Sequence record: PX645697.1
DNA from: a phage
Length of the DNA stretch: 64,000 nt
Strand: one strand, 5' to 3'
Part shown: in pieces, positions 1 through 64,000 of the stretch
How positions within the stretch are numbered: position 1 is the first letter of the stretch
Layout: each line of letters starts with the position of its first letter
Position numbers and translations under genes: made by a program
Notes under the pieces: model-generated
Told to the model about the DNA's origin: nothing
Database searches by the model: none
What the model saw: the letters and a program-made list of their open reading frames with translations, nothing else

Positions 1-98
1 ATTTTTTATTTGAGGACTCCCCCTTTTTGAGAAACACGCGCCGGGAGGCTAGCCCCACTCGGTCAAATCAGAATTTTAAACTCTTGTATATAAGGATG

Positions 99-248
99 AG
101 TATGAATCTGGACACTAAAGAACTTATTAACATTGAACTTGAGAAAGCCTTAAAGAAGGCTACCAATCCTTTCCTCCACTACACAGAACGCTCAGATGCA
201 GCTACGTTGGTAATGATGCTAACTAAAGCTTTACGGGAGATGGAATGA
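99..248 (+). CDS. hypothetical protein (start uncertain; six-frame ORF is 27..248)
   Basis: ATG at 99/105 preceded by AAGGA; stop overlaps next small ORF start. Confidence 0.4.
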   Translation, partial: SMNLDTKELINIELEKALKKATNPFLHYTERSDAATLVMMLTKALREME

Positions 249-406
249 ATCTAATTAAAGTATTTAGACGGATGAAGTGTAAGCACAATTACTATCCTCT
301 TCGTAAAGCTTACGGGGATGAAAGAATACACGGTCTCTACCTATCAACATGGAGGTGTAGGGAATGTGGTAAGTTGAGATTTAGTACGTGGGTGGATAGG
401 CCTTAA
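245..406 (+). CDS. small Cys/His-containing protein, 53 aa, zinc-ribbon-like
   Basis: hand-translated MNLIKVFRRMKCKHNYY...WRCRECGK...; ATGA overlap with upstream stop; GGGAG 5 nt upstream; below the 60-aa cutoff of the ORF track. Confidence 0.35.
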   Translation: MNLIKVFRRMKCKHNYYPLRKAYGDERIHGLYLSTWRCRECGKLRFSTWVDRP

Positions 407-525
407 CGTGACATGGCCTTTATGAAGTCCCCTTTACTTCAGCGTACACGGGTTGTTGGTATGAGGTGGCCTTTACGGGTTAGATATGACTAGCCCTTTA
501 TACTTTTATTCAGAGGAGAAGAATT
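407..525 (+). promoter_or_regulatory. non-coding leader with three direct repeats of GCCTTTA
   Basis: GGCCTTTA at about 417, 468 and 495; no ORF; precedes strong SD GAGGAGAAG of gene at 526. Confidence 0.25.
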
Positions 526-780
526 ATGAATTTAGTATTAGACTTTTTATCAGAGATGGTGCCTCGGTTTAGAACAGAGACATACGCTTTCGTAATCAAC
601 AGTGACTCTGAAGAAGGGATGGAAGCTACATGTTTAGGTCGTCTTGTTGATTTAGACGATGAAATAGATTTCGATATTACAATTGATGTAAGTAGTTTTG
701 GTTGGCTCTTCTTCAGAGCATTCCGAACTTACAGAAAAGAAACATACAAAGATTACAGCAAGGGAGATACAAATGAATAA
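526..780 (+). CDS. hypothetical protein
   Basis: 84-aa ORF with SD GAGGAGAAG; stop overlaps next start. Confidence 0.5.
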   Translation: MNLVLDFLSEMVPRFRTETYAFVINSDSEEGMEATCLGRLVDLDDEIDFDITIDVSSFGWLFFRAFRTYRKETYKDYSKGDTNE

Positions 781-1342
781 TTTAATCAAAGCGATGGACC
801 TTAACGAGTATAATTCACAGCTGTGTCGCTCTGGCTGTAGCTTACAGCATTTAGAAACTATGGGAAATATTTCAGGACTGGCTGTACAAGATTTATATAG
901 TGGAAGTATTCTTAAACCAAATATTACGGAGAACAAAAACATGTTAGATTTGATTCATACTACTCGCCCTGATTCTAAAACTAAAACACAACCATCTACT
1001 CTGGAAGTAGTTGAATACGAGTCTACTAAACATGACCATCTCCCTGACTATGCTCGTGCAATGATCGAGATGATTGAAGAAGCTGAATATGAAATGCTCC
1101 ATGATTACATTACCTCCAAAGATGAGTGGCATCGCGATGTTAGAATCGAAGAGGATGGTACAGAAACAATTACGTGGATTCACAAGAGTGAGTTAGTAGA
1201 CGACGCACTGCGAGACTACGAAAAATTTTTGGTCGACGGCTCTATTCTTTTAGAGGAAGAGAAGGGTGTAGAACTTCCGTGGGAGGGTGAGATAGTTACT
1301 TTAGGTAAGATGTTTAATCTGTCCGTTGGTGATTGTAAGTAA
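773..1342 (+). CDS. hypothetical acidic protein (start refined from 698 to internal ATG 773)
   Basis: AAGGGAGA 5 nt upstream of ATG 773; followed by hairpin terminator. Confidence 0.5.
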   Translation: MNNLIKAMDLNEYNSQLCRSGCSLQHLETMGNISGLAVQDLYSGSILKPNITENKNMLDLIHTTRPDSKTKTQPSTLEVVEYESTKHDHLPDYARAMIEMIEEAEYEMLHDYITSKDEWHRDVRIEEDGTETITWIHKSELVDDALRDYEKFLVDGSILLEEEKGVELPWEGEIVTLGKMFNLSVGDCK

Positions 1343-1345
1343 TGT

Positions 1346-1372
1346 TTGCCTCCCTTGGGAGGCTTTTTGTGT
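1346..1372 (+). terminator. intrinsic terminator-like hairpin
   Basis: GCCTCCC..GGGAGGC stem followed by TTTTTGTGTTG. Confidence 0.5.
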
Positions 1373-1398
1373 TGTTGATAATGTAGAAGGAGTATAAA

Positions 1399-1872
1399 AT
1401 GTTTGGAGAAAACGGAGAACTCACGCCTGCACAGGTAGCTGAGGTTACAGGAAGATTACCCGGAGTAACGGAAGAGCTCGAAAGCCGTGGTATGAACCCA
1501 AGCAATGGGAAGTTTCAAAAGGGAAATAAATTCGGACGACCCAGAGGTAGTAGAGGTAAACTGACACAATTAATGTTGGACCGTGTTGCTGCAAGTCATT
1601 TGTCTCCTGATGAAGTGTTAATTCAAATTTACGAAGATCCTAATATTCCACCCGATCTTAGATTCAAGGCTGCATCAAAAGTTGCAGATCTGGTATATCC
1701 TAAGGCGGCCTCTGTTGAAGTTAAGATTGAGGAAGAGAATGTAATCAACGAAGAATCATTGAATGCACAAATCAAGGACTTCTTGACTGGAGCACTTGGT
1801 GTTGACGTTATGCCTCCAGAAGAAGATAACTCTGAGGACGCTGAAAAGGGGGAGGAAGTGGACGAGAGTTAA
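1399..1872 (+). CDS. putative small terminase subunit / DNA-binding protein
   Basis: position immediately upstream of large terminase; basic GNKFGRPRGSRGK segment and acidic C-terminus; SD GAAGGAG. Confidence 0.45.
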   Translation: MFGENGELTPAQVAEVTGRLPGVTEELESRGMNPSNGKFQKGNKFGRPRGSRGKLTQLMLDRVAASHLSPDEVLIQIYEDPNIPPDLRFKAASKVADLVYPKAASVEVKIEEENVINEESLNAQIKDFLTGALGVDVMPPEEDNSEDAEKGEEVDES

Positions 1873-1994
1873 GTAAAGGAAACAGGGAGCTGTCGAAGAT
1901 CATCTGATTAGCAATCTGAGGATTGTTATATTTTTATTGCCACGATGTTCTTTTGCAGTGTACCCTTGTAGTGGAGAGGGGAGGTTCTTTGACG

Positions 1995-2020
1995 AAGGGA
2001 CTTTCCCTTTTCTATTTTTA
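1995..2020 (+). terminator. terminator/attenuator-like hairpin just upstream of terminase RBS
   Basis: AAGGGA-CTT-TCCCTT stem-loop followed by TTCTATTTTTA. Confidence 0.35.
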
Positions 2021-2033
2021 AACTGGAGGAAGC

Positions 2034-3575
2034 ATGTCATTAGATAAACAAATTTATGAAGCTCTAACTGGTAACAATCTTAGTGTAGAGGAAAAGAAAG
2101 CACTATTGAATATGTTGAAAGAGCGTGACCAATGGAGGAAGTATAATAAGATTTTGTCTTTCAAGGCGTATGACTTCCAAAAGAAATTTTATGCGGCAGG
2201 ATTGAAGCATCGCTTTAGATTCTTGTGTGCAGCGAACCGTGTTGGTAAATCTTATAGCGAGGCATACGAGTTTGCTTGTCATGTCACAGGTCGCTACCCA
2301 ACTTGGTGGACAGGATATAAATTTAAAAGACCTATCTTAGCATGGGCAGTTGGTATTACAGGGGATTCCACAAGGAAAGTATTGCAAAAGGAATTATTTG
2401 GTACACCTATCGGAAAGGATACAAATTTATTAGGGACAGGTGTCATTCCTCGTGATGCTATCGTCATTGATACGATAGAACGAGATGGTAACAAACTTCA
2501 AATCGTACAAATCAAACACCAAAATGAGAGAGGGGAGTTTGACGGTTTAAGTACATTAGAATTCCGTTCAACCCAACAGGGTGAACACACATTGATGGGT
2601 GCAACAGTTGACTACATTTGGTTAGACGAAGAAGATCCATACGAGTCTATGGCTATATTCGCACAGTGCGTCACACGTACACTCACAACTAAAGGTCTAG
2701 TTACAATTACAGCTACACCAGAGAACGGCTTAACTGAACTGGTAGATAAATTTATGAAAGGTGAAGGGGATGAGAACACAGGTTCTCTATATTTCCAGAA
2801 TGCTTCTTGGTGGGATGCTCATGCAGACCTAGGTGGACATATCACTGACCAAGATATAAAAGATATGACTGAAGGTATTCCATCGTGGCAGTTAGAGATG
2901 CGTTCGAAAGGTATGCCATTGTTAGGAAGTGGTTTGATTTATGATGTATCGGATGACACAATTAAATGTGAACCATTCGAAATTCCTGATACGTGGAAGC
3001 GTGTCTGTGCAATTGACATTGGTATTGATCACCCAACTGCTGCTGTTTGGACAGCTTACGATGCAAACACGGATACTATCTATGTTTACGACTCATATAA
3101 AGAAGGTGGCTTTACTCCGGTGTATCATGCTCCAGCTATTAATGGTCGTGGTCAGTGGATTCCTGTCATCCTACCGCATGATGCGGACAATATTGAGAAA
3201 GGTAGTGGTTCATCTGTTGCTCAATTCTATAAGAATGCAGGAGTTAACGTACAGAGTGAGACCTTCTACAACAAAATTGGAATGGATGGTAAAAAGAACT
3301 TCTTTGTAGAACCCGGAATCACAGATATCCGAGAAAGAATGATGAGTGGACGCTTTAAAATCTTTAACACAGCCGCTAACGCTAAGCTATTTGAAGAGAA
3401 AGCTAGATATCACCGTAAGGTTGGTAAGATTATTAAAGAACATGATGACTTAATGGATGCAATGCGCTATTCAGCGTGCTCTGTTACACATCGTGGTCGC
3501 TCTAAGCATGATGTTAGCTTCGGAAGCGCTTCTTTGTATGAGGCAAACGTAAGCAGATGGAATCAGAGCTACTAA
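2034..3575 (+). CDS. terminase large subunit
   Basis: 513 aa; Walker A-like CAANRVGKS and Walker B-like WLDEED in N-terminal ATPase half; C-terminal nuclease-like half; synteny with portal. Confidence 0.9.
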   Translation: MSLDKQIYEALTGNNLSVEEKKALLNMLKERDQWRKYNKILSFKAYDFQKKFYAAGLKHRFRFLCAANRVGKSYSEAYEFACHVTGRYPTWWTGYKFKRPILAWAVGITGDSTRKVLQKELFGTPIGKDTNLLGTGVIPRDAIVIDTIERDGNKLQIVQIKHQNERGEFDGLSTLEFRSTQQGEHTLMGATVDYIWLDEEDPYESMAIFAQCVTRTLTTKGLVTITATPENGLTELVDKFMKGEGDENTGSLYFQNASWWDAHADLGGHITDQDIKDMTEGIPSWQLEMRSKGMPLLGSGLIYDVSDDTIKCEPFEIPDTWKRVCAIDIGIDHPTAAVWTAYDANTDTIYVYDSYKEGGFTPVYHAPAINGRGQWIPVILPHDADNIEKGSGSSVAQFYKNAGVNVQSETFYNKIGMDGKKNFFVEPGITDIRERMMSGRFKIFNTAANAKLFEEKARYHRKVGKIIKEHDDLMDAMRYSACSVTHRGRSKHDVSFGSASLYEANVSRWNQSY

Positions 3576-3580
3576 AGTAA

Positions 3581-3610
3581 GGGGAGGTTTGTCCTCCCTT
3601 CTTTTATTTA
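3581..3610 (+). terminator. intrinsic terminator-like hairpin
   Basis: GGGAGG-tttgt-CCTCCC followed by TTCTTTTATTT. Confidence 0.45.
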
Positions 3611-3635
3611 AGCTATCAACCGAGGGAGAGAATAG

Positions 3636-5879
3636 ATGGCTAAGCAAAAATATAGTGAAGAGGTGTTGGACGAGTTACGTGTTGACCTTCAACGTCGTTT
3701 TAATTACGCTCAAGGCTACGTGGACATGGCTGTTAAGGGCTATGCTCGTGAAGCTTGGGAATATTTCTATGGTAACTTACCTGCACCAGTAACTGCTGGC
3801 AGCTCTAGTTGGGTAGATCGTACTGTTTGGGAATCTGTTAACGGTACATTGCAAGACATTATTAACGTATTCTGTTCTGGTGATGAAGCAGTTACTTTCG
3901 TAGCTGACAACCAACAGGATTCTGATGCTGCTGATGTAGCAACTAAATTAGTTAACCAAATTCTTCTGCGTGATAATCCGGGATACAATATTATCTCTTC
4001 TGCCGCACAAGAATGTCTGGTTACTCGTAACTCTTTTATCAAATATTATTGGGATGAGCAAACTTCTACTCAAACTGAAGAAGCTGAAGGTGTACCACCG
4101 GAAGCATTAGCTGCATATGTTCAGGGATTAGAAGCTGGTGGACTCAAGAATCTGGAAATCTTCACTGAAGAAAATGAAGATGGTACAGTAGATGTTAAAG
4201 TTACTTACGAACAAACTGTTAAACGTGTGAAAGTTGAATATGTTCCTTCAGAGCAAATCTTTGTTGACGAACATGCTACCTCTTTTGCAGATGCACAATA
4301 CTTCTGTCATCGTGTACGTCGTTCTAAAGAAGATCTGGTTGCTATGGGCTTCCCTAAAGATGAGATTGAAGCGTTCAACGACTGGACAGACACGATGGAT
4401 ACCACTCAATCTACAGTTGCTTGGTCTCGTACTGACTGGCGTCAGGACATTGATGCTGACATTGGTACAGATACTGAAGATATCGCTACTATGGTTTGGG
4501 TTTATGAGCACTACATTCGTACTGGTGTTCTAGATAAGAATAAAGAGTCTAAACTCTATCAGGTTATCCAAGCTGGTGAGCATATCCTTCACACTGAAGA
4601 AGTAACTCACATTCCATTTGTAACCTTCTGCCCGTATCCGATTCCGGGTTCCTTCTATGGTCAATCGGTCTATGACATTACGAAAGATATTCAAGATTTA
4701 CGTACCGCGCTAGTTCGTGGTTATATCGATAACGTCAATAATGCTAACTATGGTCGATACAAAGCTCTTGTTGGTGCATATGATCGTCGCTCTCTGCTTG
4801 ATAACCGTCCCGGTGGAGTGGTTGAAATGGAACGTCAGGACGCTATTGACCTGTTCCCATACCATAACCTACCTCAAGGTATTGACGGCCTCCTAGGCAT
4901 GTCTGAGGAGCTTAAAGAGACACGTACAGGCGTAACTAAACTTGGCATGGGTATCAACCCCGATGTGTTTAAGAATGATAACGCTTATGCAACCGTAGGC
5001 TTGATGATGAATGCTGCACAGAACCGTCTCCGTATGGTATGTCGTAACATCGCTCACAACGGTATGGTTGAATTGATGCGTGGTATTTACAATCTTATCA
5101 GAGAAAACGGTGAAGTTCCTATCGAGGTACAAACCCCTCGTGGTATGATTCAGGTAAATCCAAAACAATTACCAGCTCGTCACAACCTCCAAGTTGTTGT
5201 AGCTATTTCCCCCAATGAGAAAGCAGAACGTGCACAGAAACTGATTAGCTTGAAACAGCTGATTGCAGCAGATGCACAGTTAGCACCTCTCTTTGGTTTG
5301 GAGCAAGACCGTTACATGACTGCACAGATCTTTGAGTTGATGGGTATTAAAGATACGCATAAATACCTTCTGCCTCTGGAACAGTATCAACCTCCAGAAC
5401 CTTCTCCGATGGAAATCCTCCAGCTCGAGATGACTAAAGCTCAGGTTGAGAACGTACAGGCTTCTTCTCAGAAGATGATTGCTGATGCATTCGACCAACG
5501 TGAACGTACTACATTCGAACAGCAGAAAGCTGCGGATGAATTAAGTCTGCGTCAGGAAGAGTTGCAGTTCAAGCAAGAAAATGCAGCAGATGCTATGACT
5601 CTGGAAAACCGTAAAGAAGATAACAATGCAACTCTGGAACAAGCTAAGCACAAGTTAGCTCTTATGCAACAGCAGGTCCGTCAGTATGAGTCTGTACTGA
5701 AAGAATTGCAGATGGTTATGGAACATCAGGTTGACCAAGAGAAGATTGTTCAGCAATCTCGTGTTCAGGATAAAACTTTGGAACTCCAAAAGAAAGAAGC
5801 TAATGTAACTAAGAAAGAGCAACAAGCTTCTCTCAAAGATTCACGGATTCCAGGCAAACATCTTGGAAGTAAAAAGTAA
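3636..5879 (+). CDS. portal protein (head-tail connector), with C-terminal coiled-coil tail
   Basis: 747 aa immediately downstream of terminase; highly optimised codons; Q/E/K-rich helical C-terminus. Confidence 0.65.
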   Translation: MAKQKYSEEVLDELRVDLQRRFNYAQGYVDMAVKGYAREAWEYFYGNLPAPVTAGSSSWVDRTVWESVNGTLQDIINVFCSGDEAVTFVADNQQDSDAADVATKLVNQILLRDNPGYNIISSAAQECLVTRNSFIKYYWDEQTSTQTEEAEGVPPEALAAYVQGLEAGGLKNLEIFTEENEDGTVDVKVTYEQTVKRVKVEYVPSEQIFVDEHATSFADAQYFCHRVRRSKEDLVAMGFPKDEIEAFNDWTDTMDTTQSTVAWSRTDWRQDIDADIGTDTEDIATMVWVYEHYIRTGVLDKNKESKLYQVIQAGEHILHTEEVTHIPFVTFCPYPIPGSFYGQSVYDITKDIQDLRTALVRGYIDNVNNANYGRYKALVGAYDRRSLLDNRPGGVVEMERQDAIDLFPYHNLPQGIDGLLGMSEELKETRTGVTKLGMGINPDVFKNDNAYATVGLMMNAAQNRLRMVCRNIAHNGMVELMRGIYNLIRENGEVPIEVQTPRGMIQVNPKQLPARHNLQVVVAISPNEKAERAQKLISLKQLIAADAQLAPLFGLEQDRYMTAQIFELMGIKDTHKYLLPLEQYQPPEPSPMEILQLEMTKAQVENVQASSQKMIADAFDQRERTTFEQQKAADELSLRQEELQFKQENAADAMTLENRKEDNNATLEQAKHKLALMQQQVRQYESVLKELQMVMEHQVDQEKIVQQSRVQDKTLELQKKEANVTKKEQQASLKDSRIPGKHLGSKK

Positions 5880-5888
5880 GGACGTCGA

Positions 5889-6125
5889 ATGAACATTAGG
5901 CATCAATTCAATAAAGAGCACGCCGCCGCTTTGGCGGCTCTCAATCTTAACGGCAGTCTTGACGCAGCATTAGAGGCATTGAAAGAAAGACTCATGACAG
6001 AGATAGTTCAAACTGAACCTCATGAGAATAAGAAACGCGAAGATTGTTATCAAAAGTATAAAATGGTGGGTAGCTTAAAAGAGGTCATAAAAGCTGCTAT
6101 CAATAGTGCAGGAGATGTTTCATAA
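5889..6125 (+). CDS. hypothetical small protein
   Basis: 78-aa ORF between portal and scaffold; AAGGA SD. Confidence 0.4.
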   Translation: MNIRHQFNKEHAAALAALNLNGSLDAALEALKERLMTEIVQTEPHENKKREDCYQKYKMVGSLKEVIKAAINSAGDVS

Positions 6126-7210
6126 TGCCACAAGATAATTATATTGACCCGAACGATTTTAAATCTTTCCTCCAACTGGATGACCTGAAAGGTTCTTTCA
6201 AAGAAGAACTCGGTCGATTAGAATCTGAACAAGAACCAGAAGTGGACATTGACGATGAGTTCCCGGAAAAAGACGGTGACGATTTCGACTTTGATACCGA
6301 CCTTCTCGGTGAAAGCGATGAGCTTAAGTTCGAAGATGAAGATGGTTGGGAAGATCATGACGAGGAAGGCGAAGTCGAACAAGATGAGGACGAATCTGAT
6401 GAATCAGACGAAAGCTCTGAAGCAGATGAGGAAGACTCAAGCGATGCAGGATATGAAGATGATTCTGCTGACGGTGAAGGTGAAGTCTTTGATGTAGACT
6501 ACGAAACCGTTATCACCCTTCCTGATGGACGTGAGATGACTATTGAAGAACTTTCTAATGGCTATCTTACTGGTGCTGATATGACAGAACGAGAATCAAC
6601 TCTTCAGCGTCACATGGAAGCATTTGAGGAACGTGTAGTAGGTTTGAAGGATGTATTAGAATTAGCGTCTTTAGAAGCAGACCGAGTAATTGAAGATTAC
6701 AACGGTTTTGATTGGGACAAGCTTGCAGTAGAAGATCCTCAAGCATATGTTGAAAACAAACGTTTCCTAGAGAAGTACACAGCTCGTCGTAACCAGCTTG
6801 AACAGGCTCAGGCCCGTATTAAGCAGGAAGCAGCAGCTAAAGAGCAGGAAGCTTTCCAAGCCAAGAGCATTGAATGTGTTAATATTCTGAAACGTGAGAT
6901 TCCAAATTGGGATGAAAACTTATATCAAAACTTAATGCAATACGCAATTGACTTAGGTGCTACTGAAGAAGAAGTATTGAAGGAAAACCGTCCGTCTATT
7001 TTCCTAGCTCTCCACAAAGCATACCAATTTGATAAAGGTAAGCAACAGGTGATGGCTAAGATTAAACGTCCCGGTGCTCCACGCAAGGTTGTGAAGTCTG
7101 ATGCTGCAAAGTCTCGTACTTCCAATAAGCCAGACAACGCTAAGGTTGCCAAGGCATTCGCAGAGGGTCGCGTTAGTCACGAAGACGCATTCAAATTCCT
7201 CGTAGATTAA
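6125..7210 (+). CDS. putative scaffolding protein
   Basis: 361 aa with extremely acidic D/E-rich N-terminal half and helical C-terminal half, located directly upstream of the capsid gene. Confidence 0.55.
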   Translation: MPQDNYIDPNDFKSFLQLDDLKGSFKEELGRLESEQEPEVDIDDEFPEKDGDDFDFDTDLLGESDELKFEDEDGWEDHDEEGEVEQDEDESDESDESSEADEEDSSDAGYEDDSADGEGEVFDVDYETVITLPDGREMTIEELSNGYLTGADMTERESTLQRHMEAFEERVVGLKDVLELASLEADRVIEDYNGFDWDKLAVEDPQAYVENKRFLEKYTARRNQLEQAQARIKQEAAAKEQEAFQAKSIECVNILKREIPNWDENLYQNLMQYAIDLGATEEEVLKENRPSIFLALHKAYQFDKGKQQVMAKIKRPGAPRKVVKSDAAKSRTSNKPDNAKVAKAFAEGRVSHEDAFKFLVD

Positions 7211-7251
7211 TCGACAAATTAATTATTTAATAGTATAGGAGCTAACATAAC

Positions 7252-8313
7252 ATGGCTAATCCAACTTTATTTGTATCGTATGACCAGAATGGTAAAAAAC
7301 TTTCTTTTGCTAACTGGATTTCTGTTCTGTCCCCTCAGGATACTCCGTTCGTATCTATGACCGGTAAAGAGTCTATCAACCAGACTATCTTTAGCTGGCA
7401 GACCGATGCACTGGCAAGCGTTGATGGTAATAACGCACACGTCGAAGGCTCTCGTGCTGAAGACGGCGAAATGAAACCGACTGTTATCAAGTCTAACGTT
7501 ACTCAGATTCTGCGTAAGGTTGTTCGTGTTTCTGACACTGCTAACACCACCGCTAACTACGGTCGTGGTCGTGAACTGATGTATCAGCTGGAGAAGAAAG
7601 GTAAAGAGATCAAGCGTGACCTCGAGAAAATCCTTCTGTCCGGTCAGGCTCGTACCGACGTTCTGGCTGACCAGTATCTGACTAACTCCGCAGCTGATCC
7701 GACTCAGATTGGTAAGAACGACACCCATGCAGCTCGTAAGACTGGTGCATTCCAGTTCCTGTGTGCTCACGGCGGTCTGACTGGTGGCGTTGTTGACAAA
7801 ACCAAGAATGGTCCTGCTGACCCAGATACCGGTGCTGTAACTGTTAAAGTTGCACAGAACGCTTCTAACCCGGCTACTAACATCGGTTTTGATGAAGCAG
7901 ATATCTTTGATATGACTCTGCAACTTTACACCGCTGGTTCTGAAGCAGATATCATCATGATTAACCCGGCTCATGCTAAGATCTTCGCTGGTCTGCAAGA
8001 AAACACTCAGGGTTCACGTAAGCGTATCTTTGAGAACACCAAGCAGTTCATCTACGAAGTTAACAGCATCACTGACCCGCTGGGCCAGAGCTACAAAATC
8101 ATCGTTAACCGTTGGATGCCTACCGATGCAGTTTACTTCTTCCGTAGCGCTGACTGGACCCAGATGGTTCTGCGTGCTCCGAAACGTACTGAACTGGCAA
8201 AAGATGGTTCTTACGAGAAGTGGATGATTGAGATGGAAGTTGGTCTGCGTCACCGCAACCCGTATGCTTCCGGTGTTCTGTTCACTGCTGCGGGAAAGGC
8301 AGTAGCGGCGTAA
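7252..8313 (+). CDS. major capsid protein
   Basis: 353 aa following scaffold; strongly optimised codon usage (CGT, CTG, GGT, AAC); SD TAGGAG. Confidence 0.7.
   Translation: MANPTLFVSYDQNGKKLSFANWISVLSPQDTPFVSMTGKESINQTIFSWQTDALASVDGNNAHVEGSRAEDGEMKPTVIKSNVTQILRKVVRVSDTANTTANYGRGRELMYQLEKKGKEIKRDLEKILLSGQARTDVLADQYLTNSAADPTQIGKNDTHAARKTGAFQFLCAHGGLTGGVVDKTKNGPADPDTGAVTVKVAQNASNPATNIGFDEADIFDMTLQLYTAGSEADIIMINPAHAKIFAGLQENTQGSRKRIFENTKQFIYEVNSITDPLGQSYKIIVNRWMPTDAVYFFRSADWTQMVLRAPKRTELAKDGSYEKWMIEMEVGLRHRNPYASGVLFTAAGKAVAA
8292..8298 (+). promoter_or_regulatory. candidate -1 programmed ribosomal frameshift slippery heptamer G_GGA_AAG
   Basis: X XXY YYZ heptamer in capsid frame four codons before its stop; -1 frame is open from 8232 to 8840 and encodes a Big_2 Ig-like domain. 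Confidence 0.55.
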
Positions 8314-8840
8314 CAGTAGATACCATAACTGTTAGTCCTTCGTCGGTTGCAAGCCTTCCGACGGGGGCTACTCAGCAGTTTACAGCTACAGCACAAATGA
8401 GTGATAGCTCCACATCAACAACTGGATTTGTTTGGTCCGTTGAGGGTGGTGGGGCTATTTCTGTTTCTGGACTGTACACTGCACCGAGTGCGTCGCAAGA
8501 AACCCCGATTACAGTGAAAGCTACTAAAGGTGGTAAATCCGGTACATCTACGATCTCAGCTATTGCTGACCCTGAACCTACAATTGTAAGTCGTGGTCCT
8601 ATTGCTGGTAAAGTCGGTGGTTCTACTACTGCCTTCACTACCATGTTTACTGTAACTAATTCTGCTGGTAGTGATTATGATTTTGTTGTAACCCCTACTG
8701 AAGCAGGTACTGTTAGTGCAGCTGGTCTTTTGACTCTTGCTGATACTGCTACTGGTACAGTCTCTGTTGCAGCTACACACAAGACTAAACCTCTTGTAAC
8801 AGCCACTTGTGAATTCACAGGTGTTACCCCCAAAGCCTAA
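8298..8840 (+). CDS. Ig-like (Big_2) domain extension of major capsid protein, reached by -1 frameshift
   Basis: -1 frame reads GSSGVTVDTITVSPSSVASLPTGATQQFTATAQ...; no canonical start or SD at the frame opening; six-frame ORF 8397..8840 is its ATG-started subset. Confidence 0.55.
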   Translation, partial: GSSGVTVDTITVSPSSVASLPTGATQQFTATAQMSDSSTSTTGFVWSVEGGGAISVSGLYTAPSASQETPITVKATKGGKSGTSTISAIADPEPTIVSRGPIAGKVGGSTTAFTTMFTVTNSAGSDYDFVVTPTEAGTVSAAGLLTLADTATGTVSVAATHKTKPLVTATCEFTGVTPKA

Positions 8841-8844
8841 AACT

Positions 8845-8875
8845 AAAGCTGCCTTCGGGTGGCTTTTCTTGTTTT
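8845..8875 (+). terminator. intrinsic terminator
   Basis: AGCTGCC-TTCG-GGTGGCT hairpin followed by TTTCTTGTTTT. Confidence 0.55.
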
Positions 8876-8897
8876 AATACCTATACAAGCTAGTGTG

Positions 8898-8906
8898 TAA
8901 TGTATA
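8898..8906 (+). promoter_or_regulatory. TAATGTATA promoter-like motif (candidate phage sigma factor promoter)
   Basis: exact 9-mer 34 nt upstream of ATG 8940, directly after a terminator. Confidence 0.5.
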
Positions 8907-8939
8907 TTCTTTGTCTACATATAACAAGGAGGACAACCT

Positions 8940-9692
8940 ATGGCAATGCCAGATGTTCAATACCCCATCAATACCTATGGGTGGCTAAAGAAGGCCGTGG
9001 CCCTCTGGGCAGATAGGGACGATGACGAATTTGTTAATCAAATTCCAAACTTTATTAACTTTGCAGAGAAAGAGATTTATCGTAACTTACGTATTCCTCC
9101 TCTGGAAAAAGAAGTGTATTTAGATATCAAAGATGGAGTAGCTTACATTCCTCCTGATTACTTAGAAGCTCAATGGATGATGAGAGCCAAAGATGGTACA
9201 ATCTTCCAAGTAACCTCTCCTGAGGAGATTAGCTATCGTAGACAGCACGGAACAATTAATCCATCTCATTGGAATAATCAACCTGTTAACTTTGCTCGTT
9301 TCGGGAGTCGTTTCATTTTCTATCCTAATATTGAAGCAGATACTCCGTACTATCCTGATGATGGAAGTCCTTTGATTCCCGCAGAAAACTCAGTAGTTCT
9401 TAGCTATTATGCAGACCCACCGGAATTCCACGAAGATACAGATACCAGTGCTATTCTTACTATCGCACCAGAACTTCTTCTGTATTTCACTCTACGTCAT
9501 GCTTGCTTGTTTGTTCAAGATGATAATGGTGTTCAGAAATGGTCAGCATTAGGAAAAGCTATCCTTGATGAAATGGTAGAACAGAATAAGAAACAAGAGT
9601 ACTCAGGTTCGCCTATCGCAATTCCGAATAACATGACTCGACTTCAGAGCAGCTTGCCTGATATTTATGGTATTCGTACTTCTCGTGTATAA
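8940..9692 (+). CDS. hypothetical virion protein (possible head-tail adaptor or tail tubular protein)
   Basis: 250-aa ORF with SD AAGGAGG; position between capsid and tail fiber genes. Confidence 0.5.
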   Translation: MAMPDVQYPINTYGWLKKAVALWADRDDDEFVNQIPNFINFAEKEIYRNLRIPPLEKEVYLDIKDGVAYIPPDYLEAQWMMRAKDGTIFQVTSPEEISYRRQHGTINPSHWNNQPVNFARFGSRFIFYPNIEADTPYYPDDGSPLIPAENSVVLSYYADPPEFHEDTDTSAILTIAPELLLYFTLRHACLFVQDDNGVQKWSALGKAILDEMVEQNKKQEYSGSPIAIPNNMTRLQSSLPDIYGIRTSRV

Positions 9693-9701
9693 GGAGATAA
9701 T

Positions 9702-12482
9702 ATGATCGTTTATAATAACCAAGCACCTGATGCAGTGAATAACGTTGGGCAGTTTGGTGCTACTGAAGGCTCTATTGGAGCTTATAAGCAAGCCGCAGAA
9801 TATGCAGCTGACTCCAAATATTGGGCACTGTTAGCAGAGTCTAAGTTTGGTACAATTGATGACTTGATCGCTGAAGTAGAACGTCTGTATCAACAAGGTG
9901 TTCTGATGAAGCAAGATATTGAAGATCTTAAGCAGGACTTTAAAGATCAAGATGCTCGTCTGATGAGCTTGATTGCTCAGACTAATGCAGCAGTATCTGA
10001 TGCAAATAACGCAGTCGCCCTGATTAACCAGAAACTCATTGAAGTTCAGAATCAGCTTGATGTTCTGTTAGGAATGTCTGTTGATGTAACAACTCTCCCT
10101 CCGGGAACTCCGGCTACTGGCTCTTTTAATCCTAACACTGGTGTAATCTCTTTAGGTATTCCAGAAGGTGATCCCGGAAAAGATGGTTCTGTTAAGGATT
10201 TGGATACAGCACCTACAGGTGTTCCAGAGCTAGGTGATTTAGGTTTCTATGTTGACAAAGATGACAATACCGTCCACAAAACTACTCTAGATAACATTGC
10301 TAACTTAATCCCATCTGTTCGTTCTGTCTCTATTAACGGAGGTCCAGCTCTTGATGGAGAGGTTGCTCTAACACTTAACAAAGAGACGGTAGGTTTAGGA
10401 AATGTTCTGAACGTTGCTCAGTACAGTCGTCAAGAGATTAATGACAAGTTTGACAAAACTACCAAGACATACCAATCAAAAGCAGAAGCTGATGCTGACG
10501 CTCAGTATCGTCAAGTTGGTGAGAAAGTCTTAGTCTGGGAAGCTACTAAGTATGAGTTCTACACTGTTGCTGCCAACAAAACGCTAACCCCTGTTAAGAC
10601 TGAAGGTAGGATCCTTACCGTTAACTCTCGCTCTCCGGACTCAAGTGGTAACATTGATATCACTATCCCAACAGGAAACCCATCTCTGTATCTCGGTGAG
10701 ATGGTGATGTTCCCTTATGACCCAACTAAGAATATCTCCTACCCAGGAGTTCTTCCTGCCGATGGTCGTTTGGTATCAAAAGAGTCTGCTCTAGATTTAG
10801 GCCCATCCCTTGTCAGTGGACAACTTCCTGTTGTTTCTGAAACTGAATGGCAAGCTGGTGCTCGTCAATATTTCTCTTGGGGTAAATTGGCTGATGGTAT
10901 TACTGATGCTGATTCTTCTAACTTTATTAATATTCGTCTGCCAGATTGGACAGGTGGTGAGGCTATTCGCTCCCCTGATACTAGTAAAGATGCTAACTAT
11001 AAAGGTAGGGTTCAATCTCAGATTCCTTATATAGTAACCGTAAATGGAAAAGCTCCTGATGATACTAACGGTAATGTAGTTCTGACGGCAGCTAATGTTG
11101 GAGCAGCAGCCTCTGGTGCTAATTCTGATATCACATCTCTCAATGGATTGACCACCCCCTTACCTGTGTCACAAGGAGGTACAGGATCAACAACGATAGA
11201 TGGAGTTAGGTCTATCTTAAGAGTAACACCATTTACGACTGAATCTTCCCATGCTTTTGTATTCTCTCCAAATCGTTTACATAGAATAGTTCTGAGGGAT
11301 GACGGGCTTTTTACTGTACAGAAGAGAGATGCCGACACTTCTGAGGCATGGGAGACCAATCCTGTGTCTATAGAGTTAGGTGGTACAGGAGCTACTTCAG
11401 CTTCTGAAGCTAGGGAGAATCTTGGTGTTGGTGCTATTTCAACTATAAGCGGATATACTGCAATACAATCCCCCAATAAAAATTACCGGCTAATGCTTGG
11501 TAATGAGGGCACTTTTGTCTACCAAACAACAGAGGGCAATACAGCTCCAATCCCTATAGGGTCAGGTGGTACAGGAGCTATATCTGATATTGCTGCTCGT
11601 GTCAACTTGAAAGTGGACAAACTTGTTCAAAGTTCAACAGACACAAAACTGCTAGATGGTTCTGGAGACCACACCTTCTTTATTACAGATGCAGATTGGG
11701 GGTATTTCAATAACTCCGATTCTTCTCGAATAGCTTTGCCGGTAATAAGTGGCGGTACAGGAGGGAAGACTCCAGCCGAAGGTTCTGAAAAACTAGGGGC
11801 AATGCATTGTCAGTACGGTCAATCAACTTTTTATGGTAGTGGAGATTTACCAACTGGTATTGGATTCTACAGCGGGGACACATCACCTTTTCCGGGAGGT
11901 AATGGGGCACCCTTCACATATGCGGAGATAATGACTATTGCTGAAGGCGGTCGTGGAGGTAACTGGTCCCAAATAGGGTTCTCTACTATCACATATGAAG
12001 CCCCTCGCTATAGACAAAGGACTAGTGACCCCTCTTTAATCACAAACTGGCGTGACTTCTTAGTAAGGGATTTGAACACTACCGTAGATGTTAATGGTTT
12101 TGTTAAGATTGCATCGCCTATAGTCAAACTAAAATCTGACGGGTCTTCTGAAGTCAATGACCAAGCCCAAGGAGTAACAACCGAAAGATTAGATGTTGGT
12201 GTCTATAAAATCTCTGGAGTTCTAGGTTTTAACTCAGACCCTTCTTGGGGAGGTAATAGTGGCGGTTTCTCTATCCCTCAGAACTCTAACGGATTACCTC
12301 TTCTTTGGGTTGATTATGAAGTTGATGAAGAAGGTGATATTACTCTGAAAACTTACCATCGAACTCACGAGGGAGTTCCTTCTTTTGCAAGTAATGTAAT
12401 AGATGGTGTGATGGATGGTGAACCAATTGACATCCCTTCTGGAAGATGGATTGACCTTCGTGTTGAGATGCCTTCTAAATGA
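9702..12482 (+). CDS. tail fiber protein with phage tail-fiber repeats
   Basis: 926 aa; four copies of a GGTGxT...AR.NLG repeat (e.g. IELGGTGATSASEARENLGV); coiled-coil N-terminus. Confidence 0.7.
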   Translation: MIVYNNQAPDAVNNVGQFGATEGSIGAYKQAAEYAADSKYWALLAESKFGTIDDLIAEVERLYQQGVLMKQDIEDLKQDFKDQDARLMSLIAQTNAAVSDANNAVALINQKLIEVQNQLDVLLGMSVDVTTLPPGTPATGSFNPNTGVISLGIPEGDPGKDGSVKDLDTAPTGVPELGDLGFYVDKDDNTVHKTTLDNIANLIPSVRSVSINGGPALDGEVALTLNKETVGLGNVLNVAQYSRQEINDKFDKTTKTYQSKAEADADAQYRQVGEKVLVWEATKYEFYTVAANKTLTPVKTEGRILTVNSRSPDSSGNIDITIPTGNPSLYLGEMVMFPYDPTKNISYPGVLPADGRLVSKESALDLGPSLVSGQLPVVSETEWQAGARQYFSWGKLADGITDADSSNFINIRLPDWTGGEAIRSPDTSKDANYKGRVQSQIPYIVTVNGKAPDDTNGNVVLTAANVGAAASGANSDITSLNGLTTPLPVSQGGTGSTTIDGVRSILRVTPFTTESSHAFVFSPNRLHRIVLRDDGLFTVQKRDADTSEAWETNPVSIELGGTGATSASEARENLGVGAISTISGYTAIQSPNKNYRLMLGNEGTFVYQTTEGNTAPIPIGSGGTGAISDIAARVNLKVDKLVQSSTDTKLLDGSGDHTFFITDADWGYFNNSDSSRIALPVISGGTGGKTPAEGSEKLGAMHCQYGQSTFYGSGDLPTGIGFYSGDTSPFPGGNGAPFTYAEIMTIAEGGRGGNWSQIGFSTITYEAPRYRQRTSDPSLITNWRDFLVRDLNTTVDVNGFVKIASPIVKLKSDGSSEVNDQAQGVTTERLDVGVYKISGVLGFNSDPSWGGNSGGFSIPQNSNGLPLLWVDYEVDEEGDITLKTYHRTHEGVPSFASNVIDGVMDGEPIDIPSGRWIDLRVEMPSK

Positions 12483-12489
12483 AACAATA

Positions 12490-12510
12490 ATGCTCCCTTC
12501 GGGGAGCTTT
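12490..12510 (+). terminator. weak terminator/attenuator hairpin
   Basis: GCTCCC-TTCG-GGGAGC followed by a short TTT and the next SD. Confidence 0.35.
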
Positions 12511-12522
12511 AAGGAGATTTAA

Positions 12523-14673
12523 ATGTCTAGAGAATTAATGCCCAAATCTGGCATAATGATGCCTCATGTGGTTGTAACCAGAGATGCGGCTGTTGTTGGT
12601 GTTTCTACTGTAGATGGACAAGCAGGGGCTATTGACCTTACTGGAAAGTATTTACAGAAAACCGATGCGGCTGCTACATACCAAACTAAAGCAGAAGGTG
12701 CATCTAAAGATTTTGTGCTGGATTCAATTCAACCTATTATGTCCGGTGCTTTGTTCCGAGAAGACCCTTGGGTTGTTAATGACACACCTTTCCGTTCTAC
12801 TGGAGCTAATGGTGTAGAGTCTGTGGATATGATGAAGGTTACTCCCGATAACTCAATCAAGATTGGTAGCTATGCCTCTTCTGTTCAAGGTGTAGAGATT
12901 CACTCTGCTGGTCGGCTTCAAGTAGTAGACCAGAATGATTCTGGAGTAGAAACTAAGTATCCTGTTTATTCTAAACGTTATCGTCCTGAGATTGAGGATT
13001 TGCCTTTTGCTGCAATTGGTTCTTATGTCAAAGATTCCAAGGGTCGCACTATTGGTGTAAATCGTACAGGGATTAACTCTGATATCAAACAGCTCACACA
13101 GAAAGTAACCTTTACTCAACCAGTAACTGTTCCTGATGCAGTTGGTGATTATGATGCAGTTACTTTGAGACAACTTCGTAATAGTGGTGGTGGCTCTGGT
13201 GGTCCTACGATGAGTGGCATCTCCAACTTTGGTATTGGTGATTTCCACTTACGTGATAGTCGAGCTTTTATCCCAGCTTTTGAAGTAGTGTCTGATGGTC
13301 AGCTTTTGAATCGTGCTGATTATCCAGATTTGTGGGCTTATGCTCAACTGCTATCTCCAATCGAGGATTCTCTTTGGTTATCTAACATCTACCAGAGGGG
13401 TAAATACTCTACGGGTAACGGTACAACGACTTTCCGTGTTCCTGACCGAAATGGTATTCAAGAAGGGTCTCTGAAAGCTCTGTATGGTCGTGGTGATGGT
13501 GGAGCTTCGGCTGCTAATGGTCAAATATTTGATTCTGCTGCTCCTAACATTTATGGAGATATTGGTGGTGTTGTTGCTTATGGCCAGACTGGAGCTATTC
13601 TACGAGGTCAAGAGGAACAACCTCTCGCCCCTCAACCTTCAACTGGAAATGGTGTCTTGAGAGTTAGTTTAGACGCCTCAAAAGCAAGTCCTGTATATGG
13701 TCGTTCCACTGATGAAATCCTAACCCGTAACTTTGTAGGTGTGTGGACTATTCGTGCTCATGGAGGTTTTACTGCGGCTAACACTTCTTGGTCTGTTATC
13801 AACAGGGACAGCGCAGCTCCGGCTTTAAACACTTCTGTAGTTGGTGGTAAGGTGGAATCTAAATACACTAACCCAACCTCTTCCCAATATGCTCGTATGT
13901 ATGTTTCCTCTTCTTGGGGGAGTGTTTGTTCTGCCGTGATTGAAGCACAAGGTGCAAGTACTCACGCTTATAAGTTTTATGAGGATGGCACTGTTGATTT
14001 TAGGCAGTCTGGTAAGACAAACCCATTCCGCATGTACACACCAACTGGAACTTGGAATGGACTGACGGATGCGGGGACAAACAATTTAACCACCAATGGA
14101 ATGGACAGGGTGGCGATTTCTAGTGGCTCTGACACAGTGGTGCATGGGTACTCTATTGGAGGATCTAAACCTAATGGTTATCCAACCAAGGTTGGGTATC
14201 ATATGTATTTGCCGGGAAATGACGCCTTCGGTATCGCCTGTACAACTATTGGAGGAGACAACGGAAGGTTCTGTCGATATTTTTACGACATAGGCGGGCA
14301 GATATATGGCTCAACTGATTATGGAAACTTTAGCTATACAAAGAGTGGTGTCTCGGATGAAAACCTGAAACATAACATTGTTGATATTGATGCAGAAAGA
14401 GCTATTGAAGTAATAAAAGGACTGAAGTTCAAATCCTTTGTTTACAACGATGATGAGAAGAATCGATCTCGTCGTGGTATCATTGCACAGCAGGCAGAGA
14501 CGGTAGAACCTCTGTATGTCAAGACTCGTAAGTATCCCGGAACTGGAAACGGCGATTCTATGAAAGAGCAGAAAGAGTTAGACACAACTCCTATGCTACT
14601 TGACACTATGCAGGTTGTTCAGAATTTGCTGAAGCGTGTAGAAGAGTTAGAAGCTCAACTGGCTGCTAAGTAA
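12523..14673 (+). CDS. tail fiber/tailspike with C-terminal intramolecular chaperone (peptidase S74-like) domain
   Basis: 716 aa; C-terminus SDENLKHNIVDIDAERAIEVIKGLKFKSFVY...RRGIIAQQ matches the auto-cleaving chaperone motif of endosialidase-type fibers. Confidence 0.75.
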   Translation: MSRELMPKSGIMMPHVVVTRDAAVVGVSTVDGQAGAIDLTGKYLQKTDAAATYQTKAEGASKDFVLDSIQPIMSGALFREDPWVVNDTPFRSTGANGVESVDMMKVTPDNSIKIGSYASSVQGVEIHSAGRLQVVDQNDSGVETKYPVYSKRYRPEIEDLPFAAIGSYVKDSKGRTIGVNRTGINSDIKQLTQKVTFTQPVTVPDAVGDYDAVTLRQLRNSGGGSGGPTMSGISNFGIGDFHLRDSRAFIPAFEVVSDGQLLNRADYPDLWAYAQLLSPIEDSLWLSNIYQRGKYSTGNGTTTFRVPDRNGIQEGSLKALYGRGDGGASAANGQIFDSAAPNIYGDIGGVVAYGQTGAILRGQEEQPLAPQPSTGNGVLRVSLDASKASPVYGRSTDEILTRNFVGVWTIRAHGGFTAANTSWSVINRDSAAPALNTSVVGGKVESKYTNPTSSQYARMYVSSSWGSVCSAVIEAQGASTHAYKFYEDGTVDFRQSGKTNPFRMYTPTGTWNGLTDAGTNNLTTNGMDRVAISSGSDTVVHGYSIGGSKPNGYPTKVGYHMYLPGNDAFGIACTTIGGDNGRFCRYFYDIGGQIYGSTDYGNFSYTKSGVSDENLKHNIVDIDAERAIEVIKGLKFKSFVYNDDEKNRSRRGIIAQQAETVEPLYVKTRKYPGTGNGDSMKEQKELDTTPMLLDTMQVVQNLLKRVEELEAQLAAK

Positions 14674-14677
14674 AGGA

Positions 14678-14698
14678 TTGCCCCTTCGGGGGCTTTTA
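14678..14698 (+). terminator. intrinsic terminator
   Basis: GCCCC-TTCG-GGGGC followed by TTTT. Confidence 0.5.
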
Positions 14699-14767
14699 GA
14701 AGTTAAACTAGTGAATAGGTAATGAAACTAATATATCCCAAGAGGTTAATTTATAGGAGACACTCAA

Positions 14768-14986
14768 ATGAAAATGATGAAACAAGCTGTATATGGTTTA
14801 GTTTGTTTAGGTGCAGGAGTCGTGGTATCTACTGCAATCCCTGTAAGCGCAGTTCATCCATTAGTTACAGCACCTGCTCCAGTAGAGAAACTTAGTTCTC
14901 AATGTAAGCAGCGAACCATTCAAAATAATCTAGTTGTTATTTGTCCTGATGCTGAATCTAACGCTCTGAGAAAGATACTACCTTAA
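14768..14986 (+). CDS. small protein with N-terminal hydrophobic segment (possible holin or secreted protein)
   Basis: 72 aa; MKMMKQAVYGLVCLGAGVVVSTAIPVSA hydrophobic stretch; sits directly upstream of lysozyme. Confidence 0.4.
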   Translation: MKMMKQAVYGLVCLGAGVVVSTAIPVSAVHPLVTAPAPVEKLSSQCKQRTIQNNLVVICPDAESNALRKILP

Positions 14987-15015
14987 TTTAAAGGGACCGC
15001 AAAAGGAGGTTAGAA

Positions 15016-15507
15016 ATGGATAACGCCGCATTGCCACCTGTACAACTAAACTTAAGCCCAGCTGGAATGGAATTCATCATGAAGCATGAGGGTATGAGAA
15101 CCAAGGCTTATAAAGATTCCGCAGGTATCTGGACTATATGTGTAGGGGCTACGCGCGATATGAATGGTTATCCGGTTAGACAAGGATTAACGTATTCTAT
15201 AGAGGATTGTCTAGCTCTGCTAGATAGAGACACACAAGACTCTGTTCGTGCTACTCAGAAGAACATAAAGGTTCCTTTACTAGTTCATGAGTTTGATGCA
15301 CTCACTTCTTTCAACTTCAATGTTGGCAGTGGGGCTTTGAGCACATCTAAGTTAAGGAAGGTAATCAATGGAGATGTTAAGGGGGATGTTTATTCCGAAT
15401 TTCTTCGTTGGGATAAAATAACGGTCAAGGGAGAGAAGCAGAGAAGTCAGGGTCTTCATAATAGAAGAGTTGCAGAAGCTAATCTTTACACCGAAGGTAA
15501 ATATTAA
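15016..15507 (+). CDS. lysozyme, glycoside hydrolase family 24 (endolysin or virion-associated)
   Basis: 163 aa; KHEGMRTKAYKDSAGIWTICVGAT catalytic-region motif typical of T4 E / P22 gp19-type lysozymes. Confidence 0.8.
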   Translation: MDNAALPPVQLNLSPAGMEFIMKHEGMRTKAYKDSAGIWTICVGATRDMNGYPVRQGLTYSIEDCLALLDRDTQDSVRATQKNIKVPLLVHEFDALTSFNFNVGSGALSTSKLRKVINGDVKGDVYSEFLRWDKITVKGEKQRSQGLHNRRVAEANLYTEGKY

Positions 15508-15519
15508 TGGAGGTGCCTT

Positions 15520-16323
15520 TTGGCTATCGAAACTAATGCGGTAGTTGTTACCGACTTAAACCCGCTCTATCCTAGAGACAGGGATTACATCTACGAAGGG
15601 GCGGCTCAAATCCGCCTCATTAAACAAACATTACAGAACACATTCCCCAATGTTACAGAACCAGTTGATATTGATTCTGACACCTTTAAGATTATGTCAG
15701 AGAAGCTCAAGTTTACTGGTGATGCAATGGATGTTGGCGGTCTTATGATCAAGAACGTTACTCCGGGAACTGGCGACAAGGACGTTGTTACTAAAGGCCA
15801 GATGGAAGCGTTCATGAAGAACTGGATGGAGAATAAGCTCTATCGAATTGGTTCTTACTACATCACTGAAGAAGATATTAACCCCGGTGATTCAATCTCC
15901 TTAGGGTTTGGTTCTTGGGCTAAAGTGACTGGTGTCATTATGGGTACTGGTGTAGTAAACCCTGATGGCTCTGTCCCTAATGCTCAGAGAGTTGAGTTCC
16001 AAGCAGGTGGTACTGGTGGTCGTGTCTTCAATACCATTCGAACAGAGAACGTACCTTTGATGACAGTTAATGGCTCCAGCTTCTCCTTATCCAGTAACAC
16101 CCATAGCCACAATATGGTATTTGGTCGTGGAGATGCCAGTGGTCATAACAGCTCGCCAAACTGGTATAGTCCGGGTGGTGGATATAGTCAGAGAACTGAT
16201 AATGATACTCACACTCATACAATCTCTGGTAGTGTAAGTCTTGGTCGTGATGATATCTCTCGTCAACCTATTAACACTTTGCCGCCATTCAGAGCAGCTC
16301 ACATTTGGAGACGTATTAGCTAA
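15520..16323 (+). CDS. virion structural protein (tail-associated), probable TTG start
   Basis: 267-aa ORF; GGAGGTG SD 4 nt before TTG; location among tail genes. Confidence 0.5.
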   Translation: MAIETNAVVVTDLNPLYPRDRDYIYEGAAQIRLIKQTLQNTFPNVTEPVDIDSDTFKIMSEKLKFTGDAMDVGGLMIKNVTPGTGDKDVVTKGQMEAFMKNWMENKLYRIGSYYITEEDINPGDSISLGFGSWAKVTGVIMGTGVVNPDGSVPNAQRVEFQAGGTGGRVFNTIRTENVPLMTVNGSSFSLSSNTHSHNMVFGRGDASGHNSSPNWYSPGGGYSQRTDNDTHTHTISGSVSLGRDDISRQPINTLPPFRAAHIWRRIS

Positions 16324-16332
16324 GGAGGAATT

Positions 16333-19300
16333 ATGGCGCTGTATCCAATAAAGTCACTAGGTGCTGTAGGCGTTATCGCTGATCAGGCTCCGACAGACTT
16401 AGCTCCTAATGCTTTCACTAATGCTATAAATGCTCGATTTGTTGAGCAGAGAGTATTTAAGACGGGGGGCAATGCCCCTCTTTCTTATGTAGATGAAGAC
16501 AAGGATTTAACCCCTCTGTCTTTCGTTTCTATGCCTTTCGATTATTATAGCGCAGGTAATAGCTTTCTTGTTGTAGGTACAGATAAGAAGTTATATAAAC
16601 TGACAGATGAAAGCTTGACTGATATTAGCCGTAAGGTTGCTACAGTCACTAAGAAGGCTTCTGCCTCAATTAAGATTTATCCAGTTGTTTCTCAGATCGT
16701 TCCTAAAGAATCAACTATCTCAATGAACTTCAATCAGACCAAGAATCTAGAGGTTTCTCTTCTTCCTGCTGATGCTAACAATACTGATCTTATTTGGGAG
16801 GTTAGTAATTCAACCTATGGGAGTGTTACAGTAGACCCTAGTGACTCTAAGCTTGCTACTCTAACATCTTTTGAGAAAGAGGGTAATCTTGTAGTAACTA
16901 TTTCTACTGCTGATGATTCTGTAGTGGCTCAGATTGCTGTTAACATTATAGATGGCGATTCAGGCATCTTCTTGAGTCAAGATACTGTTACTATCCGTAA
17001 AGGAGGGACTACTACTCTCACGGCTGTTACTGGCAAAACTCCTGTAACTTGGTCCAGCAATAACGCTTCTATTGTATCCGTAACCCCTAACTCCAACTCT
17101 CTAACCGCTGTCATTACAGCGAATGGAGAAGGTAATGTAACAATCACTGCTGATAACGGGACTAAGACTGCTTCTTGTGAGATTGTTTCTATCCCTCAGA
17201 TTGATAGTATCTCTTTAAGCCAGTCAGATGTTACTGTGAGCAGAGGTTCTCAGTATATCTTAACTGCTACCCTTTCTCCTGCTAACGCCCCTAATCAAAA
17301 TATTACTTGGACCTCTTCTAACCCAAATATTGCAACAGTATCAGGGACTAGCACACAAGGGACGATCAACGCTCTACTTGCTGGTTTTACTGAGATTACA
17401 GCTACCACTGAAGAAGGTAATAGAGTTGCTGTCTGTACTGTACGTGTGGATTTAGCTGGAAGGACAATGAGAACAAGTGCTATGGCATTTGCCGCTCCTG
17501 TGTCAGAGTCAGTAGAAACTCAAGAGGAAGAAGTAGTAACTCCTACTGAAAGTGAAGAGACGGTTTATTTTGCTGAGCCTACATCTGGTATAGATACGTC
17601 GGGGATGTATGAAGGTAACAACTTCTATGACTATTCTAACGTGAATGACATTGAAGGTTTTGCAAGAGCTTCTTTACTCGCAACTCCTTTGTCATCTGTA
17701 ACCTTAGATATTGTCAGCGCTTCTCTTGATGTTGGTGAAGAGATTGTCATTACAGCCACAGCTTCTCCAGAGGGTGAGTACTCTTATCAGTGGTCTGTTG
17801 ATAAAACTGGTTATGTTTCTACAACCTCAGTTACTGGTAAATCTATCAAACTGGTTGCTCTTCGTAAAGGGGAGATTAACGTAACCTGTACTGTCAGTCA
17901 GATGACTCAGAAAGATTACGATGCTTTTGATGACTATCCTTGGTATCACGCTGTTATCTCTAACTGTGCAGTTGCTACAACTCACTATGAAACCCCTCAG
18001 GTAAAAGAATTCGAATCAGAATACTTTGTAGATCTTCCGGGATGGGGTGAGCAAACAGTTGTGGATAATGATGGAAACCCTTCAGTCAAGAAGTTTAACT
18101 GGAAATGTGAGAGAGTAAGATCTTTTAACAACCGTCTTTTTGCTCTGAATATGAGAGAGGCTAATGCTTCTGGTGTTACTACTAACTACCCGCTTCGTCT
18201 TCGTTGGTCTAACTTTGCCAATGAGAATAAGGCTCCTACACTGTGGGATGACTTTGCCTATGATCGAGTTGTGTCTTCGGACTTAGCTTCTAACATCGTA
18301 GGGCAGACTCAGGCTCTAGAGAATGGGTATGCTGGTTACATTGACTTAGCAGATTCTAATGGTAGCTTGATTGATATCCTACCTCTTAAAGACTACTTGT
18401 TTGTTTATACAGAGTTTGAAACGTATATTGGTTCTCCGACTAATAACACATACCAACCTCTGATGTTCAAGAAGCTCTTTAACGACTCTGGTATCCTTGC
18501 TCCTGAGTGTGTGGTTGAAGTAGAAGGTAGTCACTTCGTAGTTACTCAGAACGATGTAATCTTACACAACGGTGCAACCAAGAAGTCAATTGCATCTAAC
18601 CGTGTCAAGAACATGCTAATTAACGAGGTGTGCCTGGTTAACCCTCTAGCAACTCGAGTACACTTGCATCAGGATAAGAAAGAAGTTTGGGTTCTGTACG
18701 TAGGTCCGGGAGAACCAAAAGAAAGCTTCGCTTGTACTAAAGCTGCTGTATGGAATTATGAGTTTGATACTTGGTCTTTCCGTACTATCCCATATGCTCA
18801 GTGTATCGGCCTAGTTGATCCTCCTGTTTTAGAGAGAGGTCCAATCTGGTCTGACTTCCAAGAGATCACTTGGGATGACCCATCTATTAAAGAACTTGTT
18901 TGGAGAAAGGATGCAACAAACTTCAGACAGAGGGTTACGATAGTAGGTTCGTTCTTGAGGGGATTCTATCAGGTGGATGTAGGTGCTCTTGACTATTTCT
19001 ATGACAGGCTAAACGATGTTGTTATAGAGAAACCTCTGGAAATGAGGTTGGAGAGGACTGGTATAGATTTTGATAATGTGACGAATGAGTGGAATCAGAA
19101 GCATATTAACAGATTCCGTCCTCAGACAACTGGCTCAGGTACTTATATCTTTGAAGCTGGAGGTAGTCAATTCTCAAATGAATATGGACACCCACACACA
19201 TCTAAGACTTATACAATTGGTGTTGACAGGCATGTCTCGGTGAGACTGAACCATCCATACCTTTTCTATAATGTTATAGATAATGATGTTAACAGTAATG

Positions 19301-19350
19301 CTGCTATCAATGGGTTAACGATAGAGTTTGCTGTTGGCGGACGGAGATAA
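16333..19350 (+). CDS. large tail protein with four tandem Big_2 Ig-like domains
   Basis: 1005 aa; four Big_2-like segments in the N-terminal half (e.g. VTWSSNNASIVSVT, ITWTSSNPNIATVSG); SD AAGGAGG. Confidence 0.7.
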   Translation: MALYPIKSLGAVGVIADQAPTDLAPNAFTNAINARFVEQRVFKTGGNAPLSYVDEDKDLTPLSFVSMPFDYYSAGNSFLVVGTDKKLYKLTDESLTDISRKVATVTKKASASIKIYPVVSQIVPKESTISMNFNQTKNLEVSLLPADANNTDLIWEVSNSTYGSVTVDPSDSKLATLTSFEKEGNLVVTISTADDSVVAQIAVNIIDGDSGIFLSQDTVTIRKGGTTTLTAVTGKTPVTWSSNNASIVSVTPNSNSLTAVITANGEGNVTITADNGTKTASCEIVSIPQIDSISLSQSDVTVSRGSQYILTATLSPANAPNQNITWTSSNPNIATVSGTSTQGTINALLAGFTEITATTEEGNRVAVCTVRVDLAGRTMRTSAMAFAAPVSESVETQEEEVVTPTESEETVYFAEPTSGIDTSGMYEGNNFYDYSNVNDIEGFARASLLATPLSSVTLDIVSASLDVGEEIVITATASPEGEYSYQWSVDKTGYVSTTSVTGKSIKLVALRKGEINVTCTVSQMTQKDYDAFDDYPWYHAVISNCAVATTHYETPQVKEFESEYFVDLPGWGEQTVVDNDGNPSVKKFNWKCERVRSFNNRLFALNMREANASGVTTNYPLRLRWSNFANENKAPTLWDDFAYDRVVSSDLASNIVGQTQALENGYAGYIDLADSNGSLIDILPLKDYLFVYTEFETYIGSPTNNTYQPLMFKKLFNDSGILAPECVVEVEGSHFVVTQNDVILHNGATKKSIASNRVKNMLINEVCLVNPLATRVHLHQDKKEVWVLYVGPGEPKESFACTKAAVWNYEFDTWSFRTIPYAQCIGLVDPPVLERGPIWSDFQEITWDDPSIKELVWRKDATNFRQRVTIVGSFLRGFYQVDVGALDYFYDRLNDVVIEKPLEMRLERTGIDFDNVTNEWNQKHINRFRPQTTGSGTYIFEAGGSQFSNEYGHPHTSKTYTIGVDRHVSVRLNHPYLFYNVIDNDVNSNAAINGLTIEFAVGGRR

Positions 19351-19354
19351 CAAC

Positions 19355-19385
19355 AAGGGGCTTCGTGCCCCTTTTATTGTTTTGG
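19355..19385 (+). terminator. intrinsic terminator
   Basis: GGGGC-TTCGT-GCCCC followed by TTTTATTGTTTT. Confidence 0.5.
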
Positions 19386-19393
19386 AGGAACTT

Positions 19394-20362
19394 ATGGGTG
19401 CAGGTGGTTTTCGTAAGAACACTGGTCGTAATAACACCACACTCCCGTACAACGTTGGGTTTCTCAATAATGTACAGGACACAGAAACATATAACGTAGC
19501 CGTATATGACGAGCTACAGAAAGTCAGTACAGCTACTAACCAAATGTTCCAAGCTATTGATGAGATTCATGATGAAATTGATGTTCGTATCAAAGCTCTT
19601 CATGCAATGAATCTACAATTTGATGAGCTTGAGAATAGAATTACTACAGAGATAGAGACAGCTATCGCAGATATTATAACACAGATGGGGAACCTCTCCA
19701 CTGAAGATATTTGGGATAATTCTGTTCAACCTCCTGTAAAATTAGAAAGCACTGTATCTGGCTTTAAAACAAGTATTGAAGGTAACACAACTAAGATTCA
19801 AACGGTAGAAGGGATTGTTAACGACCAAGGTCAAGAGATTGCTTTAGTTCAGACAGAGATTCAAAATATTAATGGAAGCCTATCTCAGTATATGAAGCTT
19901 TCTGAGTATGAAGCTACTTGGGGTGTTAACTCTACGGTCAACGGAAGATACGCTGGGGTCAAGTTAACTAACAACGGAACAAACAGTCAATTCCAAGTAA
20001 CAGCTAACAAGTTTATTGTTGGTGATGGCAGCTCTGGTAATACCCCTTTTGTATTTGAAGGCGGAAGAGCTAGGATGGAATTCGCTGATATAAAGAACGT
20101 CAATATCACAACAGCTCAGATTGCTAACGCTAGAATCCAATGGGCACAGATTGATAACGTATCTATCTCCAACGCCCAGATCCAGAACTTATCAGCGGAT
20201 AAAATCACTGCTGGTTCTATGTGGGGTTCTAACTGGAGACTTACTGTTGGTGGTGATTTTGTTATGGGTGGTACAGGCGGTTCTCAGTTATGGATGAACG
20301 GTAATAGAATAGATTTTTATGATGGGAGTGGAACTCTTCGCATAAGAATAGGGAGTTGGTAA
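19394..20362 (+). CDS. tail fiber-like protein (start refined from 19328 to ATG 19394)
   Basis: GGAGG SD 7 nt upstream of ATG 19394; coiled-coil N-terminus; repetitive AQI/NAQI segment. Confidence 0.55.
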   Translation: MGAGGFRKNTGRNNTTLPYNVGFLNNVQDTETYNVAVYDELQKVSTATNQMFQAIDEIHDEIDVRIKALHAMNLQFDELENRITTEIETAIADIITQMGNLSTEDIWDNSVQPPVKLESTVSGFKTSIEGNTTKIQTVEGIVNDQGQEIALVQTEIQNINGSLSQYMKLSEYEATWGVNSTVNGRYAGVKLTNNGTNSQFQVTANKFIVGDGSSGNTPFVFEGGRARMEFADIKNVNITTAQIANARIQWAQIDNVSISNAQIQNLSADKITAGSMWGSNWRLTVGGDFVMGGTGGSQLWMNGNRIDFYDGSGTLRIRIGSW

Positions 20363-20363
20363 C

Positions 20364-21398
20364 ATGGCATATGGAATATGGACAAGCCCGGTCGGTCCGG
20401 GTCCAGCGGCACCTGCTGACATTTACATTGACAGTGGTAGCACTTTCCCTCAACTCAGAAATAGAGTCAGTGGGAATTTCTCTTTTAGCGGAAATACCTG
20501 TGACTTGCCTATAAGCGGTTGGGATGGTAGCGGTCAGATAGTTGTAGTCCCAACAGGGTCTGTTGTTTGGGAGAGATACATACCTCCTAATGTAACATCT
20601 GATGTGTATTGGCTAACGGATATATCTGTTATTAATAACTCAACCTTCAGAGTTACTATGGACTATAACGTAAACGGTTGGGTATTTGATATGGCTTTTA
20701 ATGTATATCAAATATGGCCTAGAGCTAATAGGAACTATGGAATCACATTCTCCAACTCTGCTGACTATTTCTCAATCTCTGATTCTGGAGTTGTTGGTCA
20801 ATGTATTTGGGCTTGGGAAGGTGACATAAATGGCTCTCTTCAAATACCAGATATTGGAGGTTTTGATATGAGTCGAGCAACTGTCTATGCAAATTGGAGT
20901 AACGGCGGAGCAGGGCTACTATACAACCCATCTAATAGGGTTGTTTATGTGTACCAGAACAGATCTCATGATAATGGTAACACAAATCAAACAGGGTACA
21001 TTGGTGGTGTTAGGATTGCCGTATTCTGTGATGGTTCGGGAGTACCAACCCACAATGGAGGTTTAAATATCTTTTCTCCAAATGGGTCTCAGTGTGTTTT
21101 TTCTACATATAGAACCCCTTTTAGTGTTGAGGGATTTATGCCTATGAGTGGTGGTAACACATCTTTGGCCTATCCAATGATACCTCTATCTTATGGTGCT
21201 GGAGCAATAAGAGGTAAGGCTAGTGGTTGGTATTTTCAACACACAAGATCTCACATGATGAATGGCTCTTCTTTTGGTACAGGTTTCGGAAGGATGATTT
21301 ACTCTTGGAGTAGTCAATATGATTTAGGAGGGGGTGGTGCCCTCGGGTTAAGTATTCCAATATTAGATGCTAGAAAGATATTCAGGAGTATACAATAA
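20364..21398 (+). CDS. tail protein (possible receptor-binding/distal tail)
   Basis: 344-aa ORF tiled between tail genes; G/S/N-rich beta-like composition. Confidence 0.5.
   Translation: MAYGIWTSPVGPGPAAPADIYIDSGSTFPQLRNRVSGNFSFSGNTCDLPISGWDGSGQIVVVPTGSVVWERYIPPNVTSDVYWLTDISVINNSTFRVTMDYNVNGWVFDMAFNVYQIWPRANRNYGITFSNSADYFSISDSGVVGQCIWAWEGDINGSLQIPDIGGFDMSRATVYANWSNGGAGLLYNPSNRVVYVYQNRSHDNGNTNQTGYIGGVRIAVFCDGSGVPTHNGGLNIFSPNGSQCVFSTYRTPFSVEGFMPMSGGNTSLAYPMIPLSYGAGAIRGKASGWYFQHTRSHMMNGSSFGTGFGRMIYSWSSQYDLGGGGALGLSIPILDARKIFRSIQ
20699..20707 (+). promoter_or_regulatory. intragenic TAATGTATA occurrence (possible internal promoter or chance)
   Basis: exact 9-mer inside CDS 20364..21398. Confidence 0.2.
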
Positions 21399-21407
21399 GG
21401 AGATATT

Positions 21408-22190
21408 ATGGCAATTAGAATGGGTATCGAAGAACTAGACCCAATGGTACAGCAAGCTTCAAAGAAGTATGGGATTCCTGCTGCTTTGATTCATGCTGTA
21501 ATCCAAAGAGAGTCTAGTGGACGTCCTAAAGTAGCCTCTGGAACTGGTCCTGTAGGTTTAATGCAGATCAGTAAAGGATTGGCTAAAGACTATGGATACA
21601 AACTAGAAGATAGACTGGACCCAGCAAAGAATATTGATATGGGCGCTCGTTACATAAGAGATAACTTAAAAGCTTTTAATGGTGATGTTAAGAAAGCAAT
21701 GGTTGGTTATTCAGAAGGTATCGGTGGAGCTAAGCAAATGTTCGCTGGTAAAAAGGGATTTACTCCACAAGCTCTTGACTCCATGAACAATAAACACTTT
21801 CTTCCTTTCTATGGTGATGCAGCTTCTCAAATTGCTAACCCTGTTGGAGCTTTACAAGCTGTTCAACCAGTCAATCAGTTTAGTCCTGACTTGTTAGATA
21901 GAGAGAAGGCCGCACAAGCTCCAACTCAGGCAGACATTACTGCTTCTAAGACAGGTGCTTTAGGCGGAAATCCAGTAGAGTTTTACTCTGATGAAGTACA
22001 AGAAGGGGAAGATCAGAAGCCTCAACAGAACTTTGGTAATGCAGTATTAGGTGTAGCTGCTATGCTTGCTGGTAAACCTCCGACTTCTCAAACAGTTCAG
22101 AGGGCAAGTGCACCACATGCAGCAGGTTCTCAGTACAGTCCACAAACACAAGCAGTGCTCAGACGTTTGGCTAGCATTGGTGTAAAGTAA
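21408..22190 (+). CDS. lytic transglycosylase (SLT domain) virion protein
   Basis: 260 aa; QRESSGRPKVASGTGPVGLMQISKGLAKDYGY matches SLT catalytic region (E-S ... GLMQ ... Y). Confidence 0.7.
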   Translation: MAIRMGIEELDPMVQQASKKYGIPAALIHAVIQRESSGRPKVASGTGPVGLMQISKGLAKDYGYKLEDRLDPAKNIDMGARYIRDNLKAFNGDVKKAMVGYSEGIGGAKQMFAGKKGFTPQALDSMNNKHFLPFYGDAASQIANPVGALQAVQPVNQFSPDLLDREKAAQAPTQADITASKTGALGGNPVEFYSDEVQEGEDQKPQQNFGNAVLGVAAMLAGKPPTSQTVQRASAPHAAGSQYSPQTQAVLRRLASIGVK

Positions 22191-22209
22191 TAATCTTTAA
22201 GGAGGACTT

Positions 22210-23262
22210 ATGTCTTTATTTGGAAAATCAGCTTCTAGCAAAACCACAGTGGCCCCTTCCTCTCAGGTTGATGCCCTGCTGAAGCAGATTGTTGCTAATG
22301 CTCAGAATATGCAGAACAACGATCCGGGATTCATCTCCCAACAGCTGGCTGGGTTTAATGGCAACCAACAAGGTGCTCTGAACAACTTAGCAGCTTCTAC
22401 TACTCAGAAGCAATTGGCTGACATGTACACGCCTCGTACACAGCAAGGGTTGGACCAATTAAACTCTCTTGCACAGCAGTATCAGAATATTGTCAATGGT
22501 GGTGGTCTAACTGCTGATGGTGTTAATAACTTCAGTAAAGGATTGAATAACTCAGCTCTTGCTCAAGCGACTAGTAAGGCAGCTTCCAATGTATCCCTCG
22601 GAAATGGTTCTGACTCTGGTTCTCTTCGTAGGGCTGCGGCTCAAGGGGCTGCTTTGAACAGTGCTAATACAAACTTAGCCCGTACTATCAGTGGCAAGAA
22701 TATGGGAATCAGTGCTCTTCAACAAGACCAAAACTTTCAGAGGGGTTTACTTGGTGCTCAGTCAGGATTGGCTGGACAGAATCTCAATCTTGGTGCTCAA
22801 GGTGTTCAGGCAACTCAACAAGCTATCCAGAATCAACTCATGGCTGGTAATCTACAACAGCAACAAGCCCAAGCTCAAGCTGACATTAATTGGCAGAACG
22901 CTATTGGCTCTCAACAGTATGGGTGGAATCAGCTTAACAACCAACTTAATGTATTAAACAGTGTAAGCCCGATGGCTGGGTACACAATTAAGAATGCCGC
23001 TCCGGGCATTAACACAGGACAGCAGATTCTCGGTGCTGGTATCACTGGGTTAGGTATTGCAGGTCGTATGGGTGCTTTCTCTCCTAATCAACAGACTCAG
23101 AATGCTTGGAGTTCCTATAACAACTCAGGTGGGCAATCTGGAATGGCTGGACCTATGATTGGAGGTTCTAATCTTTCTCAACAGAAAGGTCAGTCTAACT
23201 GGTTATCCACAACAGGTAATAATATCTTAGGCGGTGTCTTAGGGGCATTCGGAGCAAACTAA
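22210..23262 (+). CDS. Q/N/G-rich low-complexity virion protein (putative internal/ejection protein)
   Basis: 350 aa; compositionally biased; SD AAGGAGG. Confidence 0.5.
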   Translation: MSLFGKSASSKTTVAPSSQVDALLKQIVANAQNMQNNDPGFISQQLAGFNGNQQGALNNLAASTTQKQLADMYTPRTQQGLDQLNSLAQQYQNIVNGGGLTADGVNNFSKGLNNSALAQATSKAASNVSLGNGSDSGSLRRAAAQGAALNSANTNLARTISGKNMGISALQQDQNFQRGLLGAQSGLAGQNLNLGAQGVQATQQAIQNQLMAGNLQQQQAQAQADINWQNAIGSQQYGWNQLNNQLNVLNSVSPMAGYTIKNAAPGINTGQQILGAGITGLGIAGRMGAFSPNQQTQNAWSSYNNSGGQSGMAGPMIGGSNLSQQKGQSNWLSTTGNNILGGVLGAFGAN

Positions 23263-23274
23263 AGGAGATTTGAT

Positions 23275-24243
23275 ATGGCTTTATTTGGAGGAGGGAATAG
23301 TAAAACTACTTCCCAAATGATTCGCCCTGAATACATTCAACAGTATATTGACCAACTTAACAAACAGATTGGTAATACTAGTTCAGGGGATTATGTCTAT
23401 CGTGACAATGTAGGGTTTAATAATAATCAGACAGAGGCACTTAATAACCTAGCACAATCTGGTGCTTTAGGCACTCTCTCACAGCAATACATGGATGCAG
23501 CAGGTCAAGGGTTAGGGTATCTAGATAATGCCTATAAAGGCTATCAGAGCCTTTCTGGACAAGGTGGGATTACTGGAGAACAGATTGGTGCTCTCGCTGG
23601 TCAACTGTATGATGATGACGCTGTGCAAGCAGCCATTACAGCTAATAATGAACAGGTTCAACAGAACTTGGCACGTAATGCTCTTCCTCAGCTGGCTCAA
23701 CAGTTTGCCGGTCAACAAGGTTCAGGTGCTCGTATGGCTAAGTCTTTTGCCCAAGGTGATGCTCTGAATCAGATGCAAGGCCAAGCAACAGATATTACCA
23801 ATAGTGCCTATAACTCGGCTATTAGCCAAGCTGAAAGCATCCTCTCTGGTAATAGACAGAATCAGGCAGCTGCTCTCTCTGGTCTTTCTAATATTGGTTC
23901 TAACCTTTCTAACCTAGGTCAGCAGGGTGCTAATTTGTCTCAACAACAAATAATGAATCAATGGAATGCAGGGTTGCAGCAACAACAGCAACAACAGAAT
24001 GAATATGATAATGCCTACCAGAATGCTCAGAACGCAGCTAATTGGGGATGGCAAGATATCAATAACCAACTCGGTGCAGCAGGTGTACTTAACGGTGCTC
24101 TCGGACAAACTACAACTACTAAAACATCTGGTGGCAAAGGTGGTTTCCTTGGTGGAGCTATGAGTGGTGCAGCAGCTGGCTCTTCTTTTGGGCCTTGGGG
24201 TGCATTAGCTGGGGGTGTAATCGGTGGGTTGGCTAGTACTTAA
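23275..24243 (+). CDS. Q/N/G-rich low-complexity virion protein, glycine-rich C-terminus
   Basis: 322 aa; resembles the upstream protein in composition; poly-Q run; C-terminal GG-rich hydrophobic segment. Confidence 0.5.
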   Translation: MALFGGGNSKTTSQMIRPEYIQQYIDQLNKQIGNTSSGDYVYRDNVGFNNNQTEALNNLAQSGALGTLSQQYMDAAGQGLGYLDNAYKGYQSLSGQGGITGEQIGALAGQLYDDDAVQAAITANNEQVQQNLARNALPQLAQQFAGQQGSGARMAKSFAQGDALNQMQGQATDITNSAYNSAISQAESILSGNRQNQAAALSGLSNIGSNLSNLGQQGANLSQQQIMNQWNAGLQQQQQQQNEYDNAYQNAQNAANWGWQDINNQLGAAGVLNGALGQTTTTKTSGGKGGFLGGAMSGAAAGSSFGPWGALAGGVIGGLAST

Positions 24244-24256
24244 TTAGGAGATAAAT

Positions 24257-25912
24257 ATGCAACAGACAACTTACGCTCAGGTCAGAAGTCGTGACCCGAG
24301 AAATACTTTCTATGGTGTTAATCCGGGAGCGGCTTCGGCCTCTCCTTATATGGCTAGACCGACTCAGACAGCAGATATTTCTATGTATCAACGTCCTGCT
24401 GTACCTTCATCTCTTGCGGGTCTTGTCTCTCAGGCAGAAGAAGATCAGAATGCTATGGTTAATCCGGGATTCCAGCAACGTCTTATGGAACAGCAGAATC
24501 AAGGAACTCCTACCAGTCTTCAGGGTATTAATATTGGAGCACCGGCCCCTGTAGCATCTAACCCTAACCTATCCACTGATCAAGGTTTACAGGATGCTGG
24601 GCTTATGCCTAGTGACCCTCTTCCGGTAACACCTCCTACTAAACCGTTAGAAGCTGGTCCTATGGAGTTTACTCCTTCTCAGGTGGAACAGGCACAAGGT
24701 GTGATTAACACTCTTGCTCAAGGACAAGACACTGGTGATGGAATGGCTGCTGCTACTCGTGCTAAAGATCAGGAACGTGTTAACAATGATATCTTGCAAG
24801 TTGCGAAAGCTAAAGACCCTTCAGAAGCTTGGAACAAATTACAGAAAGAACCATTCTATCAGAACTCTAGTTTCTACACAGGTTTGATGGGTGTAGGTCT
24901 TTCAATCATGTCAGGTAAGTCTCCTATCGAAGCTTTCCAGATTGGTCAGGGAATGGCTAATCAAGATGAGACTAAGAAGCAACTGGAAGCTAACCGTGAT
25001 GCTCTGATTGAACAAGGCTTCTCTCAAGACTCGATCGCAGCTGCTATTGCTAACGGAGACCCGTCTCTACTGAAGATGAGAGCTGTAGACCCTGCTCAGA
25101 AAGAAGCTCTGTATGCTGCTCGTGAAGAACGTCAGAATGCTGAATGGGATAGACGTCAACAGATTCAAGAGCAGGCTATGCGTGAACGTGCCGAGGAAAC
25201 TCGTCGTGCTGCTGAAAAGAGAACTGATATGAACTTTGAACGTCAGAAAGAGTTGATTGGTTATCGTGATAGAGTTAAGGCTGAACGTGCTGAACAAGTT
25301 GCTCAAAGTTTCAACTTCCCCACGAAAGAAATCCGTAACGCTCAGAATACAGCTGAAGGTACTATCGCTAAACAGTGGGCAGAGAAAGGTGGCTTGTTTA
25401 ACCAGTCTAATAAAGACTTGGACTTGGCTGATAAAGCTGTTAAGGACAAAGACTATCAGACGGCCCGTTCTGCTTACATGCAGGCTATCATGAACTCCGC
25501 AAGGGCTGAAATTGGTTCTACTCGTTCTCTAACTGAAGAAGATTTGGGACATTTTGCAGAAGACCCATCAATCTTTATCCGTGTAGGTAACAAGTTTGCT
25601 CTGAAGTCTGGGTGGCGTCCTACTGATTCTGCTCTTGCTTATGCTCGTAAACAGGCTAACGTCGGTCATACCTCTGCTATGAAAGGTGTTGCTGATGCTA
25701 AGAGAGATACTATCAACGCTTATGTTGGTTCTGGTATGGATAAGAAGAGAGCTACTGCATTGGTTAACCGTGCAATTCCTTCTGGCGGTTTCTATGACCC
25801 TCTCGGTGTTTTCTCTGATGAAGCAGAAGAGTATGTTGGTGGTGCAGCGACCAATCCTAAACTGAATGGTGCTTTATCAGCTGTCGAAGACACTAGCTGG
25901 TTCACACAATAA
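24257..25912 (+). CDS. putative internal virion protein
   Basis: 551-aa ORF with SD AGGAGA; tiled in late block. Confidence 0.5.
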   Translation: MQQTTYAQVRSRDPRNTFYGVNPGAASASPYMARPTQTADISMYQRPAVPSSLAGLVSQAEEDQNAMVNPGFQQRLMEQQNQGTPTSLQGINIGAPAPVASNPNLSTDQGLQDAGLMPSDPLPVTPPTKPLEAGPMEFTPSQVEQAQGVINTLAQGQDTGDGMAAATRAKDQERVNNDILQVAKAKDPSEAWNKLQKEPFYQNSSFYTGLMGVGLSIMSGKSPIEAFQIGQGMANQDETKKQLEANRDALIEQGFSQDSIAAAIANGDPSLLKMRAVDPAQKEALYAAREERQNAEWDRRQQIQEQAMRERAEETRRAAEKRTDMNFERQKELIGYRDRVKAERAEQVAQSFNFPTKEIRNAQNTAEGTIAKQWAEKGGLFNQSNKDLDLADKAVKDKDYQTARSAYMQAIMNSARAEIGSTRSLTEEDLGHFAEDPSIFIRVGNKFALKSGWRPTDSALAYARKQANVGHTSAMKGVADAKRDTINAYVGSGMDKKRATALVNRAIPSGGFYDPLGVFSDEAEEYVGGAATNPKLNGALSAVEDTSWFTQ

Positions 25913-25932
25913 GACCTAAGTCCTGCCTTCTA

Positions 25933-25941
25933 TAATGTATA
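25933..25941 (+). promoter_or_regulatory. TAATGTATA promoter-like motif (embedded in TATAATGTATATA)
   Basis: exact 9-mer 38 nt upstream of ATG 25980; overlaps a TATAAT hexamer. Confidence 0.5.
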
Positions 25942-25979
25942 TAGGGGGTAGGACATTTTTATTTATAAAAGGAGACGTT

Positions 25980-28900
25980 ATGGCTAACATTAAACCGTGG
26001 GAAGAAGCTTCCAAAGCTCCTGCGTATCTGAATGCCTCTCCGGAGCAGCAAGCTCAAATGAGAGAACAATATAAGGCAGCAGGTGGCTCTATTCCTGAGG
26101 AACAGCCAGTAGCACAACCACAACAAGAAGAACGTGGTGTTATAGGTGAGTTTGCTCAAGGTGTGTCAAATGCTCTTCAATCTGGTGGTGCAAATATTGC
26201 AGCTAGTGCTGCTAAAGGTATTGGTGGTTTAGTTGAGATTGGTGAGAATCTAGCTGGAGCACAGACTAGTTATGGTAAGCGTATCCAAGAGAACTCTCAG
26301 AACCTTCTGAAAGAACGTATGGATAAGATTGAGGATGGGATTGGCAAAACTGTCGGTCAGTATGCTGGCGTTGCTGGTGATATCGGTTTGACAGTTGCTA
26401 ACCCATTGGCTGCTGCTGCTATCATCGCAGGTCGTGAGACAGGTCGTGCATATGCAGACCAAACCCCTGAAGAGGGGGAAGATAAGTCTATTCTAGATGC
26501 AGCCTTAGTTGGTGGTGCTAACTACGCGGCTATGAGAATCCTTCCGGGTGCTGTTGGTACAGCTGAGTCCACACTTGGACGTATTGGTCAGAACGTTGCT
26601 ACTAACGCAGTGGCTGGTGCTAAGGGCGGGGCTCTTATAGGTGCTGCTGAAGCTCAGAACAAGTATGGTGATGACAATGATCTAGCTAAGACATTGGAAG
26701 GTGTTATCGAAGAAGGAGCTATGGGTGCTGCATTTGGTGGTGCAGTTGGTGGGGTTCATGGTTTGATTAGCCGTCCGGATTCTGCTGTCTTCAGGAATAC
26801 TCCAGAGTATGCGAAGACTGATATTGCTGCTGATGATGAACTGATTCGTAGTGCTAAGAATATTGATGAGCTGAAAGAGGCTTACTCTAAAGCTGAAACT
26901 GCTAACGCTGCTTCTGCTCTGAACCTTCTCGATGAGAATGGATTCCGTATTACAGATGCTGTTGCTGTAGATTCTCCTGCTGCTCAGCGTATTCTTAATA
27001 CTGACCAAGCTCGTGCTGAGAAAGCTGCTTCTGTTCAGAAAGAACATTCCAACATTCCTGGCCTTAATCCTTTAGCTTCTCCTGCTAAAACTCGTGGTAA
27101 AGCTTTCGCTGATAATGAGCACAACCAGAAACAGGCTGTTGCTATGAAGGATGCAATGGCTGACTACACCAAGGATAATACTAAAACTCTTACAGATGTT
27201 CTAGATAACCTAGACCGTGAATTAACATCTCTCCGAGCTTCTGGTGATTTTACCGGTAGTCCGATTGACATTAAGAACCGTACGCAAGCTGACCGTGATT
27301 TCATTGATGCTTACAAGACTTTCTACAATGAAGCAAATCGATTCAAAGCTCGTGATGGGGAAGACTTTAATAACTTTGTAGAGAAAGCTACTGAACTACA
27401 GAAGATGGCTGATAATGTTTCTCCAGAGATGAAGAAAGCTATTGGTGGGTTGAAGAAACTGAAAGGTATGCCTGAAGGTTTTAATCCTATCCAAGATGCT
27501 TACACTCTGAACAATACAGCTAAATTCATGAGCAACCAAGATCGTGGCTGGACTTCCCTGACTGATGATGGCTTCCGTGAGGCTTCTTCACCTAGTCTGG
27601 TAATGAACACTCTTGGTGCTGCTAAATATGCTCTGAATCGCTTCTCTTCTCAGCGTGCTCGCTCTCAACGTGTTAAGCAACAAGAATCTAACAGTGAAGC
27701 TATCCGCTCTCTAGCTCGTGGTGATTTGGAAGTTGCTCGTGCTAAATCCGCTGCTGATGAAGCTCGCACTAAGATGGAAGAAGAACCAGCTGTTGATGAC
27801 ATTAATTTTAAGACGCAAAATGATGTGGAAACTGAACCGGTTCGGGAGCCTTCTTCTAGTACTGTGACGGGAGAAAATCTTCCTTCTTCTGCTCCTCAAG
27901 AAGCTCCTCTTACAGCTCGTGATTTAGTTGCTCAAAGACGTGCTATCCGTCAGGCTGAACAGCGTCGCGCTGAAGAAGAGGCATTGGCTGCTCAAGAAGC
28001 TCCGGTTGAACAGGCTCCACAAGCTGAACCTCTCCCTGCTCGTAATCCTTTAGAGGAGCGTCGTGTATTAGAGCAGCAACGTGCTCAAGAAGAGGGCCAA
28101 AAGGCTTCATCAGAGGATGCATCTTCTGTTACTAAAGAATCTCTCTCTCACTATGCTGAAGATGGGATACTTTCTCAAGATTTAAATGGCAACATTGCCC
28201 TTCGCCTAAATCAGTTCACCCCGGCTGAGCAACAGTTTTTGCGTAACCATAATTTGGTTGACTCAAATGATATGGTCAAAGCTAGTTCTCTAAGACAAGC
28301 TGATCCATTACCTACCCGTGCCCCTAAAGCTCCTAAAGAAGAGGTACAGGACGTTAAACCGGCAAGTGGTGTAGAACGTTTAGCTGCTATGTCTAGTGCT
28401 GCTCGTCAGGCTACTAAAGATCGTGCAGAACGCTTTGCTCGTTCTCTGTACTCTAAGGCTGCTAAGGCTAAAGCTACTGCTGAGAACTTCTTGTCTTACA
28501 AGGGTGATCCTAAGGAGTTGATGCGTCGTATTCGTCAGGAAGATAATGCTATCAACACTGAACGTCATGAAGAAATGGCTCGTAACCAGCTGGCTTCTCA
28601 GCAAGGTATTGCTACTGCTAAGAACAACACTGTACGAACTAACTTTGCTGAATGGGTTAAAGAACGTGGTCTGCCAGAAGACATTGCTACTAAGGCATTA
28701 CGTGCTGAAGAGAAAGGTTTAGGTGGGAACGTAACTAACTTGGATAGTCTGAAACGTCGTGCTGAAAGGTTGTATCAGAAGCAGCGTGAAGATGAGTTTG
28801 ATAGACTGTACCAACAAGCTCTAGAAGAGAATAAAGCTTTCGATAACAAGAATGCTCCTAAGCTGGTTGACCAGAAGAAAGAGTTTCAGTCTGAGATTGA

Positions 28901-30560
28901 TACTTTGATTGATGCAGAACCTTTACGTCCTGCTCAGAAAGACGCTATGCGTAAATTGATGAATGACTTTGTAGATGGAAAGTTTAAATCTTCAGAGAAG
29001 GCTGGTAGGGAAGAGGCTTTGGAAGTTGGTCAGATGAAGGATATTTGGGATGGGTTTATTAACACCTATAACAGAGAAGTGAATGCCTTCAACAAAGCTA
29101 ACAAGAACTCTCAGTACGAAGCTGCTGCTAAGCATTTACAGGCTCGTGAAGAACGTCTTGCTACACTCAGGAAAAAGGCTCAGGCTCGTTCGGATGCTAA
29201 AGCTGCTGTTGAGAATGAACGTAAAACTCTAGAGGCTATTGCAGCTCAGAAGAGTGAGATTGAGAAGATGATGGAAGGTTTACCTAAACCTGTTCGTGAG
29301 GCTCAGGAATCTCGTACACTGAAACAGTTGGCTGCTCACCACGATAAGAACTCTCCAGTTCCTCCAGAGAAGTTCCGTAGTTACATTGAACGTATCCATA
29401 ACGCCGAGTCAGACTACCTTGATCGTCAGCGTCGTTTAACTGATGCAGAGGAAGATGCTCGTCAGGCTAAGTGGAACAAGATGTATGAGCAAGCGGAAGA
29501 GATGAACCGCAAGTTTGATGTGGACAAGAGAGTTAAGCGCAGTGAAGAGCTTAAAGCGGCCCAAGAGCGTGAGAATGATCTTATGGCAGTACAACGTCAA
29601 CGTGATGATATTCATCGCCGCCTGATGCGTACTATGGAAGATAAGGGCATATCTAGAGAGGATGCTGAAGCGTTTGCCGGCTCCTATATGGATAACCGTT
29701 ATGCACTTCTTGAGAAACCTATGACTCCGACTGAACATCAGAATGCTCGTTCTCGTATCGAAGCTGATGTTGAGAAATTCGCTAAGAAGTATGAATCAAT
29801 GACTCCTATTGAGAAAGAGATTGTTAAGGTTACTGGAGATACTGAAGGTAAGCTTGATAACTTGGATGCGGATACTAGGAAGGCTATTGAGGAGGCTCAG
29901 AAGGTTGACTCTGATATTAAGAAACTGCAAGAGGAAGAATTGGAGATGGAGAAGATTCGTTCTGCTCTGCCTGACGATGAAAAATCTCAAGCAAATTCTG
30001 ATATCTTGGAAAGCATTAAACAACAGGAAGAGGTCTTTGCTGATAAAGTAGAGAAAGCTTTCTTGAGTGGGAAAAGCTTGGATGAGTTGGCTAGTGTGGC
30101 TGAAGTTTTAGACAGGGTTCATGGTGCAGATAAGGCTGGTAACAACCGTCGCTTTGTACGTGCATTGCAGACTGCTGCTGAAAACAAGAAGAAGTATGGT
30201 GATAATCCGGTAGCTTGGTTTAGTGCTGATGATTATTCTGCTATTGCTAAACTTGGCGCTTCTTCCGCAGGTGGTAACAAATCTAGAGCATTGGAGAAAA
30301 TCTTTGGTTCTACAGCTGAACAGGCTAAGAGTAAGTTGCTTGGTAGGGATGATGTAGCGAAGATGAGACGTGTAATTGAAGAGAACCCTGATGTTAAGAT
30401 TCCTTCTTACAAGACAACGAATCGTACTGAGTACTTGCAGTTCTTGGAGAAGTTTAATGACGAAGGGAAGCCGAAGATTAAACGTGGCTCATTGTCAGAG
30501 AAGCTTGAACGCAGTAAGCGTCAATCGAGACTCCGTGTAAGAGTTCGACCTAAGGAGTGA
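25980..30560 (+). CDS. very large A/E/K/R-rich coiled-coil virion protein (putative internal core/ejection protein), start refined to ATG 25980
   Basis: 1526 aa from ATG 25980; AAAGGAGA SD; six-frame ORF starts earlier at 25935 inside the promoter motif. Confidence 0.6.
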   Translation: MANIKPWEEASKAPAYLNASPEQQAQMREQYKAAGGSIPEEQPVAQPQQEERGVIGEFAQGVSNALQSGGANIAASAAKGIGGLVEIGENLAGAQTSYGKRIQENSQNLLKERMDKIEDGIGKTVGQYAGVAGDIGLTVANPLAAAAIIAGRETGRAYADQTPEEGEDKSILDAALVGGANYAAMRILPGAVGTAESTLGRIGQNVATNAVAGAKGGALIGAAEAQNKYGDDNDLAKTLEGVIEEGAMGAAFGGAVGGVHGLISRPDSAVFRNTPEYAKTDIAADDELIRSAKNIDELKEAYSKAETANAASALNLLDENGFRITDAVAVDSPAAQRILNTDQARAEKAASVQKEHSNIPGLNPLASPAKTRGKAFADNEHNQKQAVAMKDAMADYTKDNTKTLTDVLDNLDRELTSLRASGDFTGSPIDIKNRTQADRDFIDAYKTFYNEANRFKARDGEDFNNFVEKATELQKMADNVSPEMKKAIGGLKKLKGMPEGFNPIQDAYTLNNTAKFMSNQDRGWTSLTDDGFREASSPSLVMNTLGAAKYALNRFSSQRARSQRVKQQESNSEAIRSLARGDLEVARAKSAADEARTKMEEEPAVDDINFKTQNDVETEPVREPSSSTVTGENLPSSAPQEAPLTARDLVAQRRAIRQAEQRRAEEEALAAQEAPVEQAPQAEPLPARNPLEERRVLEQQRAQEEGQKASSEDASSVTKESLSHYAEDGILSQDLNGNIALRLNQFTPAEQQFLRNHNLVDSNDMVKASSLRQADPLPTRAPKAPKEEVQDVKPASGVERLAAMSSAARQATKDRAERFARSLYSKAAKAKATAENFLSYKGDPKELMRRIRQEDNAINTERHEEMARNQLASQQGIATAKNNTVRTNFAEWVKERGLPEDIATKALRAEEKGLGGNVTNLDSLKRRAERLYQKQREDEFDRLYQQALEENKAFDNKNAPKLVDQKKEFQSEIDTLIDAEPLRPAQKDAMRKLMNDFVDGKFKSSEKAGREEALEVGQMKDIWDGFINTYNREVNAFNKANKNSQYEAAAKHLQAREERLATLRKKAQARSDAKAAVENERKTLEAIAAQKSEIEKMMEGLPKPVREAQESRTLKQLAAHHDKNSPVPPEKFRSYIERIHNAESDYLDRQRRLTDAEEDARQAKWNKMYEQAEEMNRKFDVDKRVKRSEELKAAQERENDLMAVQRQRDDIHRRLMRTMEDKGISREDAEAFAGSYMDNRYALLEKPMTPTEHQNARSRIEADVEKFAKKYESMTPIEKEIVKVTGDTEGKLDNLDADTRKAIEEAQKVDSDIKKLQEEELEMEKIRSALPDDEKSQANSDILESIKQQEEVFADKVEKAFLSGKSLDELASVAEVLDRVHGADKAGNNRRFVRALQTAAENKKKYGDNPVAWFSADDYSAIAKLGASSAGGNKSRALEKIFGSTAEQAKSKLLGRDDVAKMRRVIEENPDVKIPSYKTTNRTEYLQFLEKFNDEGKPKIKRGSLSEKLERSKRQSRLRVRVRPKE

Positions 30561-30566
30561 TAAAAG

Positions 30567-30605
30567 AAAAGCCCCCAATCGAAAGAAAGGGGGCTTTATT
30601 TATTT
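30567..30605. terminator. bidirectional intrinsic terminator at convergence of + and - blocks
   Basis: GCCCCC..GGGGGC stem flanked by AAAA on one side and TTTATTTATTT on the other. Confidence 0.65.
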
Positions 30606-30759
30606 CTAGATTTTCTTGTAAGTGATAGTTCCTTCTTTAACAGCTTTATCATAAGCCGCTTTGAACTTTTTCATCATATCAATTTTGCTCTGTTTTATCT
30701 TTTCAAAATCCATCAAATTCATCATCATACATCCCAGCATTCTTCATTCATATAACCTC

Positions 30760-30990
30760 CTAGATCAAATCATAATACTGAATAATATCAGAGAGTTTGA
30801 ACTCTCGAATCTCATCTTTCTCTATATCTATCGCTGTCATAATCCAACAAGGTTTGCCACCGTTATGAAAACGGGAGCTAGCAACGGAGGTTCGGAGTGG
30901 AATAACGGACCGGTCAGCAACCTCGCCTCTCCAATTGCGATAGCGAAAGCGAAGCACTTGTTGCGTAGATTTTTGATCATCACTCATTTC
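30760..30990 (-). CDS. hypothetical protein (start refined to internal ATG)
   Basis: ORF tail of six-frame ORF 30760..31128 that does not overlap the HNH gene. Confidence 0.35.
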   Translation of the reverse strand, partial: EMSDDQKSTQQVLRFRYRNWRGEVADRSVIPLRTSVASSRFHNGGKPCWIMTAIDIEKDEIREFKLSDIIQYYDLI

Positions 30991-31381
30991 CTTTTTTGAA
31001 TTGTTTTCTTGCATCATTCTCTTCTTTTGTTTTAATCTTATGACAAGGGTCTTTACACAGAACCTGAAAACCTTCTTTCTCACACAGAGCACGAGAGATA
31101 ATTTCATCCCAAGTTGCTTCATGATCAAGAGGCACGATAGGATTTATATGATCTATAGCCATATCCTTTACAGGGTGGTCAGAACCACACATGGCACACT
31201 TAAAGTGCATTGCCAGTCTGCCTGTCTTTGGATTAATCTTCTGCTCTGTCTTGGCGTCTGCTAGTGCATCGAACATGGGCTTCCACTTTCTAGTCAGAGA
31301 ACGAATCCCTGACTTGATGAAAGAGTTATAACGGGCTTCAGTCCACATTCCAGAGCATCTAGTCTTCTCAGACTTCGCCAT
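30980..31381 (-). CDS. HNH endonuclease
   Basis: 133 aa; HFKCAMCGS...AIDHINPIVP...QVLCKDPCHKIKT (CxxC, DH..P, CxxCH..K). Confidence 0.7.
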   Translation of the reverse strand: MAKSEKTRCSGMWTEARYNSFIKSGIRSLTRKWKPMFDALADAKTEQKINPKTGRLAMHFKCAMCGSDHPVKDMAIDHINPIVPLDHEATWDEIISRALCEKEGFQVLCKDPCHKIKTKEENDARKQFKKGNE

Positions 31382-31557
31382 AATCAGCTTCTTCCCATAC
31401 GCGCTTACCTACTCGATGTGATACTTTTTCGCGCTTTTCTTTAATATAGCGACTTCCTAATTCATGGCTATACTTAATGCGCTGCTCCTTACGAGATTCA
31501 CGATTGGAGGAGTTTTCATCATATGAACGATAATCAAATTTACCCATTATAATATCC

Positions 31558-32379
31558 TTATTCCCAAGATTTATTTAACCACGACCAATCAAATAGGTCT
31601 TCCGGAGTCTGGCCAACAAAGAGCAGCCGAGCATTCTCAAGCATCTTCTCTTCATCTTCAGTATCGAACTTCTTATAATATTCCATTCGTACTATATGAT
31701 ACATGGTCCACTTATCTGTAACATCAGCCAATAGTTTAGCTGCTGCTTTCTTCCCTATTCCTTGACGTCGAAGCTGGAGCTTACCACCCCACATAACTTC
31801 TTTACGTTCTCCACATCCGGGGATATTATCTGTACCATCTCCAATCAACATTTGATAGAAGAAGTTTTGCCATGAAACTAAATCAGATACGTAGTGAGGA
31901 GGAACCTCTTTCTGTCTTTCTCCACAAGCCCAACGGTAATGCCATCCGGGCGTTATCAACAAATCTTTGTCTCTAGTACAGATAATAGTGTTCTTATCCC
32001 TACGTTGCCTTTCAGCTAGTGCATCGTCAGCCTCTCTCCCAAATACGTCTATGTATTCATACTTGGCTTTAATGTAATCACCAACGTTTTGCCAGTGAAA
32101 AGGTCTTTCTCCGGGAGGTCTATTTGCTTTGTAATCTTGCTGCTTAGCAACATCGAAACGGAAGTTACCACCTTCGCTGAAGTAGAATACAACCTTACTG
32201 CAACCTGAGCGAGCAATGATAGTATCTATCTTGTACTGAAGTCGTTCAATCATGAAATTGTAATCAACTGGAACACGTCCTGTGTCAAGAAAGGGATGCT
32301 CCTGAGTAAGAGCACCCACTTCATATCGAAGAACGTCAGCATCCACTATAGCTACTTCAGGGAGCTTAACGTCTTCCAT
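31558..32379 (-). CDS. 5'-3' exonuclease / flap endonuclease (FEN/PIN-like)
   Basis: 273 aa; EADDALA, TRDKDL and GDGTDNIPGCG...GKKAAAKLL motifs. Confidence 0.75.
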   Translation of the reverse strand: MEDVKLPEVAIVDADVLRYEVGALTQEHPFLDTGRVPVDYNFMIERLQYKIDTIIARSGCSKVVFYFSEGGNFRFDVAKQQDYKANRPPGERPFHWQNVGDYIKAKYEYIDVFGREADDALAERQRRDKNTIICTRDKDLLITPGWHYRWACGERQKEVPPHYVSDLVSWQNFFYQMLIGDGTDNIPGCGERKEVMWGGKLQLRRQGIGKKAAAKLLADVTDKWTMYHIVRMEYYKKFDTEDEEKMLENARLLFVGQTPEDLFDWSWLNKSWE

Positions 32380-32380
32380 A

Positions 32381-32907
32381 TTATTCTCCTAACAGCTTAC
32401 GAATTTCATTGCGGAAGTTATCATACTCTTCAGGGTATTCAAACCCACATTCGAGAAGAGCGTAGTGAACAACCTTCAACAAATCCTGAGCCTTATTCTT
32501 ATCCTTGTGTCGATAAGCATATTTGATCATGTTGGTTTGTTGGAAGTTCAACTGAGGGTTTGCATGATAAAATTCAACAGGCTGAATGATTTTAGATTCA
32601 GGGTTATAGTGTGCACCACCAACCATAGTATCTAAAGCTGGACTTCTTTTGCTGGTTTGTTCAGTTGTAGACTTAAAGCTGACTACAGGGACAGAGGAAT
32701 AAATTGGATACTCTTCACCTACTGGCGGCTTTACCATCAACTTTTTCATTGCATACTGAATTTCTGTATCAGCAGAACACGAAGAGATTTCTTCAATAGA
32801 TTTACGATAACTGTCAAGAACTGCACGTAGCATAGAGATTGTCCCATTCTTCTCTTTTGATCTCTCTGCTAATACAATAACTTCTGCTTTTTTGGATTCA
32901 AACTCTG

Positions 32908-32917
<10 letters not shown>
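32381..32917 (-). CDS. hypothetical protein
   Basis: 178-aa ORF tightly tiled with neighbours. Confidence 0.5.
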
Positions 32918-34403
<1,486 letters not shown>

Positions 34404-34404
<1 letters not shown>

Positions 34405-34667
34405 TATTCTATTCCACGCTCTTTAAGAGCTTCTAACAATCCGTTGTGATTAGCAGCACATTCTGTGTACTGGTCCTGATACCACTCCAACGTAGTGGCT
34501 AGTGCTTTTCCTTGAGCACTCTCTAAAAGAGGTAGGTCAACCCTACATTCAGCTTTTAGGTTTGTTGGTAAGGGCATTGATTGCCTGCTGTTGTCGCTCG
34601 TTGAACAAGCTGACATACTCATCACTAGCGCAGACATTATAAAAAACTGGTTTAGTTTTCTCATAAT
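34404..34667 (-). CDS. candidate o-spanin (outer-membrane lipoprotein, Rz1-like), overlapping i-spanin in another frame
   Basis: internal start MRKLNQFFIMSALVMSMSAC with lipobox-like SAC; mature part contains prolines and Cys. Confidence 0.4.
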
Positions 34668-34923
34668 GCATCTCTTTATAAATGGTTTCCGTGTTCTTCT
34701 TCCAGTTAGATAAACCGGTAAGAACCCTCTGAGCAACTTCATCAGCTGCTCTATTTCTTTCAATCTCTAACTCTTGTTGATGTTTCTCTTTGTCCAGATT
34801 ACTGCTGTCTGTTTGATATTCGTTAAACTTCATACCACCAAAGAATACAAGAGCTGAGAAAACGATAAACCCTAAGTTATCACTTAATGTGTTTTGCATG
34901 TTGTCTCCAACGAAAAAAGCCAC
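34549..34923 (-). CDS. candidate i-spanin (Rz-like)
   Basis: 124 aa; N-terminal TM LGFIVFSALVFFGG then charged helical region; C-terminal SDEYVSLFNERQQQ resembles lambda Rz C-terminus. Confidence 0.45.
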   Translation of the reverse strand: MAFFVGDNMQNTLSDNLGFIVFSALVFFGGMKFNEYQTDSSNLDKEKHQQELEIERNRAADEVAQRVLTGLSNWKKNTETIYKEMHYEKTKPVFYNVCASDEYVSLFNERQQQAINALTNKPKS

Positions 34924-34956
34924 CCAGAGGTGGCTAAGCTATAACAAGGAGAGTTA

Positions 34957-35703
34957 TTAGAATGGGCTATCGTTGTCGTCTTCGTAAGTAGAAGCAGGCT
35001 CTTTATCAATCGTAGGGATTGAAGGAGTAGCTTCTTTCTGCTCTGTTTCAGAAGCACGAGTAATTTCACGACCAGCCAGAGGCATGTTCTTAGCGTCATT
35101 AGCTTGAGTAAGCAGGTTGCGCTGGAACGGGAACATCAGTTGATAGGATGCTACGTTCTCATCGGTTTCAGCATACGGTTCGAAGAATACCAGAGGACTA
35201 CGAGCTTCACCAACTGCTGCACGATATTTAGTTGGGATTGGAGAAATGGTCTTGATGGAGTTTTTAACTTCACCAGCTTTGTTAGTGTAAGAGTTAACCA
35301 GAATGTTAACAGGCTGGCCTAACAGAACATCCTTGAACCAAGACAGATCACCTTTCAGCGCTTGAATACTTGGGTCAATCATCTTGCAAAGATCAAGAAT
35401 ACCAGAGTTCTTAGCTCGTGGGTTTACATCATAGCTCTTGAACTGGCAAGCCGGACGTGGTTCTAATGCCTTACCATCGGAATCTTTACCAGTAGCATCA
35501 ACACCAATCAGCTCGAAAGCTAAATCCATACGGAAAGCCGGACTCTTAGGAGTTACTGCTTTGGTCTTCGGGTCAATCCAAGGATCACGATTGTGAACAC
35601 CCAAACCTACTACACGAACAATACGTGCTTCGTATTCACCATCAGGGATTACATCGTAGTTGGATTTACGGGAAGCAGTTGCGATAGTTGGAATCATAGA
35701 CAT
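34957..35703 (-). CDS. single-stranded DNA-binding protein (T7 gp2.5-like) with acidic C-terminal tail ending in Phe
   Basis: 248 aa; C-terminus ...TYEDDNDSPF; optimised codon usage; sits beside putative origin region. Confidence 0.55.
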   Translation of the reverse strand: MSMIPTIATASRKSNYDVIPDGEYEARIVRVVGLGVHNRDPWIDPKTKAVTPKSPAFRMDLAFELIGVDATGKDSDGKALEPRPACQFKSYDVNPRAKNSGILDLCKMIDPSIQALKGDLSWFKDVLLGQPVNILVNSYTNKAGEVKNSIKTISPIPTKYRAAVGEARSPLVFFEPYAETDENVASYQLMFPFQRNLLTQANDAKNMPLAGREITRASETEQKEATPSIPTIDKEPASTYEDDNDSPF

Positions 35704-35762
35704 ATTGTAATTTCCTTATTTAATTTGAAAGATTGTTGCTCTCTTTGAGCGGTTATGTATAG

Positions 35763-35771
35763 TATACATTA
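35763..35771 (-). promoter_or_regulatory. TAATGTATA promoter-like motif upstream of SSB-like gene
   Basis: exact 9-mer on - strand about 59 nt upstream of ATG 35703. Confidence 0.5.
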
Positions 35772-35834
35772 CGCTTATACCGATAAGAGTACTATATAAT
35801 ATAAGTATCTTTGGTAGTAGATATAACACATTAG

Positions 35835-35843
35835 TAATGTATA
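35835..35843 (+). promoter_or_regulatory. TAATGTATA motif on + strand, divergent from the SSB promoter
   Basis: exact 9-mer; would drive rightward transcription antisense to - strand genes. Confidence 0.35.
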
Positions 35844-35939
35844 TATTGTATAGCTGATAAAGTTATTGCAGGCTTGTATATTGGGCAATTCACAGAATCC
35901 CTTGCAAGTACCGAAGGGCAGGAGCCACCTGCGAGATAA

Positions 35940-36005
35940 AAATAGAGAATTAAGGAATCCTTGATTTAGGTTGTAGGGACTCCTAGGGACTTTGATTCTC
36001 TATTT
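35940..36005. repeat. 11-bp perfect inverted repeat AAATAGAGAAT / ATTCTCTATTT with 44-nt spacer
   Basis: arms at 35940-35950 and 35995-36005; spacer holds sub-palindrome AAGGAATCCTT and direct repeat AGGGACT..AGGGACT; inside a 416-nt ORF-free AT-rich region. Confidence 0.6.
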
Positions 36006-36119
36006 AAAAGAATATTAATTACTTATTACCTAAATAATTAACTAACTTACTTAAACCAAATTCAAGAATAATAGATAAAAAGATTATTCCTAAGAAAGCT
36101 AAAAAGTAAATAATATAAG

Positions 36120-36284
36120 TTACCATTCAAGTAAACCTTTAAAGTTAGTTTGTTCTACTATCCTCTGATAACGAAGATTAGAATCAGCTTGTTTCTTTAA
36201 CATCTCATTATATTGATCTCTGATAGAGTCTTTATGTACTACAGGTTCTTTAAATAATGAGATCTTGTTCTTTTCTTCTTTCAT
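36120..36284 (-). CDS. small hypothetical protein (start refined)
   Basis: ORF overlapping the 3' end of the phosphoesterase gene in another frame. Confidence 0.3.
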   Translation of the reverse strand: MKEEKNKISLFKEPVVHKDSIRDQYNEMLKKQADSNLRYQRIVEQTNFKGLLEW

Positions 36285-36753
36285 CAAAAACCTTCCTAAT
36301 CTCTTGCAGAGAAACAGCTTTATAATCAATTTGCTCCATTGATGTACAGAAATATCTCCAATCATCAATTACATGATTATGTGTATGAGCATAAATATTA
36401 AACCTTCCTCTCATCTCATCAGTGTGAATAGGAATATGAGTTACCCAAAACTCTTTGTACTTATAATCACCAGAGATTCTACGGAAGACTTTCATCATAT
36501 CAGGGAGAAGTTCTAACCTGTCATGGTTTCCTAAAACTAGATGCTTCTCTCCTTTTACTTCAGCGATGATATCAAGGGCATACTTTTCAAACACCCAGTC
36601 ACCAGTAAAGAAGATTTTATCTCGCTTAGTTACATGATCAAATGCAGCTAGAATTGCTTTGTCATGTTCTTCGATGGTTTTAAATTGCTTACGAAAACTA
36701 CAGATGTTGCGATGACCTAAGTGACCATCCCCTGCAAAATAAACTTCAGCCAT
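36250..36753 (-). CDS. metallophosphoesterase (calcineurin-like phosphatase)
   Basis: 167 aa; GDGHLGH ... FTGDW ... GNHD ... HTH motif order. Confidence 0.7.
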   Translation of the reverse strand: MAEVYFAGDGHLGHRNICSFRKQFKTIEEHDKAILAAFDHVTKRDKIFFTGDWVFEKYALDIIAEVKGEKHLVLGNHDRLELLPDMMKVFRRISGDYKYKEFWVTHIPIHTDEMRGRFNIYAHTHNHVIDDWRYFCTSMEQIDYKAVSLQEIRKVFDERRKEQDLII

Positions 36754-36762
36754 AAAGACCTC

Positions 36763-36978
36763 TTAGATAGTGCACCCGTCGCAAGTTAAATCACCTAGAA
36801 GGGATAGAGAAAGTAATCTGGATTGCTCATCACTGTATAGTTGATCTATCTCTTCTTTAAGTTTTGCCAACTCAATGAAATTGATAAGTTGACCATGTTC
36901 AAGACAGTCAGTTTTTAGTATGAACAAAACTTCAGCGTCTGTTGAATCTTCACTTGAGTATTTATCGATGTATTCCAT
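36763..36978 (-). CDS. hypothetical small acidic protein
   Basis: 71-aa ORF, tiled. Confidence 0.45.
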   Translation of the reverse strand: MEYIDKYSSEDSTDAEVLFILKTDCLEHGQLINFIELAKLKEEIDQLYSDEQSRLLSLSLLGDLTCDGCTI

Positions 36979-36980
36979 TT

Positions 36981-37202
36981 TTATGCCACATCTCCTTGTT
37001 TATTGTTAATAACATCCAGTGCTGTATAAGCTTTACCTGTTCCTAAGTATTCCAGAACTGGAGGACTCTTCTTTTCTTCAGCGACTACATAAGGTGTGAT
37101 TTTTCCTTTCAGTACAGCCTGAGATGCTTTAGCACTATCTTCAGATGTGTGAATAGTAGTAAGCCCTTTCTTCCCAATTCTATAAGTGTGAACCCAAATC
37201 AT
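36981..37202 (-). CDS. hypothetical small protein
   Basis: 73-aa ORF, tiled. Confidence 0.45.
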   Translation of the reverse strand: MIWVHTYRIGKKGLTTIHTSEDSAKASQAVLKGKITPYVVAEEKKSPPVLEYLGTGKAYTALDVINNKQGDVA

Positions 37203-37204
37203 TC

Positions 37205-37366
37205 TTATTCCTCATATTCCCAATTTCTTTCATAATATCCAGAGTTGTAGTTTAGGGCGCACCTCTCGGCCTCTTCTATGTCGTCAGTGTTTAGGATATT
37301 TACCCATCCTCCAACTTCATCAAAACCTTCTTCTACTTCGTTAAACCATACACTATACTTTTTCAT
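37205..37366 (-). CDS. small acidic protein (start refined to ATG at 37366)
   Basis: ATGA start/stop overlap with upstream small ORF. Confidence 0.4.
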   Translation of the reverse strand: MKKYSVWFNEVEEGFDEVGGWVNILNTDDIEEAERCALNYNSGYYERNWEYEE

Positions 37367-37539
37367 CGAGAAGTTCTTCCCCAATCTTTTACATAGCATC
37401 GACCGTTAACCCACTTTGTCTCTGACTTAAATTCTTGAGACAATCTCACTTCACAGTCTTCTCTACTGGCATCTCCTCCGATATCAATCAGATACAGGAA
37501 TAGAGCTATACCTAAAGCCCAAAGAATTATCTTCTTCAT
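37363..37539 (-). CDS. small protein with signal-peptide-like N-terminus (58 aa)
   Basis: hand-translated MKKIILWALGIALFLYLIDIGGDASREDCEV...; ATGA overlaps on both sides; below ORF-track cutoff. Confidence 0.4.
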   Translation of the reverse strand: MKKIILWALGIALFLYLIDIGGDASREDCEVRLSQEFKSETKWVNGRCYVKDWGRTSR

Positions 37540-37946
37540 CGAATCACCAAAGGCTCTTCAGAGTACACAGGAGCGGCTATTTCTACAGGAGGTGCTGCCC
37601 TCAGGTCATTAAGTCTTACTCCCTTCAGCATACCGTCTAGGTGGTCCTTTTTGGGGATTCCAACAGGGAAGTCGTCAATCCAAATATCGACGAAGAAACC
37701 TATCTGTCGACAGACCTCATCCTTCTGTACACCATTACAAAAGATAATAGGAATCTGCAAACACTCTGCATCAATCTTAATGTCGTGGTTATCGTACCCA
37801 TTAGGCTCTGCAAAGCGATAAGTTACAAAGCGTACATCGTAGCCCTTTTCTTGCATTAATGCCACCACAGAGCTCCACAGCTTTTTATCTGAGGTATAAG
37901 TGTCATCATAATCTAAACCAATATTCATGTCAAATCCTTTAGACAA
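37536..37946 (-). CDS. HAD-superfamily phosphatase-like protein
   Basis: 136 aa; N-terminal IGLDYDDT matches HAD motif I DxDxT. Confidence 0.5.
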   Translation of the reverse strand: MSKGFDMNIGLDYDDTYTSDKKLWSSVVALMQEKGYDVRFVTYRFAEPNGYDNHDIKIDAECLQIPIIFCNGVQKDEVCRQIGFFVDIWIDDFPVGIPKKDHLDGMLKGVRLNDLRAAPPVEIAAPVYSEEPLVIR

Positions 37947-37968
37947 GAAAAGCCGCCCGAAGGCAGCT
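37941..37968 (-). terminator. intrinsic terminator-like hairpin (near-identical to the + strand terminator at 8845)
   Basis: - strand AGCTGCC-TTCG-GGCGGCT followed by TTTCTTGTCT. Confidence 0.5.
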
Positions 37969-37974
37969 TCTTAT

Positions 37975-38151
37975 TTAACTGTTCACTTTAGCTTCAAGAG
38001 TTTCATTTTCAATACTCAAGTCAATCACTACACCAGTAAGCTCAACAACTGCTTGGCGAAGGGCATCTTTACCCATAGAGTGTACTTGAGATAAGAAGAA
38101 AGCTTTACCTTCTTCAGTGGACAGGGTTTCTTTTAATTCAGAAGCAGTCAT
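37975..38151 (-). CDS. small acidic protein (58 aa)
   Basis: hand-translated MTASELKETLSTEEGKAFFLSQVHSMGKDALRQAVVELTGVVIDLSIENETLEAKVNS; AAGGA SD 7 nt upstream. Confidence 0.4.
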   Translation of the reverse strand: MTASELKETLSTEEGKAFFLSQVHSMGKDALRQAVVELTGVVIDLSIENETLEAKVNS

Positions 38152-38160
38152 TGATATTCC

Positions 38161-38355
38161 TTATGTTATGTTATAAATTCGCATGATTGTACCGCCATTG
38201 GCTTCAATAGCAGCAACCATTTGGTTTCGTTCTTCATCCGTGTAAACTAACACACTTCTAAACTCACCCGTTGCATCAGTATAAAGGATGTTGTATTTCG
38301 GAGGTGGCTTACGGTAGATACCTTCCATCATTCTTTCTCCTCTCGTTCTTTCCAC
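38161..38355 (-). CDS. hypothetical small protein
   Basis: 64-aa ORF; likely real start at internal MMEG. Confidence 0.45.
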   Translation of the reverse strand: MERTRGERMMEGIYRKPPPKYNILYTDATGEFRSVLVYTDEERNQMVAAIEANGGTIMRIYNIT

Positions 38356-38511
38356 AGTTCAGCAAGTTCTAAATAAAACTCAGCTTCATCAGGACGTCCT
38401 TGTTCATTACAGATGGCGCTCTGACGATAACACCAATCCGATGGCATCTCTTCCACTTCAATCTCCTTGTTACGAACCAATCAATAAGAATAGTTCATTC
38501 GTCTTATTTAT

Positions 38512-38703
38512 TCACTCTACCAACGCAGGCACTTCTATCCTTTTAACTGTGAATGTCTTGTTTGGAAACTTTCGAACTAACTCTGCTGCTTTGGTTATTG
38601 CTAAGTTCTCTGTCTCAAAGATACACAGTTGACCATTTAATGCTACAAGAGTGGAGCCACCACTGAAGATGGCCCAAGATTCATAATAACCTTTAACACT
38701 CAT
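38512..38703 (-). CDS. hypothetical small protein
   Basis: 63-aa ORF directly downstream of the polymerase gene. Confidence 0.45.
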   Translation of the reverse strand: MSVKGYYESWAIFSGGSTLVALNGQLCIFETENLAITKAAELVRKFPNKTFTVKRIEVPALVE

Positions 38704-38711
38704 AATCTACC

Positions 38712-40556
38712 TTAGTGCGTATGCATCCAGTTGAGTCCAATCTGGCAATCAGAAGCCAGAGGACATTCCATGTTCAAATACTCACCAGCTTTCTTAACAC
38801 AAAGCTCGGTGTGTTCTTTGAGTTTCTGTACATCGTTACGGTTCACTGAGAACTGGCCCTCGTCGTGCATGTCAATTACTTTAGCACAACGAACTCCATC
38901 TTTCTCAATCCATTTGTTAAGGAACATCATAGCATATTTCATAACAACAGCACCAGCACATTGCAGGAGAGTGTTAAGGGCTTTATGAACCATAACCTTT
39001 CCAGTGGCATCCCGTCTCATTGTAATCTTACGACCATCAACTCCAATCAAGTATCCTTGAGCAGCCTTCTCTGTCATACGATCAATGAGGATTGCAATAC
39101 ATGGGTTCTCTGCCAAGAATCGTGCTCGCATCACTGAACCTTCGTCAGCCCCACCACCTACAATCGAACCAAGCTTAGCATCACCAGCACCATAGTTGAA
39201 TGCGTAGATAAACGTCTTAGCGTTGTCACGAGTAGGAAGACCAGCAAGTTTCTGGTTATGGGAGTGGATATCACCTTCAAGAAGAATATCACGATACATA
39301 ATAGCAGAAGCTAAACCACGTTCTGCCAGAGCTTTCTTAGCTGGATTATTCTCTTCGATTGCTTCAGCAAGCATATCCCTACATTCTTTAATGAGGTAGT
39401 GTGCAAGCATACGCAACTCTAATCCAGAACCATCATACCCTAAGAATACTTCTTTACCAGCGGGTATGTAATATTTGTAAGCACCTACAGGTTTGTCTTT
39501 CTTCCCCGGCTTACCTTTCTCATAAATTACGTTAGTACCTTTTCGTATATAACAACCATCAGGAACAACGTTAGTAATAACGAAAGGACGAGAGTGATCA
39601 ACATCTGAGTTATAGTCAGACTCAAACAAACCGCGACACTCATGACCAAACAAACCACGGGAGGGAATATTAACCACGATACGATGTTTGAATCGAAAAG
39701 TCGGCGTAGCGCAGCTGTTAGCTTCTGCCGAAAGTTTACCATCTTCGCGTTCCTTTGCTATGAGTCCACTGATAAGACCTAGCCTGTGAGCCGCTACAAC
39801 GCGTCTCTTAAGCAAACTCCCGACACTCCCTAGCTCACCCCCTAACCCTTCTTCAAGAGTCTCCTCGAGGTTTGTAGGAGCTGTAGGCCACTTGTTTGAG
39901 GTAGCTAGTGCTATCTTAATCTCATCAAAAGTGATAGGTCTACGTCGGTTAGGGTTTAAACCTAAACCAAATACATAAGCCTTCATATAGTTCTTAGTCT
40001 TAAACCTAAAATGCTTCTCTAAGAACTTCCTAATATCAGCGTCAACCATCTCGGCTGTCTGCTTCTGTTTAGCATTACCTCGCATCCAAGCTGAATACCA
40101 TGCTTGGTATGTTCCATACTTTCGCATATCTTTCTTGATTTCAAAAGTATTCCAAGGCTTCTTAGATACGTTAAACTCTGGAGGAAGAAAGCCCTCATCC
40201 ATAAGGGCTTCTTTAACTCGTGCATCTTTCGATGGGTCAAAGTCCACGTATTCAACACAGGTGAATGCTCCACCAATGTCTTCTCTCTTAAGACCAACTC
40301 TATCACAATAGGCTTGAGGCCACTTCTGTAAAGCTCCAGACTTCTTAAATGGCTTCATATAAGTAGAGCCATCTAATCTCATCTTAGGTAAGAGAGGAAT
40401 CAGTTCTTTGTCAATATTAACAATAATCTCTTTAAGGAGGTGAACATACCACCGAGCATTTCTTCGGTTGAAACTCACTCCGTGCTTCGCTTGCTTAGAG
40501 ATTATATCAGCGACAGTCATCTCTGTCAAAAATGGGAGAGCGTCCGGGTTGCTCAC
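38712..40556 (-). CDS. family-A DNA polymerase, polymerase domain only (no exonuclease domain)
   Basis: 614 aa; motif A GYDGSGLELRMLAHY, motif B RDNAKTFIYAFNYGAG, motif C VIDMHDEGQF. Confidence 0.85.
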   Translation of the reverse strand: MSNPDALPFLTEMTVADIISKQAKHGVSFNRRNARWYVHLLKEIIVNIDKELIPLLPKMRLDGSTYMKPFKKSGALQKWPQAYCDRVGLKREDIGGAFTCVEYVDFDPSKDARVKEALMDEGFLPPEFNVSKKPWNTFEIKKDMRKYGTYQAWYSAWMRGNAKQKQTAEMVDADIRKFLEKHFRFKTKNYMKAYVFGLGLNPNRRRPITFDEIKIALATSNKWPTAPTNLEETLEEGLGGELGSVGSLLKRRVVAAHRLGLISGLIAKEREDGKLSAEANSCATPTFRFKHRIVVNIPSRGLFGHECRGLFESDYNSDVDHSRPFVITNVVPDGCYIRKGTNVIYEKGKPGKKDKPVGAYKYYIPAGKEVFLGYDGSGLELRMLAHYLIKECRDMLAEAIEENNPAKKALAERGLASAIMYRDILLEGDIHSHNQKLAGLPTRDNAKTFIYAFNYGAGDAKLGSIVGGGADEGSVMRARFLAENPCIAILIDRMTEKAAQGYLIGVDGRKITMRRDATGKVMVHKALNTLLQCAGAVVMKYAMMFLNKWIEKDGVRCAKVIDMHDEGQFSVNRNDVQKLKEHTELCVKKAGEYLNMECPLASDCQIGLNWMHTH

Positions 40557-40572
40557 TTTATACTCCTTTAAA

Positions 40573-40995
40573 TTATTGGTAAATCAAATCCGTAAATGCT
40601 TGATTGTCTTCTATCACATCTAACACGGTAGCTTCATAACTGTAAGCCCTAACCGCCCCGTTAACAACTATCCGAGGAGTAGGTGGAGGTGGTGCATGGT
40701 TAGCCCTAGCTTCACTAGGTTGCTCTCGTACTAGATGAGCCACAACCCTTTGGTTGGCGACCTCTTCTCTTTCTCGGATAGCTCTCTGGATGTAAGCCAA
40801 CTTCATACCCCAAGCTTCTTCAAACTCTTGAGGGTGCTTATCACTGATAACCACATACTGACGTTCAGGGGTACCAGAGCGAATCTCTGACAATAGTTCA
40901 TGGAACAAATCCAGCTCATGTTCAGTGAGATTCATTTCGATATCATCCCACTTGAGAACTAGGAAACGGTTTTGATGTCTAGTCGGTAATGGCAT
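40573..40995 (-). CDS. hypothetical protein
   Basis: 140-aa ORF. Confidence 0.5.
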   Translation of the reverse strand: MPLPTRHQNRFLVLKWDDIEMNLTEHELDLFHELLSEIRSGTPERQYVVISDKHPQEFEEAWGMKLAYIQRAIREREEVANQRVVAHLVREQPSEARANHAPPPPTPRIVVNGAVRAYSYEATVLDVIEDNQAFTDLIYQ

Positions 40996-40998
40996 AGC

Positions 40999-41283
40999 TT
41001 AACCTTTTGGGAATGGCATTAAAGATTCCATAGCAGTCTTAATTTCACTATTGATTCGTGAATCACGGTAAGAGATAAACTTACCTTTGCTGTCACGTAA
41101 CATCACATGGGTTCTGGATGTTTTGTGAGGGAGCAATGTGATACTGGTTGGGATAGTGTCAACCCCTGCAAGATATGTGTCAATAGTCTTGCTTTCAGTC
41201 AACAGATAAGACCAAGTACGCGGTTTCTGCTCCGGGCGGTTGGGGTATGTGTCTCGAATCTGAACCATAGCTAACTTATTCAT
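40999..41283 (-). CDS. hypothetical protein, paralog of 41285..41536
   Basis: shared C-terminal KGKFISY...LxPFPKG motif with the adjacent gene. Confidence 0.5.
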   Translation of the reverse strand: MNKLAMVQIRDTYPNRPEQKPRTWSYLLTESKTIDTYLAGVDTIPTSITLLPHKTSRTHVMLRDSKGKFISYRDSRINSEIKTAMESLMPFPKG

Positions 41284-41284
41284 A

Positions 41285-41536
41285 TTAAACTCCTTTAGGG
41301 AATGGGATGAGGTTTTCTACTGCAACACGGAATTCTTTCTCTACATCTTTATTCTTGTAGGAAATGAACTTCCCATCAGCACCACGGAGGATTACGTTAG
41401 TACGAGCTGTTTTTGGATTATGACTAATCTGGTTTGCAATAATATTAGCAATGCCGTGGTTATTGGTAAATTTCCATTTAACCATACGATTGTTAGACAT
41501 TACATCAATGATATTTACAGATTTTACAATAGACAT
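41285..41536 (-). CDS. hypothetical protein, paralog of 40999..41283
   Basis: 83 aa; ...RGADGKFISYKNKDVEKEFRVAVENLIPFPKGV. Confidence 0.5.
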   Translation of the reverse strand: MSIVKSVNIIDVMSNNRMVKWKFTNNHGIANIIANQISHNPKTARTNVILRGADGKFISYKNKDVEKEFRVAVENLIPFPKGV

Positions 41537-41570
41537 ATTTATTACCTAAGAAGTTTAATTTGGTTTATAT

Positions 41571-41599
41571 AAAAGAAAAGGCCACCCAAATGGGTAGCC
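41571..41599 (-). terminator. intrinsic terminator-like hairpin
   Basis: - strand GGCTACCCA..TGGGTGGCC followed by TTTTCTTTTAT. Confidence 0.45.
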
Positions 41600-41604
41600 T
41601 CATA

Positions 41605-41928
41605 TTACGATGAGCTTAAAGCTCCTTTTCGCTTAGCAGCACCAGCCGCTTTTCCAGCTCGATCACCACTTTTGCCGCCGTTTGAACGGTTTGAGCTGAC
41701 TGATTCAACACGTAAGTTGCTTGACGCATTAGAGCCTCCAGACTTGACAGCTCGTTTGTGTCCAACATCTTTACCTCTGACAGCAGCTTTTCCATCGCGC
41801 TTTTCAACGATGCGACGTGCACGGTGGCGCTGAGCATCTCCGCTCTTGCTCCCAACGCCTGTCTCACCACGGGCAATTGCGGTACGTCTTTCTTGCGCAT
41901 AATCTCTTTTTCCTACATGATCTGCCAT
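41605..41928 (-). CDS. basic G/R/K/S-rich low-complexity protein (alternative frame 41616..41900 also open)
   Basis: AAGGAG SD 7 nt upstream of ATG 41928; TAATGTATA motif upstream; locally GC-rich. Confidence 0.4.
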   Translation of the reverse strand: MADHVGKRDYAQERRTAIARGETGVGSKSGDAQRHRARRIVEKRDGKAAVRGKDVGHKRAVKSGGSNASSNLRVESVSSNRSNGGKSGDRAGKAAGAAKRKGALSSS

Positions 41929-41964
41929 TTAGAACTCCTTAATATATCAGTGTACACTAAGGAG

Positions 41965-41973
41965 TATACATTA
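41965..41973 (-). promoter_or_regulatory. TAATGTATA promoter-like motif
   Basis: exact 9-mer on - strand 36 nt upstream of ATG 41928. Confidence 0.5.
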
Positions 41974-41982
41974 TGGATGCTA

Positions 41983-42171
41983 TTAAAACTCTGCTAAGTA
42001 TTTAATATCAGAGGCATATACCTCATCAAAGGAAATAACTTCTCCATTGTAAAGAAGTTCTATTTTCAGTATACCAGAGCATTTAGTGTCTTTAGAATCA
42101 ACCCTGATAGAGAGCTTATCAACTATCTGAGCTTTAATCTCTTCTATTACCGACTCTTGAGTGTTATTCAC
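41983..42171 (-). CDS. hypothetical small protein (probable GTG start)
   Basis: GGGAGG SD before GTG; overlaps upstream gene by 8 nt. Confidence 0.4.
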   Translation of the reverse strand: MNNTQESVIEEIKAQIVDKLSIRVDSKDTKCSGILKIELLYNGEVISFDEVYASDIKYLAEF

Positions 42172-42349
42172 TCCACCCTCCCGGTGGTACAAAATCATCA
42201 GGAACATCAATGATAGTAGGTTCTCCATCATTCATGCAGGTGTCTTCATTGAACTCTTCACACTCAAAGCACGCTCGTTCGATATTTTTGTAGAAGTCGA
42301 TGGTTGCTGAACCATCACCACAATCTCGGATAACTAGAGCTACTTTCAC
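42164..42349 (-). CDS. hypothetical small Cys-containing protein
   Basis: 61-aa ORF with ATGA overlap to PhoH stop. Confidence 0.4.
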   Translation of the reverse strand: MKVALVIRDCGDGSATIDFYKNIERACFECEEFNEDTCMNDGEPTIIDVPDDFVPPGGWSE

Positions 42350-43089
42350 TTCTCTTGTCCTTTTTCCATTGCTTTAACAATAGCTTTACAGAAACCAGAA
42401 CGAACAATGTCATCTGATTCGCCATCTACTATCTCAGCGAACTCATACAGATCATGTTCATCAATAAAGTTAGTAGCCCAAGTAAGACCACTCTCACGAC
42501 CACGCATATCATGCTGGTTAGTATCACCCATGCAGAACAGCTGAGAGGTCTCTCCCAATCGAGTCATGATTGAGAAGGCTTCATCTTTAGTGGTGTTCTG
42601 GAACTCATCTACGATAACAATAGCATCGTTGAAAGAACGACCACGGAGATACTCCAGAGGTACGAACTCAATATTACTGTTACCGAGCTGGCATTCATAG
42701 AACCCTTTACCATATCGCTGAGTAATAACATCAATGATAGGCATCAAATATGGTTCAAACTTCTCACGCATCCCTCCCGGAAGCAACCCAAGAGAATTAC
42801 CCATGCCGACCGAAGGGCGACTCAGGATAATCTTCTGAATCTTACCACTCTTCAGTGCATCGATAACCGTGGAAGTGATTACAAAGGTCTTACCACAGCC
42901 CGCAGGAGCGTCTGTGAACACAACTTGTTTAGTCTTAATAGCATTGAGTAGCTCAGACTGAAACTGGTTCTGAGGGACTACAGGCTTTGCTAAAACCACC
43001 TCTTCATACTCTCGCTTACCTTTACGAGTAACAAGTGCTTCCCGACGAAGGTCTTTCCGTGATTCTTTCCGTGATTGACGACGACTCAT
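42346..43089 (-). CDS. phoH: PhoH-like ATPase
   Basis: 247 aa; Walker A FTDAPAGCGKTF and Walker B IVIVDEFQN. Confidence 0.8.
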   Translation of the reverse strand: MSRRQSRKESRKDLRREALVTRKGKREYEEVVLAKPVVPQNQFQSELLNAIKTKQVVFTDAPAGCGKTFVITSTVIDALKSGKIQKIILSRPSVGMGNSLGLLPGGMREKFEPYLMPIIDVITQRYGKGFYECQLGNSNIEFVPLEYLRGRSFNDAIVIVDEFQNTTKDEAFSIMTRLGETSQLFCMGDTNQHDMRGRESGLTWATNFIDEHDLYEFAEIVDGESDDIVRSGFCKAIVKAMEKGQEK

Positions 43090-43283
43090 TTACGCTCTCC
43101 AATTTCTTCGTAATGACACTCAGTGGTTAAACAATCTTTACAGATTGCTGTGTAAACCCTGACGTTAGTAAATCGTTTGTTCTTCCCTTTGGTTGGAGAG
43201 CCTTTGGCAAGCTCTCTGATAACCTTGTTACTTAAATGAAGGTTTGTTCCTTCACATCTAGAGCACTTCACCACAATGTCCAT
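43086..43283 (-). CDS. small zinc-ribbon protein
   Basis: 65 aa; CSRCEG ... CKDCLTTEC. Confidence 0.5.
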   Translation of the reverse strand: MDIVVKCSRCEGTNLHLSNKVIRELAKGSPTKGKNKRFTNVRVYTAICKDCLTTECHYEEIGERK

Positions 43284-43468
43284 TCAGTAAGAGACCACAG
43301 AGAGTCACCTATGTGGGCATTGTCATTCCTGATGAGGTCTTTGATTTTATCAACATCAGTCAAGTGAGTCACATTCAAAATATCCTCAACATCCGGGGCA
43401 TATTTAAATATGGCAACAATACTGTTGCGATCTTCAGCGTATCTTTCTAGAACATAAACTACGCTCAT
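43268..43468 (-). CDS. hypothetical small protein
   Basis: 66-aa ORF, tiled. Confidence 0.45.
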   Translation of the reverse strand: MSVVYVLERYAEDRNSIVAIFKYAPDVEDILNVTHLTDVDKIKDLIRNDNAHIGDSLWSLTEWTLW

Positions 43469-43788
43469 GCGAAGTTAACCTCTTTATGAAGTCTGTAAAC
43501 AGCCGTCGCCATACAAGCAACAGCTTCGTTATGTGGGAGATGCATCCCTGTAGAACCATCCCAATCTTTGAACTCATTGTCAAAGACTCCGGTAGGCTCT
43601 GGATACAAGGCTTGCAACTCAACCAAATCGTTAGCAACTTGTTGCCATTTATCATCAGACCAGATAGGGTCATCCAACCAGTAATACAAATAGGAATGGA
43701 TGATCAATTGCCTTCTATGCCGATTGATTACTTCAGCGGGACTTATCTCACTTCCGTTTGAAGTCCTAAATGTATTACCGTCGATCAT
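43465..43788 (-). CDS. hypothetical protein
   Basis: 107-aa ORF; overlapping 43434..43673 ORF judged spurious. Confidence 0.5.
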   Translation of the reverse strand: MIDGNTFRTSNGSEISPAEVINRHRRQLIIHSYLYYWLDDPIWSDDKWQQVANDLVELQALYPEPTGVFDNEFKDWDGSTGMHLPHNEAVACMATAVYRLHKEVNFA

Positions 43789-43991
43789 TATGAAAATTTC
43801 CGTTCTGTTAAAAAGTATATAACTTCATTATCTGGAGACCGAACTTTCTCTCCATTTACTAATTTCTTAGCATCTTCATATGAAGTACAATCCAAAGCAG
43901 GGTTATCAGGTGTTGGCTTCCCTAGGAAATATTTCCAAGTCCAACGCTCTCCGTCATCGTCTTGGCAGTCAAGAGTCCACAAAGTTTTCAT
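43788..43991 (-). CDS. hypothetical small protein
   Basis: 67-aa ORF, tiled. Confidence 0.45.
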   Translation of the reverse strand: MKTLWTLDCQDDDGERWTWKYFLGKPTPDNPALDCTSYEDAKKLVNGEKVRSPDNEVIYFLTERKFS

Positions 43992-44173
43992 TTCACAACC
44001 TTAAATTTGAATGTTGTTGGGTGATAATAGTGCAACCTATTAATAGTGTGCTTTGTTTCAAGATATATCCTACAGGAGTGGCACATAACATGAGACAAAC
44101 TAGTCACAGGATTGGGCTTAAAATTGATGATAGGCTTCTCTTTCTTACAGAAGCTACAGACTTTCTTTTCCAT
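43988..44173 (-). CDS. small zinc-ribbon protein (start refined)
   Basis: MEKKVCSFCKK ... MCHSCRIY: two CxxC pairs. Confidence 0.45.
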   Translation of the reverse strand: MEKKVCSFCKKEKPIINFKPNPVTSLSHVMCHSCRIYLETKHTINRLHYYHPTTFKFKVVK

Positions 44174-44387
44174 CTTTTCTCCAGTGGTCAACGAACTGCT
44201 GAAACACTTTACGGTCAAATGTGAAATTACGAGCAATTCCGCATTCTCTAAAAGTGGCAGGCATATAATCTACATCACCTTCAGATGTATGACCATAGAC
44301 TTGAATAAGCTTCTTAATCTTATCCTTCTCTCTTCGAGGAAGCATTCTAAATGCCTCCTGAATATCTGTAATATGTTTTATCTTCAT
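44154..44387 (-). CDS. hypothetical small protein
   Basis: 77-aa ORF. Confidence 0.45.
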   Translation of the reverse strand: MKIKHITDIQEAFRMLPRREKDKIKKLIQVYGHTSEGDVDYMPATFRECGIARNFTFDRKVFQQFVDHWRKDGKESL

Positions 44388-44533
44388 CAGAAATTCCTGC
44401 TAATCCTCTGAGTTGTGGGAACAGCAATATTCACATACTCCACAACAAGGGCAAATTTCTACACTTGGGTCATATGCATCATCAACTGTCATCCCACACT
44501 TGGTGCAGAACACATCATCATCTTCTTCCAATA

Positions 44534-45190
44534 TTAACTCTCCAAAGTTTTCTTCAGAGCTGCCCACGAGATTGGGTAGATCTTAGCCATCTCTTCGTCT
44601 ACGGATTTAGCAAACACTCGAACTTCATATTGAGCGTGAGATGAGAGTCGCTGACGACACAGCTCAAACCAGCCATACAAAGAACCAGTCCACACCCACT
44701 CAGTGATCATCCCCTGAGGAAGAACAAATCGAGCTTGCTCTGGTGCAATAAATTCAATCAACTTGTCATATGCTGCTAGAGAATCTTCATATGCATCGTT
44801 AATCAGCATTAATGCTTCATCTCGCTCTCCGTCGATGAGTTGAATCCCTGAACCTGCATGGAGGTCCGCAGGTCTCGCAAAAATCTCTTTAGGGATGAAG
44901 ACTTCAACTGCTCCATCTTTATACCGCCGGGACATTTCGTTCCACGAGAATCCAACCTGATGCTTGCCCAACTGTCTCGCAATTGCGATAGGTGCTTTGC
45001 ATCGGAAACTGACTTGTGGGTGTCGGAATGGAGTAACATGCTTCTCTCTTGCGAGGAAATTGATGAGACGTTCATCACGTTCATTTAAATCACCTTCACG
45101 GGTTACACCAAAGGAAACTCGAGCTGCGTTTACTACAGTTTTATCCGAGCCTAAAAACTCTACCAGTTCTGCTTTAAGCTGATCATTCAT
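44534..45190 (-). CDS. ThyX-like protein (flavin-dependent thymidylate synthase family) with divergent signature
   Basis: AARVSFG N-terminal motif and KHQVGFSWNEMSRRY in place of the canonical RHR-x7-S motif; start refined to ATG 45190 with GGAGAG SD. Confidence 0.55.
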   Translation of the reverse strand: MNDQLKAELVEFLGSDKTVVNAARVSFGVTREGDLNERDERLINFLAREKHVTPFRHPQVSFRCKAPIAIARQLGKHQVGFSWNEMSRRYKDGAVEVFIPKEIFARPADLHAGSGIQLIDGERDEALMLINDAYEDSLAAYDKLIEFIAPEQARFVLPQGMITEWVWTGSLYGWFELCRQRLSSHAQYEVRVFAKSVDEEMAKIYPISWAALKKTLES

Positions 45191-45635
45191 TACTTTTTCT
45201 CTCCATCCATGAAGCAAGTTTTCTAACTTCCTCTATCGTTATATCACTTTTTAACCTATTTACTCTTCTTGACAAAAAGGTCACATTCCCTTGAACGTAC
45301 CCTTTGTCTGGAATAAATCTGTCAAGCTCAGCTAAGTCATCAGAACCTTTTTCACCATCTATCTTTATAGGCGTATCTAATACCGGACAGAATCCAGTCC
45401 AAATAGACTCTAGATACTCAGGAGTTAAATCAAAAGGTACGTTATCCCTTTTTGCTTTTATTTTAGTTCTGACATTCTTTAATTTAAAAGGTTGTGTCCT
45501 TTTATATTTTAGATATCTAGCTCTTTGACTTTCGTTGGCGCAAGAATAACAATAAGGCCGTAACCTACCAGACCTATCATTACGCACAGGAAATTGATCT
45601 ATGTCCAAATCCTTTTCACAGGAATTACAGATCAT
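45183..45635 (-). CDS. zinc-finger / degenerate HNH-like nuclease-fold protein
   Basis: 150 aa; N-terminal CNSCEK...CYSCAN; C-terminal DRFIPDKGYVQGNVTFLSRRVNRLK resembles HNH with His replaced. Confidence 0.4.
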   Translation of the reverse strand: MICNSCEKDLDIDQFPVRNDRSGRLRPYCYSCANESQRARYLKYKRTQPFKLKNVRTKIKAKRDNVPFDLTPEYLESIWTGFCPVLDTPIKIDGEKGSDDLAELDRFIPDKGYVQGNVTFLSRRVNRLKSDITIEEVRKLASWMERKSNE

Positions 45636-45700
45636 CGATCGCTTCCCATAGCTTCGATTAATGTTGCTTGTAATTGTTCATTCATCCGTGAATTTCCCTA

Positions 45701-45901
45701 TTAATATTCTTTTACACAATAAACCACTAAGGTTCCTTGATCTGTTAATATTGACTTATGTAAGCTGACATTACTATAAAACTTTGGAGCTATCTTAAGG
45801 GCTTTCTTAAAACGACGAGCTTCTTTACGAGTAGCAAAGTGCTCTGTTACAGGAACTTTGTCGTTGTGTAGATAGTAAACTACTGTCCAATATTTTTTCA
45901 T
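45701..45901 (-). CDS. small protein, member of a 5-copy paralogous family (TRKEARR.KK motif)
   Basis: MKKYWTVVYY...ATRKEARRFKK...; family-wide N-terminal MKK.W, central [TS]R.EAR, C-terminal aromatic end. Confidence 0.5.
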   Translation of the reverse strand: MKKYWTVVYYLHNDKVPVTEHFATRKEARRFKKALKIAPKFYSNVSLHKSILTDQGTLVVYCVKEY

Positions 45902-46176
45902 AATTTAATACCCAAAGCAGTTACTAAGAAAGCTTTCAGGTTTGCTTCGGTCTGCATACCAGATAAGCTATAATGTGCATCGCTGTTACGATTAGGCACA
46001 ACGAAAGCAGGGATACTTCGTACACCATACTTAACAGCTTGTTCACGACCATCACCTTCAAGGATGTTAATCTCTTCTACTTCTACATCAAACTCCTTAA
46101 CAACCTTCTCAAAGGTAGGAGCCATTGCTTTACATGGAGCACACTGATCACTATAAAACTTAATTACTTTACTCAT
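45898..46176 (-). CDS. thioredoxin
   Basis: MSKVIKFYSDQCAPCK with CxxC active site; AAGGAA SD; start refined from 46230. Confidence 0.7.
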   Translation of the reverse strand: MSKVIKFYSDQCAPCKAMAPTFEKVVKEFDVEVEEINILEGDGREQAVKYGVRSIPAFVVPNRNSDAHYSLSGMQTEANLKAFLVTALGIKL

Positions 46177-46366
46177 TCTATTCCTTGTTAATAAACAGGT
46201 TGATATGACGCTGGGTAGCAGGAACAACAATAAAAGATTTATACTGACCTTTTGCTAGGTCATGAGCAATCTTCTTTGTCTGACCAAGACCCATCACACA
46301 GCCACTAACGATAATGGCATGTGCTTGTAATTCTTCAGGTAGGTTTAGTTTCACTCTTTGGATTCC

Positions 46367-46552
46367 TTATAGCATACAAAGAATAATAACAAGAGGTAGT
46401 GTTATAGCAAAATGTACCAGAACAACACTACCTAGCTTGATAGCTTTAACATCCTCTTCTGCTGGGTTTTCTTTAATTGCTAAATTTCGAGCTTTATATA
46501 TAACAGTACCAACTATTAACGACCACACGGCCCACACAATCAGTGAAATCAT
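46367..46552 (-). CDS. small two-TM membrane protein
   Basis: 61 aa; MISLIVWAVWSLIVGTVIY ... VVLVHFAITLPLVIILCML. Confidence 0.45.
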   Translation of the reverse strand: MISLIVWAVWSLIVGTVIYKARNLAIKENPAEEDVKAIKLGSVVLVHFAITLPLVIILCML

Positions 46553-46561
46553 ATCAAATCC

Positions 46562-46741
46562 TTATGCAGTCAGGAGGTGAAGCAGGAATGGGATAACAAC
46601 AGCTACGATAACCATGATAGTTGATGCTGTTTGAATCTCACCTTTCTTATCAGGGGTTTCTTCAATAAGCTTACCAGAAGCCCAATAAATACCACCACCA
46701 ATAAAGATAGCCCAAATACCCCATACGATTGCTGATAACAT
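46562..46741 (-). CDS. small two-TM membrane protein, paralog of 46367..46552
   Basis: hand-translated 59 aa MLSAIVWGIWAIFIGGGIYW...TIMVIVAVVIPFLLHLLTA. Confidence 0.4.
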   Translation of the reverse strand: MLSAIVWGIWAIFIGGGIYWASGKLIEETPDKKGEIQTASTIMVIVAVVIPFLLHLLTA

Positions 46742-46802
46742 ATATCTATATCCTTATAAATAAGTTCGCCCCACCTCGGGTTAGGAGACAGGGCGGAGGT
46801 TT

Positions 46803-47366
46803 TTAGTAAGACACATCACCACTTGAGTGGGACATGTTGCTCTTGACAAAGTAGCAATACTTGCCAAGACCTTCATTAATTTCTTGAAGCATACTCTGAT
46901 CAACTGGATAAGTGACTAAATCACCATCAAACTCATCCATCTTCTCAATAATACACAACAAGGTCATGCACATATCAGAGAGCATTCCATCCATGTCTAG
47001 ATCAGCATTACCCTCTGAGAACCAAGCATGAGAGAGGTAGTTAGCTGCTGTAGCGTCCACTTTAACACAGTGGTAACGCATACGTTCAGCAATACGATCT
47101 CCTACCTGTCGTGCGTAATCTTCCAGCTCGTCAAACATACCATGAACACCCTGAAATCCTGCACCAGAGACGTTCCAGTGGTAGTTTTTAGCTTTAATAT
47201 GCAAGAGTTCCATGTTAGCTTGTAAGCAGCTTAGGATGTGTTCTAGGTTGTTTCCGCTAATCATGCCCTGCATAGTTTCAAGGCGAGAGATTGAAAGCTC
47301 AGATCGGTCTAACATGTTATATTCTGCACGACCGATTTCAGGTAAATCAAAGACATTCTTATGCAT
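46803..47366 (-). CDS. Dps/ferritin-like protein
   Basis: HIKAKNYHWNVSGAGFQGVHGMFDELEDYARQ resembles the Dps helix A/B signature; start refined to ATG 47366. Confidence 0.5.
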   Translation of the reverse strand: MHKNVFDLPEIGRAEYNMLDRSELSISRLETMQGMISGNNLEHILSCLQANMELLHIKAKNYHWNVSGAGFQGVHGMFDELEDYARQVGDRIAERMRYHCVKVDATAANYLSHAWFSEGNADLDMDGMLSDMCMTLLCIIEKMDEFDGDLVTYPVDQSMLQEINEGLGKYCYFVKSNMSHSSGDVSY

Positions 47367-47688
47367 TTGGGTTATCTCCATCAAGTTCAACTGAATTAGC
47401 AACGTTACGTTCGATGTTTGCCATCACTTGCTGCGTTATGACAATGCAGTTCTGTGGGTCAACTGATTTAGAACGCCCCATTTCAGGGTCATACACTTTA
47501 ACTCGCTTAGCAGTTGAACCTGTAACCTGAAGAACCTTCAACAGATATCCCTGATTACCAATAGACCATGCAACAACATCACGATTCTTGATGAATCGAC
47601 CAAGCATATCACGATGATAGAACTGCTGCATAACCTTTGATTTATTAATCTCTTCGGCTGGCGGAGCCACTTTACTCAAATCTAACAT
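47359..47688 (-). CDS. hypothetical protein
   Basis: 109-aa ORF with SD GGAGAGAG; promoter-like motif upstream. Confidence 0.5.
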   Translation of the reverse strand: MLDLSKVAPPAEEINKSKVMQQFYHRDMLGRFIKNRDVVAWSIGNQGYLLKVLQVTGSTAKRVKVYDPEMGRSKSVDPQNCIVITQQVMANIERNVANSVELDGDNPNA

Positions 47689-47727
47689 TTCACTCTCTCC
47701 TGTTTAACACAATATTCTTATACTGTA

Positions 47728-47736
47728 TATACATTT
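47728..47736 (-). promoter_or_regulatory. AAATGTATA promoter-like motif (one-mismatch variant of TAATGTATA)
   Basis: on - strand 40 nt upstream of ATG 47688; same spacing as exact copies. Confidence 0.4.
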
Positions 47737-47760
47737 GAGAGTGATCATATCTACTACCAA

Positions 47761-47970
47761 TCAGTAGTAAATTACTTTAGACATAAAAGAACCAGTGTTA
47801 GGGTCTTCATACCAGCGATGTATGTCAGCGCTTTTTACTATTGTGCCCAGAGTCTTCAACTGTTTCTTAGCAATACGAGCCTCTTTGCGAGTGTCAAACA
47901 ATTTGATGCTATCTTTTCTCATATGTTGCTCAAGATCCCAAACAACATGAATAGCCCACATCTTTTTCAT
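47761..47970 (-). CDS. small protein, paralogous family member
   Basis: MKKMWAIHVV...DTRKEARIAKK...VIYY. Confidence 0.5.
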   Translation of the reverse strand: MKKMWAIHVVWDLEQHMRKDSIKLFDTRKEARIAKKQLKTLGTIVKSADIHRWYEDPNTGSFMSKVIYY

Positions 47971-48185
47971 TAGTAATGTACCTTTCCGCTGATATAAATA
48001 CGGCCTGAGGTATACTCATAGCCCTTGAGAATCTTAATAGAGATAAGATATCCAGTGTGTAATTCACTGAACGATTTCTTAAGCCTACGTGCATCTTCTC
48101 GTGTTTTCTGGTAGGCCATGGTCACCCCCCCACTTGTCCACTCTGTCTTAACTAACCAAATTCTTTTCATAAGACCTGCCCTCAT
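47970..48185 (-). CDS. small protein, paralogous family member
   Basis: ...KRIWLVK...KTREDARRLKK...KVHY. Confidence 0.5.
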   Translation of the reverse strand: MRAGLMKRIWLVKTEWTSGGVTMAYQKTREDARRLKKSFSELHTGYLISIKILKGYEYTSGRIYISGKVHY

Positions 48186-48397
48186 TAGTAGTACACCTTG
48201 CTTCCAGCCATGAACGCCCCTGTCGAGCTTATCATGGCTTTGCTGATAGTAACTTTCTTACACCGTAAACATACCTTCCAGTTCTTTTTACAGATTCGAG
48301 CTTCTTGTCGAGTGTTACAAAAAATAGCCGAAGATATTTCTTGGGTGTTGTTATCATAAACACGAACACACCACTTTTTCATTGTTCCAAACTCCAC
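48185..48397 (-). CDS. small protein, paralogous family member
   Basis: ...MKKWCVRVY...NTRQEARICKK...KVYY. Confidence 0.5.
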   Translation of the reverse strand: MEFGTMKKWCVRVYDNNTQEISSAIFCNTRQEARICKKNWKVCLRCKKVTISKAMISSTGAFMAGSKVYY

Positions 48398-48588
48398 TAT
48401 CTGTCAACCGATTCAGGGACAAACTGCATTACACAGACCTGATTACGAGGAAGGTTTATTTCACAAGCGGTTTTTCTATCAGCAACCTTAGATGACGAGT
48501 TAGGGCCAATTTGAGCCATCATTAATCCCATAGCTAACATGCCGAGGATTACACCAATTGCTAGAGATGCTACAGTTTCTTGTTTCAT
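48397..48588 (-). CDS. small membrane/secreted protein
   Basis: 63 aa; hydrophobic LAIGVILGMLAMGLMMA segment. Confidence 0.45.
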   Translation of the reverse strand: MKQETVASLAIGVILGMLAMGLMMAQIGPNSSSKVADRKTACEINLPRNQVCVMQFVPESVDR

Positions 48589-48603
48589 ATCGGATACACT
48601 CTA

Positions 48604-48852
48604 TCAGTAATATATCTTTTCATTGATAACCAAAGTGTCGTAATTCTCTGTCTGAGAGTGGACCGCTTTGTGAATAGTAGCTACTACATCAACAGCATCT
48701 TTAAAGCGTCGATAATGGTTTATGGTTACTTTTTTGAGACGTCTAGCCTCCTCTCTTGAGGGAAGCTGAGTTTTTAGAACAGTGATTTTACCTGTTGAAA
48801 TCTTGGTAATCACAACTTTCAGTGCCCAACAATCCAGAGCAGCCTTTTTCAT
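48604..48852 (-). CDS. small protein, paralogous family member
   Basis: MKKAALDCWALKVV...PSREEARRLKK...KIYY. Confidence 0.5.
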   Translation of the reverse strand: MKKAALDCWALKVVITKISTGKITVLKTQLPSREEARRLKKVTINHYRRFKDAVDVVATIHKAVHSQTENYDTLVINEKIYY

Positions 48853-49055
48853 TTTACTAAACCCTTCATGTAGTCATAAAGATCATTAGAAGCTTTACCC
48901 CATTCAAGGTGCTTCTTATCCATATAACTCTTACAAGCTTCTTTACTGCTTTCATCACAAGTATCAAATCGATGACATGCTCGACCAAATGTCATAGCTT
49001 TTAATTGAACCTCGGTAGTCAAACCTTTCAGTTCTTGGAACTCTTCTTCAGTCAT
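48849..49055 (-). CDS. hypothetical small protein
   Basis: 68-aa ORF, tiled. Confidence 0.45.
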   Translation of the reverse strand: MTEEEFQELKGLTTEVQLKAMTFGRACHRFDTCDESSKEACKSYMDKKHLEWGKASNDLYDYMKGLVK

Positions 49056-49589
49056 TTACACACCTTTAGATGCAACTACACCTTCAGAGTTATTATAACG
49101 ACCCTTCACTGCATAGGAATGTTCCCCTGCATGAGAGTGCTCAAACATCACCATCTGACCAACACGCATACCAGCACGAACTCGTAAGCTATGATGCTTG
49201 GTTACGTTATGGAACTCAAATGTCAGCTTACTGCTGTTAAACCCTGCGTCTGCCCACCCGGCGTGGAGGTGGTTCAAACCACAACGAGCCATAGATGAAC
49301 GTAGGACAAACAGACTTGAGATGTTATCTGGAAGATTAAACTCCTCCATGGAGTGAGCCAAGAAGAACTGACCCGGAGTGATAACCAAACCCTCTTCAGG
49401 AATCTTTACTTCCTTCCACTGAAGATTCTCTTTCGCATCAATATCAACGATGCCATCAGCCTGTTCTTCAACAAGGATAGTATCACCAATACGGATATCC
49501 ACACTAGCAGCGTTAACATATTTATGCTCCGCATTCAGATAGCCATTGTCAATTACATCGTGCAGTTCAATACTTCCTAGTAAACTCAT
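49056..49589 (-). CDS. dCTP deaminase / dUTPase-family protein
   Basis: 177 aa; LRSSMARCGL matches the dCTP deaminase GRSSLARLGL signature. Confidence 0.65.
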   Translation of the reverse strand: MSLLGSIELHDVIDNGYLNAEHKYVNAASVDIRIGDTILVEEQADGIVDIDAKENLQWKEVKIPEEGLVITPGQFFLAHSMEEFNLPDNISSLFVLRSSMARCGLNHLHAGWADAGFNSSKLTFEFHNVTKHHSLRVRAGMRVGQMVMFEHSHAGEHSYAVKGRYNNSEGVVASKGV

Positions 49590-49598
49590 TCTTATTCC

Positions 49599-59907: not shown

Positions 59908-60714
59908 TTATGCTACCTGAAGGAGTTTGATCTGCTGGTCAGCTTCTTTAACGTTGTTCCCGTTAATGATTTCATGAAGCTTCTCAATCGGAAGGCGAGA
60001 GTGCAATGCCATCAGAGTGGACATATCACACTGCTGAACAACCTTGTCAACCTGATCGTAAACAAACTTACGGTTTTCACGATCGCTAATCCAGAAGTTA
60101 GACAGTGAACGGTATTCGATACCGTAGTCTTTATAGCGGATTGCAGATGCTTTGCCATAGAGTTCTTTACGGCGAGTATCTTTGTCCATAATCACTGCTG
60201 GGAGAGACAGGAAGTAGTCACACAGCACACCAAGCATCATCTGAGTTTGCAGAGTGATATCCAAAGCACCAACCACGCCAAGATGTACGTGACCACCGGC
60301 AGTACGAAGTCCCTTATTCTGAGAAGTCGGGGATGGATTCTTCTGACCAGTGAAAGCGTTGAAATCAGGAGTACACCCGAAGATGAACGCTGATTCATTG
60401 AAAGTCTTCATCTCTTCTTCAGTGAAGATGTGAGAGCTAACACCCGGAGCTGCTTCCATGTCCAGTTTGTTCAGGACATTGTTGGTGAGATCGATACCAC
60501 GTTGCATGTTATCGTTAAACGCTTCAAAACCGCTCTGTGGGTCGATATCAAACTCAGCCAGTACGTTGTCCTCTTGAAGACGTACATCCTTTGCCAGAGC
60601 GATCTTATCGTCCTTAGAACAGCCTAACAGACCAGCTACAGAGGTGATAATACCATTGCTGGTACGAACAAACATTTCAGGGTCAGAGCCGATAAGGAAT
60701 TTGCGCTTAGTCAT
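59908..60714 (-). CDS. COOH-NH2 ligase type-2-like protein
   Basis: 268 aa; N-terminal FLIGSDPEMFV and GGHVHLG motif. Confidence 0.45.
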   Translation of the reverse strand: MTKRKFLIGSDPEMFVRTSNGIITSVAGLLGCSKDDKIALAKDVRLQEDNVLAEFDIDPQSGFEAFNDNMQRGIDLTNNVLNKLDMEAAPGVSSHIFTEEEMKTFNESAFIFGCTPDFNAFTGQKNPSPTSQNKGLRTAGGHVHLGVVGALDITLQTQMMLGVLCDYFLSLPAVIMDKDTRRKELYGKASAIRYKDYGIEYRSLSNFWISDRENRKFVYDQVDKVVQQCDMSTLMALHSRLPIEKLHEIINGNNVKEADQQIKLLQVA

Positions 60715-61678
60715 TGTAATACTCCACTAGTTCAGAAAAGAGAGATGAGATTGTGTTACCAACTTCTTCAGTAGTAAGGCCAGAGCTTGGGCCAGTACGT
60801 TGAATCAGTCGGGCTGTAAAGTTTTGGACTGTAATGTTTTCCAACTTATTGTCTATTGCTTCACGTTTGTGACCATGACAGTTGGACCAGAGTCTTAACC
60901 ACTCTGACATTGTTTCATACTCGTCCGGGTCTTGATCTTTAGCATGAGCAAATCTTCGTAAGGCATCTTGGTTATGGTTACGAACATAACCATCCTTGTT
61001 GTCGCCAACACCGAAGGGGTTTTGAACCCATACTTGCTTCGTGTATTCATCAGAGTCTACAACCAAAGGAAGGAATGCTGCTGCTGACATATCGTTATTA
61101 ACAACAATAGAGGTGCTTTCGCTACTCCCATTAGCTCTTCCTCGTTGAGACCATCCACCGAAGAAGTCACGACCCAACCCAGCTAACACTAGAGCGATAC
61201 CGATGCGTTTACGCTTCAGCCACTCTTCCCTGTCTTCAATTCCTTCTGCTAGGAAATCCATTCCACGATATTGCCCTTCCAGAATACTACGAAAGAGCAT
61301 AAGTCCTGTGAAGATCTGATCTGCTGGATGCTCACGAAGGTTGACAGCAACACTATTCGCTGAAGTGATCGTAAATACGTCACGATAGCAAGACATGGAG
61401 TTCATAATATCTGCTGTTTCAACCAAATTCTTTTCAATATCAGATGTAACATGACCATGAAAAGAGTGAGTCCAGTAATTCAACATCTCCAGTTGCAAGT
61501 TGATATCACGGTTGAAGCGACGATAGCGCCCTTCTTCCGTGATAACTTCACCATTAATGTCATTTACACACTGGCCTTGCATGTAGTTGTGGATACCGAA
61601 GCACCCACGACCTAAGAACTTCTGTTCCCCTAAATCCTGTTGAAGATTAAGAGGTACGATCGTTGTGGAGATTGACAT
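60707..61678 (-). CDS. hypothetical protein (modification cluster member)
   Basis: 323-aa ORF. Confidence 0.5.
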   Translation of the reverse strand: MSISTTIVPLNLQQDLGEQKFLGRGCFGIHNYMQGQCVNDINGEVITEEGRYRRFNRDINLQLEMLNYWTHSFHGHVTSDIEKNLVETADIMNSMSCYRDVFTITSANSVAVNLREHPADQIFTGLMLFRSILEGQYRGMDFLAEGIEDREEWLKRKRIGIALVLAGLGRDFFGGWSQRGRANGSSESTSIVVNNDMSAAAFLPLVVDSDEYTKQVWVQNPFGVGDNKDGYVRNHNQDALRRFAHAKDQDPDEYETMSEWLRLWSNCHGHKREAIDNKLENITVQNFTARLIQRTGPSSGLTTEEVGNTISSLFSELVEYYND

Positions 61679-61688
61679 AACTAACCTT

Positions 61689-62885
61689 TTATTTTCCTAA
61701 AAATAATCCGCTCATAATACCATCCCACTCAGAGGATGGAATCACTGAATACACTGAACTTTGGTCCAGAGTTCCACTACTAAATCGTTGAACGATGTTA
61801 TAGATGTTGAACAGATCTTTAGTCTCAGCACGAATGCCGTAGATTAGACTATTAGCTGTTCTTTCATCTTTAGACACTCGACGGGTAAAGTTAATCAGAA
61901 GGTTGTCACATTTCAGGATTTCTGATTCACTCTCTACTAAGTCGGGGTGCATCACCGGCAAGAACATCGAGTTATTAACTCGTAATTCTGCTGTTTCATC
62001 ATTCTCATAATGAATCCACTTAAAATCTTCATCACGGAAATGACCACACCCATCTCTATATGACTGTTGACGCCAAGGCACTTGAAATGCTTCAGCATAC
62101 TTATTAGCCATGCCAACTGTAAACAGCGACGCTGGGAAGATACAAGCATCCCAATCATTACCAACCAGAGTTGCTTTCGTTTCACCTAAGAGGTTAGTGT
62201 AAGTGCTAACCATTCGTGAGTAAACGTAAGCCTGAAGAATTGTCCATCCTTCAACCAACCATTTATGGAGGAAGGTTTCAACTTGACTCTCTTCATCTTC
62301 ACAATAGAAGGTTCGATCTAACATCAAATAGAATAGACAACGATCAGCAGGAACATTTTCAGTTGCTACCCCCATAAAACCTTTATCGTGCCAGCGTAAA
62401 CAGGAGGGACGATCTTTGTCCACAAATGCTTCCATAGCTTCCAGTACAGCACGAGGTGTGGTTCGATGTTCAGGGTTTTTGTCGTTCCAACGTTCGATGT
62501 TATTCTTGGGAGGTGTGTCTTCATCTTCATACGAACACCAACTTAAAGCTTCAGCTACATGCTTTTCATCACGCCAACGTCTAAAACCTAACATCTTCAT
62601 ATGAGTTCCGGAGTTCCAGATATGCTTGATTTTACACATATCCATCTCTCGGCTTAACAGGAACTCTTCCCCATCAGCACTACGAACGTTAGCTTCTTCA
62701 TGCCACACTCGAACGTGCATATTCCATCCATGAGTTGCCTCATACATGTTAGGGTCGAAGTATTCATCTTCGTAATCATCTTCATCAACGCCACCATTAT
62801 AGTTGCGAAGCTGAAGGAACCCATAACAAGGAGGGTGGACCGTTAAAACATTACCTTCAGTATCTTCTAATGTTACTGGAAACAT
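61689..62885 (-). CDS. hypothetical protein (modification cluster member)
   Basis: 398-aa ORF. Confidence 0.5.
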   Translation of the reverse strand: MFPVTLEDTEGNVLTVHPPCYGFLQLRNYNGGVDEDDYEDEYFDPNMYEATHGWNMHVRVWHEEANVRSADGEEFLLSREMDMCKIKHIWNSGTHMKMLGFRRWRDEKHVAEALSWCSYEDEDTPPKNNIERWNDKNPEHRTTPRAVLEAMEAFVDKDRPSCLRWHDKGFMGVATENVPADRCLFYLMLDRTFYCEDEESQVETFLHKWLVEGWTILQAYVYSRMVSTYTNLLGETKATLVGNDWDACIFPASLFTVGMANKYAEAFQVPWRQQSYRDGCGHFRDEDFKWIHYENDETAELRVNNSMFLPVMHPDLVESESEILKCDNLLINFTRRVSKDERTANSLIYGIRAETKDLFNIYNIVQRFSSGTLDQSSVYSVIPSSEWDGIMSGLFLGK

Positions 62886-62896
62886 TATACCAACCT

Positions 62897-63259
62897 CTAT
62901 TGGTTTTTAATCAACTCAATTGACTTACGGATATAAAGAATATCTCGGAAGTTTCTGTAGTTGTTCATAAATTGGTGCTTCTGGAAAGTAGCTTCTTCCA
63001 GAGCTTTCTTTGCTTCTGCGTAGTTTTTACGGGCAAGATGTACAACCCGCTCTGGTAACGTATTTGCATGACGGATGACATACTTGTGAGCTTTCATGTT
63101 GCTTTGCTCACGAGCAATCTTACCTTTAGCAACTTTGATACCATTTGCAATCCAAGCAAGTTCTTGCTCAAGATCATCGTTGGACATTCCACCGAGATTT
63201 GATGCAACCTTGTTCAGAGTTTCAATATTAACGTTGCCCTTAATGGGACGTGTATTCAT
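62897..63259 (-). CDS. hypothetical protein
   Basis: 120-aa ORF. Confidence 0.5.
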   Translation of the reverse strand: MNTRPIKGNVNIETLNKVASNLGGMSNDDLEQELAWIANGIKVAKGKIAREQSNMKAHKYVIRHANTLPERVVHLARKNYAEAKKALEEATFQKHQFMNNYRNFRDILYIRKSIELIKNQ

Positions 63260-63261
63260 AC

Positions 63262-63414
63262 TTACTCCTGTTGTTTACACTCGTCAATAACCCACTGATA
63301 AGTGGATTGCCCAGAAAAGAAACACTGAATAAATCCAGATGTTCTCTGCGTTACCAGTGCTAGTGCACAAATCACTACCGCTGCTGCTAGCAGTTTTAAA
63401 TCTAATTTAGACAT
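63262..63414 (-). CDS. small membrane/secreted protein (50 aa)
   Basis: hand-translated MSKLDLKLLAAAVVICALALVTQ...; GAGG SD 6 nt upstream. Confidence 0.35.
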   Translation of the reverse strand: MSKLDLKLLAAAVVICALALVTQRTSGFIQCFFSGQSTYQWVIDECKQQE

Positions 63415-63648
63415 ATTTCCTCTCATTGAATTTAAAAAAGGACTCTCCTAAAAGAGCCAAGCTTTAAATCCAAAAAAAGATATTACCCAATATCTGTGGA
63501 TAACCTGCTCTTAAAATATCTATCCGACGGATGTTCGAGGATTATTCCTCTCCCTAGCATCGGCCCCATACGGGAAATATATTAAGATTAGGTTAGTTGA
63601 GCCAGAATAGCTCACATAGCCCTCTGATACTCACAAGGGCTATAGATG

Positions 63649-63900
63649 TTACTCTGTGGCTCCGTCGAAGCGGAGGATTGCTGTTGGAACAGGAATCACA
63701 ACCATATCAATCTCTAAACGGAAGAGATGACCCGTACTTAGCTGAACTGCTGTTACCGGTTTAGCGATACCACCAACAGATGCTGAGGGGATTCGAATAA
63801 AGAAATCCCCCGGATATTCCGTTGCACGAAATACATCTCCCGGTGACATATCCTTTACTTGGATAATTGATTCAGGAGGGGTTTTATTAGCAATTTGCAT
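63649..63900 (-). CDS. hypothetical protein
   Basis: 83-aa ORF; start abuts stop of upstream partial gene. Confidence 0.45.
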   Translation of the reverse strand: MQIANKTPPESIIQVKDMSPGDVFRATEYPGDFFIRIPSASVGGIAKPVTAVQLSTGHLFRLEIDMVVIPVPTAILRFDGATE

Positions 63901-64000
63901 TACAGACCTTTCTTAGCACGATCTTTGGCAGTTTTACCAGTGCGGATGCGATGGGAAACGTTAACCAGAGTGCCACCGTCAACCACGGTAACGCTCTTGT
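63901..64000 (-). CDS. 3' end of a gene truncated by the window edge
   Basis: open frame ending ...KSVTVVDGGTLVNVSHRIRTGKTAKDRAKKGL with stop at 63901-63903. Confidence 0.4.

Follow-up and report, generated by a model that had tools for sequence, protein, structure and literature searches.

A GGGAAAG slip site near the end of a Kuravirus capsid gene and its predicted frameshift fusion to two Ig-like domains

The major capsid protein gene of the Kuravirus analysed here very probably undergoes a programmed -1 ribosomal frameshift, which would fuse the capsid protein to two Ig-like domains encoded in an overlapping downstream frame. According to this mechanism, most ribosomes would stop at the TAA of the capsid gene and release the 353-aa capsid protein, and a minority would slip back by one base on the heptamer G_GGA_AAG, where the tRNA-Gly in the P site would shift from pairing with GGA to pairing with GGG, and the tRNA-Lys in the A site from AAG to AAA. 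The slipped ribosomes would then translate 180 codons of the -1 frame, beginning at position 8298, and the product would be a capsid protein of 529 aa and 56 kDa whose C-terminus bears a tandem pair of bacterial Ig-like domains. The fused and short subunits would co-assemble, and thus a fraction of the subunits may display the Ig-like domains outward on the head. The heptamer would determine the ratio of the two forms, probably with help from a conserved RNA structure that starts 8 nt downstream.

Capsid gene, slip site and the -1 reading frame

The window, by which we mean the whole 64,000-nt stretch of phage DNA that was analysed (PX645697.1), shows 99.2% identity over the stretch to the Escherichia phages NJ01 and 172-1 and has the same gene order, which assigns it to Kuravirus (phiEco32-like). 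The capsid module is also of the Kuravirus type, with a gene for an SU10_MCP protein whose neighbours, the portal, scaffold and adaptor genes, are arranged as in Kuravirus. The capsid gene has a Shine-Dalgarno sequence (AGGAG, 7237-7241), its protein matches Pfam PF17236 SU10_MCP with an E-value of 6.9e-77, and residues 1-352 match the SU10 major head protein (PDB 7z45, E 1e-232). Downstream, the terminator at 8845 closes the capsid transcription unit, and a terminator is annotated at the equivalent place in the SU10 and Privateer records; a scan of the + strand gave no promoter-like site between the capsid gene and the extension. The features of the locus are collected in Table 1.

Table 1. 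Coordinates of the capsid locus in the window, with the basis of each feature
Feature	Position	Strand	Basis or remark
Major capsid protein gene	7252..8313	+	0 frame, 353 aa, 38.8 kDa (38.79), HK97 fold, SU10_MCP family
Alternative hairpin CUGCUGC / GCAGUAG, heptamer as loop (predicted)	8285..8305	+	131-nt fold and RNAalifold consensus
Slippery heptamer G_GGA_AAG (X_XXY_YYZ)	8292..8298	+	in phase with capsid ATG 7252
-1 frame extension	8298..8840	+	180 codons and TAA; translation
Predicted three-helix RNA element, candidate frameshift stimulator	8299..8373	+	directly 3' of slip site
Helix P1 of RNA element	8301-8306 with 8367-8372	+	predicted fold
Helix HP1 of RNA element	8307-8317 with 8328-8337	+	starts 8 nt past heptamer
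Helix HP2 of RNA element	8338-8346 with 8358-8366	+	predicted fold
Ig-like domain 1 (Big_2)	8316..8555	+	extension residues 7-86; Pfam, model, Foldseek
ATG, start of separate 'Ig domain containing protein' in NJ01 and 172-1 GenBank records	8397..8399	+	annotation
Ig-like domain 2 (by modelled fold)	8580..8828	+	extension residues 95-177; beta-sandwich by model
Intrinsic terminator-like hairpin and T tract	8845..8876	+	scan; 5 nt past extension stop

Read in the capsid frame, the slip site is GCG GGA AAG, followed by GCA GTA GCG GCG TAA, which leaves four codons between the heptamer and the capsid stop at 8311-8313. The -1 frame is closed by a TGA at 8229-8231, is open from 8232 and ends at the TAA at 8838-8840. 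An earlier note on this DNA had pointed to the in-frame heptamer four codons ahead of the stop and to the open -1 frame with its 180-codon extension, and both are read directly from the sequence. It had also predicted the protein junction ...FTAAGK-GSSGVTVDTITVSPSS..., which agrees with the translation. The predicted fusion, join(7252..8298, 8298..8840), has 529 aa and a mass of 56.05 kDa, and TAAGKGSSGVTVDTITVSPSSVASL is an example of a peptide from its junction region. Trypsin would cut right at the K of the junction, and the tryptic peptide that comes after it has about 72 residues. Compared with the 38.79 kDa of the short form, the computed gain in mass is 17.3 kDa, and the figure of about 19 kDa given earlier was too high.

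The heptamer alone is not rare, whereas its setting is. The window contains four copies of GGGAAAG against 7.2 expected, and heptamer frequency was thus set aside as an uninformative test of significance. An open frame of 180 codons has a probability of about 3.7e-5 at the stop-triplet density of the window, and reading on in the -1 frame beyond the stop continues for 175 codons here versus a median of 8.5 among the window ORFs of at least 150 aa. The locus presents features by which a programmed -1 site of the bacterial tandem-slippage type is recognised, namely an in-frame X_XXY_YYZ heptamer, a conserved slip site, and an overlapping -1 ORF that is under selection and lacks initiation signals. 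The interpretation of the earlier note as a programmed -1 frameshift appears to hold for all the predictions that it makes at the level of sequence.

Ig-like extension, its conservation and alternative explanations

Pfam Big_2 (PF02368) matches extension residues 7-79 with 28.1 bits (cut-off 22.8, E 2e-6), and the Big_2 domain named in the earlier note is thus supported; its view of a single domain is not, as an AlphaFold2 model of the extension built from a 21-sequence alignment shows two beta-sandwich domains with a mean pLDDT of 95.8, the first of which includes residues 7-34. This model replaced a single-sequence AlphaFold2 model whose mean pLDDT of 43.7 made it unusable. The top Foldseek match is the tandem Big_2 of LigA (E 4.6e-11), with an alignment that spans both domains, and Foldseek also aligned domain 1 with the Big_2 domain of the phi29 capsid over 95 columns with 32% identity and an rmsd of 3.6 A. 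The second half of the extension has no Pfam match even at E<=1, and domain 2 is called Ig-like by its modelled fold alone; it aligns with a second Big_2-like repeat in distant homologues.

The slip site is conserved together with the extension. GGGAAAG was invariant in 17/17 Kuravirus-type loci chosen by capsid homology and in all 15 Kuravirus-type metagenome or IMG/VR matches, which were chosen by a 20-nt upstream pattern that excluded the heptamer itself, and this although none of nine unpaired wobble sites close by is invariant. Pattern matches on unrelated GC-rich contigs whose frames are not capsid genes (e.g., L047, L051, L065, L070, L073, L074, L076, and L081) were ignored, as was L050, with a capsid match of only 18 residues. 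Other clades carry different in-frame heptamers at the same place (C_CCU_UUC, C_CCA_AAA, A_AAA_AAG, and the near-canonical G_GUA_AAG) followed by Ig-like -1 ORFs. SeKF_80 and A24 have instead a second capsid gene with Big_2 fused in frame. Across the SU10_MCP family, this amounts to at least four or five heptamers, with gene duplication and in-frame fusion as the alternative.

Alternatively, the extension could be a remnant, either silent or in decay, with slippage too rare or the fusion excluded from heads and with no function in the virion. We consider this very unlikely, although SU10 speaks for it: this phage is viable despite a 1-nt insertion that closes its -1 frame after 11 codons, its head, the only Kuravirus head solved, shows no extra density by cryo-EM (PMC9509320), and a statement in the YF01 paper has it that the longer capsid band of SU10 was not seen by SDS-PAGE (PMC9965538). 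The loss of the frame, together with heads that lack the extra density and the longer band, indicates that the extension is dispensable, at least in the laboratory. SU10 has an MS entry for a '9+10' fusion (50.3% coverage, 22 peptides), and our recalculation from the published table indicates that capsid peptides alone suffice to explain it. The extension is also absent in Vp_R1, the 7-11-like contigs, L039, and L057. Against a remnant, dN/dS is 0.18-0.37 over both domains of the extension between diverged clades (versus phiEco32, ECBP2, and E20-1), the heptamer does not vary, extensions in several Kuraviruses have grown to 264-540 codons instead of eroding, and the same outcome arose independently via other heptamers and via gene duplication. 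In addition, the frameshifted minor capsid protein of Privateer was found in virions, with two capsid bands on SDS-PAGE and MS identification (PMC7881722). From the slip site on, the -1 frame is under purifying selection, with a dN/dS of about 0.2.

It is very unlikely, in our view, that the Ig-like ORF forms a gene of its own, which starts at ATG 8397 and gives a free 147-aa protein, possibly a decoration protein that binds to the capsid. This is how GenBank and RefSeq records annotate it, PHROG 13745 was built from such 147-aa calls, and the SU10 cryo-EM paper considers that gp10 may be a minor capsid protein in its own right (PMC9509320). However, the -1 frame contains no start codon (ATG, GTG or TTG) between 8232 and 8397, and the 20 nt upstream of ATG 8397 (AGTTTACAGCTACAGCACAA) contain no Shine-Dalgarno sequence, in line with the earlier statement that neither signal is present where the frame opens. 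This start codon is not conserved, its place being taken by K in phiEco32 and by L in E20-1, and the annotated starts vary among relatives; phiEco32 uses a GTG 12 nt past the capsid stop, where the window has ATA. In the AlphaFold2 model, the ATG corresponds to extension residue 34, which closes strand 29-34 and follows strands 7-13 and 25-27, and a start there would cost domain 1 three beta-strands. Correspondingly, Pfam fails to detect Big_2 if translation begins at ATG 8397 and detects it with an upstream start. Extension codons 1-33, all upstream of this ATG, have a dN/dS of 0.18-0.22 and are under purifying selection (the NC-B pair was too close for an informative dN/dS over these 33 codons), and among the relatives only SU10 lacks a -1 frame that is continuous from the heptamer on. 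Thus, ATG 8397 is probably not a real start. A frame change at the RNA level (polymerase slippage on G3A3), or an indel introduced by sequencing or assembly into a truly in-frame gene, was considered since either would yield the same fusion protein, but both can practically be dismissed: nothing specific speaks for them, the G3 and A3 runs are far below the homopolymer lengths known to cause transcriptional slippage, more than 25 genomes and metagenome contigs, each sequenced independently, share the frame arrangement, which excludes sequencing error, and the reported major head protein is the short 38.5-kDa form.

Predicted RNA structure around the slip site

The programmed frameshift that we favour may be assisted by RNA structure. 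The earlier note had found no nearby downstream structure and had placed the closest hairpin about 42 nt after the site, which we correct here, as a hairpin at 8307-8337 begins 8 nt after the heptamer and forms part of the predicted three-helix element. The element has an MFE of -28.5 kcal/mol (z -3.73), and 0/200 shuffled sequences were equally stable. In a comparison sample of 15 distinct sequences that represent about four clades, its pairing was found in 94.3% of cells, versus 30-50% with the partners slid. Covariation was seen at one base pair, 8345:8359 (GC in 8, UA in 5, and AU in 2 sequences), and invariant wobble sites make up 9/16 in the stems, 0/9 in unpaired positions, and 9/65 elsewhere in the domain (Fisher p 0.0056 and 0.0009), which indicates constraint on synonymous sites. 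The usual spacing between a heptamer and its stimulator is 5-9 nt. The invariant 7-bp core of HP1 begins 12 nt past the heptamer, beyond this range; the spacing of 8 nt depends on the outer three pairs, which contain a bulge and a G-U pair.

The alternative hairpin that holds the heptamer in its loop and helix P1 are mutually exclusive; a heptamer-enclosing hairpin has been noted for SU10 (PMC4281155). Upstream, no Shine-Dalgarno-like motif was seen by eye 10-14 nt ahead of the heptamer, and a dnaX-like upstream Shine-Dalgarno stimulator was rejected, with nothing convincing in 8260-8291 and with GGTG at 8271-8274 too distant. We found no mention of the three-helix element in the accessible literature, which notes only the heptamer-enclosing hairpin, and the element is the only item of this work that may be unreported. 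We tentatively entertain, as a real possibility that falls somewhat short of an even chance, that it is an undescribed stimulator which determines how many subunits bear Ig-like domains relative to plain ones, and that the recoding signals turn over across the family in such a way that a capsid with two isoforms is preserved.

Comparison with known systems and significance

The GGGAAAG capsid frameshift is already published for this phage group (phiEco32, SU10, YF01, and Privateer). Researchers have described the same heptamer and event for SU10, YF01, and Privateer (PMC4281155, PMC9965538, PMC7881722), and the YF01 paper places GGGAAAG at nt 8293-8299 and describes a longer isoform of the capsid protein throughout the group (PMC9965538). 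For phiEco32, a trans-frame capsid protein is cited by other authors, and the Privateer record annotates the frameshift product as a joined CDS; the PhiGT1 paper does not mention this frameshift. The head proteins of phiEco32 (gp11-gp12), SU10 (gp9-gp10), and YF01 (gp8) belong to the same capsid family with 92-100% protein identity, and these Kuraviruses share the same GGGAAAG at the same codons, the -1 direction, an extension that begins with Big_2, and the terminator. The differences are small: the YF01 coordinates of the heptamer compare with 8292-8298 in the window, its distance to the stop is four codons here and three in phiEco32, and the extension has 180 aa versus 178 to ~540 aa in other Kuravirus members. 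In NJ01 and 172-1, the nearest deposited genomes, the frameshift is unannotated. There is thus no difference of substance from the phiEco32/Kuravirus system. Proteus phage Privateer (Grimontviridae) has a homologous capsid protein with 57% identity, the same GGGAAAG, and an Ig-like -1 extension; its heptamer adjoins the stop (GGA AAG TAA), and its extension consists of I-set and Big_2 over 169 aa.

More distant systems are similar in part. In gene 10A/10B of T3 and T7, a -1 slip near the end of the capsid gene also yields a minor, C-terminally extended subunit, with a frameshift product of about 10% in a figure cited by the YF01 paper (PMC9965538), and the T3 extension is Ig-like (PMC5009743). 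However, T3 and T7 use another heptamer, their capsid family is only distantly related, and the T7 extension is not Ig-like. In the prolate phage phi29, the major capsid protein gp8 has the HK97 fold and a C-terminal Big_2 domain that resembles domain 1 of the extension (E 0.0022 by sequence), but this domain is in frame, present on every subunit, and made without recoding; SeKF_80 and A24, within the SU10_MCP family, reach a similar in-frame solution via their second capsid gene. Lambda G / G-T uses the identical heptamer G_GGA_AAG in the same host, but its proteins are tail assembly chaperones without an Ig domain and not capsid subunits. The lambda frameshift rate is about 3.5% as cited by the YF01 paper (PMC9965538).

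The main value of this analysis is for annotation, as the correct entry in Kuravirus records would be a joined capsid CDS, whereas the records of NJ01, 172-1, and many other phages of the genus either list a shortened 'Ig domain containing protein' that stands by itself or have no call. The locus is one more case of a known theme, in which recoding adds Ig-like domains to a fraction of phage structural proteins, and such domains are thought to give weak adhesion to cell surfaces. The comparison of heptamers, Ig families, in-frame paralogues, and RNA structure over the family may be of modest use for studies of how frameshift ratios are tuned or for display on prolate capsids, and it raises no new question. 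If the repeated turnover of recoding signals has indeed kept a capsid with two isoforms in this family, it would imply strong selection for partial, and not full, decoration of the head with Ig-like domains.

Capsid gene, slip site and predicted fusion product

Over 7252-8900, the sequence shares 99.2% identity with Escherichia phages NJ01 and 172-1 and 83-96% with many further members of Kuravirus, the phiEco32-like podophages with prolate heads. The window and the Kuravirus records compared have one gene order in common: portal, small ORF, scaffold, capsid, Ig ORF, adaptor, tail fibre. The capsid ORF matched Pfam SU10_MCP (E 6.9e-77), and its residues 1-352 matched the SU10 major head protein structure (PDB 7z45, E 1e-232); its product is the major capsid protein. 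As the earlier note had described, the heptamer reads G_GGA_AAG in the capsid frame, followed by four codons (AVAA) and TAA, while the -1 frame opens past the TGA at 8229-8231 and runs after the slip for 180 codons to the TAA at 8838-8840. The predicted junction, ...FTAAGK-GSSGVTVDTITVSPSS..., was also confirmed in the sequence. The predicted fusion protein has 529 aa, and the computed gain is 17.3 kDa (56.05 vs 38.79 kDa) rather than the proposed 19 kDa or so. The heptamer alone does not stand out (4 copies vs 7.2 expected in the window); the chance of a 180-codon open frame is small (P about 3.7e-5), and the -1 read-on beyond the stop reaches 175 codons, against a median of 8.5 for window ORFs of at least 150 aa.

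Coordinates of the capsid locus and of the helices (HP1, HP2, P1) of the RNA element predicted just 3' of the heptamer
Feature	Position	Description
Major capsid gene	7252-8313	353-aa ORF
Rival hairpin	8285-8305	holds the heptamer in its loop
Slippery heptamer	8292-8298	GGGAAAG
-1 extension	8298-8840	residues numbered after the slip
Predicted RNA element	8299-8375	77 nt after the heptamer; three-helix junction
P1	8301-8306 with 8367-8372	closes the junction
HP1	8307-8337	GGC-G-UAACAGU / ACUGUUA-GUC; invariant 7-bp core begins 12 nt past the heptamer
HP2	8338-8366	hairpin placed by the earlier note at about 42 nt
Domain 2 of the extension	8580-8828	residues 95-177
Terminator-like hairpin	8845-8866	3' of the extension stop codon

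Slippage would involve tandem re-pairing on the heptamer, of tRNA-Gly from GGA to GGG and of tRNA-Lys from AAG to AAA; lambda G/G-T uses the same heptamer. The YF01 paper (PMC9965538) quotes slippage of about 3.5% in lambda and about 10% in the capsid genes of T3 and T7, and the SU10 head has 715 subunits (PMC9509320). With similar rates, unbiased incorporation and 715 subunits, roughly 25-70 extended subunits per head would be expected.

Translation and fold of the extension

The heptamer is kept in 17/17 Kuravirus-type loci picked by capsid homology and in all 15 Kuravirus-type IMG/VR and metagenome matches, which were picked via a 20-nt pattern 5' of it. In every one of those sequences except SU10, the heptamer leads into a -1 frame that stays open for 178 to about 540 codons. 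Upstream of ATG 8397, the 33 codons that follow the slip site show a dN/dS of 0.18-0.22 (vs phiEco32, ECBP2 and E20-1), comparable to the 0.23-0.31 of the remaining domain 1. The frame was said to lack a start codon or Shine-Dalgarno sequence of its own where it opens, and this held: the earliest possible start is ATG 8397, which has no Shine-Dalgarno sequence, in contrast to the capsid gene (AGGAG) and the next gene (AAGGAGG). Nor is any start conserved: at the position of ATG 8397, phiEco32 has K and E20-1 has L, and the GTG start annotated in phiEco32 corresponds to ATA in the window. No promoter-like site was found on the same strand between the capsid ORF and the Ig ORF, which, together with the terminator-like hairpin after the extension, places both in one transcription unit.

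The proposed Big_2 assignment was borne out by a Pfam match above the curated cut-off (residues 7-79), but the extension is made up of two domains rather than one. The AlphaFold2 model (21 sequences, mean pLDDT 95.8) has beta-sandwich domains at residues 7-86 and 95-177. A Pfam search of the protein begun at ATG 8397 returned no match, and a protein begun at residue 34 would lack strands 7-13, 25-27 and 29-34 of the model. The top Foldseek match, spanning both domains, was a tandem Big_2 segment of Leptospira LigA (E 4.6e-11); the C-terminal Big_2 domain of the phi29 capsid protein also matched (32% identity), including at the sequence level. Taken together, several independent lines (heptamer conservation, the open frame, dN/dS, the lack of a conserved start, the fold and the single transcription unit) argue that the extension is translated from the slip site, and the frameshift interpretation is thus supported.

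Over 8499-8837, domain 2 is far more variable across clades than domain 1 (aa identity columns 0-0.4 vs 0.6-0.8) despite a dN/dS of 0.18-0.37, a pattern that suggests domain swapping or quicker adaptive turnover of the outermost domain. Extension lengths in Kuravirus-type genomes are 178, 264, 370, 457 and about 540 codons (variation taken from EP335, E20-1, SR02 and contigs L052, L053 and L063). Because the first Big_2 domain is conserved while length varies, the Ig-like array appears to grow and shrink distally.

A candidate stimulatory RNA structure

The earlier note found no nearby downstream structure; we found that HP1 begins 8 nt past the heptamer, within a predicted element (-28.5 kcal/mol, z -3.73) matched in stability by 0/200 shuffles. 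In a comparison of 15 distinct sequences from Kuravirus, 94.3% of cells pair, compared with 30-50% after sliding partners by 1-3 columns, and pairing in HP1 reaches 99.3%. One HP2 pair covaries (8 G-C, 5 U-A, 2 A-U); its partners are the wobble base of a serine codon and the middle base of a P/Q/L/E codon. As the 15 sequences come from about four clades, there are few independent covariation events. Wobble positions show no variation at 9/16 stem sites, versus 0/9 unpaired sites in the element (Fisher p 0.0056) and 9/65 elsewhere in domain 1 (Fisher p 0.0009). Folding is similar in relatives: in ECBP2 and E20-1, HP1 reaches as far 5' as the base directly following the heptamer, and in the G_GUA_AAG clade a GC-rich hairpin lies 6 nt past the site (z -4.69; the strong GCGCCC-CUAC-GGGCGU in L010/L038). 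Judging from these sequence comparisons, the predicted structure is probably real and plausibly stimulates frameshifting. The rival hairpin, which competes with this fold, is the hairpin mentioned in the SU10 paper (PMC4281155). No mention of a downstream stimulatory structure was found in the papers examined.

Published record and the wider capsid family

The frameshift has already been described as a feature of phiEco32-like phages and is rediscovered here; it belongs to the well-known class of capsid frameshifts adding Ig-like domains, a class that includes those of T3, Lactobacillus phage A2 and Listeria phages. The SU10 paper counts NJ01 among the relatives (PMC4281155). The YF01 paper assigns two capsid isoforms to the entire Kuravirus-like group, puts the heptamer at nt 8293-8299, which differs by one base from the window position, and reports a premature -1 stop in SU10 alone (PMC9965538). 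We confirmed this stop: relative to phiEco32, SU10 (NC_027395.1, 2541-2600) carries a 1-nt insertion in the HP1 loop (ACACTGTCTACTG vs ACAGTGTGACTG), which leaves only 11 open codons in the -1 frame and yields a perfect 11-bp hairpin, TAACAGTAGAC/GTCTACTGTTA. Given this indel, it is expected that Ig protein density was not seen by SU10 cryo-EM (PMC9509320). The SU10 proteomics table lists a '9+10' fusion (50.3% coverage, 22 peptides) beside gp9 (78.1%, 23 peptides); as these correspond to about 265 and 275 residues, the '9+10' entry is explicable by capsid peptides alone and the table is no evidence for the Ig part. For Privateer, SDS-PAGE is reported to show two capsid bands and MS to have detected the minor capsid protein in virions (PMC7881722); the same paper states that the product was observed in phiEco32, and the RefSeq record of Privateer has a joined CDS.

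Capsid homologues of 38-66% identity share the design with different parts, and the heptamers of the tabulated relatives lie zero to three codons 5' of the capsid stop. G_GUA_AAG is an imperfect X_XXY_YYZ site.

Slip sites and -1 extensions of capsid homologues (alternative heptamers from the slip regions of L031, L079, L046, L038, L044, L040 and L022)
Phage or contig	Slip site	-1 extension	Domains
Privateer, vB_CsaP_009	GGGAAAG abutting TAA	169 aa	I-set plus Big_2
Aeromonas-phage-like contigs, LAh_8	G_GUA_AAG	90-169 aa	Big_2 or I-set
PJNS034, contig L046	C_CCA_AAA	132 and 213 aa	I-set/Ig_3
Contigs L031, L079	C_CCU_UUC	118-127 aa	He_PIG in L079; L031 without Pfam match
Contig L040	A_AAA_AAG	42 aa (short)

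The extension is absent from some relatives (Vp_R1 and 7-11-like contigs). Salmonella phage SeKF_80 (1484-4270) and Cronobacter phage A24 (2492-4596) have tandem capsid genes, the first plain (312 aa) and the second with SU10_MCP and Big_2 in frame (589 aa in SeKF_80, 361 aa in A24), so that gene duplication appears to be an alternative route to two capsid isoforms. At A24 4550-5039, the Big_2 match of the second gene ends at profile position 46/79, at the stop codon, and the next ORF, whose ATG lies 2 nt past the TAA in the -1 frame, carries on Big_2-like sequence; this split may reflect recoding for a second time, an indel or an error in sequencing. The family pattern of heptamers and in-frame fusions fits the published view (Atkins et al. 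2016, PMC5009743) that phage structural genes acquire Ig-like domains irrespective of frame, with expression then achieved either in frame or through recoding.

In the GenBank record of NJ01, the closest relative (JX867715.1; locus 1501-2562), the major capsid protein is not annotated as a CDS, and the locus tags skip NJ01_021 between scaffold gene and Ig ORF. The Ig ORF of phage EcK-vB carries a note on N-acetylneuraminate anomerase; the NJ01 gap and the EcK-vB note look like annotation errors. Beyond the published feature, what is left is mis-annotation in the nearest GenBank records and the candidate downstream stimulatory RNA structure.

Follow-up and report, generated by a model that had tools for sequence, protein, structure and literature searches.

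A probable overlapped two-component spanin distant from the holin and endolysin genes in a phiEco32-like Kuravirus coliphage

Lambda Rz/Rz1 is the prototype two-component spanin, consisting of a type-II protein of the inner membrane and a lipoprotein of the outer membrane, the two being encoded by the same DNA with the lipoprotein in the +1 frame. The locus studied here raises the question of whether two overlapping reading frames on the - strand form a pair of this kind, located as they are apart from the holin and endolysin genes. We regard the locus 34404..34899 (-) as a two-component spanin which acts by the mechanism proposed below, with a probability of about 0.9. Judging from the architecture of the pair and its synteny, lysis is most likely its function.

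The window, i.e. the whole stretch of DNA that was analysed (64,000 nucleotides), is a phiEco32-like Kuravirus coliphage. Its DNA is 97-99% identical to that of phiEco32, Paul and Ec3-ASingh, and phiEco32 is collinear with it at an offset of about 870 bp. When bases 33900-35800 were searched, 99 phage records were matched. The best of them was phage Ec3-ASingh (99.1%), while phiEco32, Paul, MN03, SU10 and ShigP1 were found at about 97%, and the top-matching relatives are Kuravirus/Gordonclarkvirinae podophages of E. coli.

In phiEco32-type coliphages the pair is already catalogued and annotated, so that nothing about its presence is new. The spanins of PhiEco32 are listed as overlapped in architecture by Kongari et al. 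2018 (PMC6139136), who assign the i-spanin to their 'JH2' family (15 members, Felix01 among them) and group the o-spanin with those of NJ01, ECBP2 and KBNP1711, four members in all. Both spanins are annotated in the GenBank records of Paul, ShigP1 and IMEP8, and a 2025 kuravirus paper gives the holin, the endolysin and a distant o-spanin on the complement strand. The genome announcement of Paul is silent on lysis genes.

The two genes and their overlap

The i-spanin gene, 34549..34899 (-), encodes 116 aa beginning with MQNTLSDNLGFIVFSALVFFGGMKF... and is the ortholog of phiEco32 gp39 and CPT_Paul_036. Its maximal open reading frame is longer (34549..34923) and starts from a GTG. Since GTG 34923 lacks an RBS and falls within the 3' arm of a terminator hairpin, the start is likely ATG 34899, which is also the annotated start in Paul, phiEco32 and ECBP2. 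The sequence GGAG at 34905..34908 (-) serves as the putative RBS, and Paul has an RBS annotated at the same place.

We compared the two products with the criteria of Summer 2007 and Kongari 2018 for two-component spanins. The i-spanin is small, with a single N-terminal transmembrane (TM) helix and a C-terminal domain predicted to be periplasmic and largely helical. Its most hydrophobic 15-mer covers residues 9-23 (mean Kyte-Doolittle 2.23). From this maximum, and from helix 3-28 of the AlphaFold2 model, a TM helix is predicted at about residues 9-28 (codons 34816..34875, -). The model, computed from the single sequence, is all-helical (H3-28, H36-77, H80-91 and H93-111) at a low confidence, pLDDT 58.8. 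In a crude heptad test, equal scores were reached in 31 of 500 shuffles, and the coiled-coil signal is not significant. A basic residue before the membrane helix is present in the relatives and absent in the i-spanin of the window, and therefore its N-in topology is an assumption and not a prediction. The protein matches PHROG 1152 'Rz-like spanin' with E = 1.2e-37 over nearly its full length, residues 3-116 being aligned to profile positions 6-127 of 127.

The o-spanin gene, 34404..34664 (-), encodes a predicted prolipoprotein of 86 aa and is the ortholog of CPT_Paul_035 and phiEco32 gp38. The sequence AAGAG at 34672..34676 (-), within the i-spanin gene, is its putative RBS, and Paul carries an annotated RBS at the corresponding position. 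The N-terminus, MRKLNQFFIMSALVMSMSAC followed by STSD, has a basic n-region and a hydrophobic core ahead of a lipobox. The lipobox is Met17-Ser18-Ala19-Cys20 (codons 34605..34616, -), and the segment MSALVMSMSAC fits the PS51257-type pattern, with Cys20 as the residue predicted to be lipid-modified. The residue at +2 is Ser21 and not Asp; by the +2 rule for Lol sorting, the lipoprotein is therefore predicted to be sorted to the outer membrane. The Paul ortholog has the same signal peptide sequence, and its GenBank note reports a LipoP SpII score of 18.0 with cleavage at 19/20. In a low-confidence structure model, a disordered linker (residues 21-43) is followed by a helix at 50-82 with pLDDT 70-84.

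Annotation of this gene differs among the relatives. In the phiEco32 RefSeq record, gp38 is called from the internal Met30, hence without its signal peptide, and many kuravirus records omit the o-spanin or call only a 57-aa ORF from Met30. The protein matches PHROG 2425 with E = 3.5e-27 over nearly its full length (residues 6-84 on profile positions 3-82 of 86). This family is without a function label and its members are the o-spanin partners. The o-spanin also matches PHROG 456 'Rz-like spanin' weakly.

The two genes share 116 nt (34549..34664, -) as a dual-coding overlap in which the o-spanin is read in the +1 frame relative to the i-spanin, and the o-spanin gene continues for 145 nt after the stop of the i-spanin. 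By the definitions of Kongari et al., two such adjacent genes are 'overlapped' and not 'embedded'. The original prediction had described a TM-plus-coiled-coil ORF overlapping, in a different frame, an ORF with a lipoprotein-type signal ending in SAC. Both - strand ORFs are present and overlap in different frames as predicted, and the SAC lipobox is confirmed by the pattern match and by the LipoP score of the identical signal peptide in Paul. The membrane helix stands as well, while the coiled coil is doubtful in view of the model confidence and the shuffle result.

Conservation of the overlap was evaluated in KBNP1711, ECBP2 and L014, the last being an 88-kb contig from IMG/VR that has diverged to 49% identity in the i-spanin. 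In all three, both frames are open and the +1 frame is kept, with an overlap of 116-131 nt. The nucleotide identities between the window and KBNP1711 are 86% in the part coding for the i-spanin only, 93% in the overlap and 74% in the part coding for the o-spanin only. The corresponding values are 77%, 89% and 71% for ECBP2, and 54%, 74% and 62% for L014. The overlap is thus better conserved than both of its flanks, which is the signature expected of dual coding.

Cysteines in the periplasm, from which disulfides between molecules can form, are a rule among two-component spanins (Kongari et al. 2018, PMC6139136). Cysteines at predicted periplasmic positions were found in both proteins of the window, namely Cys90, the only cysteine of the i-spanin, and Cys40 and Cys69 of the o-spanin, so that disulfides are predicted here too. 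Cys20 and Cys69 of the o-spanin and Cys90 of the i-spanin are invariant across 8 relatives. Both frames, the lipobox Cys and the periplasmic cysteines are kept in relatives down to 26-49% identity.

By tblastn, the o-spanin was found in 389 phage records and the i-spanin in 450, and the homologues always occur as an overlapping pair across these roughly 390-450 phage records. Beyond the kuraviruses, they come from Felixounavirus, 9NA-like Salmonella, Erwinia, Citrobacter, Klebsiella, Pectobacterium and Proteus phages. These homologues are 26-41% identical to the proteins of the window and are named i-spanin and o-spanin in curated records.

We also scanned all six frames of the 64-kb window for lipoboxes in ATG-started ORFs of at least 50 aa, with mononucleotide shuffles as the control. 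Four ORFs at 3 loci were found, compared to a mean of 0.33 in shuffled sequence. Only the ORF at 34404..34664 overlaps the 3' end of a gene for a membrane-helix protein, and the remaining two loci are unlike signal peptides. The scan gave no second spanin candidate overlapping or following the gene of a TMD protein, near the endolysin or elsewhere in the window.

In some relatives, the same overlap is interrupted. An HNH homing endonuclease gene, not present in the window, is located inside the spanin overlap in KM01, EK010, E20-1, Bas86, Bas87, SU7 and PAS59. At these loci, the i-spanin is finished by a replacement C-terminus, which brings its own stop codon, and the original o-spanin start is dead. 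The mature o-spanin is joined to a new lipobox signal peptide, for which the 3' end of the HNH gene codes in another frame; this peptide is MLTKKKQKSCLVILLASSLMAC in Bas87 and MIHWKELGVHIKKKLLSCTGILLAFSLSAC in KM01. In the GenBank record of SU7, the O-spanin call already starts within the HNH gene. An intron was considered for the insertions in Bas87 and KM01 and rejected, as no Rfam group I/II hit was obtained and both genes are complete without splicing. The split spanins parallel the case of T5 versus Shivani/phiR201 (Kongari et al. 2018, PMC6139136). The HNH gene of SU10 is a different one and is found between gene 40 and the i-spanin gene.

Genomic position, transcription and the other lysis genes

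Read leftward on the - strand, the region consists of a gp36-type promoter element, the gene-40 homolog, a terminator, the spanin pair, the macro gene and the sigma factor gene. The promoters of the phiEco32 gp36 sigma factor have tAATGTAtA as their single consensus element, and they were mapped before phiEco32 genes 6, 13, 26, 40, 58 and 68 (PMC8948821). By motif search, an exact element, TAATGTATA, was found at 35763..35771 (-), about 60 nt upstream of the gene-40 homolog, and it matches in position the mapped promoter before phiEco32 gene 40. The gene-40 homolog itself (34957..35703, -) encodes 248 aa and matched no family of known function; the acidic ...DDNDSPF tail of its product is the sole basis for the label 'SSB-like' that it had been given.

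Between this gene and the i-spanin gene there is an intrinsic-terminator-like hairpin, AGCCACC-TCTG-GGTGGCT with a T6 run, at 34913..34935 (-). Its RNA fold has -17.6 kcal/mol (z = -2.4), and it is an annotated terminator in Paul. The stem is invariant among 5 phages and the loop alone varies. On the other side of the pair, the macro gene (33964..34404, -; PF01661) follows directly, its ATG overlapping the o-spanin stop as TAATG, and the sigma factor gene (gene 36; 33297..33944, -) lies below it in leftward order. A sigma-70 promoter has been predicted inside phiEco32 gene 37, serving the sigma gene. In the spanin region, 5 sigma-70-like hits were found compared to 8.6 in shuffles. One of these candidates, at 34664-34636 (-), begins at the o-spanin ATG and cannot serve the o-spanin, and it was treated as chance.

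The leftward cluster of phiEco32 with the DNA polymerase, nucleotide-metabolism and sigma genes belongs to the middle class (PMC8948821). Read from the phiEco32 map position, the spanins would be middle genes reached by read-through of the terminator. In L014, the order is likewise gene-40 homolog, i- and o-spanin and sigma gene, and the placement of the spanins is therefore old within the phage group.

The holin and endolysin genes are found together elsewhere in the window, flanked by a tail-fibre gene and a tail gene. The holin gene (14768..14986, +) encodes 72 aa matching PHROG 11161 'holin' at 2.3e-48, and its phiEco32 counterpart gp16 is annotated as holin. The endolysin gene (15016..15507, +) encodes a GH24 enzyme of T4-lysozyme type with 163 aa (PF00959, 3.7e-32; PHROG 7 'endolysin'), corresponding to phiEco32 gp17. 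The distance from the endolysin to the spanin pair is 18.9 kb, with the pair on the opposite strand, and gp16/gp17 of phiEco32 are placed likewise. A terminator-like hairpin at 14676-14699 just precedes the holin-endolysin pair. A gp36-type element with one mismatch, TAATTTATA at 14747-14755, stands just before the holin gene. It was rejected as a promoter, as transcription would begin after the RBS; such one-mismatch hits are at chance level in number (19 vs 18.97 expected).

Location in the holin-endolysin cassette is usual for spanins but not obligatory, and the present pair lies outside it. Spanins apart from the holin and endolysin are documented for T4 (PMC6139136) and for the prolate podophage Privateer. 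In the Felixounavirus Mushroom, the homologous pair follows a polynucleotide kinase gene near rIIB, with no annotated holin or endolysin within about 3-4 kb of it, so the lysis genes are apparently dispersed in Felixounavirus too.

Most of what had been predicted for the surroundings agrees with these results. The GH24 lysozyme was expected about 19 kb away on the + strand among tail genes, with the lysis functions consequently dispersed and a macro gene adjoining the pair, and all of this was found. The assignment to an early block does not hold, as the published phiEco32 map position puts the pair in the middle-expression cluster.

Proposed mechanism and competing explanations

For the localisation of the two proteins, their complex formation and disulfides, membrane fusion, their role in lysis, the transcript structure and the timing, we infer the following course. 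The pair would be transcribed leftwards in the middle-gene block from the gp36-sigma promoter before gene 40, by transcripts that pass through the terminator preceding the i-spanin gene and are shared with the macro gene and the sigma gene. The i-spanin would be anchored in the inner membrane by its N-terminal helix, with the mostly helical domain projecting into the periplasm. The o-spanin would be made in the +1 frame, with ribosomes starting at its own RBS within the i-spanin gene. It would be lipidated at Cys20 and cleaved by signal peptidase II; because +2 is Ser, the Lol system would deliver it to the outer membrane, into the inner leaflet, from where it may reach back via its flexible Pro-containing linker and C-terminal helix. 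By binding through their C-terminal parts, the two proteins could then form disulfide-linked complexes which span the periplasm and are held in the peptidoglycan mesh. Once the distant holin triggers and the GH24 endolysin degrades the wall, the complexes would be freed and would collapse, fusing or disrupting the outer membrane, by which lysis would be completed.

An early build-up of spanins should be harmless, as the lambda and T4 complexes are inert until peptidoglycan is degraded. It seems to us unlikely that the displacement of the pair is itself functional, with the spanin dosage set via terminator read-through and the product accumulating well before the late holin and endolysin. If this were true, the readiness of the outer-membrane step would be coupled to the middle-to-late switch, or periplasm-spanning complexes would be active before lysis. 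The hairpin at 14676-14699 would then fit a common low-dose read-through design for all lysis genes.

The same position can be read in another way: the two genes could form an envelope module with some other task, for example the exclusion of superinfecting phages or the masking of a receptor by a phage lipoprotein (compare T5 Llp and Cor), in which case they would be expressed before the late genes and have nothing to do with lysis. Disruption of the outer membrane would then be independent of spanins or brought about by another gene. The pair does have the sigma and macro genes as companions in the middle-gene block, and 18.9 kb separate it from the holin and endolysin; PHROG 2425 does not bear a function label; and in the literature searched we found no experiments on the kuravirus-type spanin family. 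However, the tested spanins of T4 show that such genes can lie among early or middle genes (PMC6139136). For exclusion lipoproteins, an overlapping gene for a type-II membrane protein is not an obligate partner. The pairing and the overlap seen here persist across very different phage groups, in some of which the homologues are inside canonical lysis cassettes, and the lipobox scan of the window left no other spanin-like candidate. We consider an envelope module improbable for these reasons. Even less probable is that the 116-aa TMD protein is a timing regulator of the holin/antiholin type with the lipoprotein as its accessory. A single N-terminal helix with a small periplasmic domain is also found in T4 RI or T, and by its position the gene would be expressed before the late genes. 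Against this, a separate holin family protein adjoins the endolysin, and Salmonella phage Solent already has two holin/antiholin candidates beside the homologous pair; the Ser at +2 and the conserved periplasmic cysteines are moreover hallmarks of spanins.

It could finally be argued that only the TMD protein is real and that the lipoprotein ORF in the +1 frame is open by chance, as most GenBank records omit the lipoprotein or call the truncated 57-aa ORF from Met30. In the relatives the frame is however open, and its start codon, the Cys of the lipobox and another two Cys are retained at identities as low as 28-55%. Conservation is moreover raised in the overlap, and chance alone would give only about 0.33 lipobox ORFs in a window of this size. 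In KM01, Bas87 and SU7, where the overlap is split by an HNH gene, the mature part is provided with a replacement lipobox signal peptide, which makes sense only if the lipoprotein is needed. As judged from this conservation, a chance frame is effectively refuted. The two-component spanin remains our preferred reading.

Relation to known spanin systems

When compared to what was known of this phage group, the analysis adds little new biology; it does illustrate that a reading of raw sequence without tools can correctly spot an overlapped spanin pair. For annotation, the consequence is that many GenBank and RefSeq kuravirus records still lose the o-spanin signal peptide through an internal Met start, or the whole gene, and that PHROG 2425 could bear an o-spanin label. 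For the engineering of kuraviruses for therapy, the outer-membrane lysis function would have to be looked for in the middle-gene block by the sigma factor gene, and not with the holin and endolysin.

The closest systems are phiEco32 gp39/gp38 and CPT_Paul_036/CPT_Paul_035, which are the same genes (o-spanin 95-100% and i-spanin 94-100% identical). In both phages the overlap, frame, neighbours, terminator and promoter element match the window, and the differences consist of point substitutions only. At a greater distance, both proteins have homologues of 26-41% identity in Felixounavirus (FelixO1, Mushroom) and in the 9NA-like phage Solent, with the same overlap and lipobox. The i-spanin motif EKT.P.F.N.C..(D/P).Y and the o-spanin motif Y..C...(H/A)N.L are common to the window, the Felixounavirus and the 9NA-like phages, and the cysteines are conserved. 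In Solent, the pair closes a lysis cassette, its immediate predecessors being holin/antiholin, endolysin and holin/antiholin genes; in the window, gene 40 stands on one side of it and the macro and sigma genes on the other. The pair of Proteus phage RS10pmA comes directly after a gene annotated 'peptidase', possibly the endolysin. With the PHROG 1152 match, the annotation of the distant homologues as i- and o-spanin and the lysis cassette of Solent, the original comparison of the pair to Rz/Rz1 holds.

Among the experimentally tested spanins, T4 PseT.3/PseT.2 resemble the present pair in size (117/83 aa vs 116/86 aa), in the predicted C-terminal helix of the o-spanin and in their location among non-late genes, far from both the holin gene t and the endolysin gene e. 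The T4 genes are 'separated' while those of the window are overlapped. Homology was suspected from the matching sizes, and also because a polynucleotide kinase gene precedes the pair in Felixounavirus, as it does in T4. It was rejected because hhalign gave probabilities of only 0.8% and 2.6%, with only the membrane helix and the lipobox aligned.

Lambda Rz/Rz1 follow the same logic as the pair of the window, including the periplasmic cysteines. However, Rz1 is fully embedded, proline-rich and non-helical, the i-spanin of the window is shorter (116 vs 153 aa), and the lambda genes end the lysis cassette, unlike those of the window. Neither protein matched Pfam at E <= 1 for Rz (PF03245) or Rz1 (PF06085), and NCBIfam gave nothing relevant, its sole match being that of Mfa1 to the signal peptide of the lipoprotein, so that these scans give no sign of homology to the experimentally tested lambda proteins. 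PDB sequence searches with the spanin proteins gave nothing meaningful. From the sequence comparisons, the pair appears to work like Rz/Rz1 and the T4 spanins without belonging to those families. In gene layout, the nearest model is P2 LysB/LysC, the prototype of the overlapped class. These genes are a different sequence family in the tables of Kongari and lie within the lysis cassette, but their o-spanin gene, as in the window, starts inside the i-spanin gene and extends beyond it.

Homing endonuclease genes in the spanin region

In at least seven related phages, namely Bas86, Bas87, SU7, PAS59, KM01, EK010 and E20-1, the overlap of the i- and o-spanin genes is interrupted by a gene of about 545 bp for an HNH homing endonuclease (1790-2350 in the Bas87 comparison DNA and 1019-1500 in that of KM01, equivalent to 34549-34664 of the window). 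The HNH cassette provides a replacement C-terminus for the i-spanin together with its own stop codon, and the 3' end of the HNH gene encodes, in another frame, a new signal peptide and lipobox for the o-spanin. Remnants of the original gene ends are still present in the interrupted loci. Rfam gave no intron match for the insertion, and the 'join' with which the Bas87 i-spanin is annotated is therefore probably an error. No insertion is found at 34549-34664 of the window, and this uninterrupted overlap would likely be the homing target of the endonuclease.

SU10 carries a different HNH endonuclease gene (1359-1772 of its comparison DNA, equivalent to about 34925-34955 of the window), located at the terminator between the i-spanin gene and the gene upstream of it, a homolog of gene 40. 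Therefore, homing endonucleases have invaded this short region more than once.

Annotation of the o-spanin and its upstream neighbor

In the phiEco32, SU10, ECBP2, KM01 and Bas87 records, the o-spanin is called from the internal Met30 as a 57-aa 'hypothetical protein', which strips off its signal peptide and lipobox. The truncated call corresponds to 34404-34578 of the window, and to gp38 in phiEco32 (3505-3678 of its comparison DNA). The matching family, PHROG 2425, is without a function label.

The gene-40 homolog (248 aa; 34957-35703, - strand) lies behind an exact promoter element of the type used by the phage sigma factor gp36. It belongs to PHROG 6599, of unknown function, and no family of known function was matched; its acidic C-terminus, ...YEDDNDSPF, resembles those of bacterial SSB proteins. 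Within the AT-rich region upstream of this gene, two exact copies of TAATGTATA stand in opposite orientations (35835-35843, + strand; 35763-35771, - strand), about 80 bp apart or less, with two near-matches on the + strand (35753-35761 and 35844-35852). There is no obvious gene for the + strand copies to serve.

Comparison with known lysis genes

In the Felixounavirus Mushroom (1816-3549 of its comparison DNA), a homologous spanin pair is found downstream of a polynucleotide kinase gene. The T4 spanins, pseT.3 and pseT.2, likewise adjoin the polynucleotide kinase gene pseT (6003-7782 of its comparison DNA), although the two pairs have no detectable sequence relationship.

The tail-fibre gene is separated from the holin gene by a hairpin that resembles a terminator, GCCCC-TTCG-GGGGC and then TTTT (14676-14699, + strand), and thus the holin-endolysin pair comes directly after a terminator, as the spanins do; its expression may depend on terminator read-through. 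The 72-aa holin contains only a single clear hydrophobic helix. Its N-terminus, M-K-M-M-K (14768-14782, + strand), resembles the dual-start motif Met1-Lys2-Met3 of lambda S, by which holin and antiholin are both produced from one gene.

What the first reader, a model, noticed from the sequence alone, without database searches (positions are those of the whole stretch)
35704..36119. ORF-free AT-rich region with 11-bp inverted repeat and divergent promoter motifs: candidate replication origin
This is the longest non-coding stretch in the window (416 nt). It contains two oppositely oriented TAATGTATA copies, a perfect 11-bp inverted repeat with a structured 44-nt spacer, and a TATAAT hexamer, and lies directly upstream of the SSB-like gene. 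The arrangement resembles phage primary origins where transcription primes replication.
Basis: inference. Interest (0 to 1): 0.55.

Follow-up and report, generated by a model that had tools for sequence, protein, structure and literature searches.

The report
Divergent phage promoters plus hidden small RNA
The gap upstream of the SSB-like gene of this phiEco32-like coliphage holds a published phage-sigma promoter, a second unlisted promoter facing the other way, and a conserved structured RNA of about 156 nt behind that second promoter; nothing here shows it is a replication origin.

Summary
The window is a Kuravirus (phiEco32-like) phage genome. TAATGTATA is the published promoter element of the phage sigma factor gp36. 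The minus-strand copy (35763-35771) is the published middle promoter P40 of the SSB-like gene.

The plus-strand copy (35835-35843) is not among the six published promoters. It carries the same upstream element, GGTAGTAGATA at the same N11 spacing, as published promoter P68. That places G at -37 and A at -34, the two bases gp36 contacts in the P68 cryo-EM structure.

Its predicted start, A35850, is the first base of a hairpin whose sequence varies but whose pairing is kept in all relatives. Behind it lies a ~156-nt element (35850-36005):
- no conserved ORF;
- folds better on the plus strand in 23 of 24 versions;
- shows compensatory changes;
- has a swappable middle domain;
- has a near-invariant 3' half, the most conserved stretch of the locus.

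On the minus strand that hairpin is followed by an invariant U-tract, so it probably also terminates the upstream operon.

The origin reading is untested. Only AT-richness and an orphan promoter speak for it. There is no Rfam match, and no transcript data were available.

The parts
34957..35703 (-). SSB-like gene (phi32_40 homolog), the gene served by P40
   Evidence: ORF. Annotated phi32_40 in phiEco32. AF2 model pLDDT 82.5, with top fold hits being OB-fold SSB/RPA/PriB proteins, all weak. Acidic C-terminal tail ending in F.
35704..35756 (-). Predicted 53-nt 5' UTR of the P40 transcript. It holds a conserved small hairpin (GCUC-AAAGA-GAGC, 35738-35750) and the SD AAGGAA (35712-35717).
   Evidence: The +1 is inferred from the published rule that the TSS lies 6-8 nt after the motif. 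The stretch is nearly invariant in 14 phages. Fold.
35763..35771 (-). TAATGTATA element of the published gp36-dependent middle promoter P40
   Evidence: The sequence aagcgTAATGTATActatacataaccgctcaaagagagcaa is identical to the SU10 'between CDS37 and CDS38' middle promoter. It is listed as P40 for phiEco32.
35795..35800 (+).
   Evidence: Not conserved among relatives. The sigma-70-like scan finds no more sites than shuffles do, 6 against 6.7.
35813..35823 (+). -35-type element GGTAGTAGATA of the plus-strand promoter; G35813 is -37 and A35816 is -34
   Evidence: There are only two exact copies in the window; the other sits at the same N11 spacing upstream of P68. gp36 CTD contacts -37G and -34A in the P68 cryo-EM structure. 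GGTAGT is kept at this spacing, plus or minus 1 nt, in all 24 unique versions.
35835..35843 (+). TAATGTATA element of a previously unlisted, divergent gp36-type promoter
   Evidence: Invariant in the 14 phage records. In metagenomic relatives it reads AATGTAT or AATGAAT. It is not among the six promoters listed.
35850..36005 (+). Candidate ~156-nt structured non-coding RNA. Layout: P1 hairpin 35850-35866, linker UUGCA, variable hairpin domain 35871-35909, linker, P3 hairpin 35918-35932, A-rich linker, long P4 hairpin 35940-36005.
   Evidence: MFE -45.8 kcal/mol, z=-2.3. The plus strand is more stable than the minus strand in 23 of 24 versions, by 6 kcal/mol on average. P1 starts at the predicted +1 in all 9 sequence variants. 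11 pairs show compensatory changes against 4.9 +/- 1.3 in shuffles, 0/500. The covariance model finds one copy per genome, on this strand only. No conserved ORF.
35933..36005 (-). Probable intrinsic terminator of the upstream middle operon: the same hairpin read on the minus strand, followed by UUUUUAUCU
   Evidence: Fold -18.8 kcal/mol. The minus-strand tail CUCUAUUUUUAUC is invariant in all versions, whereas the plus-strand tail is U-poor in many. Not called by the simple terminator scan because the loop is long.
36006..36126 (-). AT-rich tail (17.5% GC) overlapping the 35-aa phi32_41 homolog ORF (36019-36126)
   Evidence: Composition. ORF. Sequence is poorly conserved (54-56%) but AT-richness is kept in all relatives.

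Best explanation
The region is a transcription hub of a phiEco32-like phage, not a demonstrated origin.

Shown or published: the minus-strand TAATGTATA is the gp36 (phage sigma) middle promoter P40. It drives the SSB-like gene through a conserved 53-nt leader.

Inferred from sequence: the plus-strand TAATGTATA, together with GGTAGTAGATA 11 nt upstream, is a second gp36 promoter of the P68 type. From the middle phase on, host RNAP carrying gp36 (activated by gp79) should start at about A35850. It would then transcribe, against the flow of the middle genes, a ~156-nt non-coding RNA.

That RNA begins with a hairpin at +1 and ends with a long hairpin. Both are features that protect an RNA from decay. 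Between them it carries an exchangeable hairpin domain and a near-invariant 3' half.

The long 3' hairpin is shared with the opposite strand. There an invariant U-tract follows it, so it most likely stops transcription of the upstream operon just before P40.

My best guess for function is that the RNA accumulates and works as an RNA, by binding a conserved protein or RNA partner. The partner is unknown.
For: Identity of the phage: 98.8% to Escherichia phage MN03, and 99 Kuravirus-type records match.

Promoter motif and P40.

P68-type architecture of the plus copy: there are two exact GGTAGTAGATA copies in 64 kb, both 11 nt upstream of WAATGTATA. The bases -37G and -34A contacted by gp36 are present. 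A at -34 is present in 7 of the 8 motif copies and absent only from the intragenic copy at 20699.

Linkage: a ~145-nt insertion in EcP-vB-type phages separates P40 from the plus promoter, and the plus promoter stays with the RNA.

RNA structure:
- P1 begins at the predicted +1 in 9 different sequence variants.
- P3 changes GCAGG/CCUGC to GCUGG/CCAGC in L036.
- On 22 sequences, 98.3% of cells are paired and 11 pairs have changes on both sides, against 4.9 +/- 1.3 in shuffles (0/500) and at most 4 in slid controls.
- Invariant G.U pairs in P2 and P4, and a frequent one in P1, would be A.C mismatches on the minus strand.
- The plus strand folds 6 kcal/mol better on average.

Conservation: 35904-35993 is 94-99.7% identical, above the flanking coding DNA at 78-96%. 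The element persists in phages whose SSB-like protein is only 71% identical.

Local GC skew is +0.19, like plus-strand genes, inside a minus-gene half at -0.11.

The only ORF through the conserved part is broken in type B, and the paired changes in L036 would be radical substitutions in it.
Against: No transcript, TSS or 3' end has been observed. I could not read Pavlova et al. 2012, which may mention this promoter.

The plus-strand 3' tail is a poor U-tract (UAUUUAAAA, or UAAUUAAAA in some versions), so termination of the RNA at P4 is uncertain. Read-through antisense to genes 41-43 is possible.

Most helices (P4, most of P3) never vary, so they carry no covariation evidence. The 22-sequence alignment was fitted to the model's structure, which inflates the pairing counts.

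In the L037-type relatives the -10 motif reads AATGAA rather than AATGTA.

No target or partner was found, and there is no Rfam family.
Confidence: 0.6

Rival explanations
1. Transcript-primed replication origin. The orphan plus-strand gp36 promoter makes an RNA that invades or stays hybridised in the AT-rich tract just downstream (36006-36100). That RNA then primes leading-strand synthesis, as at the T7 primary origin or T4 oriF/oriG. The conserved folds would control R-loop formation, as in ColE1 RNA II.
For: The promoter has no ORF to serve. It points at the AT-richest 100 nt of the whole window, 35989-36088 at 17% GC. AT-richness of 17-27% GC is kept downstream of the hairpin in all relatives despite sequence turnover. 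The RNA strand is G-rich with GGG clusters. The locus lies among replication genes: the SSB-like gene and, 3 kb away, the family A polymerase.
Against: No iterons and no DnaA boxes in the region, and no skew switch. The AT-rich tract is the least conserved part and largely overlaps an annotated 35-aa ORF. AT-rich spacers are common in this genome. A stable 16-bp-plus hairpin lies between promoter and AT tract. Selection for a hairpin at +1 and an invariant 90-nt 3' half is not needed for simple priming. There is no experimental origin mapping for any Kuravirus in the searched literature.
Confidence: 0.15
2. There is no plus-strand RNA of its own. The plus TAATGTATA is a silent or fortuitous copy. 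The conserved block would then be minus-strand sequence: the 3' UTR and terminator of the gene-41 operon, plus DNA sites that regulate P40.
For: The minus-strand U-tract after the hairpin is invariant while the plus-strand tail is not. Most of the conserved block shows no covariation because it never varies. The same lab lists only six gp36 promoters. An intragenic TAATGTATA at 20699 shows that the 9-mer can occur without obvious function.
Against: The plus copy has the full P68-type -35 element at the right spacing, unlike the intragenic copy. Both elements are kept in relatives down to 71% SSB identity. P1 starts exactly at the predicted +1 in 9 variants, and in the commonest variants it cannot form on the minus strand. 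The G.U pairs of P2 and P4 become A.C on the minus strand. The minus-strand consensus fold is about 9-10 kcal/mol weaker. An insertion separates the plus promoter from P40 but never from the RNA.
Confidence: 0.15
3. The plus-strand transcript acts only in cis, as an antisense or insulator element. Convergent transcription and pairing with read-through minus transcripts would block or destroy RNA that escapes the terminator. Gene 40 would then depend on P40 alone, and genes 41-43 might be damped late in infection.
For: The RNA is fully complementary to any minus-strand read-through. The plus-strand 3' tail is a weak terminator, so antisense transcription into genes 41-43 is likely. No trans target was found.
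Against: Interference needs no conserved fold. It does not explain the compensatory changes in P1, P2 and P3, or the exchange of whole hairpin domains with the flanks kept.
Confidence: 0.1

Closest known systems
phiEco32 gp36-dependent middle promoters P40 and P68 (Pavlova et al. 2012; Lavysh et al. 2022, PMC8948821; cryo-EM of P68, PMC12276001)
   Same: The minus copy is P40 itself; its sequence is identical to the SU10 entry. The plus copy shares with P68 the element WAATGTATA, the upstream GGTAGTAGATA at N11 spacing, and the contacted bases -37G and -34A.
   Different: The plus copy is not in the published list of six promoters. It points away from all genes, and what follows it is a structured non-coding element, not an RBS and ORF.
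T7 primary origin (promoters phi1.1A/1.1B plus an AT-rich region) and T4 oriF/oriG (middle promoter plus unwinding element). This comparison rests on my own knowledge of the field.
   Same: A phage-specific promoter is followed downstream by a very AT-rich tract, near replication genes.
   Different: A conserved 156-nt folded RNA with a long hairpin lies between promoter and AT tract. The AT tract is not conserved in sequence and overlaps an ORF. No initiation data exist.
Bidirectional intrinsic terminators between convergent transcription units. This comparison rests on my own knowledge of the field.
   Same: One hairpin is flanked by an A-tract on one side and a T-tract on the other, and is shared by two converging transcripts.
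   Different: The stem is AT-rich (3 G-C in the 11-bp base) and encloses 44 nt of further structure. The U-tract is good on the minus strand only.
Phage-encoded small RNAs with their own promoter, such as lambda OOP and T4 band C/D RNAs, and the Rfam DUF2815 RNA upstream of phage SSB-like genes
   Same: Short, non-coding, phage-borne, and next to a replication gene.
   Different: There is no sequence or structure match to any Rfam family. The DUF2815 match lies in the gene-40 leader at 14.8 bits against a 41.2 cut-off, and lacks the family's hairpin. Here the promoter is read by a phage-encoded sigma factor.

Membership tests
gp36-dependent promoter of phiEco32-like phages | Consensus element tAATGTAtA | tested here: met
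   Exact TAATGTATA on both strands, 35763-35771 (-) and 35835-35843 (+). Consensus.
gp36-dependent promoter of phiEco32-like phages | -35 region read by gp36 CTD (-37G and -34A in P68) | tested here: met
   The plus copy has G35813 at -37 and A35816 at -34 within GGTAGTAGATA, identical to P68. P40 has A at -37 and A at -34.
gp36-dependent promoter of phiEco32-like phages | Lies upstream of a middle or late gene | tested here: not met
   This is met for the minus copy (gene 40). The plus copy has no conserved ORF downstream on its strand.
gp36-dependent promoter of phiEco32-like phages | Transcript 5' end 6-8 nt downstream; initiation by RNAP-gp36 in vitro | not testable with these tools
   Published for P40 in phiEco32 (cited). 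There are no data for the plus copy.
Transcript-primed phage origin (T7 primary origin / T4 oriF type) | Phage-specific promoter directed into an AT-rich unwinding region | tested here: inconclusive
   Promoter motif and the AT-richest tract of the window are present. They are separated by a folded 156-nt element, and the tract is not sequence-conserved.
Transcript-primed phage origin (T7 primary origin / T4 oriF type) | DNA synthesis starts there | not testable with these tools
   No marker-frequency or replication-intermediate data are available.
Theta-type origin with initiator sites | Iterons or DnaA boxes next to an AT-rich region | tested here: not met
   No DnaA box lies in 35704-36119. 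The only direct repeats are one UAGGGACU duplication inside P4 (read) and the short, probably chance pairs.
Intrinsic (Rho-independent) terminator | Stable stem-loop directly followed by a U-tract | tested here: inconclusive
   On the minus strand there is an 11-bp stem plus inner structure at -18.8 kcal/mol, followed by UUUUUAUCU, which is invariant. The stem is AT-rich with a 44-nt interior and is not called by the scan. The plus-strand tail has only 2-4 U.
Structured non-coding RNA gene | Conserved secondary structure supported by compensatory changes, strand-specific | tested here: met
   11 pairs have changes on both sides against 4.9 +/- 1.3 in shuffles, 0/500 (the alignment was fitted to the model). 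There are 9 P1 variants. The plus strand is more stable than the minus in 23 of 24 versions.
Structured non-coding RNA gene | A transcript is detected | not testable with these tools
   No Kuravirus transcriptome was found in the library.
Any Rfam 15 family | Score at or above the gathering threshold | tested here: not met
   0 matches at gathering thresholds in the window. The best sub-threshold match in the region has E=0.66.

The most novel reading that the evidence does not exclude
The plus-strand RNA is a folded replication primer or origin regulator. An orphan promoter read by the phage's own sigma factor would make an RNA II-like transcript. Its conserved hairpins would decide whether it forms an R-loop in the adjacent AT-richest tract and starts phage DNA synthesis. 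That would give phiEco32-like phages an origin directly timed by the gp36/gp79 switch.
Probability: 0.12. Interest if true: 0.7.

Novelty: new member of a known kind. Interest (0 to 1): 0.45.

Why it matters
phiEco32 is a model for how a phage-encoded sigma factor (gp36) and its co-factor gp79 reprogram E. coli RNA polymerase. Its promoter set is thought to be complete at six. A seventh, P68-like promoter that makes a conserved non-coding RNA would add a new output to that switch. It would also be the first candidate regulatory RNA in the Gordonclarkvirinae, a group widely isolated for phage therapy.

The locus gives a clean test case: one promoter, one ~156-nt product, and natural domain-swap variants. 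It also matters for annotation. About a hundred deposited genomes match this locus, and none of the 40 sampled in the hit table carries an RNA feature here. If the RNA instead primes replication, the long-unknown origin of these phages would be located.

Tried and rejected
- Rfam at gathering and at permissive thresholds found no family. tRNA/tmRNA scan found none.
- Coding potential is rejected. The 32-aa plus-strand ORF 35866-35964 is interrupted by a stop in type-B relatives, and the paired changes in L036 would be radical in it. The minus-strand 37-aa ORFs lie in the variable, indel-rich spacer.
- A sigma-70 promoter at the TATAAT is rejected: it is not conserved, and the scan finds no more sites than shuffles do.
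- Host mimicry or a host antisense target: no blastn match in 5,426 E. coli genomes at E<=10.
- Target within the phage: only chance-level 9-11-mers. Duplex scan against 159 translation-initiation regions gave a best energy within the range of shuffled RNAs.
- A CsrA-sponge idea was dropped. I counted 4 GGA motifs by eye against about 2.7 expected from my own rough estimate, so there is no enrichment.
- More distant homologs: two IMG/VR scans found only 5 known genomes, one metagenome scan found 6, and GTDB genomes gave 0. The covariance model finds no copy in L008-L010, L044 or L045 and no second copy in the window.
- The single-sequence AF2 model of the SSB-like protein was useless at pLDDT 37.
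- Pavlova 2012 and Savalia 2008 are not held in the library.
- One literature search was mis-specified and uninformative.

Full report
WHAT THE WINDOW IS

The 2.1 kb around the finding is 98.8% identical to Escherichia phage MN03. It matches 99 phage records, all phiEco32-like (Kuravirus and its sister genera). Late genes run on the plus strand up to about 30.6 kb. Middle and early genes run on the minus strand after that.

The finding lies between the homologs of phi32_40 (34957-35703, minus) and phi32_41 (36019-36126, minus, 35 aa).

CHECK OF THE OBSERVATION

All listed features are real.
- The 416-nt stretch is the longest one free of coding-strand ORFs of at least 50 aa. It does include the small annotated gene 41 homolog (PHROG 24970, E=1.7e-24), so the unannotated gap is 315 nt.
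- GC is 29.3% against 42.3% for the window. The value is uneven: 41% in 35850-36005 and 17.5% in 36006-36119.
- 35989-36088 is the AT-richest 100 nt of the window.
- The two TAATGTATA copies, the 11-bp inverted repeat with its 44-nt spacer, and the TATAAT are at the stated places.
- The TATAAT is not conserved in relatives.
- 'SSB-like' is plausible. An AF2 model built with 30 homologs (pLDDT 82.5) retrieves mainly OB-fold SSB, RPA and PriB structures, though weakly. The protein ends in an acidic tail with a terminal Phe. Sequence searches alone give no name.

THE TWO TAATGTATA COPIES ARE PHAGE-SIGMA PROMOTER ELEMENTS

The literature gives tAATGTAtA as the single consensus element of the six middle and late promoters read by host RNAP carrying the phage sigma factor gp36. 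Transcription starts 6-8 nt downstream (PMC8948821; PMC4281155). The six are P6, P13, P26, P40, P58 and P68.

The minus copy here, with its flanks, is letter-for-letter the SU10 middle promoter 'between CDS37 and CDS38'. It is therefore P40. Its predicted +1 is A35756, giving a 53-nt leader that is almost invariant among 14 phages.

The window holds 6 exact copies of the 9-mer against 0.71 expected. With the variants TAATGTAGA and AAATGTATA there are 8 copies, and they map onto the published promoters plus two extras. One extra is intragenic, at 20699. The other is the plus copy at 35835.

THE PLUS COPY LOOKS LIKE A REAL PROMOTER OF THE P68 TYPE

Exactly two GGTAGTAGATA 11-mers occur in the window. 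One lies 11 nt upstream of the P68 element and the other 11 nt upstream of the plus copy.

In the cryo-EM structure of the gp79/gp36 open complex on P68, gp36 NTD reads -14A, -13A, -12T and -11G. Its CTD reads -37G and -34A, and mutating these bases abolishes transcription (PMC12276001). Numbering the plus copy the same way puts +1 at A35850, G at -37 (35813) and A at -34 (35816).

A at -34 is present in 7 of the 8 motif copies. Only the intragenic one lacks it.

Both elements are kept in all 24 distinct versions of the locus that I collected. These include metagenomic relatives whose SSB-like protein is only 71% identical. In those relatives the spacing shifts by 1 nt and the -10 motif reads AATGTAT or AATGAAT.

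In EcP-vB-type phages a ~145-nt insertion carrying a small ORF separates P40 from the plus promoter. The plus promoter stays attached to what lies downstream of it.

None of the accessible papers lists this promoter. I could not obtain Pavlova et al. 2012.

WHAT LIES DOWNSTREAM OF THE PLUS PROMOTER

There is no conserved ORF there. Instead there is a ~156-nt element, 35850-36005, with this layout:
- P1: a 5-7-bp hairpin.
- Linker UUGCA.
- A hairpin domain that comes in at least four unrelated or partly related versions. The window has type A, MN05/ECBP2/EcP-vB have type B, and types C and D occur in metagenomic relatives.
- Linker ACCGAAGG.
- P3: GCAGG-AGMCA-CCUGC.
- An A-rich linker, GAGAUAAAAAU.

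Evidence that this is an RNA, and on the plus strand:
1. P1 begins at the first or second nucleotide after the predicted +1 in all nine sequence variants, although their sequences differ. Examples are AUAGCU/AGUUAU, AGAGUU/AACUCU, AUCUCU/AGAGGU and ACAUC/GAUGU.
2. In the commonest variants P1 contains a G.U pair and does not fold at all on the minus strand.
3. P3 changes A-U to U-A in L036. That change breaks the alternative long-range pairing with UUGCA and so favours the local hairpin.
4. The invariant G.U pairs in the base of the type-A domain and in P4 would be A.C on the other strand.
5. Whole-element MFE is lower on the plus strand in 23 of 24 versions, by 6.0 kcal/mol on average. The consensus folds agree.
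6. On a 22-sequence alignment made with a covariance model, 98.3% of cells pair. 11 of 43 pairs have changes on both sides, against 4.9 +/- 1.3 in shuffles (0/500) and at most 4 when partners are slid. That alignment was fitted to the structure and so leans towards it. The independent MAFFT alignment of 11 type-A sequences gives 2 such pairs, both in P1 (20/500 shuffles reach 2), and a covariation score that 0/500 shuffles reach.
7. The model finds one strong hit per genome (108-206 bits), always on this strand. It finds nothing in the rest of the window.
8. The element has GC skew +0.19, like plus-strand genes, inside a half-genome at -0.11.

Conservation is highest in 35904-35993, at 94-99.7% column identity. 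That exceeds the neighbouring coding DNA (78-96%). It drops to 54-56% in the AT-rich tail.

THE HAIRPIN ON THE OTHER STRAND

Read on the minus strand, the same inverted repeat gives an 11-bp stem with inner structure (-18.8 kcal/mol) followed by UUUUUAUCU. That U-tract is invariant in every version. The plus-strand tail varies and is U-poor, reading UAUUUAAAA, UAUUAAAAUC or UAAUUAAAAC.

I therefore take the hairpin to be also the intrinsic terminator of the upstream middle operon, ending just before P40. The plus-strand 3' end may arise by weak termination or by trimming back to P4. Some read-through antisense to genes 41-43 is likely. This part is inference, and the simple terminator scan does not call the site.

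ORIGIN HYPOTHESIS

Three things speak for it. The promoter is an orphan one. It points at the AT-richest tract of the window. That AT-richness persists in all relatives despite sequence turnover. This is the logic of the T7 primary origin and of T4 oriF/oriG, a comparison I make from my own knowledge.

Several things speak against it, or are at least unhelpful:
- There are no iterons or DnaA boxes in the region.
- There is no skew switch. The cumulative skew turns at about 30.6 kb, where gene orientation flips.
- The AT tract overlaps an ORF and is the least conserved part.
- A conserved, stable fold sits between promoter and AT tract.
- No replication data exist for these phages in the library.

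I keep it as a rival at about 0.15.

FUNCTION OF THE RNA

Function is unknown. Searches for a base-pairing target in the phage window, at translation starts and in E. coli genomes gave nothing above chance. No Rfam family matches.

The design suggests a stable RNA that works through a conserved partner. It has a hairpin at +1, a strong 3' hairpin, an invariant 3' half and a swappable middle domain. That is my best guess, held with low confidence. A purely cis antisense or insulator role is a further rival.

VERDICT

The origin claim is unsupported.

The new content is a probable seventh gp36 promoter and a conserved structured RNA candidate that sampled deposited genomes do not annotate. I class it as a new member of a known kind (a phage-encoded small RNA), of moderate interest. 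One Northern blot or one in vitro transcription assay would test it.

Noticed in passing
window 25933-25982: The late promoter element TAATGTATA (P26 homolog) contains the ATG that a mechanical ORF call takes as the start of the 1541-aa gene (25935). The real start is more likely ATG 25980, behind the SD AAGGAG.
   Followed up: partly
window 20699-20707 (+): An intragenic exact TAATGTATA lies inside the 344-aa ORF 20364-21398. It is the only one of 8 motif copies without A at -34, so it is probably not a promoter.
   Followed up: partly
L001 558-971 and L002 559-972 (SU10, WFI101126); absent from window near 34930: Several relatives carry an HNH homing-endonuclease gene immediately downstream of the SSB-like gene. 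The window does not. L042 has an HNH_3 gene overlapping the end of its SSB-like gene.
   Followed up: no
L016 486-629; also L004, L046: A ~145-nt insertion with a 47-aa minus-strand ORF sits between the two divergent promoters in EcP-vB-type phages. How that ORF is transcribed is unclear, because it lies downstream of the putative terminator and upstream of P40.
   Followed up: no
L008, L009, L010 (about 60-170 nt upstream of the SSB-like gene start at 2501), L045: More distant relatives (SSB-like protein 63-70% identical) lack the RNA. Upstream of the same gene they share a different conserved element, GCATCTAGCAAAGCTAGCATATCAAAGCTAAGCTAAGCTATATGCTT.
   Followed up: no
window 35701-35742 (-): There is a weak Rfam match to the DUF2815 RNA, a motif found upstream of phage SSB-like genes, in the leader of gene 40. 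It scores 14.8 bits against a 41.2 cut-off, covers only the AU-rich/SD part, and lacks the family hairpin.
   Followed up: yes
window 35856-35860 and 35935-39; loops of variable domains in L013, L037, L036: The pentamer GAUAA recurs in exposed parts of the RNA: the P1 loop, the linker before P4, and loops of domain types B and C. Inside P4, UAGGGACU is duplicated, and both copies lose a G together in the short-hairpin variants. Unexplained.
   Followed up: no
window 1334-1387 (+): The P6-type element TAATGTAGA (1379) is directly preceded by a GC-rich hairpin plus T-run (gcctcccttgggaggcttttt). That gives a terminator-then-promoter arrangement like the one proposed for the studied locus.
   Followed up: no

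Follow-up and report, generated by a model that had tools for sequence, protein, structure and literature searches.

The gene studied here encodes a ThyX-like protein with an altered signature, and it lies a few kilobases from a dCTP-deaminase-family (dcd-like) gene in the window, by which we mean the whole 64,000-nucleotide stretch analysed (PX645697.1). The source phage is a Kuravirus, a phiEco32-like podophage of E. coli. The question raised by this locus is whether the altered signature denotes an altered reaction, and what the two proteins might do together. A sequence-only reading had suggested a change of substrate or chemistry, for example hydroxymethylation rather than methylation, and a dedicated pyrimidine precursor pathway possibly feeding an amidoligase cluster. 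Our working hypothesis, drawn from sequence comparison and structure prediction, is that the two genes probably give the phage its own thymidylate supply with ordinary dTMP as product, and that the signature marks a rewired flavin and phosphate pocket, not a new chemistry. The features concerned are listed in Table 1.

Table 1. Features of the thyX–dcd region (positions in the window; Tm, T. maritima; Hp, H. pylori; Mtb, M. tuberculosis)
Feature	Position	Strand	Basis or remark
thyX-like gene, type-B branch	44534..45190	-	218 aa from ATG at 45190
Y181 at Tm R165 position (= Hp R165/Mtb R190)	44675..44677	-	alignment
Altered ThyX signature K85-H86-Q87-VGF-S91-W-N93-E94-M-S96-R97-R98-Y99	44921..44965	-	alignment, homologues
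R65 at Tm Glu58 position; TPFEH to TPFRH	45023..45025	-	substitution co-varying with Arg80 loss
N-terminal AARVSFG motif, residues 31-37	45107..45127	-	Tm R28/S30 = R33/S35
HNH/endonuclease-VII-type homing endonuclease	45183..45635	-	phrog_3322 1.5e-28, phrog_1035 1.5e-20
Thioredoxin gene between thyX and dcd	45898..46230	-	Pfam Thioredoxin 1.4e-13
dcd-like gene, 177 aa	49056..49589	-	Pfam DCD 4e-34; TIGR02274 match

Neither gene is a chance reading frame: both are conserved and evolve under purifying selection (dN/dS against phage WFI101126 of 0.19 for thyX and 0.05 for dcd), and Kuravirus genomes 92–95% identical to the window carry them annotated as ThyX and dCTP deaminase. The thyX-like protein matches Pfam Thy1 (3e-43), the NCBIfam thyX equivalog TIGR02170 (124 bits, cut-off 87.9) and ThyX entries in the PDB (4e-31 and 1e-24), and its AF2 model (pLDDT 88.5) is matched by Foldseek to T. 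maritima ThyX with a TM score of 0.75–0.80. Alignment to characterized ThyX enzymes and structure modelling, both called for by the sequence-only reading, thus recover the family and the ThyX fold and bear out its assignment of the reading frame. The mechanically defined frame (44534..45217, minus strand) reaches a TTG at 45217, and the ATG at 45190 is the probable true start; close homologues are 215–221 aa long, with query coverage of 93–96%. The homing endonuclease gene, inserted just upstream of thyX with an 8-nt overlap, is absent from this position in WFI101126 and lies outside the proposed pathway.

The protein contains VNAARVSFGV and KHQVGFSWNEMSRRY, and the N-terminal AARVSFG motif is present as had been claimed; the T. 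maritima residues R28 and S30 within it are invariant in both types of ThyX distinguished below. Both HMMER and MAFFT place K85-H86-Q87 opposite T. maritima R78-H79-R80, the counterpart of the whole signature there being R78-H79-R80-IA-S83-Y-N85-E86-L-S88-G89-R90-Y91. The replacement of RHR by KHQ described earlier therefore stands, but the spacing given with it does not: the gap to the serine is eight residues (KHQ-x8-S, against RHR-x7-S in ThyX), this serine, S96, being the equivalent of the catalytic-site S88 of T. maritima. The extra residue relative to T. maritima is F90; certain canonical RHR enzymes, that of Mycobacterium phage HyRo among them, likewise have the longer spacer. In T. maritima numbering the dUMP and catalytic positions H53, R74, Q75, N85, E86, S88, R90, Y91, E144, R147, R174, H178, Q180 and E182 are all kept.

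KHQ is present in 119 of the 120 nearest homologues, at identities down to 53%, and sequence comparison indicates that it is not peculiar to this phage: it is the mark of a large branch of ThyX, here termed type B, found almost only on viral contigs. The motif is carried by at least 600 viral contigs and by hundreds of 50%-identity clusters. All canonical viral sequences examined (n=73) have R78, H79 and R80, with Ala, Gly or Thr at 89 and His or Lys at 165, whereas all type-B viral sequences (n=80) have K78 and H79, none has Arg80 or Glu58, and Arg is found at 89 and Tyr, Met or Ala at 165. In both sets the dUMP and catalytic positions listed above show little or no variation, except H178, which varies in both alike. 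An extra Arg at 58 or 169 occurs in 92% of type-B members (at 58 in 147 of 330 sequences, at 169 in 157, at neither in 26 and at both in none), an alternation that may partly reflect two clades and not many independent events. That the protein is a decaying or non-catalytic pseudo-enzyme that has lost flavin binding, as loss of the canonical flavin contacts R80, R165 and E58 might suggest, is scarcely credible given a dN/dS of 0.19, a motif invariant across sequences 53–90% identical, the wide carriage of the motif on viral contigs and a count of basic residues around the pocket that is maintained through relocation.

In the literature, RHR and Arg165 of H. pylori (Arg190 of M. tuberculosis) are assigned to binding of the flavin phosphate and ribityl groups, Arg78 and Arg80 to dUMP binding as well, and residue 89 is able to reach the dUMP phosphate pocket. 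The changes thus sit on contacts to the flavin phosphate and ribityl groups and the dUMP phosphate, not on base or one-carbon chemistry, so that nothing points specifically to hydroxymethylation. Assayed ThyX enzymes, including that of the virus PBCV-1, are described as having a conserved Arg-78/Arg-80 motif (by description, not by sequence), and we came across no publication in which a type-B ThyX was assayed biochemically or genetically; with RHR absent and three other cofactor contacts changed, the kinetics or the use of cofactors could be different. Clustering of the substitutions on contacts to the dUMP 5'-phosphate and the flavin phosphates might also be taken to mean a changed substrate with unchanged chemistry, such as UMP (as for the ThyX-like methylase PolB), dCMP or a di- or triphosphate, yielding a product other than dTMP from dUMP. 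PolB (PDB 4p5a) is indeed a detectable relative (1e-16), yet the protein scores 90–111 bits against true ThyX and 64 bits against PolB; the other phosphate and sugar contacts (R147, R74, Q75 and S88) are invariant; neighbouring genes (Dcd, dUTPase, RNR and dCMP deaminase) supply deoxynucleotides; and retention of the uracil-specific R90 and R174 argues against dCMP. We regard this explanation as very unlikely.

Membership of the dcd-like product in the dCTP deaminase family, as claimed earlier, is upheld by Pfam and by the NCBIfam dCTP_deam equivalog TIGR02274 (107.8 bits, cut-off 92.8). It shares the catalytic Ser/Arg/Glu (E. coli S111/R115/E138, aligned with S98/R102/E125) and a C-terminal lid motif with E. 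coli Dcd and with the bifunctional enzymes of M. tuberculosis, B. halodurans and M. jannaschii, although it is shorter than these relatives. Its best PDB matches are 4xjc (6e-15) and 2qxx (7e-14), with E. coli Dcd behind at 6e-8; it scores 59 and 56 bits against two bifunctional enzymes and 36 bits against E. coli Dcd, and its AGW segment matches the former, where E. coli Dcd has AHR. The product is predicted to be a dCTP deaminase, possibly of the bifunctional, dUMP-forming type. The Kuravirus sequence that was searched yielded no homologue of Dut, ThyA or dCMP deaminase.

On the thymidylate-supply hypothesis, thyX and dcd would be expressed together with the replication genes, and the Dcd-family enzyme would turn dCTP into a dU nucleotide by deamination. 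Were this enzyme bifunctional, as its closest solved relatives are, dUMP would form in one step; otherwise the dUTP formed would be converted to dUMP by host Dut. The ThyX-like enzyme would then methylate dUMP to dTMP with reduced flavin and methylene-tetrahydrofolate, and this supply line would move the host dNTP pool (about 51% GC) towards the needs of a phage genome of about 42% GC. In the type-B pocket the basic residues clamping the flavin and dUMP phosphates would have moved, with Arg78 replaced by Lys, with Arg80, Glu58 and the basic residue at 165 gone, and with new arginines at 89 and at 58 or 169; the relocated arginines (here R65 and R97) may restore cofactor and substrate binding. 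Both dTMP as the type-B product and the classification of Dcd as mono- or bifunctional are assignments that we infer. Of the dedicated precursor pathway first suggested, a single route from dCTP through a dU nucleotide to a C5-methylated product is therefore plausible, but hydroxymethylation and feeding of the ligase cluster are not sustained.

Altered chemistry deserves consideration on other grounds, since remarkable resistance to restriction-modification has been reported for the Gordonclarkvirinae, for which neither a modification pathway nor an inhibitor is known, and the authors of that work themselves suspect nucleotide-level modification involving Dcd. Sites are strongly avoided in the window (CCWGG 4 against about 96 expected, PstI 0 against 20 and GATC 134 against 310), but 37 EcoRV, 8 EcoRI and 8 EcoKI sites are present, so avoidance alone does not account for the resistance. 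One possible explanation is that type-B ThyX, fed by the dU pool from Dcd, releases a C5-modified pyrimidine nucleotide, for instance 5-hydroxymethyl-dUMP through hydration of the exocyclic methylene intermediate (which nucleophiles could in principle trap) or another adduct, and that its incorporation into DNA confers resistance; the stably conserved changes to RHR and the three further cofactor contacts would fit such a role. However, it is phosphates that the altered residues bind, rather than the base or one-carbon unit; the residues for catalysis and for reading the base are retained; and the KHQ type is normal in the plain replication and nucleotide-supply modules of many unrelated phages. 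KHQ-ThyX of the Chaseviridae adjoins a primase-helicase and DNA polymerase, with dNMP kinase and dUTPase in the same module. Type-B genes lie in T7-like replication modules together with RNR, dUTPase or dCMP deaminase. Neighbours in 22 type-B viral contigs include DNA polymerase A, RNR, dCMP deaminase and a T7-type primase-helicase, with no base-modification enzyme among the 25 commonest neighbour families, and the flanks of 80 type-B loci, 925 kb in all, revealed neither ThyA nor a second ThyX. None of the ORFs scanned in this phage matched a hydroxymethyl-nucleotide kinase, a dTTPase, a glycosyltransferase or a 5-HMUDK/aGPT-type family. Site avoidance of this strength, typical of unmodified DNA, and the mapping of phiEco32 termini by restriction profiling and subcloning argue for ordinary, cleavable virion DNA. 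We consider a modified-base role for ThyX and Dcd unlikely.

The authors of the BASEL collection suggested that dU replaces dT in kuravirus DNA, which would require dUTP to be produced in great excess by Dcd and the ThyX-like protein not to work as a thymidylate synthase. In its favour, a bona fide Dcd adjoins the replication genes, the Kuravirus sequence searched yielded no phage dUTPase, ThyX departs from the canonical signature and the resistance is unexplained. Nevertheless, purifying selection on a thymidylate-synthase-family gene whose dUMP and catalytic residues are intact is just the reverse of the situation in known dU-DNA phages, no inhibitor of Dut or of Ung was identified, and phiEco32 DNA has been reported to be clonable and mappable with restriction enzymes. 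Moreover, although the archaeal-type proofreading polymerases used in many library preparations copy dU-containing DNA poorly, routine sequencing has delivered about 100 kuravirus genomes. Together these points make the suggestion highly improbable.

Feeding of the amidoligase cluster is contradicted from both sides. Pseudomonas Bruynoghevirus Ab22 has the same syntenic cluster (COOH-NH2 ligase, Amidoligase_2, GATase, ATP-grasp and GGCT, beside a primase-helicase) and no ThyX, Dcd or nucleotidyltransferase, and the 24.7 kb examined around the KHQ-ThyX of one Chaseviridae phage contain no such cluster. As the cluster is intact in Pseudomonas phages that have neither enzyme, it is not fed by ThyX and Dcd.

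The T4 gp42 dCMP hydroxymethylase, SPO1-type dUMP hydroxymethylases and thymidine-hypermodification pathways also act before replication, using a one-carbon unit from folate to modify pyrimidine mononucleotides at C5, but the T4 and SPO1-type enzymes have the ThyA fold and work with dedicated kinases, dNTPases or transferases; neither a ThyA homologue nor such partners were found in the ORFs and Kuravirus sequence searched. Canonical ThyX (T. maritima TM0449, T. thermophilus Thy1, the M. tuberculosis and H. pylori enzymes and PBCV-1 A674R) shares its fold with the phage protein (TM 0.75–0.80, 30–34% identity) together with H53, Q75, E86, S88, R90, Y91, R147 and R174, the phage protein differing in Glu58 to Arg, Gly/Ala89 to Arg and Arg/His/Lys165 to Tyr. 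The type-B enzymes of Chaseviridae (such as vB_EcoM_4HA13), Salmonella 7-11-like phages and Vibrio phage Ceto share with it the absence of Arg80 and Glu58, SRRY and a non-basic residue 165, and the same substitution set is seen in Pectobacterium phage CB1 (N4-like), Bacillus phage Riggi, Streptomyces phage Enygma and giant-virus-like contigs. In these other phages the gene occupies the replication module as in the kuravirus, the triad varies (KHQ, KHK, KHT, RHT and even KYV or KYA, without His79), and the extra Arg, at 58 and 172 in the kuravirus clade, lies at 169 in most other type-B enzymes.

The ThyX-like and dCTP-deaminase-like (Dcd-like) genes lie on the minus strand among genes of the middle (replication) class, assigned as such by phiEco32 homology, in a part of the window (42–52 kb) that is 80–95 % identical to the genomes of about 100 phages of Escherichia and Shigella. 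The phages in question are kuraviruses, podophages of C3 morphotype in the phiEco32 group (Gordonclarkvirinae), and related kuravirus records label the two genes thymidylate synthase/ThyX and dCTP deaminase; window G+C is about 0.37–0.46 along its length. The ThyX-like ORF matches Pfam Thy1 (PF02511; 3e-43, 148 bits against a cut-off of 24.8), the NCBIfam thyX equivalog TIGR02170 (124 bits against 87.9) and the solved ThyX structures of T. thermophilus (4e-31) and T. maritima (1e-24). Its AlphaFold2 model (pLDDT 88.5, pTM 0.83) was compared with the PDB by Foldseek, and the best matches listed were all ThyX, with a TM-score of 0.75–0.80 to the T. maritima enzyme (E about 1e-17). The ThyX-like identity proposed from the sequence-only reading is thus borne out by both alignment and structure modelling, the thresholds being passed and the ThyX fold recovered. 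PolB (4p5a), a ThyX-like UMP/dUMP methylase, scored 64 bits in a PDB search with the protein as against 90–111 bits for true ThyX, a comparison by score. Homologues of 215–221 aa begin at the second Met of the query, and the true thyX start is therefore probably ATG 45190. Between the window and the related kuravirus WFI101126, dN/dS is 0.19 for thyX and 0.05 for dcd. Given the family and structure matches, the motif alignment and these ratios, the ThyX-like and Dcd-like features are genuine and not chance ORFs.

The query contains VNAARVSFGV and KHQVGFSWNEMSRRY. Its K85-H86-Q87 align with R78-H79-R80 of T. maritima ThyX and its S96 with S88 (positions 58, 78–80, 89, 165 and 169 are hereafter those of T. 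maritima), such that in place of the family signature RHR-x7-S it has KHQ-x8-S, which shares with that signature just the His and the Ser. The sequence-only reading had described a KHQ-x7-S motif; the replacement of RHR by KHQ stands and proves more general than was claimed, while the spacing is x8, not x7. The spacing is not diagnostic, since some canonical RHR enzymes also have the extra residue. All of the T. maritima dUMP-contact or catalytic residues H53, Q75, E86, S88, R90, Y91, R147 and R174 are present. Glu58 of the TPFEH motif, which we take to be a flavin contact, is R65 in the query, and the position of R165 is occupied by Y181. In kind, the kuravirus protein is thus a known-family variant that does not match the classical signature of its family.

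The motif ARQL-x-KHQ-x-GFSWNE-x-SRRY is found in 119 of the 120 closest proteins (53–90 % identity), and KHQ is accordingly a family trait rather than a mutation private to this phage. Among the best 150 representatives of 50 %-identity clusters (37–55 % identity), 60 have the triad KHQ and 29 have KHK, KHT, RHT, KHH, RHQ, KHN, RHN or RHH; the other 61 lie outside the search pattern, and those readable by eye are without RHR (e.g. KHV, KHM, RSV, KSQ). SRRY is nearly universal in this set. RHR occurs in one of the 150, a Petrotogaceae bacterium, whose ThyX with RHR-x8-SRRY is an intermediate form. We refer to the branch with K78, Arg89, a non-basic residue at 165 and neither Arg80 nor Glu58 as type B. 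Two IMG/VR samples, each drawn from at least 600 scan matches, were compared: 73 canonical sequences selected by TPFE[MH] and 80 type-B sequences selected by WNExSRRY/API..ARQ. Each sample was thus chosen on one column and only the remaining columns were counted as evidence; these separate the two samples completely. In the canonical sample, R78, H79 and R80 are invariant (100 %), with A, G or T at 89 and H or K at 165; position 169 is H in most. In the type-B sample, K78 and H79 are invariant (100 %), Q, K, T or S stands at 80 (no Arg), G, A, S or R at 58 (no Glu) and Y, M or A at 165, with Arg at 169 in 71 of 80. Common to both samples and the query are R28, S30, H53, F57, R74, Q75, N85, E86, S88, R90 and Y91, together with E144, R147, R174, Q180 and E182. 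A 'KQGS' loop was rejected as a type-B hallmark, as it also turns up in canonical enzymes of phages and Thermus and is degenerate (HAGS) in the query. The ThyX proteins of N4-like Pectobacterium phage CB1, Bacillus phage Riggi and Streptomyces phage Enygma differ in having KHK, KYV and KYA triads. In the Riggi (241-951 of its locus) and Enygma (280-999 of its locus) proteins even the triad His is lost, and 6–8 residues are inserted before the NE-x-SRRY segment, with the dUMP residues kept.

In the M. tuberculosis and H. pylori enzymes, the RHR triad lies on the AMP phosphate, the ribityl and the FMN phosphate of FAD, and its first Arg also contacts the isoalloxazine and dUMP; Arg190 (M. tuberculosis) or Arg165 (H. 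pylori), equivalent to R165 of T. maritima, is a further flavin phosphate/ribityl contact (PMC6514825). According to another paper, Arg78, Arg80, Ser88 and Arg90 hydrogen-bond directly to dUMP, and in PBCV-1 ThyX residue 89 is able to occupy the dUMP phosphate pocket. Set against these published roles, the type-B changes concentrate on phosphate-clamping residues, and those that read the uracil and transfer the methylene are untouched. The proposal of hydroxymethylation in place of methylation consequently gains no specific support. Type B keeps roughly the same number of basic residues and gains Arg89, a pattern that would point to relocation of the clamp and not to loss of function. In 330 type-B sequences, Arg stands at 58 in 147, at 169 in 157, at both in none and at neither in 26. 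This exclusivity suggests a single pocket that can be filled from either of two positions, though part of the alternation may be due to clade structure. A plain move of Arg80 to position 58 was considered and is only partly right, as most type-B sequences have G, A or S at 58 and Arg at 169; the pattern is either/or. The query falls in the Arg58 group, with R65 at 58, E185 at 169 and R188 at 172.

The closest GenBank relatives of the query are in phages: kuraviruses, Salmonella 7-11-like phages, Chaseviridae, Vibrio phages and Rheinheimera phages. When narrow KHQ-clade patterns were run against 185,579 bacterial and archaeal species, each represented by a single genome, only three loci were found, on contigs of 0.5–3.4 kb. 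No cellular organism dependent on KHQ-type ThyX emerged with these patterns, the three small-contig loci being probably phage contamination. Two KHQ-type proteins, on a Herbiconiux daphne scaffold (526 bp) and in an Aurantimicrobium MAG (1983 bp), are 68 % and 46 % identical to the query, and their contigs are most likely phage contamination and not bacterial genes. The RHT-type relatives were traced to a giant-virus-like contig (DUF5760, glycosyltransferases) in a eukaryote assembly and not to a cell. That RHT-type protein (GCA_013572995.1, locus 6001-6957 on a 559-kb contig) has a low-complexity C-terminal extension, and its neighbours are DUF5760, VWA and glycosyltransferase 25 genes of giant-virus-like character. 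The highly fragmented assembly is eukaryotic to judge from its record name, and the contig may come from a giant virus, either integrated or present as contamination.

The genes that accompany type B are ordinary ones. In Chaseviridae phage 4HA13 the KHQ-type gene lies directly upstream of a primase-helicase and DNA polymerase, and a dNMP kinase and dUTPase are found in the same module about 9 kb downstream. On 22 environmental type-B contigs the top neighbours are family-A DNA polymerase (11) and T7-type primase-helicase (8–11), followed by ribonucleotide reductase (4) and dCMP deaminase (2), and the 25 commonest neighbour families include no base-modification enzymes. A tblastn search of 925 kb around 80 type-B loci gave five dUTPases, two dCMP deaminases and one Dcd, and no ThyA or second ThyX. 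Within the flanks searched, therefore, type B is the sole thymidylate synthase gene, amid genes of dNTP supply and replication.

The second enzyme was correctly assigned to the dCTP deaminase family, as its matches to Pfam DCD (PF22769; 4e-34, 118.5 bits against 27) and TIGR02274 (107.8 bits against a cut-off of 92.8) confirm. Its S98, R102 and E125 align with S111, R115 and E138 of E. coli Dcd, which we take to be catalytic, and R110, A124, D128, the C-terminal Tyr and the lid motif, whose roles are likewise presumed, are also kept. The best solved relatives are those of B. halodurans (4xjc, 6e-15) and M. tuberculosis (2qxx, 7e-14), with E. coli Dcd at 6e-8; the bifunctional dCTP deaminase-dUTPase of M. 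jannaschii scores only 34 bits. The B. halodurans and M. tuberculosis proteins are bifunctional dUMP-forming enzymes and have an AGW segment as in the query, whereas E. coli Dcd has AHR. Neither the window nor the remaining early region of WFI101126 yielded a homologue of Dut, ThyA or dCMP deaminase, and dUMP would be formed by the Dcd-like enzyme itself or via the host Dut. Our working hypothesis, which we hold to be probable, is that the two genes serve the phage as an ordinary pathway that converts dCTP to dUMP and on to dTMP, using a divergent and almost exclusively viral ThyX lineage with a rebuilt flavin/phosphate pocket.

Features of the window around and beyond the thyX–dcd region
Feature	Coordinates	Strand	Match or position
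DUF3310 protein, YspA/SLOG-family protein, macro domain protein and calcineurin-like phosphoesterase	32381-36753	minus	upstream of replication genes
Phage sigma factor	33297-33944		
Stand-alone Nlig-Ia protein, 107 aa	43465-43788	minus	Pfam Nlig-Ia 3e-35
ThyX-like ORF	44534-45217	minus	
HNH/endonuclease-VII-type homing endonuclease	45183-45635	minus	8-nt overlap with thyX start
Five small paralogues, 66-82 aa	45701-45901, 47761-47970, 47970-48185, 48185-48397, 48604-48852	minus (all)	between thyX and dcd
Thioredoxin	45898-46230	minus	between thyX and dcd
Dps/ferritin-like 'DNA-binding protein'	46803-47402	minus	between thyX and dcd
Dcd-like ORF	49056-49589	minus	
Nucleotidyltransferase	49599-51002	minus	adjoins dcd; weak Pfam PolyA_pol; phrog_12715
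Amidoligase cluster: GGACT, ATP-grasp-like ORF, GATase, Amidoligase_2, COOH-NH2 ligase and unassigned ORFs	53508-63259	minus	

The surroundings of the two genes are listed in the table. The homing endonuclease gene looks like a mobile insertion beside a nucleotide-metabolism gene; it is missing at the same position in WFI101126 and is apparently labelled 'integrase' in some related genomes. The five small paralogues have in common the C-terminal K..W...TR.EAR..KK...Y, two of the five match phrog_4939, and their copy number differs between the window and WFI101126. The thioredoxin and the Dps/ferritin-like protein might be linked to redox supply for ribonucleotide reductase or ThyX, or to iron handling. 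The nucleotidyltransferase, conserved across Gordonclarkvirinae, has the head motif GGAIRD...DIDIF of class-II CCA-adding enzymes and poly(A) polymerases, and its long C-terminal half matched no Pfam family. The 107-aa protein, called 'NAD-dependent DNA ligase' in related genomes, is only the N-terminal Ia (NAD+-binding) domain of such a ligase, the catalytic domains being missing. The sigma factor is embedded in the upstream run of unusual small enzymes.

It had also been suggested that a pyrimidine pathway might feed the amidoligase cluster, and this is contradicted by the distribution of the cluster. The COOH-NH2 ligase has homologues in 305 phage records (120 from Pseudomonas phages), and in the Bruynoghevirus Ab22 (a group of 45-kb Pseudomonas phages) the cluster is syntenic (6554-14192 of the Bruynoghevirus locus); in both kuravirus and Bruynoghevirus it abuts the primase-helicase and a split DNA polymerase. 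Ab22 lacks ThyX, Dcd and the nucleotidyltransferase and yet has the whole cluster, which contradicts a coupling with ThyX and Dcd. Nor was the cluster seen in 24.7 kb around the Chaseviridae KHQ-type gene or on the environmental type-B contigs sampled. Co-occurrence within the C3-morphotype lineage is vertical inheritance and no evidence of coupling.

The BASEL-2 study described Gordonclarkvirinae as remarkably resistant to restriction-modification (RM) systems; neither a modification pathway nor an inhibitor is known in the group. In the window many sites are avoided, with observed against expected counts of 4 and about 96 for CCWGG, 0 and 20 for PstI, 0 and 11 for SphI, 2 and 23 for SacI, 1 and 12 for BamHI, 134 and 310 for GATC and 8 and 24 for EcoRI. 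Others are over-represented (EcoRV, 37 against 21; SspI, 48 against 22; CAGCAG, 84 against 49), and 8 EcoKI and 97 AGACC sites are present. Site loss alone is insufficient for the published resistance of the group, and since EcoRV, EcoRI, EcoKI and AGACC sites remain, resistance in vivo needs some mechanism. It is tempting to speculate that type B is a virus-only flavoenzyme lineage in which the rewired flavin/phosphate pocket alters the released product, or the flavin or reductant, and which together with the adjacent Dcd supplies a non-canonical pyrimidine that explains this resistance. The resistance itself, for which no pathway or inhibitor is known, favours such a view; however, the strong avoidance of many palindromes implies that restriction enzymes can see the DNA and counts against bulk base substitution, and the phiEco32 termini were mapped via restriction profiling and subcloning. 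We regard this explanation as very improbable. Our literature search, which returned little on phiEco32 ThyX or on the roles of Arg78 and Arg80, found no report of nucleoside analysis of kuravirus DNA and none of a type-B ThyX assay.

Genes for ThyX are among the commonest phage metabolic genes and are named thymidylate synthase automatically. A large share of viral ThyX, every kuravirus included, is without the family-defining motif, the phosphate-clamping arginines having moved elsewhere. Should the type-B proteins turn out to be thymidylate synthases of the ordinary kind, they would amount to a natural experiment in rebuilding the ThyX cofactor site and would matter for the design of ThyX inhibitors. 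Otherwise numerous viral annotations would be mistaken, and type B might lie behind the restriction resistance of Gordonclarkvirinae, which are used in phage therapy. For the window itself the finding is mostly an ordinary one, a dTMP supply line unconnected to the amidoligase cluster.

Hydroxymethylase and hypermodification pathways of phages employ a ThyA-fold hydroxymethylase and partner enzymes; neither the window nor the remaining early part of the related genome holds a ThyA homologue, and about 35 ORFs scanned include no hydroxymethyl-dNMP kinase, dTTPase/dCTPase, glycosyl- or other transferase, or 5-HMUDK. The BASEL-2 authors speculated that Dcd, together with the nucleotidyltransferase beside it, might give rise to dU-containing DNA. 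The conserved thymidylate synthase-family gene argues against this: known phages with dU-DNA, of the PBS1 and phiR1-37 type, have no thymidylate synthase and carry inhibitors of the host Dut and Ung, whereas the window holds a thymidylate synthase-family gene under constraint.

Follow-up and report, generated by a model that had tools for sequence, protein, structure and literature searches.

A phage-encoded Dps-family mini-ferritin with an intact ferroxidase centre and a coupled partner gene in a Kuravirus-type podophage

We report that the 64,000-nucleotide stretch of phage DNA analysed here (sequence record PX645697.1, hereafter the window) encodes a 187-aa Dps-family mini-ferritin at positions 46803..47366 on the minus strand, an assignment based on its ORF, matches to PF00210, PHROG 3636, and PDB entries, an AF2 model, and Foldseek searches. 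The product is very probably a functional Dps-type ferroxidase. By analogy with characterized Dps proteins, its physiological role may be the detoxification of Fe2+ and H2O2 during phage DNA replication, a proposal to which we give an even chance; the explanation as a whole, combining the ferroxidase with its protective role, we consider likely. The preliminary description of this gene had proposed a Dps/ferritin-like protein from a short helix motif (KNYHWNVSGAGFQGVHGMFDE), and that motif is indeed present at residues 60-80 of the 187-aa product.

Searches with the predicted protein placed it in the Dps family. The sole Pfam match was PF00210 (Ferritin), which scored 31 bits against a gathering score of 24.5 and was limited to residues 55-107, and PHROG 3636 was matched over the full length (E 2.7e-54). 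A phmmer search against the PDB retrieved about 55 Dps chains and essentially nothing else, with MsDps2 as the best match (E 3e-9), B. subtilis MrgA and B. anthracis Dlp-2 among the further top matches, and E. coli Dps at only E 0.13. A profile built from 16 family members retrieved more than 7800 Dps proteins in one database, and in a second database the family profile retrieved 3353 cluster representatives at E<=1e-3, with residues ~40-177, and thus the whole domain, aligned. The NCBIfam Dps equivalog models gave weak scores (34, 31, and 18 bits against cut-offs of 114-300). Judged by its sequence, the phage protein is therefore not an equivalog of any curated cellular Dps, and its family membership rests on Pfam, the profiles, and the fold. 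We would like to note that BLASTP and hhalign comparisons with E. coli Dps cover helices A-B alone, and that the second half of the protein was compared through the multiple alignment and the structure.

A predicted fold, which had been set beforehand as the check by which the identification could fail, was obtained from AF2 using the family alignment as input. The model has a mean pLDDT of 79 (85-96 in the core) and contains helix A (to residue 65), helix B (72-98), a short BC helix (107-112), helix C (125-150), and helix D (154-177); it thus shows a four-helix ferritin-like bundle that includes the BC helix specific to Dps but lacks a fifth E helix. The best 50 Foldseek matches in the PDB were all Dps subunits, with TM scores up to 0.90-0.91; Dlp-2 (1JIG) and MrgA (2CHP) gave the closest superpositions (TM 0.90, rmsd 1.4 A, ~142-144 columns), and S. 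aureus Dps was matched within the same range (TM 0.90-0.91, rmsd 1.4 A). A classical 24-mer ferritin or bacterioferritin was considered and rejected: the fifth helix is missing, the BC helix is present, and the metal ligands lie at the inter-subunit positions used by Dps. The Dps half of the original "Dps/ferritin-like" wording is thus retained, and a classical ferritin is not what this gene encodes. Based on the TM score of 0.9 to subunits of dodecameric Dps, and with the model itself being of a monomer, we would expect the phage protein to assemble into a dodecamer as well.

The other check proposed at the outset concerned the ferroxidase residues, and all five ligands and the adjacent Trp were found. 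The segment formed by codons 63-94 (47085..47180, minus strand) reads H63-W64...H75...D79...D90...E94 and is followed by R95. When aligned to E. coli Dps (MG1655 product), H63 corresponds to H51, W64 to W52, H75 to H63, D79 to D67, D90 to D78, and E94 to E82, a one-to-one correspondence which would place the ligands as in the inter-subunit centre of Dps. The six residues are invariant in the 16-sequence alignment and, with identical spacing, in each of the 49 phage-clade clusters, which cover a range of ~30-97% identity, and R95 is likewise invariant in the phage clade. The 1156-aa sequence P0124, in which 20 "matches" to the ferroxidase segment were counted, was discarded as the spurious translation of a tandem repeat. 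Across the 147 codons of the core, the window and phage ECBP2, which belongs to another genus, differ by 17 nonsynonymous and 55 synonymous codon changes, a ratio which indicates that the Dps core is under strong purifying selection. Conservation is more restricted at the expected pore: the conserved D156 is the sole residue in the stretch aligning to the E. coli pore residues D141-D146, and it flanks the C-D turn together with D144, E145, D147, and D149, residues 144-149 being variable within the phage clade.

The characterized Dps proteins nearest to the phage protein differ depending on the measure used. MsDps2 (2Z90, 4M35) is the best match by sequence among solved structures (~25% identity, TM 0.77) and has the HW...H...D...D..AER ligands in common with it; the phage R95 is the probable counterpart of MsDps2 R73, the residue mutated in PDB 5WW9. 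MsDps2 is, however, a cellular, nucleoid-associated, DNA-binding protein without long tails, whereas the phage Dps carries a 40-aa, acidic-to-neutral N-terminal extension and is much more divergent in its second half. Dlp-2, MrgA, and L. innocua Dps resemble the phage protein in being acidic, but they are cellular, stress-induced proteins of ~145-156 aa with neither a long N-terminal extension nor a coupled partner. E. coli Dps belongs to the same family, yet the identity it shares with the phage protein amounts to 39% over just 41 residues, and the phage protein scores 34 rather than the 114 bits needed for the NCBIfam Dps equivalog.

The ORF consists of 187 codons plus a stop and occupies exactly 46803-47366, with a calculated product mass of 21.27 kDa. 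Its ATG lies at 47366, with a GGAG 9 nt 5' of it, and the start shares 8 nt with the stop codon of the upstream ORF (ATGCATAA). Two other starts were examined. A longer, TTG-initiated reading extending to 47402 is merely a mechanical ORF, and the Met32 start chosen in the RefSeq record of NJ01 is contradicted by sequence conservation at the N-terminus. In the 16-sequence alignment the motifs "MHNNxFDLP" and "SxxRLExM" are kept in homologs as distant as 48% identity. Because these N-terminal motifs are conserved, no Shine-Dalgarno sequence precedes Met32, and the 21.2 kDa quoted for CDS67 in the SU10 paper fits the long form, the 187-aa start is the correct one, and it should replace the truncated NJ01 gene model.

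At the DNA level, the dps region is 92-96% identical to that of about 80 Escherichia and Shigella phages whose record taxonomy is Gordonclarkvirinae / Kuravirus, that is, phiEco32-like podophages with prolate "C3" heads. The window is thus from a Kuravirus-type (phiEco32-like) prolate podophage, and an N4-like affiliation is ruled out by the record taxonomy of these relatives. Kuravirus orthologs (SU10 CDS67, phiEco32, and NJ01_081) are 96-98% identical over the 187 aa, have the same neighbours, and show essentially no difference from the window protein. Their GenBank labels nevertheless vary from "DNA binding protein" and "ferric iron binding protein" to "hypothetical protein" and "integrase". 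The last of these, found in IME267, 172-1, ES17, EcoN5, and others, is a misannotation: the only Pfam family matched is Ferritin, and no recombinase family was matched by the product in Pfam, NCBIfam, or PHROGs. In the SU10 and Privateer papers (PMC4281155, PMC7881722) the orthologs already appear under the description of DPS-domain or Dps-family proteins, and because GenBank and these two papers already carry the Dps-domain annotation, the identity of the gene is already known and not new. A functional study of any phage Dps, whether biochemical or genetic, was not found in the literature searched. What is new here is that the whole domain and all ligands are intact, that the N-terminal extension is non-basic, that a partner gene accompanies dps, how the transcription unit is built, and that several annotations are in error.

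To place the phage protein relative to cellular Dps, we compared scores obtained with the family profile. Seven phage-clade representatives were retrieved at E<=1e-30, and a clear gap in score (125 vs 82 bits) separates the phage clade from cellular Dps. Among representative genomes of 185,579 species no close cellular relative was found, the only hits being ordinary Dps proteins that match helices A-B. By these comparisons the phage Dps represents an old lineage restricted to phages and was not captured recently from the host. Within the lineage, the core of the Privateer homolog (QIN94861) shows 41% identity to that of the window protein, and its gene is likewise accompanied by the upstream partner and a thioredoxin.

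The upstream ORF whose stop overlaps the dps start by those 8 nt (47359..47688, minus strand) encodes a 109-aa protein of phrog_10984 with a pI of 8.8. It has no match in Pfam, and neither it nor the Dps has a match in the PADLOC defence library. Its predicted structure (pLDDT 64) is a small five-stranded beta-barrel flanked by helices, for which the fold search gave no significant match (best E 7.6e-3, TM ~0.4), with Tudor, KOW, and SH3-like folds appearing at E>=7.6e-3. Because these fold matches are insignificant, we describe the partner as nothing more specific than a generic SH3/Tudor/KOW-like small barrel. A homolog in Privateer (39% identity, E 6e-18) is also directly upstream of dps, again overlapping it, and the partner adjoins dps in Aeromonas, Cronobacter, and other Proteus phages as well; in Salmonella phage SE131 it is instead 1.4 kb upstream of dps, beside thioredoxin, and in PKM.Hi.22.6 it is 1.7 kb upstream. 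In total the partner was found in 131 phage records, all from prolate podophage groups with the same Dps clade and dps-adjacent in most, and the Streptomyces, Synechococcus, and Listeria phages which encode a Dps do not have it. Its conservation exceeds that of the Dps, and the two also co-occur on metagenomic contigs. The phrog_10984 partner is a concrete new lead on the function of the Dps.

A putative promoter region precedes the partner gene at 47726..47771 on the minus strand. It has a -35 hexamer TTTACT (47771-47766) and a -10 hexamer TATGAT (47749-47744), which a scan classed as sigma70-like, followed by AATGTATATA (47735-47726), which on reading the sequence fits the phage-sigma motif tAATGTATAtA, and NJ01 and ECBP2 show no change in this block. 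In the SU10 paper the motif is given for middle and late promoters, and a good sigma70 promoter is located 5' of CDS68, where the middle unit starts, placing the gene in the middle class with a dual promoter. The exact late-promoter octamer TAATGTAT occurs at 7 sites in the window, none of them near dps. On the other side of the gene, a GC-rich stem-loop (46767..46795, minus strand; 11 pairs by the scan, 7 of them GC) begins 8 nt 3' of the dps stop. It is terminator-like with a weak U tract, and a 69-nt stretch that includes a second hairpin folds at -18.5 kcal/mol (z -2.6). Compared with ECBP2 the stem is invariant and the loop has diverged; the terminator list of the SU10 authors does not contain this hairpin. 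From the gene overlap, the putative promoter, and the conserved hairpin we conclude that partner and dps are a promoter-proximal, translationally coupled pair, closed by the hairpin and heading the middle block of replication and nucleotide-metabolism genes.

That block also includes a phage thioredoxin four genes downstream of dps (45898..46176, minus strand), with a CAPC (CxxC) motif and matches to PF00085 (E 1.8e-13) and PHROG 22. A thioredoxin neighbours dps in all prolate podophage groups examined (ev_rybdy3, Privateer, SE131, and ECBP2), at a distance of 1-5 genes in Kuravirus, Suseptimavirus, Privateervirus, and Moazamivirus, and ThyX, dCTP deaminase, primase/helicase, and DNA polymerase surround the dps cluster in every genus examined. 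Independently, the authors of the SU10 paper found CDS65 (thioredoxin), CDS67 (Dps), and CDS68 to belong to the small set of middle genes common to the five C3 phages then known.

The chemistry of Dps proteins is well described: a 12-mer shell, 90 A in outer and 45 A in inner diameter, takes up Fe2+ through acidic, ferritin-like three-fold channels, oxidises two Fe2+ per H2O2 at twelve inter-subunit di-iron sites, and stores ~500 Fe per cage, thereby suppressing Fenton chemistry (PMC10536872). From its ligands, its fold, and the purifying selection acting on it, we argue that the phage Dps shares this established chemistry. By analogy, twelve phage subunits would form a hollow shell ~9 nm across, Fe2+ would enter through acidic three-fold pores, and each di-iron site would be built on a two-fold interface, with one subunit contributing H63, H75, and D79 and the other contributing D90 and E94. 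Fe2+ would there be oxidised pairwise by H2O2 and kept as a ferric core, which would remove both Fenton reagents and so protect both the replicating phage DNA and the enzymes that replicate it against attack by hydroxyl radicals. The middle timing of the gene and its replication neighbours are our argument that replicating phage DNA is what the Dps serves. That lytic infection can impose oxidative or iron stress is shown by Yersinia ruckeri infected with phage YerA41, where host dps, catalase, and peroxiredoxin are among the strongest early-induced genes. Protection would be most needed after host transcription has been shut down and the OxyR/Dps response of the host lost; according to the SU10 paper these phages encode an inhibitor of sigma70 RNA polymerase, and a phage which in this way loses the host response would benefit from a Dps of its own.

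The preliminary description had further suggested that the protein could bind or compact DNA, and for the Kuravirus form this is not supported. The N-terminal extension characteristic of Gordonclarkvirinae-type Dps (codons 1-40; 47247..47366, minus strand) carries the MHNNxFDLP and SxxRLExM motifs and is non-basic, with 1 Lys, 3 Arg, and 6 Asp/Glu for a net charge of -2. The C-terminal tail has a net charge of -1, and the whole subunit has a pI of 4.73 and a net charge of -15. The same computation for E. coli Dps, which binds DNA via its Lys-rich N-terminus (PMC10536872), gives an N-terminal tail of net +3 with 5 Lys and a subunit of pI 5.72 and net -4. A mobile, Lys/Arg-rich tail of the E. 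coli type is thus not found in the phage protein, and because its N-terminal tail is non-basic and the protein very acidic, E. coli-type DNA binding by the Kuravirus Dps is doubtful; we infer that it does not bind DNA. The extension is modelled with a pLDDT below 60 and evolves fast outside its two motifs, differing from ECBP2 by 18 nonsynonymous and 8 synonymous changes over 40 codons. The two motifs themselves look like interaction motifs on a flexible arm. The Dps family as a whole is not defined by a Lys/Arg tail, and L. innocua Dps, streptococcal Dpr, the B. anthracis pair, and A. tumefaciens Dps do not bind DNA (PMC10536872). Dlp-2 and L. innocua Dps protect through iron and peroxide chemistry without DNA binding (PMC10536872), and we predict the same behaviour for the phage Dps: since its tails and surface are acidic, it probably protects by chemistry and not by coating DNA.

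Nevertheless, a reading in which the cage, alone or with its basic beta-barrel partner, shields or condenses phage DNA, perhaps against restriction enzymes, deserves consideration, since the GenBank label "DNA binding protein" implies it, although we hold it to be unlikely. An acidic tail is compatible with DNA binding, because MsDps2, the closest solved relative, binds DNA as E. coli Dps does but without long or charged tails. The 40-aa extension is not shared by the Privateer, SE131, and pSal-SNUABM-01 homologs, and Privateer and SE131, like the Salmonella 7-11-like phages, have a short Arg/Lys-rich N-terminus (net +3 in Privateer and SE131), so DNA binding may be ancestral in the phage clade. 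The partner is mildly basic, its fold class (Tudor/KOW/PWWP/SH3-like) often binds nucleic acids, and Gordonclarkvirinae are unusually resistant to restriction-modification systems. These points have to be set against the charge of the Kuravirus tails and subunit, the fast evolution of the N-terminal tail outside two short motifs, the many Dps proteins without DNA binding, and the insignificance of the partner's fold match in a model of pLDDT 64. Timing is a further difficulty: because dps is a middle gene, its product would be absent when the DNA first enters the cell.

Mass spectrometry has detected this family in phage material, which raises the question of whether the prolate capsid contains or binds the Dps, which could then guard the packaged genome or enter the next host. 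In the Privateer paper, the homolog was found in CsCl-purified particles and is one of ten proteins classed as virion-associated, and SU10 CDS67 was detected in a phage preparation with 35.8% peptide coverage (SU10 paper). The conservation of dps in all prolate (C3) podophage groups and the presence in its promoter of a phage-sigma motif also used by late promoters would fit such an association. However, the SU10 sample of 2014 was merely PEG-precipitated and also contained DNA polymerase and thioredoxin, so this detection speaks for expression and not for packaging. A cryo-EM/MS study of SU10 names gp20-24 as the head-internal ejection proteins and does not mention Dps in its text or supplements, the gene lies in the replication module and outside the structural module, and a 9-nm cage is too large for the tail channel. 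For the Privateer detection we prefer the explanation that a dense, iron-loaded cage could co-band with phage in CsCl, and we consider virion association highly improbable. The occurrence of the Privateer homolog in CsCl-purified virions is an observation that a purely cytoplasmic role leaves unexplained unless dense, iron-loaded dodecamers do co-band.

Some features of the Kuravirus protein could also be read as those of a cage repurposed without iron chemistry, either as a scaffold acting through the N-terminal motif and the partner or as a mimic that disturbs host Dps or iron regulation. The Kuravirus-specific extension has two conserved short motifs, the partner gene is obligately linked to dps, and Cys and Met are unusually frequent in the phage Dps (5 and 14 residues, respectively, compared with 0 and 4 in E. 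coli Dps). Against this, the five metal ligands, W64, and R95 are invariant throughout the 49 clusters of the phage clade, which is hard to explain without selection for catalysis, and because the identity to the host Dps is just 39% over 41 residues, mixed phage/host oligomers are unlikely. We give this reading very little credence.

A broader interpretation, which we rate as quite improbable, would see Dps, partner, and thioredoxin as a dedicated hallmark module of the C3 podophages, in which the Kuravirus N-terminal motifs or the partner bring the cage onto phage DNA or the virion, where it shields the genome, a function beyond antioxidant chemistry. If true, such a shielding module would help explain both the restriction-modification resistance of Gordonclarkvirinae and the presence of Dps in CsCl-purified Privateer particles.

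Returning to the ferroxidase reading that we prefer, the Kuravirus protein is better named a Dps-family ferroxidase or mini-ferritin than a "DNA binding protein", and certainly never an "integrase". As an identification this changes little; its worth is in offering a clean and testable case of a strictly lytic phage with an iron and peroxide detoxification protein of its own. In an old, phage-restricted clade, the retention of all catalytic residues speaks for oxidative or iron stress during infection as a genuine source of selection on these phages.

The Dps ortholog, a mini-ferritin, carries the label "integrase" or "putative integrase" in many GenBank records of related phages, including IME267, 172-1, ES17, EcoN5, IMEP8, KBNP1711 and XT73, among others. 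The phages carrying the ortholog under this label are strictly lytic, and we reject the integrase identity as an annotation error, one that evidently spread from record to record. A different annotation problem was found in the RefSeq record of the related phage NJ01, where a truncated CDS (6804-7274, equivalent to window positions 46803-47273) begins at the internal Met32 and yields a 156 aa protein. Because the 31 upstream codons and the RBS are conserved, this shorter model was rejected, and the 187 aa form is the correct one. Also rejected as a Dps relative was P0124, a 1156 aa metagenomic "protein" from the family profile search, whose 20 repeated weak matches to the Dps ferroxidase segment come from a translated tandem DNA repeat with a unit of about 58 aa.

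Directly downstream of dps on the minus strand lie two tandem paralogous ORFs of about 60 aa each (46367-46552 and 46562-46741), which both match phrog_9296, are both conserved in the related phages ECBP2 and ev_rybdy3, and look like proteins with two transmembrane helices. The dps cluster is itself flanked by five paralogous small ORFs of about 65-82 aa, all on the minus strand (45701-45901, 47761-47970, 47970-48185, 48185-48397 and 48604-48852). These share the motif MKK.W...T(R/K)xEAR(R)xKK...Y(Y), both of the two tested matched phrog_4939, and together the five constitute an expanded small-protein family of the early/middle region.

The genes on the thioredoxin side are separated from ThyX by an HNH / endonuclease VII-like ORF (45183-45635, minus strand; phrog_3322, E 1.5e-28), which also overlaps ThyX when the longest reading frame is taken for the latter. 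In ev_rybdy3, thioredoxin directly adjoins thymidylate synthase. The ORF has the look of an inserted mobile homing endonuclease.

The phage-sigma (gp36-type) promoter motif has as its core TAATGTAT, which occurs in seven exact copies in the window versus 2.6 expected by chance. Five are on the plus strand (8898, 20699, 22947, 25933 and 35835) and two on the minus strand (35764 and 41966), and all seven are candidate middle and late promoters.

A dCTP deaminase gene is also encoded on the minus strand (49056-49589), and in relatives a nucleotidyltransferase gene adjoins it. The BASEL paper suggests that this pair may underlie a putative DNA modification, which is proposed there to account for the restriction resistance of these phages.
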